A stretch of DNA of 49,767 bases, filler included, from Jimgerdemannia flammicorona (taxonomy: Eukaryota), in NCBI GenBank assembly GCA_003990765.1. It is 2 parts of 2 records of this genome, joined end to end, with 100 filler letters (N's around TTAATTAATTAA, not from the genome) between each part and the next. Parts side by side here need not be neighbours in the genome. Positions count along the whole stretch, not along the records: positions 24,937 to 49,767 come from RBNJ01000917.1; 1 more part is not named here. The stretch is one strand, 5' to 3'. The notes under the pieces were generated by a model. It worked only from the letters and a program-made list of their open reading frames with translations, made no database searches and was not told the origin of the DNA. The translations under genes and the position numbers were made by a program. Every line of letters begins with the position of its first letter. Positions within the stretch are counted from its first letter, which is position 1. Positions 1 through 49,767 of this stretch are shown piece after piece.

Positions 1-3000
1 CCCTACCCCTTTCCAATGAAAGACCACTTTGTCTAACACCATCTCTACTCTCCCACCACTCTGCTCACAGATCCTTACCACCAAACAGTGATGTCGACCC
101 CCCTGAGGACCCCAACCCACCCACCATCCAGTCAGCAGATCCCCCAACAGCCCCTCCCACCTTAACACCTTCTTCTAGCCCCAACTGCTGTCCCTCCTCA
201 AATACAAAAAGCCAATGTCCTGCCAGTCCCACCCATACTGCTAATACCCACCCTACAGTAAGCCAACTATCACCCACCCCACCCACAAGTCGAGATCTCA
301 AGTCCACCCAGCGACCACCCTCCCCCCCCAGCCTCCTCCCCACACCTAGTCTATCACCTATTTCAGCCCAAAATTCCCCCAAAACCTCACACTCTCCCAG
401 CCAATGTTCTGGCATCTGTACATAACCCTCAGCTCGCCCCACATCATAACACTTCTCACATTCGAATCGTCCACCCTCTACCAAATGCCCCATGTAGAAA
501 TTCAGCATGACATTCCTCCACAACATTCTCCACCATACTACCCAGAACTTAGGAGGAAGCCACCTCCATATCTCTGCACTCCAAGACCAGATACCTGCCC
601 AGTCCCACTCCTCACTGATCCCTGCTGCCTGCCAGCCACTCGGCTAAAGATCCTGGCCAAGCCCCTGCTGACACTCCACTCTCTCTCCAATATCGAACAT
701 AGCCAGTGGAGTACCCCCCAGGAGCAGTCTATCCCAATGCCACATATTAGGCCCCCACACTGCCTCCCCCTCATTGCCTTGTCAGTGCAGGCCAATTCAG
801 TGCACTCCATCAGCCACTCCCCACCAAAAGCCCTTGAACCACAGCCTCTGAATTCCATCCAATCCCACCAAAGAGAGCAGATCTCTGGAGGACCCTTGAG
901 GGGATGTTCACATCTCCCATACCTTCTGTAGCAGAGGCACCCAACCTCCTCCCTGCAGGTCTACTGCTCTCCTCAACCACCAAGCTCGCAAGCAGTGCAG
1001 CCTCTTAGGGAAGTCCACCAGGCCAAGGCCTCCCCTGACTACTGGTCTTACAAGAGTATCCCAACTAACCTGGGACCTCCTCTCTGCCCAAATCCAATCC
1101 CTAGCCACCTTCGTCAGCTTCTTCACCACCCACGCTGGGAAGTCAAGGTGATATGCCACATACCACAGCTTGGGGAACCAATATATATTCAGGATTGACA
1201 CCCGCTCTGCTAGAGAGATCCAGCAGCCACCCCAACCTCGAAGGGCCTCCTCCCAAATCTTCACCCTGCTCTCTCACCACGCTTGTGGCAAGACAGAACC
1301 ATATACAGATAGGAAGATGCCCAGATACCGCACCACCTCTCCAGTAGGGACAATTGTTCCAATAACATCCCCACCCACTAGACCATTCCCTAGCACTATC
1401 ATCTCACACTTATGCCAGTTGAGCTTCACTCCTGAGTGAGCCTCATACCATTCCACAGTCTCCTGAAGTGTCTCTACATCTGCCACAGACCCAAGTCCAA
1501 CCACTATATCATCAGCAAAGGCCCCCACCTTCCACACTATATCATATATAGAGAGCCCTGCCACCTTCCGGCGAATCCTATCCATCAATGGCTCCAGTGA
1601 AAGGGCATAGAGAATAGGGGACAGAGGGTCCCCCTGAGGAACTCCTCTTCCCAAGGGAAATGCCCTCCCACAGTGACCATTATATATCAGAGCTGCCCAA
1701 CTGCTTTCCAGCAGACTCAACATAGAGGCCCTAAATCTTGTAGGCACACCAATTTGGTCCAAAACCTTGCTCAGCCACACCCACTATACACAGTCATAGG
1801 CCTTCTCCTGATCCAAAAAGACCAGCCTTCCATCCAGTCCACAGGCCCGGGCCCCTTCAATGATACCATGAACTCATGCAGTCCCATCTCTAATAAGTCT
1901 ACTCCCAACAAAGCCCTGCTGCTCCTCTCCCAGCACCTATTGGGCAACTTTCTGCAGCCTTGCAATAATCACCTTAGTCACCATCTTCCTGTCCATATCC
2001 AGAAGCATGATCGGCCTCCAGTTCTTCCAGTCTTCTCTCCTCTCCTTGTCTTTGTACAATAAGGCCACCAGTCCAAGATCCTGCTCTCCAACCCACTCAC
2101 TGCTCTGAAGGACATGGTCACAGAGAGCAGCCATCTCACCCAAAACTCCAGGGACATTTACCATCTTCTTCCAGAAGTCCCATGGCAATCCATCCTCCCC
2201 AGGTGCTGTCCCAAGTTTAGTCGCTGCCAGGATACTCTGGATCTCCTCTCCCTGCACCGGTAAGATCAAGTCTCCTAGACCAGCTACCTGCGGCAGCTCC
2301 CACTCTTCTAGTGTATCTGCAATATCTCTCTCATCAGCACTCCCTTCTCTCTCACTCCACAAACCCTGCCATCTCTCCTTCAGAACCCCTAAGATTTGTT
2401 GTGTGCCATGTACTATGTCCCCACCATCATCCAGGACCCCATCCCACCAATGTCGTACTCTCCTAGCTTTGAGAAGTCTTGAAAGATACCTAGTAGGCTG
2501 CTCCCCCTCCTCAAGCCCCTACCACCATAGCCTGGCAGCTATACCCCACATATGAGTCTCCTCCTCTTCCCTCAACATCTGTTGTAGTTCCACTATCTCT
2601 AATTTCACCCTTTCTATCCTCCAATCCTCCACCCCAACAGTAGTGAGCAAATCCACCCACTCCATTTGTAGTTTCCTCAGCCTGCTGGTAGCATACCTCG
2701 TGCACCTCCTCCTCTGCCTCCCAGCCTCACTACCAGCCCCTCCCCAATAAACTCTCGCAGCCTCTTTCAATCTCATCCAGCAGACAGCCACAGGCAGACC
2801 TTCACACTGTCAGATCAAAACTTTTGCTTGAATGTCCTCCACCCACAATTCCCACAACCCCTTCTCAGCCAGCAGGGAGGAGTTAAGGTGCCAATGTTCG
2901 GGTCCATCTCCACTCCCCCCAAACTGCCCCTGCCCCAACAGTCTCCAGTGATCAGACCATGGGCACCACTCCACTCCCAATGCCTTCCAAACATCTGAAC

Positions 3001-3628
3001 CCCAGCACTCTGCCATCAGAATCCAGTCAATTCTTGGGCTCAAGCCATTCACCCAATATGTGTAGACCCTGTCATCACCCCACCTTGTTCTGCCCATATC
3101 CCCTAAGGAACTCAATGTCTCCACCTCCTCCCATACATCCAGACCTCCACTTCTACCTCCAGTACTCCTCCCTCCATCAGTTCTGTCCAGACACTGATCC
3201 TGAACCATATTGAAGTCTTTACTGAGAACATCAATCCCTTCCTCCAAGAGTATACCCTCCTCCAGCAGCTCCCTAATCTACACAGTCCTCTCACCCCTAA
3301 CGGCAGGGCAGTAGCAAGAGCCCACCTTCACCGATTCCCACCCTGATCGATGCCAATCTCCCCAGACCAAGCAAATGCCCCAGCTCCTGATACCCCCCAA
3401 GTCTCCTCTGCCCCTCCTCACCAGAATCACTATCTTTCCAAACCAAGCAGCAGCCCCACCCCATTTTCTAGTCCACTTTACCTGCTCATCCTCATTCTCA
3501 CACCGAACATCCTGTAGTAAGAAGAGATCAGCCTCCAATCCCTTGAGCCAAGTAAAAATGTTCTTATGCCGCCCAGAGCCTCTTAACCCATTCACATTCA
3601 AGGAGAAAATGTTGGTTGTACTGTTCAT
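1..3628 (-). pseudogene. LINE ORF2 remnant (APE endonuclease + reverse transcriptase + Cys/His finger)
   Basis: MNSTTNIFSLNVNGL starts at 3628; GVPQGDPLSPILY and AFADD lie in ORF 1274-1780; CEKC-x14-HWLGEC lies in ORF 65-526. Confidence 0.9.
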
Positions 3629-3659
3629 TAAGAATACTGATATATCGTGATCCCATCCT

Positions 3660-5693
3660 CTACAAGTCTGCATTCCGCTCCTCCTGCACCAAGTCCAATT
3701 CATGTTCAGCAGCCAGTTCCCTCTCCCCAGCTTCCTGTGCTGCCAATTCTCCAAGAAGTTCCACTATTGGCCCATCTTCATACTCCTCAAAGTCCTCCTG
3801 ATACTCCAGACAGGCCTCCTGTCAGAGCCTCAGACCATGATGCTCTGCCCAACAGTATGTCACCTGTTCACCAGCAACCACCCCCAACTCTGTCTTCCTT
3901 ACCTCGTCAACCTCATATCCCTCCTTCTCCAGGAAAATTGCCAGAATTTCCACCTTCAGTACCTCCACCATTCCATCACCATACAGAATTCATGCCCAAT
4001 GCTCCTCAGGTATTGCCTGCAGGTCCACTTCCCCCAAAACCTCTGCTGCAAGATTATCCATCACCTTGCACATCCACAACAAGTTTCCCACCTCTTTCCC
4101 TCCTGGAGTCCCTGGCCGCCCTGCATCCAACATCGTGGTATTCGCTCCCACACTGGCAGCCTCATCCCACTTCTCCTCAGGGATATCCACCAGCTCCTCC
4201 TCACCAACTGCCACTACCTAACCCCCTTGTACCACATCAGGGACCCCAAAGTGCACCTGCTGGGCCCCCTGCATCCGTATATCCTCCATCATCCCTCTCT
4301 TCCCCACTGGGCCCCTCCTGATAAGTGGGGGGGGGGTGGCATCCAACTCTGGCTCCCACACTTTGAAGATTCCATCAGCAAATGGGTCCTTGTCCAGCAT
4401 CTTCCCAGCCTCTGCCTCCTTTGCCACCCTCTCCTCTCCTCCTTTACCTGCCCAGACACTGGCCTTTATGCCTCCAGACTCCCCAGTTCCAACTGACTTC
4501 TTCTCCACCCCTCCTGTCATACTGGCTAACAGCTCCCTCTGCCTCTGGCATCCCTGGGCCCACTCCCACTACTTCCTGTCCATATGGATACACTTCCTGC
4601 CCACAACCTCCAGATGTGTTGACTCCTCATACAGTTTCCAGGCTTTTGCCCTCCTCTCCACAGTACCACCCAACTCCTCCAGTACCTCTAACAAGTCCTC
4701 CTCCTCCTCTTCACTCCCTTTCACCCTCGATACCTTGCAGATGACAGCCCCCCACATCAGCACCGAAGGCCAGTCACTCATCTTCCCTGTGGCCTCTTTG
4801 CCTGCCAGTCGATTCCTGACATCGATATCACCTGTCCTGATTGTGGTCCCCTCTCACACCTGAAAGCCTATGTCTACCACATCACCGTACTCGACCATCA
4901 CCTCCTCCACCCTCTTCCTAGTCTCCTCCTTAGTCACTGTGGGCACCCCCCTCACTAAAAGCTGCACTACTCTGGGGTCCCACCTCAAGCACTACACCAT
5001 GGGGACCACCACCTCTCCAACTATGACTCCAGTCTTCAGGGCCTCATCCAGTAGGCCCACTTCCTCAAAACCCACCTCAACCCCCTCCAAGCCCTTCAAG
5101 AACTTCACCGAGGCTGCCCCCACCACCTGCTTCAAAATCAGCCCCAGAACCATCCTTGCCGTCACTGCCAAGCCCCGGAAGCACAAGGTGACCGCAAACT
5201 CCGAAATCGACTTCTTGAGCAATGGGGCCACCACCAGCCCCATTACACCATCTGCCAGGTCCCCCATCCACATCAAGAACCCCTGCCCCCCCTGGCCATC
5301 AGCCATCACATCTCTTTTTTTCTCCTGATTCACCGTCATACCACCATCAGCAGTCCTGCCACTACCCCCAGCAGCAGCTCCACTTCCACCATCTCCCCCT
5401 GGCAAAGGCCCAGCTCCTATGGTAGCACCATCCTTCTGCTTCACCTTCCCTCCTGCCTGACCACCATGGGATCCTGCTGGCCAACCCCCAGTCCTCAGCA
5501 TGTCTGCAAAGCTCCTTCCCTGCTGCCTTCCAGTCCCCCCACCAGTGCCACTTCTACTCCCCAAGCTGTCCTGCCCACCCAAGCCACCAAAAGACCCCAT
5601 CCCCAGTCCATACCCTCTCCTGACATGCTGCCAGTTGAAGGCCCCAGATCCACCTGACCTAGTATGTGTGTCAGCTTGCTTGCTGGTTGACAT
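3660..5693 (-). pseudogene. LINE ORF1 remnant (Gly-rich N-terminus, RRM-like core, acidic/coiled-coil C-terminus)
   Basis: Starts MSTSKQADTH at 5693. Fragments 4992-5693, 4569-4781, 4218-4520 and 3990-4214 align with ORF 19752-21224. Interrupted by stops and frameshifts. Confidence 0.8.
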
Positions 5694-5771
5694 TTCCTTA
5701 ATAACTTTCTCCAATAAACGACTTGAAAGTATGTTGTAAAGTGTGTGTAACATGAATTGTAGTGGACAGAG

Positions 5772-7030
5772 TCTGAGATTCCTGAGATCCTTGGTGTTTC
5801 GTGATATAATAGTCAAGCTGGATATCTGCAAGTGGTTTCCTTATTGGGACGGTTCTCTGGATGTAGCAGCGATTTGTGTCTTTCCTTCTTGGGTCAACTG
5901 GGAATGGCAGAATTTGTATATAGCATGAGCAGTTTCCTTCTTAAGTGACGATCTCTGATTTCTGCATGATAATCTGGCAATTTAGCAGTTCTCTTTATGC
6001 AGTTTCTGTGTGACAATCTCTGTGTAGTGTGACAATCTCTGCATGACGATCCTCATGTAGCATGATGATTTCCAAAAGTATGCAATTTCTGGTAGATAGC
6101 TCGATTTGGCTTGCTGGGAATTGTATGGCATGGATTCTTCTATACCAGGTTCACTGGGAATGTAGATAACTTGAAAATGGCAGATGACGTGGATTCTTCC
6201 AGATTTGGTGGCTTCAACTGGGAATACGGCAGTTAACTTAGAGATGGCGGATGATGTGGATTCTTTCTGAATCAGCAGACTTCTTGAAAACAGTGGCTTA
6301 ACTAGGAATAACTCAGATGGTATGAATTCTTCCGGATAGGGCTCTTCTGGGGAATATGAACAACTGGCAACGTTCTTTGAGAAAGAGTCTCTTGGTAAAT
6401 TTACATCAAAGACTAGCTTCATTTGCATGGGGTTACATCATAGACTGGCTCCACTGCGAAGTTGTGTCAGAAACTGGCTTGAGCAAGGTGGCTTTCTTGG
6501 GAAGACAGAGAATAATCTTGGAAATTGTGGCTTATTCCTTAAGTGGTGGGTTACTCAAAAGGTGGCGAAGTTCTTCTTGAACTTAGGTGGCAAATATTCA
6601 GGCTTATCTGGCAAGCAAACCAATCAATCTTTGTATCAGAAAGTGGACTGGAGTGGGAATAAGGGGACCAATTGCTCAATCTTTAGAGGCTTCTTTGGTT
6701 TGTACTTCAATTCGGACTGAGGTTTATTCACTCTTATCTCTGGGGTAATTTATACAAGTTGGTTGCTATCTGGTTACTATGTGGCTAACTATAGATCTAC
6801 TACTTATAGCAGATGTACAGAGTCTGTATGGTGTACAGGACCTATACAGTGTACAGAGTCTGTATGGTATATAGAGTCTGTACAGGTAAACAGACCCTTT
6901 CTGGTATGTCTGACTATTTATACAGTTTTCCGCAGCAATGGTTGCTGGTTACTAAGCTGTATGTTCATGTCATCTTGTTCGCATCATCTGGTTAAGATAT
7001 GATTTGGGTGGTATGTCTTGGCTTATCACA
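5772..7030 (-). repeat. Long (~1.26 kb) LTR, same family as 48026-49303
   Basis: Reverse complement starts TGTGATAAGCC and aligns along its length with 48026-49285. Contains the TATAAA...GAGTGAATAAACCTCAG core and ~18-bp tandem units at ~6812-6887. Confidence 0.85.
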
Positions 7031-7450
7031 ATATATATGTATACATATCTACTATTATAATAATAGTAGCATAATCTTTATAGGTATATGGGTGGATGAT
7101 ATTATTATTATTACTAGTAAGAATAGACTTAATAGGATCAAAGGAGCTCTATACTAAGAATTTAAGATATATATTAGATATGGGCAATACATCCTTTCTT
7201 TTATTAATATCTATTATATGTAATAGAAATACATATATTCTATATCTCTTATAAGAAACATATACCTAAACTATCTTTGAATAATTTAATATAATTAAAA
7301 TCAAGTTAAGAAAGTCTGATATTATACTCTAGAATGATAATGATATATCTACCAAAAGTAGTACTAATATTCCCTATTGGTAAGTAGTTAGTTCTTTTAT
7401 ATATCTTATTCTTGAAATAAGACCCAATATATTCTATATAGTGTAATGGT
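7031..7450 (+). mobile_element. Ty1/Copia reverse-transcriptase fragment, heavily decayed
   Basis: Manual translation gives IFIGIWVDDIIII (YVDD motif) at ~7075-7110 and PY..VVSSFIYLILEIRPNI (PYRxAVGSLMYL..TRPDI-like) at ~7372-7430. Confidence 0.7.
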
Positions 7451-8599
7451 GATCTCAGAATGATGACATCTGTATAGGAGACAGCTTTTTCTTATAAGCT
7501 ACTAAATCAGAATACAAGAAGATTATATAGCATAACTCACCCAGACTACAAGATGAGTAATGATGATCAACCATGAGTCATTGTGACCACAAAACAGACA
7601 TCTTAAAGAATATAAAAGAAGGATCAAGAAACCACAGTAGCAGCAATTTAAAAAAAACTCACAGAAATAGTTCTAAAGACTTACCATAAACAAAATACCT
7701 GCTGCTTACTAAATCTCAAGGTCTAGGAACCACCAAGGCCCCACAGTCCAGGAAAGGATATTCCAAGACATCAGAAGAGCCAGGGGGACTTGGCTAGAGG
7801 TCATATCAGTATCAGAGGGATCATTATCTTCTACTTTATTATCATCAAACTGGATTATATTGTAGATATCCTTTATAGTATATCCAATTTGGGGCATTTG
7901 CAGAATGTGGTCATCAGGGTACAGAAAGGTTCTGTCTGTAGTTTAAATATACTCAATATACTTATGGTTGAGTTCTTGTACCATATCATCAATTTGGCTA
8001 TAGAATAGAATAATAATCATTTTAGTAGTAATAACTCAGAGATAGAGAATAAAGGTGCTATACTCATAGAAAAGTTCTCAGTGTTTATTGGTGATGAATT
8101 TCTGGTATTGAGATATCTGAGTAATATCTGTATTATAGTGATGTTCAATTATAACTTCCAGGAGGTAGCTGATCTGATAGTAGCTTGAGATTTGTCTGAT
8201 TCAGTAGGCCTCACTAAGCATGTTCAGAGTGTTCTATTGGACTTCTATGAAGTAGAGAGATATGAGGCTATGGATATTCATAAGGGGCAGAGAGAGTGTA
8301 GCTCAGTTGATAATGATATTCCAAATATCAGTATAGATATAGTTGTAGATCTCAGTAGTTATGTTTGTATATATATTCAAAAGTTAAGATTATTTGTTTG
8401 ATTTGTTATAGTTCTCTATTTTGATGCATCTGAGTACTCAGTATATATATATTCAATCCTAATTAGTAAGATTCCATTTATGTAAATCTTATATTCTGTG
8501 ACTTCAAGTTGACTCAGCTTTATGTACTATGACTTTGGTTTGACTCAGCTTTGTAATCTTATATGTAATTTTCAGATTTGTTTAAAGGGTAATGTGTGA

Positions 8600-10648
8600 T
8601 TTCAGTGGCTTGAAGGTTGTATATTTATAAAGAATCTTAAGATTTTTAATAAGATTCTGATTGATAAAGTTACTGACTACTCTATTATAAATGAGTACTT
8701 GAACTTTCTTTATTTTAACTAGAATTTTAAAGATAAATATAATTTGAGCTTAGTTCTCAGATAGACTTACTACTTGGTCTATATTTTCAAAGCCTTTTTG
8801 ATATTATTTAATTAAAAATAGTTCTTAAACTTCAACAATCTTAAACTGACTTATTTTTTCTAGAATCATTTGTATATATAACTTAGTATCTTTTTTTAAT
8901 AGTGTAATTTATTCTTCTGATTGATAAGTAAGACTTGAACTTATTTATAATAATCTAGATCAATTATATTAGCATCAATATCTATATAGATAATAATTAA
9001 TACTGAGTTCTGATCTGACTACAATTTTTACATAATGTCTTTTAAGGTATTAGACTACAACCTTAGTAAGTATTAGAGCTCTTTCTTAAACTGAAATAAT
9101 AACTTATTTAACTGAGTATAAGTTAAGTCCAATGACTCTTTCTGATTGATATTAAGAGATCTAGACCTTCAGATATAGCTTGATCTTTTGTTCTAGTTGA
9201 TTGATAGTAGAATTAATAGATATAAATATCTTTGAACAATATAGTGACTGGTCTGACTGATTTACTTATCTTCTTAGGATATTTAATTATAATATATCTA
9301 GTCTGATAATAGAAGAAATATACTTCTGACTTCTTTAAATATTGCTTCTCTTCTAGCATAAGTTTGGTATTCTTCTTATTTATGAAGTTTAGGTCTATTA
9401 GAGCTAATCTTACTATTTTGAGCTAGTTCTTATAGTGATTCTCAAAGTTGTTTTTCTTATAGTATTTTGATTTAAAGTAGTAGTTATAGATAATGATATC
9501 AAATCTATCAGCTATTCTCATAGCTTCTTTAAGAGAGTTTGATTCTTCTAGCTCAACTTTAATATATATATTTTCTATAATATCAGATAATTTTAAAAAA
9601 ATTGATAGAAATTATACATTATAGCTTTATATAGACTTAAGTTACTTAATGTTTACTAGTTTATCTCTGACTAGTTTGATAATATTAATAAGCTTAAACT
9701 GCTTGTAAAGGACTTTCTTGAATATTACTCAATTTTCAACTCTTATTCCTCAATAGATAGAGATAGTTATAATATGATTATACTATTAGATAGTTATATT
9801 TTCTCAGAGAAGAGTAGAGGTAAATTAGACTTATATATATTTTTCTATTTTTGTAAGCTCAAAGTATTAGTTCAATTAAAAGATCTAGATATTAATAGAT
9901 GATTCTCCTCAATAGTTATCAAAGATATCTAGCTTAAGTAATTTGAAACTAATAGATATAATTATAGAGTAAGCTACTGCAGCTATACTTTTTACTTTCT
10001 ATTACTTTAATTATATATACTTGTAATTTTTAGATCTAATATATCAAAATAATAATTATCTCTTCTAGATTAATTTATGTCTCTAGGTCTATATCTTCTA
10101 TTACAGATAGGTCTAGATAGTTGACTGGTTCTCTAATATTTATTTTAAATTTACATATATAACTAGTTATGACTAAGTTTTTAAATTTGTATAGAGTTTC
10201 TTAATAAGATACAGTATAACTTTACTACTACTACCAAGTATAATAGTTTTAATTTCTTTAAGAGAAAGTGACTAAATCTGAAAGATTTTAGTATACCTAA
10301 AGTAGCTTATAGAGATACTTGTAGATTCAAAAAGTCTTGAAGAATTTCTAAAAAAAAATAAGCTAAGCTTTATTTAAATAGAAAAAGAGAATATTTATAT
10401 AAGATCTAAAAAAAGATTCAGAAGAATCTTAGAAATGAAAAGAAGAGCCAAAAAAATAGTTCTTGATAAAGATAACTAATAGAATTCTATAATATTACAA
10501 AAGATTCTATAACTAGCTTAGATAAGAGGATTTCTAAGCATTTAGAAGATACTGGAATATTATAGAATATTTAGGAAAAGACAGGAAAAGACTAGAGAAA
10601 AGATGCAAAAATATACTATAACTAAGATATGATTAAGAAATTATTGTA
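8600..10648 (-). mobile_element. Ty3/Gypsy 5' fragment: LTR (10239-10648), PBS-like site and decayed gag
   Basis: LTR matches 42308-42785 and is followed by TGGTAGTAGTAG (decayed PBS-like). Gag remnants: KVELEESNSLKEAMRIADRFD, ALIDLN (PMDLD-like) and a mutated zinc knuckle at ~9276-9323. Left boundary approximate. Confidence 0.75.
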
Positions 10649-10900
10649 AAGAGATTAGTATTTTAAATAGAAGAAAGAACAAATTAACAATTTTGTAATC
10701 CTGTATTTATAGCTCAAGATGAATAGTTTTATTATTTTCTATTATCATTTATTTTATTTTTGCAAGAATTTTTTTTTCTATTTTATAAAATTATTTCGTA
10801 ATTAAATTACTAACCATTCTGATCAAGCCCCCGATTGTGACAATCAGCAAATTGACAATTTCTAAAAATAATTCTTGGCGCTTTAGTGAACCCCTCTTTG

Positions 10901-10973
10901 CTGATGCGACTTTCCACAAAAGGAAACTAAGCATCGTTCAACATTCAATCAGGCTTGTGTCAAACCTCTCATG
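10901..10973 (+). repeat. 73-bp imperfect direct repeat (second copy 13493-13565) containing a CArG-like box
   Basis: CTGA(T/C)GC...TTTCCA(C/T)AAAAGGAAAC...ATCAGG(C/G)TTGTGTCAA(A/G)CCTCTCATG is present in both copies over the same span. Confidence 0.65.
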
Positions 10974-11144
10974 GTATGTGGGAAAGTCTTGGCAAGATGA
11001 CAAAGTCTTGGCACGTTGACAAAGTCTCAATCCTGGATCGGAACTTCGGGATGACTCGCGGGAACCCATCAAAAGGACCGGACACCCCGATGCGGGATTT
11101 CCGGAGAGGATACGCCATTGGGGATTGTCTTATAATCTTAAACC

Positions 11145-11179
<35 letters not shown>
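11145..11179 (+). promoter_or_regulatory. 35-nt poly(dA) tract ~55 bp upstream of the start codon
   Basis: Uninterrupted A run. Poly(dA:dT) tracts are established nucleosome-disfavouring promoter elements in fungi; the function here is inferred. Confidence 0.5.
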
Positions 11180-11181
<2 letters not shown>

Positions 11182-11232
11182 CCGAAGATCCATTATTGAC
11201 AGACTGCAAATTTTTTAGTTAAACACAAAGCT

Positions 11233-12804
11233 ATGCTCCACCATATTCTGAGCCCTTTGAGGGCAGTGCTTTCCGTCCGATGCAGGATTTTTGCAGTCAG
11301 CATAGTCATCGCTTTCGTGTTTAGTTTGATCACGCTTTATCAGTACACTGTGCGTGTAGGTGTTAACCAAGAAGAGTACCAGACGTCGTTGCGAACACAG
11401 AAACAAAACCTACCACCAGGGACCTATTTCTGCACGCCGTCGAGTTTCAACATAGGGACCCATGTCCGAAGGCCTTTTGGTTTTGTGCGTACTCTCGACG
11501 AGCTGATTCACAAAGCTGGGTACCAATGCACGGCGGACACGTCAAAACCCCTCACACAAGAAGAACTCGTACGAAAAAAGAGAGCGTGAGCAACATTTTC
11601 TGCGGTTTCCTTTTCGCTTTGTTACCGATATCGATCTCATATTTTAAAGGAACACCCACACCCTCGACCCCCTTACCAGCATGGAATGGACTTGGAAGCC
11701 AACGTCCTGCGCCCTCCTCGAATTCGACCCTCTCCTCTTTACACGCCACCTCGAACAAAACCCTCTCCTCTTCATTGGCGACTCAATTTCACGCCAGCAG
11801 CTTGTATCACTCCGCTGTCTCCTGGGCGACTACGTGATAACGATAGACGACCCGTTCTCCGACTCGGCGTTCTTCATGCCCGGCAAGGATTCGGCGGAGT
11901 GGCGCATCCAGTTGAGTTCCGTCGCCGTGAAGGAGAATCGGACCCTGAGCATGTTCTTGCGCTCGGATTTCTTGGTCAGGTCGCGAGACCTGGAGATCAT
12001 CAAGCCTGGGGAAGAGCTAGAGTTGGAGAGGGATCCATTCAATTTTGCTTGGTGAGTTCCATCCTTTGTGTGTGTGTGTGTGTGTCCTATCGATCGCAAA
12101 ACAACTAACGAAAATAGAACCACAGGTCCCACATTGTCCCAGAATTCAAATATGTCGTTATCAACACTGTAAGCACCGTCGTTTATTAATGATTAATATT
12201 TATATTCTACCCATCGATATTCTAACCGCTCTTTCTGTTACTGATCCGCAGGGAGCTCATTGGAACGTACGTGCTTTCAACACCTCTCTCCCTATTCTCG
12301 AGGCCTACCAGATCATGATCGACAGAATCCTCAAGTATTTTACAGTCAAGCATCCGCGTGTGCGCGTCTTTATTCGGGGTAATGTCTACGGGCACTTCAA
12401 TTGCTCCCAGTACACCGAACCGCTACTCAGTCCCCAGTTGCCTATGCCTGTAGCGGGGCAGCACAATTGGTACGACATGCTGACAATGAATGAGTTGTGG
12501 AAGGTTGGTTTCGTTTCGTTCCGTCAATGCAACCCATCTTTGCTCTTCTGCTTATTTTTTTTTGGTGACCTGAATCATCTGATATTGAAATAACCATCAA
12601 ACTCACATAATATAAACCCTGCAGACCTCTATCCACGACTTCGGAAACCCACAGATCACTTATTTTGACGTTTCCTTTAGCGAGCTCCGTGCTGACAGCC
12701 ACGCCGATCCCAAGAAACCCGACTGTCTTCATTTTTTACTTCCTGGGCCAATAGATTCATGGAACCGGTTACTTTACCACGAGATTTTCAGAAAATTACT
12801 CTAG
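11233..12804 (+). CDS. PC-esterase / TBL (trichome birefringence-like) SGNH-fold O-acetyltransferase/esterase, type II membrane protein, 399 aa; exons 11233-11585, 11680-12051, 12126-12168, 12252-12503, 12625-12804
   Basis: Four GT-AG introns join five exons into an open 1200-nt CDS. N-terminal TM segment IFAVSIVIAFVFSLITLY; motifs WTWKPTSC, FIGDSISRQQLVSLRCLL, VVINTGAHW, LRADSH and DCLHFLLPGPIDSWNRLL match the GDS and DxxH motifs of the family. Confidence 0.92.
12067..12085 (+). repeat. (TG)n microsatellite in intron 2
   Basis: tgtgtgtgtgtgtgtgtgt run. Confidence 0.9.
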
Positions 12805-13779
12805 TTAAACCACTATTCCAAAAGACAATAGTTAGTGCTTTTGTAAATGTACATCAAGACAGTTTAAACTACAATCTGATAGAGATAAAAAAAAACTATG
12901 TAAGTGGTTCCGTGACGTTAATACACGCTATTCGCTCGTTGACTCGAGCCGAAACAAAACCATTCCCTACTTTCATGCCTAAGTTCGAGACGGAACGAGT
13001 TGAAATGCTATCACTTGACGCTACGGGAAAACACGGTGTTGTAGGGTACAAGCTTTCGCCGACAATTATGCGACCCAGCCACACTGACACCACCGCTCGG
13101 TAATGTGCGTAGGGGGCTCCTCGTTCTACTCAGGTTACGAATCCCTTGGTTGTGTCACACTGTTTACAAACTTTGTCCAAGATTGCTGAATGTGAGTTTG
13201 CTTATGCTATTATTATTTCCCCCGTACACCGCATATATCGCGTGATCTGAACTCCCAAAACCGATACTCCACCAAACGCATGCAATGGTTGAACATGACA
13301 GTGGCCTCAACCTAAGGGATGGGAAATCGGTATGGCCATTCCAGTCGTATGACAGAAACACGATTCTAACGCACGCATGAGCAACACGGGAATGTAGCCA
13401 CATTCCAAGTCATATTAAAACTGCTTCTATCGGGACATCCATGGGAAAAATTCTCCTGTAATCAGCGGCCAGCATACGATCGCATGGTTCGTCTGACGCA
13501 GTTTTTCCATAAAAGGAAACAATATATATACTTCCTGTTATCAGGGTTGTGTCAAGCCTCTCATGTTCACGAAGGGTCTGACTGGATATGTGGGCGTCGA
13601 TCCTTGGACAGGTTAAATCCCAATCTGAGATAGGTTATCTAAAGCATCAAGCAGTCACGCACCAGAGATTCGGTAGCATGTTACTCTGCTATTGAGACGA
13701 TGACGAGTCAACGCAAACACGAACGTGCCGTCTTGATCTGTGATACAACGGACCCGGCTAGCAAGTTGGAATATTGTGC

Positions 13780-14300
13780 TATTGATAAATATGATAAGTG
13801 ATATAGAATCTATTACAACTTAGTATACTTTACTATTATATCTATATTTCAAGACAAGAATCTATAATATTCTTTATATATATAATGCAAAAATGTTGCT
13901 GTCTCAGCATTGTTTCTCTGTTCAAGAATTCTGAGAAATAAGCGGATAGGTTATTACATTGTGGATAATCTGGATAGACTATCAGTTCTAGGTTCTAAGT
14001 TCTGTGAGAAAGTACTAAGTTTCAAATGTCTGTTGCTGAGATATAGTCCAAATATCACTTTTGGGGTTTTGTACTGAGTAAAGATACTGTACTTGTATCC
14101 TAATTTGATCAGGCTCAGAATTATTAACAAGTTAGATCTGAGAGTTCTTTGAAGAGAATGCTTCTTTATTCTTAAGAGAGAAAAGTAGAGCTGAGGTTCA
14201 ACACACTCAGTATAGAGAATATTTATATAGATTGAAACTATGGCTAAATATGATATACTGGGTATATGTATCTATATATAGTTATACTATATATGGTATA
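13780..14300 (-). repeat. Decayed LTR-like remnant
   Basis: AT/TpA-rich. Reverse complement of ~14191-14230 reads TATATAAATATTCTCT...GAGTGTGTTGAACCTCAG, resembling the LTR core seen elsewhere. Boundaries uncertain. Confidence 0.35.
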
Positions 14301-14501
14301 GAATAACTACTATATTGGAATTTCCTTTGAAAATTCTATTATAATTTCTATTATCAACTTTATTTAAAAATTTTATTAAAAATACCAGTGACTTATTGCT
14401 ATATAATGAACTATTATATTCTTCTCTTCCTTATCTGAACCTACTCATTTAATTCTATACTTAGAGCTCCAAATAGATTAAATTCACCTGCTTTCACCAG
14501 T

Positions 14502-17500
14502 AACATTTGGGTGACACAAGACTCAGACAACACTTTTTACAACATTTTTGGTATCCAATGACTAACAACATGGATGGTAACAATCGAACTGGTGAGCATA
14601 CTGGCTAGGGGGGTGACAGCACCTTTGGCTGGCAGCAGGTGGGGAGGAGGGGAGATGGTTTGGGGATGCCAGGGGCCTCAATGGCTAGCCGGGGCCCTGG
14701 TGGTGGAGGGAGGGGCGGTCTGAGGCAGAGAGGAGGGGAGAGGTCGACCTTTGCTGACAAGGTCAGAATGGAGAAGATGGCTTCTGGGCTAGATAGTTGG
14801 CTGGACCTGGGGAAGACATCGATAGCTACTGCTGGGGGACAGGGAGGTGCACCCCGGGGTACTTCTGGTGGTAGGGAAGGGGCTGGAGTAGGGGCTGGAG
14901 ATGTGACTGTTGATGGGGCTGTGACTGGAGATCTGGCAAAAAATCCAGATGTGATGGCAGTTGGCAATTCGGGACTTAGAGTGGGCACGAGGCCCGGAGA
15001 CCTGGCTGATGGGGTGACATGCATGGTGTCGGCCCTGTTACTCAAGAAGTCGAGGTCAGAATTCACAGTCATGATGTGCTTCTGGGGCTTGGCAGTGATG
15101 GTGAGGATGATTTTGGGGCTGGTGGCACAGGAGGCTAAGAGAGCGGCGTCAGTGAAGTTCTTAAGAGGGAAGGAAGGAGTTGAGGTAGGGTTTGAGGAGG
15201 AAGACATCTTGTTGGCAGCCATGGAGAAGGGGGTGATGGTTGGCAGAGTTGTGATCTCTATGGTCCAGTGCATGCGCTGGGACCCCTGAGTGGTGTAGTT
15301 GATAGTGTTGGACCTCCCAACTGTGTCAAAGGAAAGGACCAGGGAGTTGGTTGTGGAGGCGGTCAAGGAGTATGGCGAGATTGTAGATGTTGGGTTTAAG
15401 GTCTGGGAGGGCACGGAGCTTAGAACTGGCGATGTTGATGTCAGGGTAAGGCTGGCTGGGAAGGAGAATACAGAGAAGTCGAGGGACTGGTCAGTGGCAC
15501 TGAGGTGGGGACAGGTGGAGTGTAAGGTCACCAGGGTGAAGGGGATGCCGGAGGAGGAGGAGGACCTGTTAGAGGCTCTGGAGGACCTGGAAGGGGCAGT
15601 GGTGAGGAGGAGATTGGCCTGGAAGGAGTTTGAGGCCAGGATGGTGGTGGGGGAGGTGGATGGGAAGAGGATCCAGATAGAGAAGGGGATCTGGGAAAAG
15701 ATGCAGGAGAGGAGGATCCAGAAGGAGCTGTTGGTGAAGTTGGGTGGAGGTGGGGCTGGCGGAAGCTCCAGGGAGAGAGTTGCAGGATCATGGGAGAGCG
15801 CCTGGGCTGAGGGAGAAGAGATGGCCCAGGGTGGGGTTCAGATTAGAGGTGGGGAGGGGAGGGAGGGCAATTTGGAGGCAGATGCCGAAATGGGTGAGGG
15901 TGTGCACCCTCAGTATAGTGTTCTGGATGGGGTGGAGGGGGAGGAGGAGTTGATGGATGTACCGGATGAAGAGTGGGATGAGTTGGTGAAAAGGAGTGTG
16001 CTGGTGGACCCTGAGGTAGATAGAGGACAAATTGCTCAGGGGGTGGTGGAGGCAGTGGAGGAGAAGTGGATATGGAAGACCTTGGAAGGGGTAGCAGCTG
16101 AAGAGCTGGGGGGTGAGGACTTCAGGGTGTTGGAGGAGAAGCATTGGGAGGAGATCCTACGGGGGGGGGAGGTGCCAAGGAAGATGAGGAATGAGATCCT
16201 GGTGGTCCTCCTGGAGTCAGTTGAATATCAGGTTGATGATCAGCGAGAGGAGGAACTTAGGAGGATTGTGAGTAACAGGGCAATTTTCTTGTAGAATTCG
16301 AGGAAGGGACTGGAGAAGTGATGCGCTGTCTGCTTGGACTATAGGGCTGATATGGAGGAAGTGGACAGGGTGGAATGTCAGGAAATCTTGGGGGCACTGG
16401 ATGTGCATGATAATGCAGAAGGTGAATTGGAAGCTGAGCAGTACTTGGATCTGGTGGGAGATGAGATGAGCATGGAATTATAGATTGGGGTCTCTATTGC
16501 AACATTTCTTCAATATGAACAGTACAACTAGGATTTTCTCATTGAATGTTAATGGGCTATGGGGGTCGGCTAGGAGGAAGTATATATTTGGTTGGCTTAA
16601 GGGACTGGATGCAGACCTCTTCTTACTACAGGATGTTCATTATGAGGCAGATGTAGACTTACAGGATTAGACTAAGGAATGGGGGGGCGCAGTAGTTTGG
16701 AGGGGGAAAGTGTGTATTCTCATTTGGAAAGGGATGGGGGACATTGGGAACATTGGACATTGGGGGTCTCAGGTGGTGTGGGGAGTGTGGAAGAGGCCTA
16801 GATGGGGCCCACTGATGGTCAGGTCCTGTTACTGCCCAGCTGAGAGAGGAGAGAGGGTGGATTGGATCTGCAGATTGAAAGAGGTTAGTGTGTTGGGAGA
16901 AGTTGGGTTAGACTGTATGGGGGGTGACTTCAACATGGTACAGGATAAAGAGTTGGACAGAACTGATGGAGGGTGAGGCATGCGGAGTGAAAGTAGTGGG
17001 TTGGGTGACTGGTTGGAGATGGAGAGGTTGTGTTCTCTAGTAGATTCAGGAAGACATTTTTGGACTGATCGGCAGATATACACCCACTGGGCAGCAGGAC
17101 TGGGCTCCAGGATTGACTGGGTCCTAATGGCAGAGTGTTGGGGAACTGATGTCTGGTCGGCGCTGGAAGTCATATGGTGTCCGTGGTCTGATCACTGGGG
17201 GCTGCTTGGAGGGGGGAGGTTTGGGGGAAATGTGGATGGGCCTGGACATTGGTGACTAAATTCTTCCCTGTTGGAGGATAGGATGTTGTAGGAGGGATGG
17301 GAATCGGAGGTGGTTGGAAATATCGGCAGGTGGCAGGAACAAGGACTGGAGATTGGGGACCGCTGGAGAAGGCTGAAGGCAAAGGCTCAGAAGTATTGGA
17401 GGGAAGTAGGGAAAGGGAAGTATGTCCAGTGTAGGTGGCAGGTGCTGTGGGCCTCGCGGCATCTGGCAGCACTCATGGAGAGATGGGCAGGTGTGCTGGA

Positions 17501-19240
17501 GGATGGGGCCATGACTGATTGGCATATTGCGAGGATTCGGCAGGAGGTGGAGGAGCTCAAAGGAGTGCTATGCAGAGAGGAGGAGGAGCAGTTGCAGGGA
17601 ATGGTGGCCTGCCTGCAGTAGCAGGGGCTTGAGGAGGGAGAGAGGCCTACCAGATTCTTGTCGCAGTTATTACAAGCACAGCGAATGAGGCAGCGGTGGG
17701 AGGGAGTTTTGGATGAGAATGGTGAGCTGGTGGTAGAGACTCCAGTGATTCTGGACCTACTGCAAACCCGGTGGAGGAATCTTTGGAGTGAGGAGGATGG
17801 GGGATTGGATGCCCTGAACATTGAAAGACAGCTGGGGGATTGGCACCCAAACCCTGCGATAGGACTTGGGGCATTGGGGGACCCAGTGAGTGGTGAGGAG
17901 ATTTGCAGGGTTGTGGCCTCAACGAGTATGGAGACAGCTCCAGGAGAGGATGGGCTTCTCTGGGATTTTTGGCAGAAGATGACTGGAGTGGGTGAGGTGC
18001 TAGAGGAAATGACTACTATGTGTGATGGAGTTCTTCAGTCTAGTGCTTGGATTGGGGGACAGTGCTTAGGGCTGGTCTCTTTGCTCTTTAAAGACAAGAG
18101 TAGGCGAGAGGACTGGAAGAACTGGTGGCCAATTATGCTTCTCAACATGGACCGCAAATTGGTGACAAAAATCTTGGTGATGAGGTTGCAAGGCATCGCT
18201 CAGCAGGTTCTTGGTGTGGAGCAACATGGGTTTGTCAGTGGTCGGTTGATTCGAGATGGGACGGCCTGGGTTCATAGAGTGATTGAAGGTACCTGGGTGA
18301 CAGGGGTGGATAGCAGATTGATGTTTCTGGACCAAGAGAAGGCTTATGATAGAGTGTGGAGAATATGGCTGGAGGGAGTGCTGAAGCGGATTGGTGTCCC
18401 ACCAGGGGTCCAAAGATCATTAATCAGTCTCTTGGAGGACAGTCAGATGGCATTGGTCATCAATGACCACAGGGGGATGACTTTTCCCTGGGACGTGGGG
18501 TACCACAAGAGGACCCCTTGTCACCCATATTGTATGCTCTTTCCCTGGAGCCACTATTGGACAAGATTCAGTATAAGATTGGAGGCTTGGACATTTTAGG
18601 GGTGAACTGGAAGATGGGGGCCTTTGCTGATGATATGGTGGTCAGACTGGGCTCCTTGGGAGATATGGGAGAGTTACAGAGGACTGTGGAATGGTATGAG
18701 CAGGGCTCTGGTGCTAAACTTAACTGGCACAAATGTGAGATACTGGTGCTGGGTACTGGAATTATTGGTGGCGATGTTATTGGGACAGTGGTACTGGTGG
18801 GTGAACTAGTGTGCTACTTGGGGATCTACTTCTCAGTGTTCAGATCTCTTCTTCCCCGAGCATGGTGGGACCATAAACTTCTAGAGTGGGGTAATGTCTT
18901 GCTGAGATGGGGAGGCCAGCATATGTCTCTTGCTGGAAGGGTGATGGTGTTGAATGTATACTGGATACCGAAACTATGGTATGTTGGATATCATTTGGAC
19001 TTCCCACTCTGGGTGGTTAAGGAGTTGTTGAAGTTGGCGAGGTCATGGATCTGGGGAGGGCAGCGAAGCCAGGTTGGTTGGGAGGTGCTCACACTGCCCT
19101 TAAAAAGAGGTGGGCTGGGCCTAGTGGACTTTACTAAGTGGCTTCTATGTCTGAGAGCCTGGTGGCTGCAAAGGGCGAGTGAGCTCAGGGGGCAGGAGTG
19201 GGTGCCACTCATGCAGAGGTTGTGGGAGGTGTGGTACTCC
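14502..19240 (+). mobile_element. L1/Tx1-like LINE copy A (intact 5' end, ORF1 14570-16483, ORF2 from 16515, cut off after the RT by copy B)
   Basis: Starts AACATTTGGGTGACACAAGACTCAG, like copy B. EN motifs SLNVNGL, GDFN, RIDW, SDH; RT AFADD. Sequence switches to the copy B 5' end after ...LWEVWYS. Confidence 0.93.
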
Positions 19241-22200
19241 AACATTCGGGTGACACAAGACTCAGACAACACTTTTTACAACGTTTTTGGTGTCCGACGA
19301 CTAACAAAATGGATGGCAATAATCGATCTGGTGAGCGTACTGGCCAGGGGGGTGACAGCACCTTGGGCTGGCAGCAGGTGGGGAGGAGGGGAGATGGTTT
19401 GGGGATGCCAGGGGCCTCGATGGCTAGCCATGGCCCCAGTGGCGGAGGAAGGGGAGGTCTGCGGCAGAGAGGAGGGGAGAGGATGACCTTTGCTGATAAG
19501 GTCAGGATGAGGAAGGTGGCTTCTGGGCTGGATAGTTGGCTGGGCCTGGGGAAGGCTTCGATGGCTATGGCTGGAGGTCAGGGAGGTGCACCTCAGGGTA
19601 CTTCTGATGGTAGGGAAGGGGCCAGAGTAGGGGCTGGAGATGTAACTGTTGATGGGGCTGTGACTGGGGATCTGGCAAAAAATCCAGATGTGATGGTAGT
19701 TGGCAATTCGGGACTTGGAGTGGGCACGAGGCCCGGGACCTGGCGGATGGGGTGACAGGTATGGTGTCGGCCCCGTTACTCAAGAAGTCGAGGTCCGAAT
19801 TCACAGTCACGATGTGCTTCCGGGGCTTGGCAGTGACAGCGAGGAGGATTTTGGGGCTGGTGGCGCAGGAGGCTAAGGGAGCAGTGACAGTGAAGTTCTT
19901 GAGAGGAAAGGAAGGGGTTGAGGTGGGGTTTGAGGAGGAAGATGCCATGTTGGCAGCTATGGAGAAGGGGGTGATGGTAGGTGGGGTTGTGGTCCCTATG
20001 GCCCGGTGTATGCGCTGGGACCCCCGGGTGGTGCAGTTGATGGTGTTGGACCTTCCCATGGTGTTGAAGGAAAGAACCAGGGAGTTGGTGGTGGAGGCAA
20101 TCAAGGAGTATGGTGAGATTGTGGATGTTAGGTTCAAGGTCTGGGAGGGCATGGAGCTTAGGACTGGAGACATTGATGTCAGGGTAAGGCTGGCCAGAAA
20201 GGAGAATACGGGGAAGTCGAGGGACTGGCCAGCGGCGCTGAGGTGGGGACAGGTAGAGTGTAAGGTCACTAGGGTGAAGGGGACTCAGGAGGAGGAGGAG
20301 GACTTGTTGAAGGCTCTGAAGGACCTGGAGGGGGCAGTTGCAAGGAGGAGATTAGCCTGGAAGGAGTTTGAGGCCAGGATGGTGGTGGGGGAGGTGGATG
20401 GGAAGAGGGTTCGGATGGAGAAGGGGGCTTGGGAGAAGATGCAGGGGAGGAGGATCCAGAAGGAGTTGTTGGCAAAGATGAGCAGGGGTAGGGCTGGTGG
20501 AAGCTCCGGAGAGGGGGCCACAGGGTTGCAGGAGAGCGCCTGGGCTGAAGGGGGTGAGATGGCCCAGGGTGGGGCTCAGATTGGAGTCAGGGAGGATAGG
20601 GAGGATAACTTGGAGGTGGATGCGGAAATGGACAAAGGTGGGCGCCCTCAGTATAGTGTTCCGAATGGGGCAGGAGGCGAGGAGGAGTTGATGGATGTGC
20701 CGGATGAAGAGTGGAATGAGTCAGTGAGGAGGAGCACGCTGGTGGACCCTGAGGTAGATGGGGGACAAATTGCTCAGAGGGTGGCGGAGATGGTAGATGA
20801 GGAGAAGTGGATGTGGAAGACCCTGGAAGGGATAGCGGCTGAGGAGCTGGGGGGTGAGGACTTCAGAGTGATGGAGGAGAGGCATTGGGAAGAGATTCTA
20901 CATAGAGATGAGGTGCCGAGGAAGATGAGGAATGAGATCCTGGCTGTCCTCCTGGAGTCTGTCGAGTATCAGGTTGATGATCAGCGAGAGGAGGAGCTTA
21001 GAAGGATTGCAAGCAACAGGGCACTTGTCTTGTGGAACTCGAGAAAGGGACTGGAGAAGTGGCGTGCAGTCTGCTTGGACTACAGGGCAGATATGGAGGA
21101 GGTGGACAGGGTGGAGTATCAGGAAATCTTGGGGGCACTGGATGCTTGGGATATTGTGGAGGGTGAATTGGAAGCTGAGTGGCTCTTGGACTTGGCAAGG
21201 GATGAGATGAGCATAGAATTATAGGTTGAGGTCTCTTCTACAATATCTACCCAATATGAACAGTATAACTAGGATATTCTCATTGAACGTTAATGGGCTA
21301 TGGGGGGCGGCTAGGAGGAAGTACATTTTTGGTTGGCTTCGGGATCTGGATGCGGACCTCTTCTTGTTACAGGATATTCAGTATGAGACCGATGTGGATT
21401 TACAGGATTTGACTAAGGAATGGGGGGGTGCAGCAGTTTGGAGGGGGAAAGTGGGTATTCTTGTTCGGAAGGGGATGGGGGACATTGGGGACATTGGACA
21501 TTGGGGGTCACGTGTGGTGTGGGGAGTATGGAAGAGGCCTGGATGGGGCTCGCTGACAGTTGGGTCTTGCTACTGCCCGGCTGAGAGAGGGGAGAGGGTG
21601 GATTAGATTCGCAGATTGAAAGAGGCTGGATTATTGGGAGAAGTTGGGTTTGACTGTATGGGGGGGGACTTCAACATGGTACGAGATAAGGAGTTGGACA
21701 GAATGGATGGAGGGAGAGGTATGTAAGGTGAGAGCGGTGGGTTGGCAGACTGATTGGAGATGGAAAGGTTGTGTTCTTTAGTGGACTCAGGGAGACATTT
21801 TTGGGCAGATCGGCGGGTATATACCCATTGGGCAGCAGGACTGGGCTCTAGGATTGACTGGGTTCTAATGGCGGAGTGTTGGGGAGTGGATGTCTGGATG
21901 GTACTGGGAGTCATATGGTGTCCATGGTCTGATCACTGGGGGCTGCTTGGAGGGGGGAGGTTTGGGGGAAATGAGGATGGGCCCGGACACTGGTGGCTCA
22001 ACTCTTCCTTGTTGGAGATATCGGCAGGTGGCGGAATTGAGGACTGGTAATTGGGGACCGCTGGAGGAGGTTGAAGGTGAAGGCTCAGGGGTATTGGAGG
22101 GAAGCGGGGAAAGGAAAGAGTGCTCAGCGAAGGTGGTGGGTGATGTGGGCCTCGCGGCATTTGGCAGTGCTCATGGAGAGATGGGCAGGTGCACTGGAGG

Positions 22201-24836
22201 ATAGGACTGAAACTGATTGGCATATTGCGCGGATCTGGCAGGAGGTGGAGGAGCTCAAAGGGGTGTTATGAAGGGAGGAAGAGGAACAACTGCAGGGGAT
22301 AGTGGCCTGCTTGCGATGGCAAGGGCTTGAGGAAGGGGAGAGACCTACCAGGTTCTTGTCATGGTTGTTACAAGCACACTGAACGAGGCAGCGGTGGGAG
22401 GGAGTTTTGGACAAGGATGGCAAGCTAGTGGTGGGGACCCTGGCGATTTTGGACCTATTGTGGTCTCAGTGGGGGAACCTTTGGAGTGAGGATGAAGGGG
22501 GACTGGATGCTCTGGACATTGAAAGGCAGCTGGGAGATTGGCACCTGGACCCTGCCGTGGGACTTGGGGCATTGGGGGACCCAGTGAGTGGTGAGGAGAT
22601 TTGCAAGGTGGTGGCATCTACGAGTAAAGGGACAGCCCCGGGAGAGGATGGGCTCCCCTGGGATTTTTGGCAGAAGATGACAGGGGTGCATGAGGTACTA
22701 GAGGAAATGAGGGCTATGTGTGATGAAGTTCTTTGGTCTGGTGCCTGGATTGGGGGACAGAGCTTGGGGCTGGTCTCCTTGCTTTATAAGAACAAGGGCA
22801 GGAGGGAGGATTGGAAGAACTGGCGGCCAATCATGCTTCTGGACATGGACCGCAAACTAGTGACAAAGATCGTGGTGTTGCAGTTGCAAGGGATCGCACA
22901 GCAGGTGCTTGGATTGGAGCAACGTGGGTTTGTTGGAGGTCGGTTGATTCGAGATGGGATGGCCTGGGTTCATGGAGTGATTGAAGGTGCCCGGGCTACA
23001 GGGGTGGATGGCAGATTGGTATTTCTGGACCAGGAGAAGGCTTATGATAGAGTGCGGAGAATATGGCTGGAGGGAGTGCTGAAGCGGATTGGTATCCCCC
23101 CGGGGTTCCGAGGTTCATTGGTCAGCCTTTTGGAGGACAGTCAGGCGGCATTGGTCATCAATGGCCACCGGGGGGTGTCCTTCCCCCTGGGCCGTGGGGT
23201 GCCACAAGGGGACCCCTTGTCACCCATATTGTATGCCCTTTCCCTGGAGCCACTACTGGACAGGATCCGGTGTAAGATTGGCAGCTTGGACATTTTAGGG
23301 GTGAACTGGAAGGTGGGGGCCTTTGCTGATGATATGGTGGTCAGACTGGGTTCCTTGGGGGATGTTGGAGAGTTGCAGAGGACAGTGGAATGGTATGAGC
23401 GGGGTTCTGGTGCTAAACTGAACTGGCACAAATGTGAGATGATGGTGCTGGGCACTGGAATTGTCGGTGGCGATGTTATTGGGACGGTGGTTCTGGCCAG
23501 TGAACCAGTGCGCTACTTGGGGATCTACTTCTTGGTGTTCGGATCTCTTCTTTCCCGGGCATGGTGGGACCATAAACTGCTGGAGTGGGGTGATGTCCTG
23601 ATGTGATGGGGAGGCCGGCATATGTCCCTTGCCGGAAGGGTGATGGTGTTAAATGTGCACTGGATGCCGAAACTGTGGTATGTTGGGTATCATTTGGATT
23701 TCCCACCATGGGTGGTTAAGGGGTTGTTGAAGATGGTGAGGTCGTGGATCTGGGGAGGACAGCAGAGCCAGGTTGGTTGGGAGGTGCTCACACTGCCCTT
23801 GGAAAGAGGTGGACTGGGCTTAGTGGACTTTACTAAGAGGCTCTTATGTCTGAGGGCTTGGTGGCTAAGGAGGGCGAGTGAGCTTCAAGGTCGGGAGTGG
23901 GTGCCACTCATGCAGAGGTTGTGGGAGGTTCGATACTCCCCACGTGGTGGCTCCAGTGACCTGCTTGCAATGGTGGCCATGGATGGGAGCCGGAGAATGC
24001 GGTTTACAGGCTTTTGGTGGGGAGCGGTGGATGGTGCTAAGAAAATCGGCCTTCAGTGGCGAGGTGACGAGACCGAGGAGGTTTGGGGACCGCAGATATG
24101 GAGATGGGACAGGCTTCTATTGGGTGGTGTTCTGGTGGAGGACTTTCAGCTTGGCAAGGGTCTGGAGTGCCTGCGAGGCCTAGGTGGAGACCTGTGGCCT
24201 GAAGCCTGGCAGAGGGTTGGAATTGGGGAAGAGTGGGATTGGAATGGGCTCTGGCTTTGGAGCAAACGGGTGAGGCAGTGGCTGCCCCCCAAGTTCTGGT
24301 TGGCATGGTAGTGGGTCCTGTGGCGGAATGTAATGCTGAACTATCGGTCTGGTCACTTGGTGGATGGTGGGGTATTCGAGTGCAAGGATTGTTTCAATGT
24401 TGGTCAGGAGGGAGGAGTGGTACAAACGCCTGAACATTGGCTTGACGAGTGTGAGGTTTTGGGGGAGTTCTGGAGATGTATAATGGACAGGTTAGGGTTG
24501 GGGGCTGGGGGAGGAGAGGGAGGAGGGAGATGGGGAGAGCTTCACCAGCAATTAGTGGGTGGGGTCGGGGACGAATGGCTGACCCTTGGCTGGGCCTTGG
24601 CTATGTGAGTTGGGTTGGCAGGGCATTGGGTGCATGTATTTGAGGACGGGTGCCGGGTTGGAGTTGGTGAAAAGGTGGTACAGTGGGAATGGTTGCTGTT
24701 GGACATTTTAAATAGCTGGTGGCAGGGTTGGGGTATGAGTGGGGGGTACCGCGGGGGTTTGGTGCAGTGTATCTCCCAGAAGAGTGATGGGAGGGTTCAG
24801 GTAGTGGGTGATTGGGTGGTACTTGGGCAGGGGGAG
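19241..24836 (+). mobile_element. L1/Tx1-like LINE copy B (ORF1 19309-21224 with a frameshift near 19740, ORF2 from 21256), runs into the contig end
   Basis: Least decayed copy: ORF 19752-21224, RT ORF 22407-23606 (DQEKAYDRV, QGDPLSP, AFADD) and CKDC-x14-HWLDEC finger in ORF 24333-24608. Confidence 0.95.
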
Positions 24837-24936
24837 NNNNNNNNNNNNNNNNNNNNNNNNNNNNNNNNNNNNNNNNNNNNTTAATTAATTAANNNNNNNN
24901 NNNNNNNNNNNNNNNNNNNNNNNNNNNNNNNNNNNN
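24837..24936. other. Artificial contig linker (44 N + TTAATTAATTAA + 44 N)
   Basis: Exactly 100 bp, symmetric, with a central 12-mer giving stops in all six frames. Confidence 0.97.
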
Positions 24937-27900
24937 GAAACCCCAAGGATCTGAGGAACAACCATGGAGCAAGAGAATGCCTTCCTCAGAGCCCAGATAG
25001 CCAACTATGAGAACAGACCAGCACCCACAAATCCGACTCCATTCAGGCAACCACAGCAGCAGCAACCATCAAGAGTTCAAGAAGATCCCATGATAACGCT
25101 CACCAAGCAAATGAAGGACCTGGCCATTGCAGTTGCCCAGCTGAACAACCAAGGTAGAAGACAACAAGACTACCATCATGATAACAGACCAGACTACCAG
25201 CAATAAGACAACAGAGGTCCTGCCCCTGCACTACCAGCTGCAACTACAGCCTCATCAGTGACTGGTTCCTATGGTCCCACTTGCTTTAACTGTGGAAATC
25301 AAGGCCACATCCAGAGGAATTGTCCAAGGAACTAATCCATCCAGTCCAATGACAGAAATGTCAACCTCTTTCAGGTAGATGAAGAGACTCAGGAAATGGA
25401 AGAAGAAGCAGCCTGGCTCCATGGTCAAGAAGATGACATCTACCCATACTTCGAGGCTTTTCCATCCAAGGTGACATGAGAAGCTGCCCCTGCAGAGACC
25501 AGAGGACGAGGAAGACCACAAAGGAACCCCCCACCTCAACTGCCAGTAACAATATCTACAGGCAAGCATCTGTGACATGGCCATTCTTCTTTGGACACTC
25601 CACAAGAACAGGAGAAGCAAGTTAGAAGAGATACTCCTGAACCAGAAGCCGGACCATCTAGGACAACCCCCAGCTATACCCTGCCAGACCTTGAAGAAGA
25701 TGAGCATATGAGCATAGAATCTTCAGCTGATGAAATGCCCATCAGGAATGAGAGACTATATCCCAAGGGACCAAGACACCGAAGAAGCAGCAAGCCCCAT
25801 GCAGCAGCCTCACTTTGGGAACATATCCGCCTACAGAATGCTGGTCTTACAGTTGAGCAAATCCTCAAGAATGCACCAGAGGTCAGGCGAAAATTCCTGA
25901 AAGAAGCCAAGGAAGATACCAAGAGACTTCCAGTCCAAGGACCACATACTCAAGAATCTAGTACTATCCACACAGTCCATGAGAGCCAGCGATATAAACA
26001 TCAATCTACAAGACTCACCAATGGAAAAGTGTATAGTGAAAATGCCAGAATTCTCATCGATACTGGAGCAGCAGTATGTATCATCACCCAAAGGATGTTG
26101 GAGCAAATTGGATGGGGAATAGATGAAGGAACCAAAGCAAGAGTTATCATGGCCGATGGATCAGCTTCCACACCCCTTGGACTTGTCAGAGACATCCCCA
26201 TTCAAGTCGGAAAGGCCTGCCTCAATGTACCCAAAGCTGTCGTGACCCCTGCAACCTCTTATGACCTGATCCTGGGAACTGACTGGTTAAGCCAAGTTGG
26301 AGCCAATGTAGATATCAAGAAACAACTCCTGGTCTTCTCCATTCATGGACAGAAGCACAAGGTGCCCATTGACTTGAAAGGATCATCTAAAAGGACAAAT
26401 CAAGCCTCAGAAACAGAATGGCAAGGATATGGTGACACCCCCACTACTACTGAGGATGAAAGTGAGGCCAATTTCCTACAAGAACTAGGAAGTGATTTTG
26501 ATGCCCCAAGGGACCAAGAAAGCGAACAAGAAGACTCTTTCATTGGAGTTATTGGTGTTGAAGGCCTGGAAGAAAGCATTGATAGAGCCATTAATGCAAG
26601 GGCAGCACTTGAGTTTGCAGGACCTTCTGCTCAACCACTACTACCACTGGTAGAAAATCAGATCATGTGAGCCTTTCATCAAGGCATATGTGAACATTTT
26701 ATCAGCTTCCACTCACCAAGAGATGATTGCAGCAATTGCTGAATCCTGGATCTCAAGAAGGTTCCAATGTCAGAAATTGATGATAAGGACGAATTGAAGC
26801 AAGCACCATCCCACAGCTGAACACAACCTCCAACCCCAAAGACCTTCAAGAAGACCTGTAAGGAGGGACAGAAGATCCTCGCCTGCCAAACATTCGAGTC
26901 CCTCACCATCGAAGGAGAAAGCAACAGCTCTTACACTATCACCTGGGCCCTCCAGATCACACAGCCCACCTATGACAAGTATTGGAAGAGATTCCCTACC
27001 AGTAGGGAGGTCAAACAGTGAAATGAAGACTTTGTTAAGAAGGGACATTGTGATTGTGGAAAAACCTTTACCTGCTACTAGTATGAACATTGAGATGTTT
27101 ACCTTAGCAAAGATGTCTACAAGAGCCAAGTCAAGAGAAAGGATCCCACCTTGCAAGAACCTCGAATTTGCTGGGCCTGTCAGAAGTGCAAAGAAATCAA
27201 CCATGAAGAAGATTGCAAGTTCAAGAGCAAGACCTCTATCTGGGACCTACTATTGGAAGTTCTTGCCATCATTTGCTGGTACTGCCACCCTCATCAAGGA
27301 AAAGAAGGTATCAATCTTGCCTTCATCCTTATGGAAGCTCTGGACCCTCTAGGAAAGACTGGATTCAATTACACAAGAAACTCAAAGACAGGAGCTCACT
27401 GGCCTTTCTTCAAACCAGAGTGCATAGACTTCTCACCTACAATGGCAACAGCTGAAGCACCATTTCTCAAAGCTCAACCAATTATCCAGGTCAAGCTGCT
27501 TTCACCCTGGGCACAACCACCTCTTGCACAAACAGAAGGATCAGTTGGTTATGACCTCTGCCTCCCCTACCAAGCAAGAATCTGATCCAGAAGTACCAGG
27601 ACTTTTGACCTACAGATCGCACTCACTATACCACCTGGGCAATATGGACAATTGGCCTCAAGATCCTCATTGGCAACCAAAGGAGTCACAGTAGAAGGAG
27701 GAGTCATTGATCAGGACTACCGAGGTCCCTTGAAGGCCATTATCCGAAATTCTAGTAGAGCCAGTCGATTCTTCAGCCCTATGAAAGCCATCTGCCAAAT
27801 CCTGTTTATCAAGATATCACAGCTGACCATCCAAGAGGTAGACCAACTAGAAGATATCAACAGAGGACAAGGAGGCTTTGGAAGCACCAATAGAAATCTA

Positions 27901-30900
27901 CAGACACCACCTATCGAGGTTCATTTGGCAATAGTTGCTCAATTCCGACAAATGAGACCCCATATCTGCCGCCCAATCCGAGTAAGAGAAGACATCCTCC
28001 TATAGCCCTACCAGCAAAAAGGCCTAGATGTGCACCTACTAGTAGAAGCAAACAACTTGATATTTGCACCATCACTGGAGCTTCAAAAGGAATACCACAT
28101 CCTCCTGGCTGAAGAACGAATTCATGACCAGATGTCACCGATCCATATCCCTATCAGAAACTCGGGCTTTGAAGTGATAACTATCCCCAAGAGAACAACA
28201 CTGGGATATTTCGAACCACTGATAGACACCTACGAGGAAGAAGTCTTCGAATTCTTGGGAAATGGCAAGTCCTCTCTGGTGAGACTGACGGTACCAGGGA
28301 GGAAGACTCAGCAAATTCAGCAATCAAAGCCATTGACATCGAGACAACTCTAACCAAGGACCAGCAACAACAGATACAGGAGTTGATAGAGGAGTACAAA
28401 AATATATTTACCACCACATATGATAACTTCCCACCATATCAATATGGAGAACACCCTATATATACTGGAGATGCAAGACCAATCCGACAATGACCCTACC
28501 AAACACCACATCATTTGATTGAATTTGAACAACAACACATAGATGAAATACTATGAAATAGAGTCATCAGACCATCATCAAGCCCCTGGGCTTCACCAGC
28601 AATCATAGTACCAAAGAAAAGAGAATGGAGATTAGTCGTGGATTTCAGAAAACTCAACAAAGTCACCACAGAAGATGCCTACCCACTGCCAAGAATTGAT
28701 GACCTCATCAATGTCCTCAGAAAAGCCAAATACATGACCACTACCAACCAGTTCCAAGGATTCCAAGTAATACCCATTGCCAAAGAAGATATCTGCAAGA
28801 TGGCCTTCATCACCAGATGAGGACAGTATGAATACCTATGAATGCCCTTTGGACTCTGCAATGCACCCGCCTCATTCTAATGAATGATGAACTATGTCTA
28901 CTGGGACCTCATTGGAAGAAATGTACTAGTGTATATAGATGATATAATCATCTACTCTGAGACATTCAAGCAGTATTTGCAAGACCTCTGCGAAGTATTC
29001 AATACCATTCAAAATTCAGGACTCAGACTCAATGCCAAGAAGTGCTTCTTCGGAAAATATCAAGTCGAATATCTGGGATATGTTGTCTCAGCTCAAGGAA
29101 CACATGCCAACTCCCGCAAGGTGGAGAAAGTCAAGAACTACCCAACCCCGACCTCAGCAAAGGAGACCCTATCCTTCCTTATGCTGGCATCCTACTATCG
29201 ATGATTCATCCCAAGGTTTTCAGATAAGGCAGCACCTCTCCGAGATATCTCCAAGAAGGACCAACCATTCTACTGGAGAAAGGAACAACAAAAGTCATTC
29301 GACCTACTCAAGAAGGCCCTTACTGAAGCCCCTGTCCTGGTGCGACCAGACTTTGGCAAACCGTTCATCCTGGCAACTGATGCCTCAGCCTTAGGACTTG
29401 GATCAATTCTGTCTTAGCAAGATGACCAGAAGAAGGAGCATGTTATCAAATATGCTAGCAAGGCCACAAATGAAATACAAGCGAACTATGGAGCCACTAA
29501 GTTGGAATACCTAGCAGTGGTTTGGGCTGTGGACCACTTCTGACACTATCTCTTGGGAAAGAGATTCACTCTCATTACTGACCATCAAGCTCTACAATGG
29601 TTGTTCAACAAGCCGGAGCCCTCAGGAATCTTTGCTAGATAGATCATGTCTCTGCAAGAATATCAGTTCACTATTGTCTACAAGAAAGGTGCTAAAAATT
29701 CCAATGTCAATACCCTGTCAAGAATCCTGTGAAACCAATAAGAAGGGAAGGAGCCCCCACAAGAGAAGGCTGCTTCCTGCTCACCCAAATGAACCAAGAA
29801 TTGCGCCTCGCCCTCACCTGGAGTCTGCACCATAGAAGCTTCAAGAAAGGAATCCAACCAGCCTATAAGTTGTTTATCCAAAGAAATTTCAAGAAATTCC
29901 AAGAAGGCGATGGTGAACTTTGGAGAGTAGAAGGAGAGCAGTATACCCAAGTTCCAAAAGAAGAAGAAATATTGAAGATCCTGACAACAAATCATGACCA
30001 AAATGCACACTGAGGAATTGGCGCCACAATCGCAAGAATCAAGAAGCGATACTGGTGGCCCAAGATGAGAAAACAAATTTCAATGCATATTCAATAATGT
30101 GATACCTGCCAAAGATACTGACAAAAGCCTATCAACAGAGCACTATTAATACCAATCGCAGTACTAGCTGGAGTCTTCCAAAGACTGGGAATAGACATTG
30201 TTGGACCCCTACCAGTAACCAGCCAAGGAAGACACTACATCCTCACTATTGAAGACCACCTGACAAAATGGCCTGAAGCCTTTGCCATTGAGACTGCCGA
30301 TGCCCAGACAATTATTGGAATCCTGTATGATGAAATTTTCAGCTGCCATGGTGTGCCCAAGGAAATCATTACAGACTAAGGCCGAGAATTCATCAACCAA
30401 GCTATGAAGACCTTCACAAGCAACTTCAAGATCAAGCTGCGACTGACAACAGCCTACCACCCACAGGCAAATAGACTCACTGAACAAATGAACCAGACCA
30501 TCAAGCGAGGTCTCAGTAGAACCAGAGATTAACTAAACTGGGATATCTATCTACTGGCAATTCTGTTCAGCATTCATACCTCTAAGGCAACTGCTACCCA
30601 ACAGACCCCCTTCTATTTGGTGTATGGCCGAGAAGCTCATGATCCTACTGAATCAGTCCAGCTAGATCTGTCGAAATGAGTCACAGAAGAGATCACCTAG
30701 TTACATGACATATGCCAGCAAGCATGAGGATTTATTGCCAAGGCACAAGAATGACAAAAGAGGTACTACGACTGTAAAGCTGACCTCGAACCCCTGCTCA
30801 TTGGACAAAAGATTCTGGTGTACCGTACCATCATAGAAGGAAATTGGAGTGCCAAGTTTGAATCAAAATGGGAAGGCCCCTATCTCATACACTAAGTATT

Positions 30901-31013
30901 CTCAAACCACACTTATCAACTCAAGACCTTGGATAGAGTTACATATACTCAAGACCAAGATACACTGCAACCACATAAGACTCTACTATTCAAGAGAAGC
31001 AAAATGCATTTGA
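24937..31013 (+). pseudogene. gag-pol polyprotein remnant
   Basis: ORFs at 24964, 25591, 27151, 27652 and 28030 share one frame, broken only by point stops. RT/RNH/IN follow with a few frameshifts; integrase ends ...KTKIHCNHIRLYYSREAKCI* at 31013. Confidence 0.88.
27481..27891 (+). pseudogene. Trimeric dUTPase domain within pol, between protease and RT
   Basis: All five motifs: GSVGYDL (I), LASRSS (II), GVIDQDYRG (III), AICQ (IV), RGQGGFGST (V). One in-frame TGA at 27583. Confidence 0.93.
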
Positions 31014-32530
31014 ACAATCCTGTTCACTCTGTCTGTATTGTCTCCATTGGAGATACGATGGATGTTTTACTTGGAACTCAAGAAAGCCAACAATGTTGGA
31101 ATCAGACTCAAGCCCATCTACGTGACAGACATTGTTACTAAGAAATTGCCTTGGATTACAAGAAATACTATTTCCAATGGGTTCGAACCCCCAGCCATGA
31201 CTATGGGAGCCCTCACCCTAGATAAGGATGACCAGTCCTCACAAATGCACCAACATTCTGCTCACCCCTGGAGTTAAGACCACCCAACTCTGTATAATCT
31301 TCACTACTGAGGACAGCTCTAATTTTGCAAGGGGCAGATGTGATGTACATAATTGACAATGGAGTACTGGTGACTGCTAAGATCAGACGACATAAGGCAT
31401 GACAATCAAATAGACAGCCTGACCCATTAGGTGATTATCCCAAAAGAAGACAAGATGATCCGAGCCAAAATGAAGACCACGTATTTAAGGAACCATACTC
31501 CACCTCAGAGATCGGCACCAAAGAACCAAGTACCCACCACACAATACCTCCCATTCACCAATCCAACCAGACCTCCCGCTGCTCTACCCCTTTGCCTGGC
31601 CCAAAGACCCTGATCTTTGAAGCTATCAAGAATGCCATCTAGTGCCCAGATACTTCCGAACACTTGAACTTCTACACTGAGGACCTTGGACACTTCATCA
31701 ACTACTGGTATATAATGACCCAATAGCTCAAAGACACTACTGAACGAATGACCCTCTGGCCTGACTACGAAATTGGACACCACCTTCGCAATGAGACTCA
31801 AGAAGATGACCGGGAAGACCTCATTACCGAATTGTTAACCACCAGCTGGCTAATCAAGAGAGCCCTCCATGTCTACCAAATCTTCCACCATATTCCCTGG
31901 GCTATAGTACACTTACAAGGAGTGACGGCTGGAAGTCTTGCCCGCCTCTCAACTGAAGATGCAGACTGGATAGAATCAGAAGTAGCCAACTCTATTGGCA
32001 GCAACTGTGTCACCATAGGAAGCCAACAAACCAAACCTACTCAGCCAGGTTTCCACACCACCCCACTCTGAGACAACCATCAAGGTCACCTAATGAGTCT
32101 TATGGAGATATTTGAAGGACCACCCATTACCATAGAAGCACCCATTAGAGCTACCCCAACCACCCACCACCCTGCCAGCCACAATTCACATCTCATCATT
32201 TGGGAACCAAATCAAGAAGAAGCCCAAGAGGTCTCTGTCTTTGAAGAGGAAGCCCAAGAACCCCAAGACCCTGCCCCTGAAGAAACCCCCTCTGACACTG
32301 AAACTGACGAGTTTTCAGAAGAAGAAGAGGAGCAACAGAGAGTCTATCTGTCCTCTGTCTGCATTCAAGCTGTTCAAGGGTTGGAGAATGTTGTTGAAGA
32401 TGACTGGTCACTTTTCTACCCCCTCACCTCTTGGCCGGTGCTTCCCCCTTTTGAGGAGAGGTATGATGAAGAAGAAATCTTAACCCAGCAAGATTTGCCT
32501 GCCATGGATGAAGGATACTATTTCCTCTAG
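31004..32530 (+). pseudogene. Third ORF of the Gypsy element (~509 codons, unknown function, acidic C-terminus)
   Basis: One frame from ATG 31004 (overlapping the integrase stop) to TAG 32530 with about eight point stops and no apparent frameshift. Joins ORF-track pieces 30929-31141, 31748-32071 and 32093-32530. Confidence 0.65.
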
Positions 32531-33850
32531 AAGTACCACCCGTCAGCCATGAGAATTGTGCAGCCTTCATGTCAGCAAGTCTGAATCCAGCATTGCTATC
32601 CAGTGCCACCATTTTCAGCATTTGTCAGCAAGTCAGCAACACCCATTTTCAGTGATACCACCCACAACATCCATATCCAGTACTAGCACTCATCTTATCC
32701 CAATTCGGTGCAAACAATTGTCACACCCATTTTCAGTGTTGTCATCCTCCACAACCGTTTCTGACAACAATCAGCATTCATGTCTGCTCATCCGAATCCA
32801 GTGTTGCTATCCCCTACAACCCAATCCATAGTAAACAATAGCCTGCACCTTGCATTGTGCAAGCCAATAGCATAGCAAATGTTCGCCACAATGTAGTATA
32901 CCTTAGCCGCATCCATAGCTAGCAAACTTGTATAAATAACCCATATTCTTAGAGTGAATAAACCTCAGTCAGACAGTTTTATAGAGAAAACACACTGCCT
33001 CCAAGAGACCGGAAAATTCTGAGAACAAGATAATAACCTAGAGCAACAGATCACTCAGAAGTTTGAGTTAAGGAATTTCTCTTACTGCCCGAATTTCAAG
33101 TTTTGCCACCATGAAAAGGATTTAAGACTATGGACCACCCGCAAGTCAGTTTGTGTTTAAAAGTAAAAAGGATTACAAAGAAACCACTGCCTCCAAGAGA
33201 CTGGATAAATTCTGAGAACAAGGTAACTAGAGCAATGATCGCTCGAGGTTTGAGTTAAAGAATTTTTCTCTTGCCATGGAAAGAAAACGTTACCCGACCA
33301 CTGCCATTCGACCACCATTCGAGACCTGAGACCCAGCCTAGGATTCAAGACATGACCGCTACGCATTCAGACTGCCATTCGGACCATGCATTCAGACCGC
33401 CATTTGAGATTCAAGACCCAGAAACCCAAGGATACCCAGCCAAAGGATACTAGACCACCAAAGACTGACCCGCTGCCAAAGACCCAAATGACCGCCAAGA
33501 ACCTTTCAAGTTAACAAGTCAAGATGGACGAGTGAGACATCAACCTCCATTTTCCTGACCTACTGCACCATGAACCGCTTAAAGCCAAGCCCATCGTCAC
33601 TGCATAAATTCAAGTTCGCCGCCAAGTTAATCGCTGCCAGAAATGCCCTTATCCACTAAACAATTGAGCCACCATCATTGAACAATCAAAGTCCCGCTAT
33701 TATATCAATTACTACACGAATCGAATGACCTGTCATGTGACCATCGACCTGTGAACATCACCAAAGTCTTCAGTTATACATTGCATGCTTCACCAAGTAG
33801 CACATTGAGCCATGCTTGAAGAGAACTAGGGATACAAACCCGATGCCACA
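31339..33850 (+). repeat. Putative 3' LTR (start uncertain); TATA/AATAAA core at 32925-32968; internal ~90-bp duplication from ~32993 and ~33185
   Basis: Purine-rich AAGGGGCAGA followed by TGTGAT, the same start as the other LTRs; ends CACA. No 5' LTR is available to confirm the start. Confidence 0.5.
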
Positions 33851-34329
33851 ATATATAGATATGATATATTGAGCTTAGCTCTACTCTATAATTTCTTAGA
33901 AGTTAGATCATCATCTCTGAAATACTTATTATTATCAGATTTCTTACTTAATACTCAAGATATATATCAGTTATATATATATATTACTATATTAATAGTT
34001 TTAGTCCAATAAGTAGTTATATTAATTATTATATATATCATTTCTATAGTCATATAGTTAAATCACTCAGCTAAGCTATTTTGCCAGAGCATATACATAT
34101 ATATATATAGCTGTCATTTCATAATATATATTGTATTTTCTCAAGTATTACTTAAATATACTATTGATATATTTATATCTATTATCTGAGTATATGTATA
34201 ATATATAATATATATTCTGTTTCATTCTTAATAATCACTTTGAACTCTTTGAATTTCTCTAAGACTTTATTCTTTGCTGACAGACTTCTATATTTATTAT
34301 CAAACCAATTTATTCTAATATAATATATA

Positions 34330-35685
34330 ATACTCCTACCCCTATCTAATTCCTCTAAGAAGTCTATCCCCCACCCCTTTATGATTAAATATAATCAGAC
34401 TATTAATCTTCTCAACTATCCCACTACTCTGCTCATAAATCTCCTCTACTAAGCAATGATGATAGCTACTCTGGAGACCCCACCCCTTCAACTAGTAGAC
34501 AAAATATCCACCATCAGTCTCTCTCTCCTCACCACCTACTTCTCTATACTTATTCTTCTTTTTTTTTCTTAAATATATATAGCTAATATATATCAAGTCA
34601 ACCTTACTCAAACTACTAAAGCCCACCCAACAGTGAGTTACTCATTATTAACACACTCTACCAATCATATTCTCAAGTTATCTCAATAATTCCCTCTCTC
34701 TCCTGTCATCTCTCTACTCTCAGACAATCTTTAACTATCATCTAAAAGTTTTTAAGAATCTTTCACTCATTCAGCCAATGTTCAGACATTTGTATAAAAC
34801 CCCCCTCCTGTCCTATATATATTATAACACTCCTCACAATCAAAGACCCTGCTATCTATCAAATATTTTGAATAAAAGTTCAACATAATATTTCTTCTCA
34901 ATATATACTACTGTATATTCAATACTTTGGAGGAAACCACTACTATATTATAGTACTTCAAGATCAGATATCAGCCCAGTTCTATATTTTACCAATATCT
35001 GCTATCTATCAGACAGCTGGTTATAGATTCTGTCCTACTCTCTATTAGTACTCTATATCAGCACTAATATCAAGTTCAAGAGTGTGGAACATCTCAACAG
35101 CAGTCTGTCTCACTGCTATATTACAGATCCCCATAGGACCTCTCCCTCATTTCTCTGCCAATAGAGTACAATATGATCAATATGATAAGTACTCTCTACT
35201 ACTCTCTATCAGAACCCCTTATACTATAAGCATCAGCTGCCATATAGTTTAATCATTATCAACAGATTACCTGAAGAGTCTTGGAGAGAAAACCTCACCC
35301 CCCACACCTTCTGTATCAAAGGCACCCACCCACCTCCCCTCAGCTCAATGACTCTCTTCAACCTCTAAGCCCTAAGACAGTACAGCTACTTTAGGAGGTC
35401 CACCAGGCCCAGGCCCCCTTGATCCACTAGTGCCACCAAAATCTTCCAACCTATCTAGCTCCACCTCCCAATATATAGTCCTTGGCCATCCTCAGCAACC
35501 TCAGCAACCTCTTCACCACTCAGGCTGGAAAGTCTAAGTAATATGCCAAATATCATAACTTTGGCAACCAGTAAATATTCAGAATTGACACCTGCCCAGC
35601 AAGAGAGATGTGGAGCCCCCCCCCCCAGCTCCAAAGGGCCTCCCTCCATTCCACCATATTCCTTTCTCACCAAGCCTTGGGCAAG
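34330..35685 (-). mobile_element. 5'-truncated, strongly decayed LINE 3' fragment of the same superfamily
   Basis: Minus-strand remnants LPKAW..., ILNIYWLPKL, GGLGLVD, WFPPK, MLNFY, VFDCEECYN and EHWLNE parallel the ORF2 C-terminus of the other copies. The 3' UTR may extend toward 33851. Confidence 0.8.
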
Positions 35686-35686
35686 A

Positions 35687-36590
35687 TGCATTCTCTGAAA
35701 AAATCCAGTGGTAGAAAAAATCAGGTTGAGGGGAAAAAACGGCGCGGCTATAAGGAACCACCGCACTAACCTTGATCGATTGCCGGAACACGGGACGCGG
35801 TTTCCATTAGGAAATGCAAACAAATGGGGAAAAAATCCAATTTTGTGGCGCACTTAGTCATTTGGCCTTCCACCAAATAATGAGGGGCAAGTTCAATTGG
35901 TATCCACGAACCGTTTGGCTGCGAATGTATGCTCCTCAATACAGGGCACACTCGTGGTGCATGTATGTCCATGTCGTTAATTGAAAATTCCGATACGTTT
36001 GGATCTCTGGACGTATTATCCACTGCCACATGTACGCATGTATACACTTCTGACCTCAATAACCGTCCTTGGAAGCTTAAATAACACACCTTTTCGCTCA
36101 CAATATCCGGTCTGGAATTCGCAATGGATAAATGAACGATTATGGATGGATAAACAGCGTTGCTGTTGTCACTATTGTCGTCGTTACTGTCATTGTCAAT
36201 ATGGACGGGATTGCACATAGCGTTTGGGGGAGAGGTGGAGGGGGGGAAAGGATGCAATTGGTGCATCTTCTGAAAAAATCCAGTGGTGGAAAAAATTGGG
36301 TTCAGGGGGAAAACGAAGGTATCCCCAATTATAGCAAAAGTAACGGAACGGCAAACCGAAACCACAGCGCTAACTTTGGTCGATTGCCGGAACACGGGAC
36401 GCGGTTTCCATTAGGAAATTTTTACACGTGGCGCGCTTGCTCATTTGAGCTTCCGCGAAATAATGAGGGGCAAGTTTAATTGAAACCCACGCATCGTTTG
36501 GTTGCGAATGTATCCTCCTCAATACAGGGCACACTCTGGTGCAAGTATATCCATGGCATTAATTGAAAAATACAATACGTTCTGATCTCG
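35687..36590 (+). repeat. Imperfect direct duplication of ~320 bp (35687-36008 and 36262-36590)
   Basis: Collinear blocks with an identical 40-bp core TCGATTGCCGGAACACGGGACGCGGTTTCCATTAGGAAAT at 35776-35815 and 36380-36419. Confidence 0.9.
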
Positions 36591-37043
36591 GGAGGTGCCG
36601 AACGTACGTACGGTATCACCCCTGTGAGAGGCTGTGAAACACTATTTTGTATGCAGAATTGGTGCGGATAAGACATGTGTTCAGAGTAATTATCTTCATG
36701 GGCTTAGGCGTTTTTGTTTGGGGGGGGAGAGTGAATGGTCAGGTCAAATGTGCAATTGCTTTAAGCAAACCGATTGGAGACGGGCCGACAATATTCCGGA
36801 ATTTTAGGTAACAAAAACATCCCCGTAGAGTTCCTTATGCTATTGACTTGTCGCGTTTTAGCTTCGGCAGAACGCTTGATCAATTTTGTTTGGTAGTCTG
36901 ATACTCGGACTTTCCAGTAACGGATAGAAGTCTCATATGATAAGGCACCGCAGACCGCGGAAGACTCATGCCAGCAACCCTAACAATTCCCTCGCGGGTG
37001 TCATTGTTCCCTAGTCGTGGAACCTTGCGACTTCTTGAATATG

Positions 37044-37050
37044 TATAAAA
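37044..37050 (+). promoter_or_regulatory. TATA box of the small secreted peptide gene
   Basis: TATAAAA ~60 nt upstream of an ATG in good context (CACAATG). Confidence 0.6.
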
Positions 37051-37104
37051 AGTGGACGTCCATTCTTCCATCAACCATAAACAGTCTCTCCTCCAACAAT
37101 CACA

Positions 37105-37365
37105 ATGAAGTTTGCCGCCCTCACCCTCGCCCTGGTCGCCTTCGTCGCCACCGCCGTCGTCGCCACCCCCATCGTCGCCACCCCCATAGCCGCCGATGAC
37201 TCGGAGAATTGTAAGTGTGTCCTTCCCAACTCCTTTACTATTCGTCTTCGTAAATTGTAACGGTGGTAGCGAATCCGCATCCTGGCTCACTCCCGCTCTC
37301 GAATCTATCCAGCCAGTTTCGGCGGCCTTTACAATGGCACCATCTCCAAACCCGCACCATTATAA
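37105..37365 (+). CDS. Small secreted peptide, ~52 aa (exons 37105-37210 and 37313-37365; an alternative acceptor at 37316 gives ~66 aa ending at 37411)
   Basis: MKFAALTLALVAFVATAVVATPIVATPIAADDSEN: clear signal peptide, C-ending codon bias, GTAAGT donor at 37211, CTCAC branch-like site, tandem CAG acceptors. Missed by the ORF track because it is short and spliced. Confidence 0.72.
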
Positions 37366-37849
37366 CGGCCACAACTACAATTCTACCAACCCCAAACAAA
37401 TTTTAGTATAATTTCTTTAAGGTTACAAAGAAAGTATCAATATTTAAACACTATATATTTCTTCATAGTAGATATATATAGTATTGAAATCTTACAATCG
37501 CGCGTATATACGGAATTCTTAGAATTCGTCGAATAAAAAACATGCCGCGATTCAACGTCTAGCTGTAATGTTTGAACCCCCACTTGAACCCAACTCGCAG
37601 ATATCGGAACCGCAGCGAAGAGAAAAACCATGATTGAAGTTCAATGTATATATATTTGGGAGAAAAAAGAAGGTGCAAGAAGAGTGGATGCGATGAGCAA
37701 AACCGGCCCAGATAAAAGGGTTGTGGAGAGCGTGAGGTGGTTGTGGAGAGAGTGAGGTGTAGAGGTCAGGTACGGCCCAAATGGAAAGGCAGGTGGTGTA
37801 TGAGAGGAGAAGGGATAAAGAAAAGGCTGGTGACGTGGGCCACGCGAGC

Positions 37850-38240
37850 GGAAGAAGAGAGAGGCTGGTGACACGGGCCGCGCGGAGGTGGTTGGTGATG
37901 CGAACCACAAGACTCAGTGGGGCTGGTGACGCGTGCCCCCCGCGAGAGAAGAGGTGGGGAGGAACGATTAGCGGTGAGATGAGAGAGGGAGCGTGTCACT
38001 GGTGATGCAAGCAGCATGAGTGCGATTGAGGGAAGCCCATAAATGCAACAAACGAGAGACGGGGCAAGTGGAAGAAGAGAGAGGCTGGTGACGCGGGCCA
38101 TGTGGAGGTGGTTGGTGATGCGAACCACGCGAGTCAGTGGGGCTGGTGATGCGAGCCTCGCGCAGAGAAGAGGTGGGGAGGGATGGCAGCATGAGTGCAA
38201 GTGAGGGAAGCATGTAAATGCAACAGACGAGAGACAGGCA
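37850..38240 (+). repeat. Tandem duplication with a ~220-bp period and recurring GGCTGGTGA motifs
   Basis: GGAAGAAGAGAGAGGCTGGTGAC...GGTTGGTGATGCGAACCAC at 37850 and 38070; GCAGCATGAGTGC...AAATGCAACA in both units. Confidence 0.85.
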
Positions 38241-38333
38241 TGTGATCCATACCGCGTCGTCGTTGTCGTTTTCTAGCCCTCAAAGAATCGCTATTTTAAT
38301 TTGACTGCTAAACGCCACATATAAACCAGAAAC

Positions 38334-38536
38334 TAGGGATCCCAGATGGCTGGCCATATGGCCAGGGTGGCTCGGCCTTAAAAAGGTCTGTAAATGCCAC
38401 TTGACTAGTTGGCTGTAAATTTAAGGCTGAGACAGGGTGGCTAGGCCTTAAATTTATGGATTGATTAGCTGGCCACTTGGCCAGTTGGCTGTAAATTTAA
38501 GGCCGTGCCCATATGGCCAGCCATCTGGGATCCCTA
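38334..38536. mobile_element. hAT-type MITE, 203 bp
   Basis: Perfect 28-bp TIRs (TAGGGATCCCAGATGGCTGGCCATATGG) and 8-bp TSD CCAGAAAC at 38326-38333 and 38537-38544. Confidence 0.93.
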
Positions 38537-38994
38537 CCAGAAACAAACATAATTAATTATATGAACTCACTCGTCTGTTGCCCTCTATCCCCCGTCCCCT
38601 TTCCCCCTTTGAACTTTTCTCCCACTCTTTAGAATAATTTCTCCGACACTACCTCTCTCGTCGAGCTTACCCGCAAAACACTCAGCCGTCCCAGCCGCCC
38701 AACTTTTTGTCAACGACGTGCGACAACAATATACCGAACAAGCAAAAGGTATGCTGTGCTGCCCATCAATATATTGCTCGCATCCAAGTTGTTGGCGACG
38801 GGATGTTTTGTGCAAGACCTACGATTAAGAGCCCTCGACGCATAGTATTTAACTGACATATTCCGCCTTTTTTATTGGCCCGAACTCAAGTCAACCGAAC
38901 CAAAGCCTGAACTCGAGGGGACGTGATCTGGGGGCGACACCTGCGCAGTGAAGCTTACGGCGAACGGGCGACATTTCCACAGGCAAATGTCCTG

Positions 38995-40870
38995 TGATTA
39001 TCGTCACTCTCTTCTCTAAAGTGTTCTTGAACATTGTTGGCCTCAGTTATCTTCTATCCTTGTTTCTTGGTTATCTTGGCAAGTCCATATCTCATTTACT
39101 ATCTAAATATAGATATTTCTGTCTACTGGCTAAAGGTTGCATTGACCTTTTATTGACTGAGATCCTTGAAGATATCATACTTAAAAGTCTTGGTCTTATA
39201 CAGCTTCTTCTTCTTTTCTCTTTTACTGGCTGGAGTAATTCCTTGGATAATATCTTGGACAGCCTATTCCAGCTCTATATCTTCTATTTCTTTATCTTAG
39301 CTTTCTGTAGCAGTTTCCATCTTTTTCTACAGAGTTCTTCTTAGGTCTCCCTGGTGGTCTCTTGTAGGATTACTTGTAAACATCCTTCTAAACAGTCTCA
39401 GCAGAGTAGACTTCCCATTTTTCTTCATCTGATTCTTCAATTTCTTCAAAGGTAATAGTGTTGGTCTGTTCCTTATTCCATGTAGTATTGCTTGGCTGAG
39501 CTTTATGCTTGGTCTCACTTATATATTTATATGAGTAGTGGTCTTCTTCTCTACAAGTATAGCAGGTACCTCTCTTCTTGTCTGAGTTGGCAGCAAACTT
39601 TTGAACTAGGTGGCAGTCTCTTTCTCTAATTTTCTTTACCATATCTCTGAGATGAGCAGTCATTTTGGCAAACTTCTTAGCAAGTTTCTCCATAGGATTG
39701 CTGTTTCTCTATTACTCAGTAGCTCTTAGCTGAGATGTGTTTTGATTGATAACTGTGATAGAAATCATACTAGTTGTCTTAGGTGCTTTAATTCTGACTC
39801 TAGTGACTCTTTCCATTATGTGGTCTTGTGAATGTCTGGCTATCCAATATCACTGGGCATTGATGACCTTTTGTGCTAGATCCAGAACTACTGATGATGA
39901 GCAGATGGCCAGAGCTATCTCTGAGTAGACTTCTTTTATAAAGGTTACTTCTGCTACTTAATATTAGATAATGGCAGTATAATCTACAAAGATTATCTAA
40001 TATTGGATTCTGGTGTAGAATGTGTTTGAATCCTCACTCATTCCTTGATATATTGTATTGAGCTGATTCTTTAGAGCTTGCTTGATCTCATCTATAAAGT
40101 AGGTGGTTCAAAGCCAGGTCTTCTGTACTGCTAGTATGGTATTATTATTATTTCTCATATAGATTATAACTATGAATACTGCTCTTGCTGATCTTTAGAG
40201 ACTGAAGAGCATGAGGACTACTTGCTATCTTACTGTCAGGATTCTTACAGTAGTATATTACTCAAAGTCATCAATGAATTTGATAATTAATTCATCTGAG
40301 GTATATCTATAGAATACTAGTAGTCTTATATCTATCTTGTCTGGATGTCTTGGTTTGATTTATATAATAGCAGTTATCTATTATTTAGCTTAAAAGTGAG
40401 GGATTTATCTTGAATCACTAGTCAATGGACACTAAGTTATAATATAGCAGATATATAACTGGATAAGTATATCAGAGTTCTGTATTTTGAAAACTTAATC
40501 TTCTTTGACTCTGCAGAGTTCTCAGGATATAGGAATAGGTGAGTTTGAAGTATATTTATCTATAGACTTATTAGTTCTCTTGCTTTCTCTTTACTTTGGA
40601 CTATTTTAATCTGAGGTTTTATTCACTTTAGATATTGGGGATATTTATACAAGTTTGCTAGCTATAAGGTGGCTAAGTTATGACTATGTTTTCTATAAGT
40701 CACTTTTCATAAGTATTAATTCTTGATATCTGTTAAATATTTGATAATCATCAAATCTTAAATATCTGTATATTCTCAACATTTGTGAAAACTTTAATAT
40801 TGATAAAATATGACTACTATTTGTAAGACTATACTTTATTTGGAAATCAGATTTAGATACTATGATCAAA
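38995..40870 (-). mobile_element. Decayed Ty3/Gypsy 5' fragment (LTR ~40400-40870 + gag)
   Basis: LTR core at 40611-40655 matches 32925-32968. Gag remnants IRLLVFYRYTSDELIIKFIDDFE and degenerate knuckle CYTCREEDHYSYKY in ORF 39388-39693. Boundaries approximate. Confidence 0.7.
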
Positions 40871-42785
40871 TATCTATTCCCCTGATTTATATTTCTAATT
40901 CAGATCAACTATCATACTATATTACTAGTTATATATAATTTTTATTAATATAATAAGCCTAGCAACTAAGTATCAGTCAGTTTACTCTAATTTTTACCAA
41001 TTCTTATCAAGAAGTTTGAGCAAGTTATATATAATGGATTTTATAATACAATGTTTTCAAACCAACTCTAATACTGATGTTATAGTTTATTTATCAATTA
41101 TCTGACTAAGACCAAGTTATTAAAACTACTATAATCAATATTACTATCTCTGAAATTATAAGAATCTTCTTCAAGTCAATCATTTAACATTATAGTCCAC
41201 TATGAGGTATTATTAGTAACTGAGATCTCAAGTTCACTAGTTACTTTTAGTAAGTCTTCTTTAAGATCCTTGAGACTCAAATTGTCATATCTACTACTAT
41301 TTATACTCAAACTAATAGTCAAATAAAGTATATGAATAGATCTCTTAAATAGATACTTAGAAACAATATTTATTATAAGTAAGATAATTGAGACCACTAT
41401 CTGACTTATATAGTATTTATATATAATAATATAGTTTAATTATTAACTGGTTCTTTTTTCTTCAGCTACTTTATAATCAAGACTCTGAGAGTCTAGTCTC
41501 CTTTTAGAAAAACAGTCAAATACAAGGTTCTATCACTAAGAACCTCATTGATAAGATAGATAAACTACTACAGTATTAAGCTAAGTATACTAATAAGAAA
41601 TACTATAATATCATCTATACTATTAGTAATTAAGTTCCTTTATCTATTAAGAATCTCAAGATATAGTCTCAAGTTAACTATCTATTGAATATATTCTAAT
41701 TTAAGTTTATTGGACTCTTTGATATTATAAAACAAGTCTTTATATTTTTCTATTATCTCAAACTATCTGAAACTATATAAATTCATCTAGTTTTTTTATA
41801 TATCTCACTTTAAGATCTAGAATTGATCACTACTCTACTCTAACTAAATTCTCAAGTTATTTATCTTTACGATTATTAAAGACTATATCAAGTATAAGGT
41901 TGAGAAATTTTTAATAAAAGAATCCACTACTGCCAATCTGAATATCTGATCAAAAAGATGAGCTATTCTGAATATAATACTATCTAGAAACTACTAGTCA
42001 ATCTTAAGAATATATAAGAGCTTATTCAAAACTTTAAAGTAAAATATACACTCTCATCTCTACTTACTAGTTTGATGTACTTTTATATATAGATGTAGTT
42101 ACTACTAGTAAGCTTACTCAGAATAATAAAGAGTTTTCTCTATATGATTCAAATATCTAACTTTAAGACTTTAGTTTTTATCTAATATAAAGTTAGCTAA
42201 CTCTTTATAGCAGTACTTATTTAAGTTTGAGAAATTTTGATTAAGTAGAGTTATTCTTATATAACTTTAGAATTTGATAAAAATATTAATTTTTAAGAAG
42301 AGAGAAATATAATAATTTCTTAGTTATATTTTAATTTTAGTATATTTTTAGAAGTTTACTCAAATCTTTTTTTATCTTTTCTGAAATATTTTACAATATT
42401 CCAATATCTTTCTTCCAAATGCTTAGAAATCTTCTCTTAGCACTAAGACTTTACTAGAATATTTTTATCTTTTCTTAGTATTAAGTATTCTATCTTAGCT
42501 AATTATAAAACTTTTTATAATATTACAAAATTCTATTAGTCATCTTTGCTATAAACTACTAGCTTGGCTTTTCTTTTCTTTTTTGACATTTCTAAGATTC
42601 TTCTGAATCTTTCTTTTAGATATTATATAAATATCCTCTTTCTCTACTTGAATAAAGCTTAGAATATTTTCTCCAGAAATTCCTCAAGACTACTTGAATT
42701 TATAAGTACCTCTTTGAGCTACTTTAGACCTACTGGAAACTTCCAGATTTAGTTACTTCCTCTTAAAGAAACTAGAACCATTACA
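40871..42785 (+). mobile_element. Chromovirus (Ty3/Gypsy) 3' fragment: integrase, chromodomain, PPT and 3' LTR (42308-42785)
   Basis: Decayed motifs MDFI, GIISN.DLKFTS (SDRDPKFTS-like), YTQTNSQ (HPQTDGQ-like), FIGLF and chromodomain-like YKVEKF...EYLIK...TI*KLLVNL (~41890-42035). Purine tract before TATAAT; LTR ends ATTACA. Confidence 0.8.
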
Positions 42786-43070
42786 GTAGTAGCCTATCTA
42801 AGATATATAACAGTTATAGAAGCTCAGACCTTTATGAGACTCATCATCTATTATAGAAGATTTATAAAAGGATTCTCTAAAATTATAAGCTCTATCTATA
42901 ATCTATTCAAAAAAAGATCAAATTTAAATAAATAAGTATATAGTAAAAAGTATTTAATAAACTCAAAACTAAATTGATCCAAGTATTTATTCTGAGAAGA
43001 TCTGACTAGAGTGAGGAGTTTATTTGCAAACTAATATAAGTTCAGTAGGACTTGGAGCTATATTTCTGTG
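42786..43070 (+). mobile_element. Ty3/Gypsy RT-end/RNase H fragment
   Basis: Translation gives YYRRFIKGFSKI...FNKLKTKL...LQTNISSVGLGAIF. Confidence 0.75.
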
Positions 43071-43476
43071 TCTACTCTGACAATTGACCAAAGTTAAGGC
43101 TTTACTACTATAGAAGCACATTATGTTATGAGGGGTTTCATTAGAAATCACAGGTCAATAATTGTAGAAATGTTTCAGATGCTATATAGACAGTATAAGG
43201 GTTTCAGCATAGTATAGGTCTTTGGCACCAACATACTTGCTTTTGTATTAGCTAGAAAATACCTCTCTATCATACTATCCAATATGCCTTCCTGCTTCAT
43301 ATCTGGTTTTTACTCAAGTACTTCATATATATATTTTATATATATGCTCAGCATGCATACTGATTTTTGCTATAGTCCTGGCCATTAACTCCTGCATTCT
43401 CTATCATCACAACTTCTCTAACATCTCCAAGAGTCAATATGAGCTAGGCTTGCCTGCCTGCCCACTCTGTTATCAT

Positions 43477-43900
43477 TAGTACTCCCAAATGAGTTGAATC
43501 AATTTGAATTGAATCAAATTGAGGGTTAAACGAGTCGAATCAAATTGGGGATTTTTCAATTCGAATCAATTCGAATTGAATCAAAAGTCGAATCGAATTG
43601 AGGGTCTGATTTGAACCCTAATTTTCAAAATGCAATAATTCAGCGTAAATTCATCCAAATCTAACGTACTTTAGCTTGTTAGAATCACATTAATACAGTG
43701 AATCTAACAAGCTAAATTATGTTAAATTTGGATGAGTTTTCGTCGAGTTATTACATTTTGAAAATTAAGGTTCGGATCAAACTTCGAATCGAATTGGACC
43801 TTTGATTCAATTTGAATCGAATTGAATTGGACCCTTGATTCAATCAAATCAAATCGAGTTTGGGCCAAATTCGATTCGATTTGATTTGTTGGGAGCACTA
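43477..43900. mobile_element. hAT-type MITE, 424 bp, inserted in the Ngaro gag
   Basis: TIR TAGT(A/G)CTCCCAA, 8-bp TSD GTTATCAT (43469-43476 and 43901-43908), subterminal GAATC/GAATT pentamer arrays, central palindrome 43605-43781. Confidence 0.9.
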
Positions 43901-46889
43901 GTTATCATATTATATTCTGAGTGTATTCTTCAATTCCTCTAAGATAATCTCAATAATGATGATGGTACTGATGCTGACACTATCAAAACTTATCTTGCCA
44001 ATCTCCCTGAAGATATTCTGGCTATATATACCCCAACCTGATCCTCTGCTCAAGTCATGGACAATGTTCTGGCTCCATCAGCCCCTTCTACCTCTACAAT
44101 ATCTGTCTCAATGATGCTTCTACTTCCATCCAATACATCTATTAAAGACAGTATCACTCTGCTTCAAGATCACACCACTATACAGAACTGTTGACTAGAT
44201 GAAATCCTACTCCTGTTATATTCCCAACAAGATCAACTATCAGTTATCCCTAGGTCCAGCACACCTATTATAGATCAAGTATTCATTGACTATACCATAG
44301 CTTCAATCTCTGCTGCCATTATGGCCATTTCTCAGCCCCTTACAGTAGTTCCTACTTCCAGCTCACCTAATGTCCAAGGCCCCTCTGGCACCCCTCATAG
44401 TGAGTTGTCTACTGTACTAACTAACTACCTAGTAGCTCTATCCCATATCATTGTTTGGGGCATCAATCTCTCTCTGAAATACATCTATATCAACCAATAT
44501 CTCCTTATTATAGTAGTTAATAATTTGTTCTCTACTATTATACTTAACCATTTTCTAGAATATAATATCATCTTGAATAGCCCCCCACTGGAGACCTAGT
44601 TCATTAAGTCTCTCAATAAAGCTGGTACATAGGTCTTTATATGGAAGCCCCTATCTCTCATCAAAGATCTCTCTGATATTTCATCCTTTCTGTTTATACT
44701 CCTTATCTATTTCAGTATTCTTTATGATATTTATCCCAGCCTTACAGATTCTACATTCTTCATCTATATTGCTGCCTTTATTCTTCTTTTGATAATCCTC
44801 TTTCTGATCTGTTCTTCTTGACTATCCCATATTCTTCCATACAAAATACATTTCTAAGATCGCTAACAATAGTATATCACCCAATTGGTACCTTCACTGG
44901 ACCTGACATGACCCCAATCTCTTCATGGTTCTTAGCCTACATCAATGTCCTCATGCCTCTCTGACTACTAGTCATCTCTCAAAATCTTATTTGAAGTTTC
45001 AAAGCCTCTCTCACCAGCTGTCAAATGGCAACACCTCTTCATCTAAATACTTTAGTACTAATCAGTGGCCTATATGCCACTCCTTCAATAGTATTCTCAT
45101 CAATAGACTCTCTATGAAGGACCCCAGTTGCCATTGAAAAGATTGCATCTATACTCATATATGCTCTCATTGTGGTGAAGATTACTCATAGACTCAATGC
45201 TTCTACAACTCACTCTGATACCTCTAGGAACTTATCTCCACCCAAGCAATCATGTCATTTGTCCATCTTATAGCTGCTCTGAACACTACTCTTTACCACT
45301 CACTTACTGTCTATTATACTATCTCTGATCTTGATATCATATGATGCTTCCCATCTCTACTCATTGTACTCCACTCTATTTTATAGTACTAGGAATTACA
45401 AATATATCCTGATCAATTCCTCTCTCAAACCACTATCACTGCCATCATGCAAGATATTCTTCTTGGATTTATAGGCCCTCATTAATGTCTTCTCAGTTAT
45501 AACCATTGCTCTATCCTTGACTACACTAAAGCCATTATAGCTAATATTGTCTGTGAGATATATGCTAACAGGATCTGCAGCCCCTTCTCATCCTCTCACT
45601 TTACCAACTTCCACTCATCTCCCCTTGGCATCATAGTCAAAAAGAACTCTATATCAGCTTGGTGCTGTAGCTATAATCTTTTCTGGCTCTGCCAAGGTAG
45701 CTCTGTTAATAATGGTATTGACTCTAATATCTTCCATCTCTCTTATATATGCTTCAATGAGACTCTTGACCTTATCTGTTATATTCATAAAGGTTGCCTC
45801 TTGTTGAAGGTAGATCTTGCTGATGCCTATTGATATATTCTCATCCATCCAGCCAATTGGAAATTACTAGGCTTCAAATGGGCTGGCTGCTTCTACTTTG
45901 ACCACTTTGCACCTTTTGATACTTCATCCTCTCCCTTTCTCTATAATCTCTTTGCTGAACTACTAGCTTGAATTGTCAGCTGTCATAGCATTTGCTTTCT
46001 CTTACACTATGTTGATGACTTTCTCATTATTTTTACCTTAATTAATACCCCTCATAATCTATACCAGTTCCTTTCTCTCTATCATGACCTTGGCTGGTCT
46101 ACTCAGACACATAAGATAGAAGGTCTCATTATCTCTCTAGTTTTCCTAGGTATTGAACTGGACTTCATCACTATGGAAGCTTGCCTCCCTTCTGACAAAC
46201 TAGATGTCATAATGTTAGCTCTATACCAATAATAATCACACACCTTATATATCTGCCCACAGCTATAATCTCTCATTGGCTCTCTTGTCTTGTATGTAAG
46301 ATCATCTCACCTAGCCATCTATTCTTATACTGCCTTATTGATCTACTTACTGACAACTCTTCCTTCTATATCATCATCAATAGGGCTTATCATGCTGATA
46401 TTTATTAGTGGATCACTTTTCTTCTATATAGAATGATGTCTTAGTTATTTATCTGATCACCTGGTCCCACTCCTCAGATGTCCATATATAAGTAGTGAAC
46501 TTGGCTTTGGTGCTTTCTTCAATAACCAATGGTTTTCTGAATTATGCTTCTTTCTCTTAATATTCAATTTAAGGAACTCTATGCCATCATCAGCACCTTA
46601 GCTACATAGAGTAATCACTGGCATTTTCAGTGGATTCTACTTCATACCAACAATTAGACCATTGTCATAATAATCAATTCTGGTACTTCTTACAATCCTT
46701 TGTTGCTTAAATTACTTCAACAATTATATTTCTTAATGGCCTGACACTTCTTCCAGCTCTTTGCCTCATATATCTCTACCAAAAAAAACAATATTGCCAA
46801 TATACTATCCTGTACTAATGTCTCTCATTTTCATCACCTTACTCCTAATATACAGATATATCTAATAGTGATTGGTACAATCTCTATAC

Positions 46890-47817
46890 TAAACTTCCTC
46901 CTGTCATCACCTTCTTTCTGTAGTTCAGTCTAGTAAGATCAATGTGCTATATATATTCTTTCAGACAACAGAGCTTCTTTCAATTCTATATCCTCCATGG
47001 TAGCAACAATATCTCTAGAAGCCCCCTACCTGTATCTGAACTGGTGCTAATATATTAGACCTATCACATCACTCTTAAATGGCTCCAACTATTGACCATC
47101 AAACAATATCTCTCTGCAGTCTGTTCTCTCTACATTAATACTGATTTTGACAACCCATTTCTCAGTCTATGATAGCTGCCATATATCATCTATAGCATCA
47201 AATGTTGGTTAGGCATCCAGCCCACTTGGCTCTGCCTTTCCATCAATCTTGACACTCTTTTGTGTCTAATTAGCCTTCTTTGCTTATCTGACCATGATGA
47301 CCTCACTCTGGTGTCTACAATGTCATTAGCATACATTGGCTTCTTGCAACCTGGAGAACTTCCATGGTAAGGCTCATTCAATGTCTCCTTTTGGGCCTTG
47401 TACCATTGTATTGTCTTTCACCCTAATATCCTTGACCCAACCCATATCACCCTCACTCTCCCTACCTCTAAAACTGAACCCTTCTATCAAGGTGCATCTC
47501 TCTCTATTGCAAAGACACACCTGGGTGCACCCTGCATGGTCTCCCTATTGCACCTCCTCTTTCTTACTCATCCAGCCCCACCCAGTGTGCCTCTTTTCAT
47601 GCTCTCTGCCTATCACCCATTCTTCCACCATTACCTTGTCCACTGCCTGCACTCTCTCCTCCCTCATATCAGACTGAACCCATGTCTCTATGCTGGACAT
47701 AGCTTCTGCATTGGTGCAACATCTGATGCTGCCACCACCAGCCTCTCCAACTATGAAATCCAACTCCTTGGCCATTGGTCGAGCACTGTGTATAAAGGCT
47801 ATATTGACAGTCTTTAA
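46890..47817 (+). pseudogene. Tyrosine recombinase remnant
   Basis: ORF 47398-47817 has the HSF(R)IGA and G(R)W.S..Y..Y motifs with catalytic Arg codons mutated. Confidence 0.85.
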
Positions 47818-48025
47818 CCATACATTCAGATTCCCCATATGCTGACCTCTCTCTCTCATACACTCCTAGATTCTTCCACATGACTAGTAATGACTCTGGC
47901 CCCAAGTAGTATATCATGCTTATTAGATCTCTGGTATGATATCTTGGTGAATAAAATATATGTATATTTTATATACTTGGTATTATAATTATCAAGTATT
48001 TAATACTGATACACAAAGTACATAT

Positions 48026-49303
48026 TGTGATAAACCAAAATGTACTACCCAAATTATAACTTAACCAGATGATGTGAATACATAGTATAGTAACCAGCAA
48101 CCATTGCTGCAGAAAGATATATAAATAGCCAGACTACCAGATAAGGTACACCTGTGCAAGACCTGCACACCTGTGCAAGACCTGCACACTCATACAAGAC
48201 CTGTACACTTGCCATAGATAGTAATCTATAATTAGCAACATAGTAACCAGATAGCAACCAACTTGTATAAATTACCCCAGAGACAAGAGTGAATAAACCT
48301 CAGTCTGAAATACAAACCAAAGAAGTCTCTAAAGATTGAGCATTGGTCCCCTTTCCACTCCAGTCCACTTTCTGATACAAAGCTGAAGATTTGCTGCCAA
48401 GTTTGAGTGAAGAACTTTGCCACCTTTGGAATTATTGTTATTGGTATGCTTGCTAGATAAGTCTGAAGAACCCAAGTCCCTGCCACCCAAGAGAAAGCTG
48501 CCTTGCTTAAGCCAGTTTCTGACACAACTTTACAGTGATTGTTCACACAAACAAAGTCAGTCTTTGACACAACTTTGCCAAGAGACCCTTTCCAAGAAGC
48601 CACCAGCACATTTCCCAGTAAGCTGCTGATTCAGGAAGAATCCGCGCCATCTGAGATATTTCCCAGAAGCCTGCCAATTCAGAAGAATCTGTGCCATTGT
48701 ATTACCAGAAGAGCCTGATTTGGAAGAACTCATGCCATCCAAGTAGTATTCCCAGTTGAAGCCGAATCTACGTCATCTACTGTTTCTAAGTTATCCACCA
48801 CATTCCCAGTTGAAGCCACCAATTCAGGAAGAATTCGCGACATCTGAGTTATTTGTTTGTTCTCAATGAAGAACCCGCCACCAGTGTAATTTCCAGTAAA
48901 CTGTCCCAGGAAGAATCCATGCCATCCTCTATTCCAAGTGAGCCAAATCGAGTTATCTGCCAGAAATCACATACTTTTGGAAATCGTCATGCTACACAAG
49001 ATCGTCATGCAGAGATCATCATGCAGAGATCATTGCACTACACAGAGAAATCACCCACCAACTCAATAAGGAGAACCATTAAATTTCCAGACCATCATGC
49101 AAAAAGGAGATCATCATGCTACATACGAAATTCCACCAATTCCCAGATTGACCCAAGAAAGGAAAAGATATACAAATCGCCGCTACACCCAAAGAACTGT
49201 CCCAATAAGGAAATTACTCACAGATATCCAGCTTTTCACTATTATACCACTAAACACCAACAAGGACCTCAGGAATCTTAGAACATTTTATTGCTTTTTG
49301 ACA
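48026..49303 (+). repeat. 5' LTR (~1.28 kb) of an LTR retrotransposon continuing past the window end
   Basis: Starts TGTGATAAACC and is homologous to 5772-7030; ~19-bp tandem units at ~48148-48208; ends near ...TTGACA just before a PBS. Exact 3' end uncertain. Confidence 0.85.
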
Positions 49304-49310
49304 AAGTAAC

Positions 49311-49319
49311 TGGGGGCTC
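49311..49319 (+). promoter_or_regulatory. Putative tRNA-Pro primer-binding site
   Basis: TGGGGGCTC directly after the LTR is complementary to the 3' end of eukaryotic tRNA-Pro. A decayed protein-like frame follows. Confidence 0.6.
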
Positions 49320-49767
49320 AAGCCAAACTACATCAACCCCCAAACCTTGTAATTTGCCTCCATTGAGCCAGGCACATTATATTTGGGGACTCAACTGGGA
49401 AGATTTCAAATTGACATGACTTTTCAGCTCACAAGAACCCACAGTCAAACTGGATACATTCAATACAACACCAACCTCTGCTACTACAGGAGAACTGGTT
49501 ATCACCAGCATCTGGACAGGAAGAGAAGTAATGACATCAAGACTTGCCAACTACCTAGTATCAGAAGGATCCCAATCAGAACCAGAAGGCAGTACAGCCC
49601 AAAATCCCCAACAAGATCAACCAGACAACACAGGTAGCCCTATAGGATATTTTGAAGAACTTGTATAAGAACTAAAAGATCTTATTACATAAGCCCAAGA
49701 TCTTACAACCAGACACTCCATACTAGTCCCATCAATCTCATCAATAGAACCTTTATTTTTTTTTTTT

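Follow-up and report, generated by a model that had tools for sequence, protein, structure and literature searches.

The locus considered here raises two questions: does the dUTPase-like sequence at positions 27481–27891 belong to the retrotransposon in which it lies, and what could the enzyme have done there? The window, that is, the whole stretch of DNA analysed (49,767 nucleotides, filler included), joins two contigs of the Jimgerdemannia flammicorona assembly GCA_003990765.1. A preliminary description had proposed a Ty3/Gypsy element with a complete dUTPase between protease (PR) and reverse transcriptase (RT), possibly representing an undescribed virus-like lineage.

Domain order and limits of the element

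Pfam was run on stop-free pieces of at least 30 amino acids (n = 95, from positions 24938–34000) and on read-through translations with X at the stops. Matches were obtained for 10 of the 95 pieces; all are retroelement domains plus dUTPase, in the order given below. On the read-throughs, the scores were 23.9 bits for zf-CCHC, 43.4 for the protease, 94.4 for dUTPase (PF00692; cut-off 22, E 5.9e-27), 100.7 for RVT_1, 116.1 for RT_RNaseH_2, 60.2 for Integrase_H2C2 and 43.6 for rve. The features are as follows (+, plus strand).

24837–24936: artificial contig join (44 N, TTAATTAATTAA, 44 N)
24955–28350 (+): frame A read-through P0001, 1132 codons, 12 stops; Gag C-terminus, protease, Cys-rich region, dUTPase and a linker without assigned domain
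25282–25323 (+): Gag/nucleocapsid CCHC zinc knuckle CFNCGNQGHIQRNC (Pfam zf-CCHC, E 3.2e-07 on a stop-free piece)
about 26017–26340 (+): retropepsin-type aspartic protease, LIDTGAA at 26053–26073 (Pfam gag-asp_proteas 43.4 bits, RVP_2 30.6 bits)
26689–26739 (+): C-H-C-C motif CEHFISFHSPRDDCSNC (alignment with P0060, P0070 and P0002)
26740–27468 (+): further Cys/His-rich stretch with six internal stops; a second KKG-x-C-x-C-G-xx-F stretch and two C-x2-C pairs
27469–27891 (+): trimeric-type dUTPase, five motif stretches, one in-frame stop at 27583–27585 (Pfam PF00692, PDB search)
27892–28320 (+): linker between dUTPase and RT, about 140 codons without assignable domain
28173–29840 (+): frame B read-through P0011, 556 codons, 13 stops; RT and RNase H
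28608–29084 (+): RT, YIDD at 28932–28943 (frame B, Pfam)
29274–29663 (+): RNase H (frame B, Pfam)
29696–30990 (+): frame C, integrase (IN), same frame as ORF3; H2C2 at 29960–30118, rve core at 30179–30463, GPY at 30875
31544–32530 (+): ORF3 region in the IN frame; conserved core to about 32347, then an acidic tail; stop at 32528–32530
32894–32973 (+): LTR-like promoter/polyadenylation core, TATAAATA at 32931, AATAAA at 32957

The domains follow one another as Gag(CCHC), PR, C-H-C-C/Cys-rich region, dUTPase, RT, RNase H, IN and ORF3. Within Pol, the order PR-RT-RNase H-IN was found by Pfam together with a Gypsy-type RT and RNase H, and the RT-RNase H homologues listed carry Gypsy-type domain sets, which supports the proposed Ty3/Gypsy identity. 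The chromodomain (PF00385) was matched neither in P0012 at E ≤ 1 nor in any of the stop-free pieces; the region is rich in stops.

The element begins at the first base after the contig join, position 24937, and for this reason the data lack the 5' LTR and the greater part of gag. Only the C-terminal approximately 110 residues of Gag are contained in the contig; they include the CCHC knuckle, and the capsid part would fall beyond the contig start. The LTR-like core at 32894–32973 is probably part of the interior of the 3' LTR, the ends of which are not definable because the 5' LTR is absent. This core of about 80 nt occurs three further times in the window; apart from it, blastn and tblastn detected no other copy of the element there. 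With its 5' end cut off, the element is not flanked by a long direct repeat, and neither an LTR pair nor a primer-binding site or a target-site duplication is demonstrable in the window. The window is rich in nested repeats and also contains a PC-esterase-like exon, for which the Atlas returned mixed taxa (Haptophyta and Ascomycota); it holds no tRNA genes, and Rfam gave no match.

The dUTPase domain

Trimeric all-beta dUTPases are marked by five conserved motifs, among them an Asp-rich motif III and, at the C-terminus, an RGxxGFGST arm. The PF00692 match covers residues 856–978 of P0001 (positions 27520–27888) and profile positions 6–128 of 129. Translation of 27481–27891 yields 137 codons with a single stop, the TGA at 27583–27585, and contains the stretches GSVGYDL (27538–27558), SRSSLA (27658–27675), GGVIDQDYRG (27697–27726), AICQILF (27787–27807) and RGQGGFGSTN (27862–27891), which we take to be motifs I to V in this order. 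In a sequence search of the PDB, 74 different chains of dUTPases were matched at E ≤ 0.001, with 2okb_A at the top and aligned end to end (E 1.2e-21). In an AlphaFold model of the C-H-C-C motif plus dUTPase of the relative P0060, the dUTPase core reached pLDDT values of 70–90, and Foldseek with this model returned solved dUTPases only (E 2.7e-11).

The coding sequence is not open, since the TGA interrupts the domain. Judged from its sequence, the domain is a full-length trimeric-type dUTPase by motifs and length but not by coding state; the attribute "complete" in the preliminary description therefore stands in the former sense and fails in the latter, with one stop in the domain and 12 in frame A. 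The placement given there proved correct: the five motifs share one frame with Gag and PR (24955–28350), and the domain lies between PR (about 26017–26340) and an RT that is read in a different frame from about 28608.

Alternatively, the dUTPase might be a host gene or exon that nested insertion or misassembly brought beside or into the element by chance, in a window that joins two contigs and contains many nested repeats. However, 2.5 kb separate the dUTPase from the contig join upstream, the Gag CCHC knuckle, PR and dUTPase follow one another in a common frame over 3.4 kb without a frame change, the domain is as depleted in CpG as the rest of the element, and six independent relatives encode PR, dUTPase and RT in this order within one ORF. 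We consider such a chance association highly improbable. Very probably, the region is the dUTPase domain of a decayed LTR retrotransposon of the Ty3/Gypsy group (Metaviridae-type).

The window and 15 of 15 other aligned retroelement dUTPases retain every one of the five motif stretches, GGVIDQDYRG and RGxxGFGST among them, which points to ancestral selection for catalysis. The same observation argues against a dUTPase fold that was kept for a non-catalytic, structural or regulatory role in the life cycle of the element. Such a role has been reported for a dUTPase-related gene of bovine immunodeficiency virus (PMC4261571), and motif IV does deviate from its commonest form: it reads AICQ in the window and RVCQ in P0070, compared with [RK]IAQ in most of the aligned sequences. 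A non-catalytic role is improbable on this evidence, and a catalytic ancestor is preferred.

Between the dUTPase and RT, the linker of about 140 codons compares with approximately 30–45 residues in the relatives. A second dUTPase-like fold in the approximately 150 residues after the domain was considered and rejected (hhalign probability 0.5%, hmmsearch −1.1 bits).

Decay of the copy

Across the element, 43 in-frame stops (25 TGA, 11 TAA, 7 TAG) and two frame changes were counted; the switch from frame A to frame B lies somewhere in 28173–28350. The CpG observed/expected ratio is 0.16–0.32 across the element, compared with about 1.0 in the gene-like regions at 11–14 kb and 36–38 kb. RT-RNase H contains 13 stops, of which seven fall on positions where at least three of six relatives have the same residue: Arg (4), Gln (2) or Trp (1). 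Such a pattern is expected from C-to-T and G-to-A transitions.

The prevalence of TGA would also be seen if it were a sense codon under a variant genetic code and the element were intact. However, TAA and TAG stops occur as well, the two frame changes persist under any code, and no single residue is common to all TGA sites, as reassignment would demand; where the relatives agree in RT-RNase H, the TGA sites correspond to Arg, as expected from the decay of CpG-containing codons. A variant code can practically be dismissed. The copy in the window is an inactive, degenerate Ty3/Gypsy element and therefore has no present activity. With 1 stop in 137 codons, the dUTPase is not clearly poorer in stops than frame A overall (12 in 1132); therefore, nothing hints at preservation of the domain.

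Relatives and phylogeny

Of 7588 candidates scored in the search with RT-RNase H, 3422 were homologues at E ≤ 0.001. PF00692 is carried by six of the 120 homologues listed (P0050, P0060, P0061, P0065, P0070 and P0126; sources ENA/JGI), and all six have the order PR-dUTPase-RT within one ORF. They are the nearest by RT-RNase H among the matches listed, with an identity to the window of 42–44% (BLASTP) and up to 48% over the tree alignment, and share with it the order PR-dUTPase-RT-RNase H. Unlike the stop-riddled copy, each of them is intact, with one ORF extending from Gag to RNase H. These ORFs end 30–47 residues past the RNase H match in 6/6 cases, and in the window IN lies in another frame. 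None of the six has the extra approximately 100 residues that follow the dUTPase in the window.

Separate phylogenies of RT-RNase H and dUTPase were computed, as the preliminary description had proposed for RT and dUTPase. In the RT-RNase H tree (115 rows), the smallest well-supported clade with the window consists of exactly the six dUTPase-bearers and the window (SH-aLRT 95); the next-nearest rows include chromodomain-bearing algal proteins. In the free dUTPase tree, the window falls outside the group of the six relatives (85/91 support) and stands without resolution beside P0002 and Copia-borne dUTPases. A separate origin of its dUTPase may be considered, since the window falls outside the six-row group; a dUTPase clade of the window and the six was not rejected (AU p 0.555).

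The Cys-rich region

In P0060, P0070 and P0002, the C-H-C-C motif reads C-x-H-G-[IV]-R-F-Y-S-P-x-D-E-C-x-x-C, and the window contains a decayed version of it. With 10 invariant columns, the motif is kept in 4/4 aligned sequences. It precedes the dUTPase by 18–20 residues in P0060, where it comes after PR, and in P0002, where it comes before PR. The motif is also located upstream of the dUTPase in P0070 and the window, with extra Cys-rich sequence in between. A counterpart as long as 26740–27468 was found in none of the three aligned sequences (stretches of P0060, P0070 and P0002). The spacer from PR to dUTPase measures 26–306 residues in the six-member clade (measured in 5/6). P0061 and P0065 (26–33 residues) differ from the window in lacking a Cys-rich spacer, and Pfam at E ≤ 0.5 gave no match in the Cys-rich spacers of five relatives. 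In the AlphaFold model of P0060, the pLDDT of the motif was about 41–50. That the C-H-C-C motif and the dUTPase form one cassette, which moved as a unit, is a possible reading that we regard as rather doubtful.

The ORF3 region

The third conserved coding region follows IN. Its homologues are stand-alone proteins of 200–342 amino acids and constitute a small family, with 7 matches among 1.84 billion representatives; a search with the alignment profile matched only 3 proteins. No Pfam family was found for ORF3 and six relatives. Structure prediction from a five-sequence alignment was unusable (mean pLDDT 36.3), and the Atlas look-alikes of the relative P0137 (residues 1–235) belonged to unrelated clusters (best score 0.89). 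A Cys-rich stretch and a conserved ORF3 region, as given in the preliminary description, are present.

An additional gene at this position could be an envelope gene, which would make the element an endogenous retrovirus or a virus-like element; dUTPases are, moreover, typical of some retroviruses (PMC2238898). However, the maximal mean Kyte-Doolittle value over 19 residues is 0.59–1.07 in 6/6 ORF3 relatives, no signal- or TM-like stretch occurs in the ORF3 core, and a Pfam family is lacking. Furthermore, the integrase carries a GPY module, RT-RNase H groups with Gypsy polyproteins, and betaretroviruses encode dUTPase N-terminal to PR (PMC2238898), whereas it comes after PR in the window. An envelope gene is very unlikely. 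ORF3 being without a membrane segment, the "virus-like" label is therefore unsupported, and the element is best regarded as a Ty3/Gypsy retrotransposon.

Comparison with known dUTPase-bearing elements

The order PR-dUTPase-RT has already been published: for PosPlaTy3-5 of Postia placenta, elements of Phanerochaete chrysosporium and Tmt1 of Tuber (PMC2864245), for the bdelloid rotifer elements Juno, Vesta and TelKA (PMC5408684), and for giant planarian Gypsy elements (PMC6431247).

PosPlaTy3-5, the P. chrysosporium elements and Tuber melanosporum Tmt1 resemble the window as Ty3/Gypsy LTR elements with a dUTPase within the polyprotein; in PosPlaTy3-5 its position, between PR and RT, is the one seen in the window. 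At the level of description, the fungal elements differ in bearing a chromodomain, none being detected in the window, and neither a C-H-C-C motif nor an ORF3 of the window type appears in the descriptions available (PMC2864245).

Juno, Vesta and TelKA, likewise compared by description, share the dUTPase between PR and RT and have varied ORF3s after pol. Juno resembles the window in an extra zinc knuckle beside the dUTPase, which, however, comes after the enzyme and not before it like the C-H-C-C motif. In the rotifer elements, ORF3 is of the env-like, GDSL esterase or DEDDy exonuclease type (PMC5408684), none of which the ORF3 of the window matches in Pfam.

The NC-dUTPase of Mason-Pfizer monkey virus (MPMV) is homotrimeric, belongs to a reverse-transcribing element and has a zinc knuckle on its N-terminal side; it differs in being located upstream of PR and in that its knuckle is the CCHC nucleocapsid (PMC1802613). 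In the window, a different motif, C-H-C-C, is nearer to the enzyme than the Gag CCHC knuckle, which is found 1.4 kb upstream. The MPMV structure 2d4l was matched by the window dUTPase with E 2.1e-10. We would regard the likeness as an analogy of design, which does not imply kinship. The C-H-C-C motif and the ORF3 family go beyond the published descriptions found.

Proposed role and implications

In active ancestors, the domain would have been released from the polyprotein, or would have worked within it, as a homotrimeric dUTP pyrophosphatase. By analogy, it would have lowered dUTP at the site of reverse transcription, so that less uracil entered the cDNA; the same role has been proposed for retroviral dUTPases. 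The C-H-C-C motif could be a putative zinc knuckle tethering the dUTPase near nucleic acid, comparable to the MPMV NC-dUTPase fusion. Even an intact dUTPase would not stop the C-to-T decay of integrated DNA that is seen in this copy.

The copy itself is a fossil, and an effect on the host at the protein level is not expected. Reverse-transcribing elements have captured dUTPases repeatedly, and the purpose outside retroviruses is only presumed. The locus adds one more lineage with the order PR-dUTPase-RT, and its intact relatives offer a compact test case for a dUTPase with an adjoining C-H-C-C motif. If the cassette reading were true, it would represent a zinc-tethered dUTPase that evolved independently and is analogous to the betaretroviral NC-dUTPase; the split of pol between RNase H and IN and the new accessory family ORF3 would be further features of the lineage, and the three features together would mark an undescribed Ty3/Gypsy clade.

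Decay of the element

The window (49,767 bases) is made of two contigs, and the degenerate Ty3/Gypsy element starts with the very first base of the second. The data therefore lack its 5' LTR and most of gag, which the genome itself may still contain. The contig join at 24837-24936 is an artificial spacer (44 N, TTAATTAATTAA, 44 N); the sequences flanking it are not genomic neighbours. Within the window no second copy of the element was found, nor any tRNA gene or Rfam match. When Pfam was run on the 95 stop-free pieces of at least 30 aa from 24938-34000, ten gave a match, in each case to a retroelement domain or dUTPase, in the order CCHC, PR, dUTPase, RT, RNase H, IN. Three read-throughs cover these domains (X at stops):

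24955-28350, +, frame A, 1132 codons, 12 stops, no frame change
28173-29840, +, frame B, RT and RNase H, 13 stops
29696-32527, +, frame C, IN with H2C2 and rve domains and the GPY motif at 30875, 18 stops

In total, the element has 43 in-frame stops (25 TGA, 11 TAA and 7 TAG) and two frame changes. Its CpG observed/expected ratio is 0.16-0.32 throughout; the gene-like stretches at 11-14 kb and 36-38 kb have values of about 1.0. Seven of the 13 RT-RNase H stops lie at sites where at least three of six dUTPase-bearing relatives agree (Arg four times, Gln twice, Trp once), as C-to-T and G-to-A transitions would produce. A variant genetic code is ruled out by this pattern, by the presence of TAA and TAG among the stops, and by the frame changes. 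Between dUTPase and RT the window has about 100 extra residues, which are not a second dUTPase; the frame change there (28173-28350) more likely reflects decay.

The dUTPase domain

The preliminary description had placed a complete dUTPase at 27481-27891, in the Gag and PR frame. The coordinates are correct, and frame A carries the zf-CCHC knuckle, retropepsin and dUTPase without a frame change. The Pfam match (residues 856-978 of frame A; 94.4 bits, cut-off 22; E 5.9e-27) spans profile positions 6-128 of 129. A PDB sequence search matched 74 different dUTPase chains (E≤0.001); 2okb_A ranks first (E 1.2e-21) and aligns end to end with the window dUTPase. Judged by these sequence matches, the identity of the domain is far beyond chance. 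Completeness holds for motifs and length, not for the coding state: the translation is a recognisable dUTPase with a single in-frame TGA at 27583-27585. The five motif stretches, in the conventional numbering, are:

27538-27558, motif I
27658-27675, motif II
27697-27726, motif III
27787-27807, motif IV
27862-27891, motif V

A Cys/His motif near the dUTPase

The spacer between PR and dUTPase contains 15 Cys in the window and measures 26-306 residues in five of the six relatives (P0060, P0061, P0065, P0070 and P0126). The following stretch lies within it:

26689-26739, +, C-H-C-C motif, CEHFISFHSPRDDCSNC

The pattern C-x-H-G-[IV]-R-F-Y-S-P-x-D-E-C-x-x-C is common to the window, to the relatives P0060 and P0070, and to P0002, another dUTPase-bearing protein; ten columns are invariant in all four sequences. 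P0070 contains a second, looser copy. In P0002 motif and dUTPase precede PR, and in the other three both follow it, which suggests that the two may travel together. The motif matches no Pfam family and its AlphaFold confidence is low; a role as zinc knuckle is putative. The arrangement resembles that of Mason-Pfizer monkey virus, in which nucleocapsid and dUTPase are fused (PMC1802613).

Phylogeny of RT-RNase H and dUTPase

A search that used frame A from the Cys-rich region to the linker retrieved nine proteins out of 8000 scored candidates. They match the window in the dUTPase; direct comparison with P0002 aligns the C-H-C-C motif too. The RT-RNase H query, run against longer proteins, matched 3422 of 7588 candidates at E≤0.001. 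PF00692 is carried by six of the 120 matches listed (P0050, P0060, P0061, P0065, P0070 and P0126), all with the order PR-dUTPase-RT, and a dUTPase-profile run over the collected proteins added no further carrier among the listed RT matches.

The RT-RNase H tree has 115 rows, drawn from 121 proteins matching at E≤1e-20 (including P0011, which is frame B); six proteins that match at most 350 of the 440 query residues were left out. The smallest well-supported clade with the window consists of the window and exactly these six carriers (SH-aLRT 95). Plant and algal rows join in the next clade out (15 rows), and long-branch joins were flagged elsewhere in the tree. The dUTPase tree (16 rows from retroelements) is less informative. 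Here the six relatives group together (85/91), and the window dUTPase falls outside, alongside P0002 and the Copia-borne dUTPases without firm placement. Since a forced clade of window and six was not rejected (AU p 0.555) and even raised the likelihood slightly, the sequences fit, and do not prove, co-inheritance of RT and dUTPase.

ORF3 and a possible split pol

The stretch after IN in the IN frame (30953-32527, read-through P0133) was compared with 1.84 billion representatives and gave seven matches at E≤0.001. Three of these proteins (214-342 aa, 29-35% identity) stand alone and start near window position 31544, one is a 200-aa protein with 76% identity, and the remaining three are short pieces of 40-56 aa. 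These matches show that ORF3, which has an acidic tail, is a real, conserved coding unit. ORF3 has no Pfam family, its Atlas look-alikes gave no lead and its structure model was not usable. A membrane-like segment was looked for and not found; by these tests ORF3 is not an envelope gene.

In all six relatives the ORF ends 30-47 residues past the RNase H match, at least four of them being on contigs with room for further sequence. In the window, IN is in a different frame from RT-RNase H (around 29640-29900). The break may therefore be a trait of the lineage, with IN encoded separately from RT-RNase H.

LTR-like cores and remainder of the window

The window has four copies of a core of about 60-80 nt that contains TATAAATA and AATAAA, and a direct repeat lies downstream of ORF3:

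32894-32973, core
40611-40686, -, core
6712-6769, -, core
48251-48308, +, core
32988-33082 and 33181-33269, 96-nt direct repeat, 84% identity

The first core probably marks the 3' LTR, the ends of which cannot be set. All four probably represent LTR promoter/polyadenylation cores, belonging to related elements or to solo LTRs; the 96-nt repeat presumably sits within the 3' LTR or UTR.

Remnants of LINE-like (non-LTR) retrotransposons occupy 15000-24836 (+) and 1-6000 (coding on -). Their coding strand is extremely rich in G (40%, against 14.5% C, for a GC skew of about +0.5), and their CpG observed/expected ratio is 0.14-0.39. They contain:

1277-1783, -, RVT_1
17622-18596, +, RVT_1
18467-19483, +, RVT_1
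22383-23603, +, RVT_1
21217-21603, Exo_endo_phos, sub-threshold

AT-rich blocks at 7000-11000, 34000-35000 and 39500-43000 (23-30% GC, CpG observed/expected near 0, TpA/ApT 1.0-1.3) have (CpA+TpG)/(ApC+GpT) below 0.85 in places, a RIP-like signature, in contrast to the Gypsy element, where only CpG is depleted. The stretch 11648-12590 (+), in which CpG is at normal levels, is a likely host gene; one exon matches PC-Esterase (PF13839, E 5.9e-09) and has Atlas look-alikes from mixed taxa (Haptophyta and Ascomycota). Another normal-CpG region (35738-36536 and 37844-38163) contains direct repeats of 78-109 nt (spacing about 600 nt, 86% identity) and of 100 nt (spacing 220 nt, 87%).

Relation to known elements

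The main architecture is not new: PR-dUTPase-RT has already been published for Gypsy-type elements. PMC2864245 gives this order for PosPlaTy3-5 of Postia placenta and cites P. chrysosporium and Tuber Tmt1; PMC5408684 gives it for rotifer Juno, Vesta and TelKA, among which Juno has an additional knuckle and the ORF3s vary; PMC6431247 gives it for giant Gypsy-type elements of planarians. Retroviral dUTPase positions are treated in PMC2238898, and a study of Entomophthora muscae ties dUTPase Pfam enrichment to transposons (bioRxiv 10.1101/2023.09.13.557621). Neither the C-H-C-C motif nor this ORF3 was found in the literature searched, GyDB, Repbase and the.DOC supplements of PMC2864245 aside. What is new here is modest and rests on a handful of relatives: the motif, the ORF3 family and the possible split pol.

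Proteins P0003-P0010 are Copia-type polyproteins (RVT_2, gag_pre-integrs) with dUTPase domains, including one from the diatom Chaetoceros tenuissimus. Capture of dUTPase is thus not confined to Gypsy elements. The element studied here belongs to a Gypsy lineage that carries dUTPase, and it is dead.
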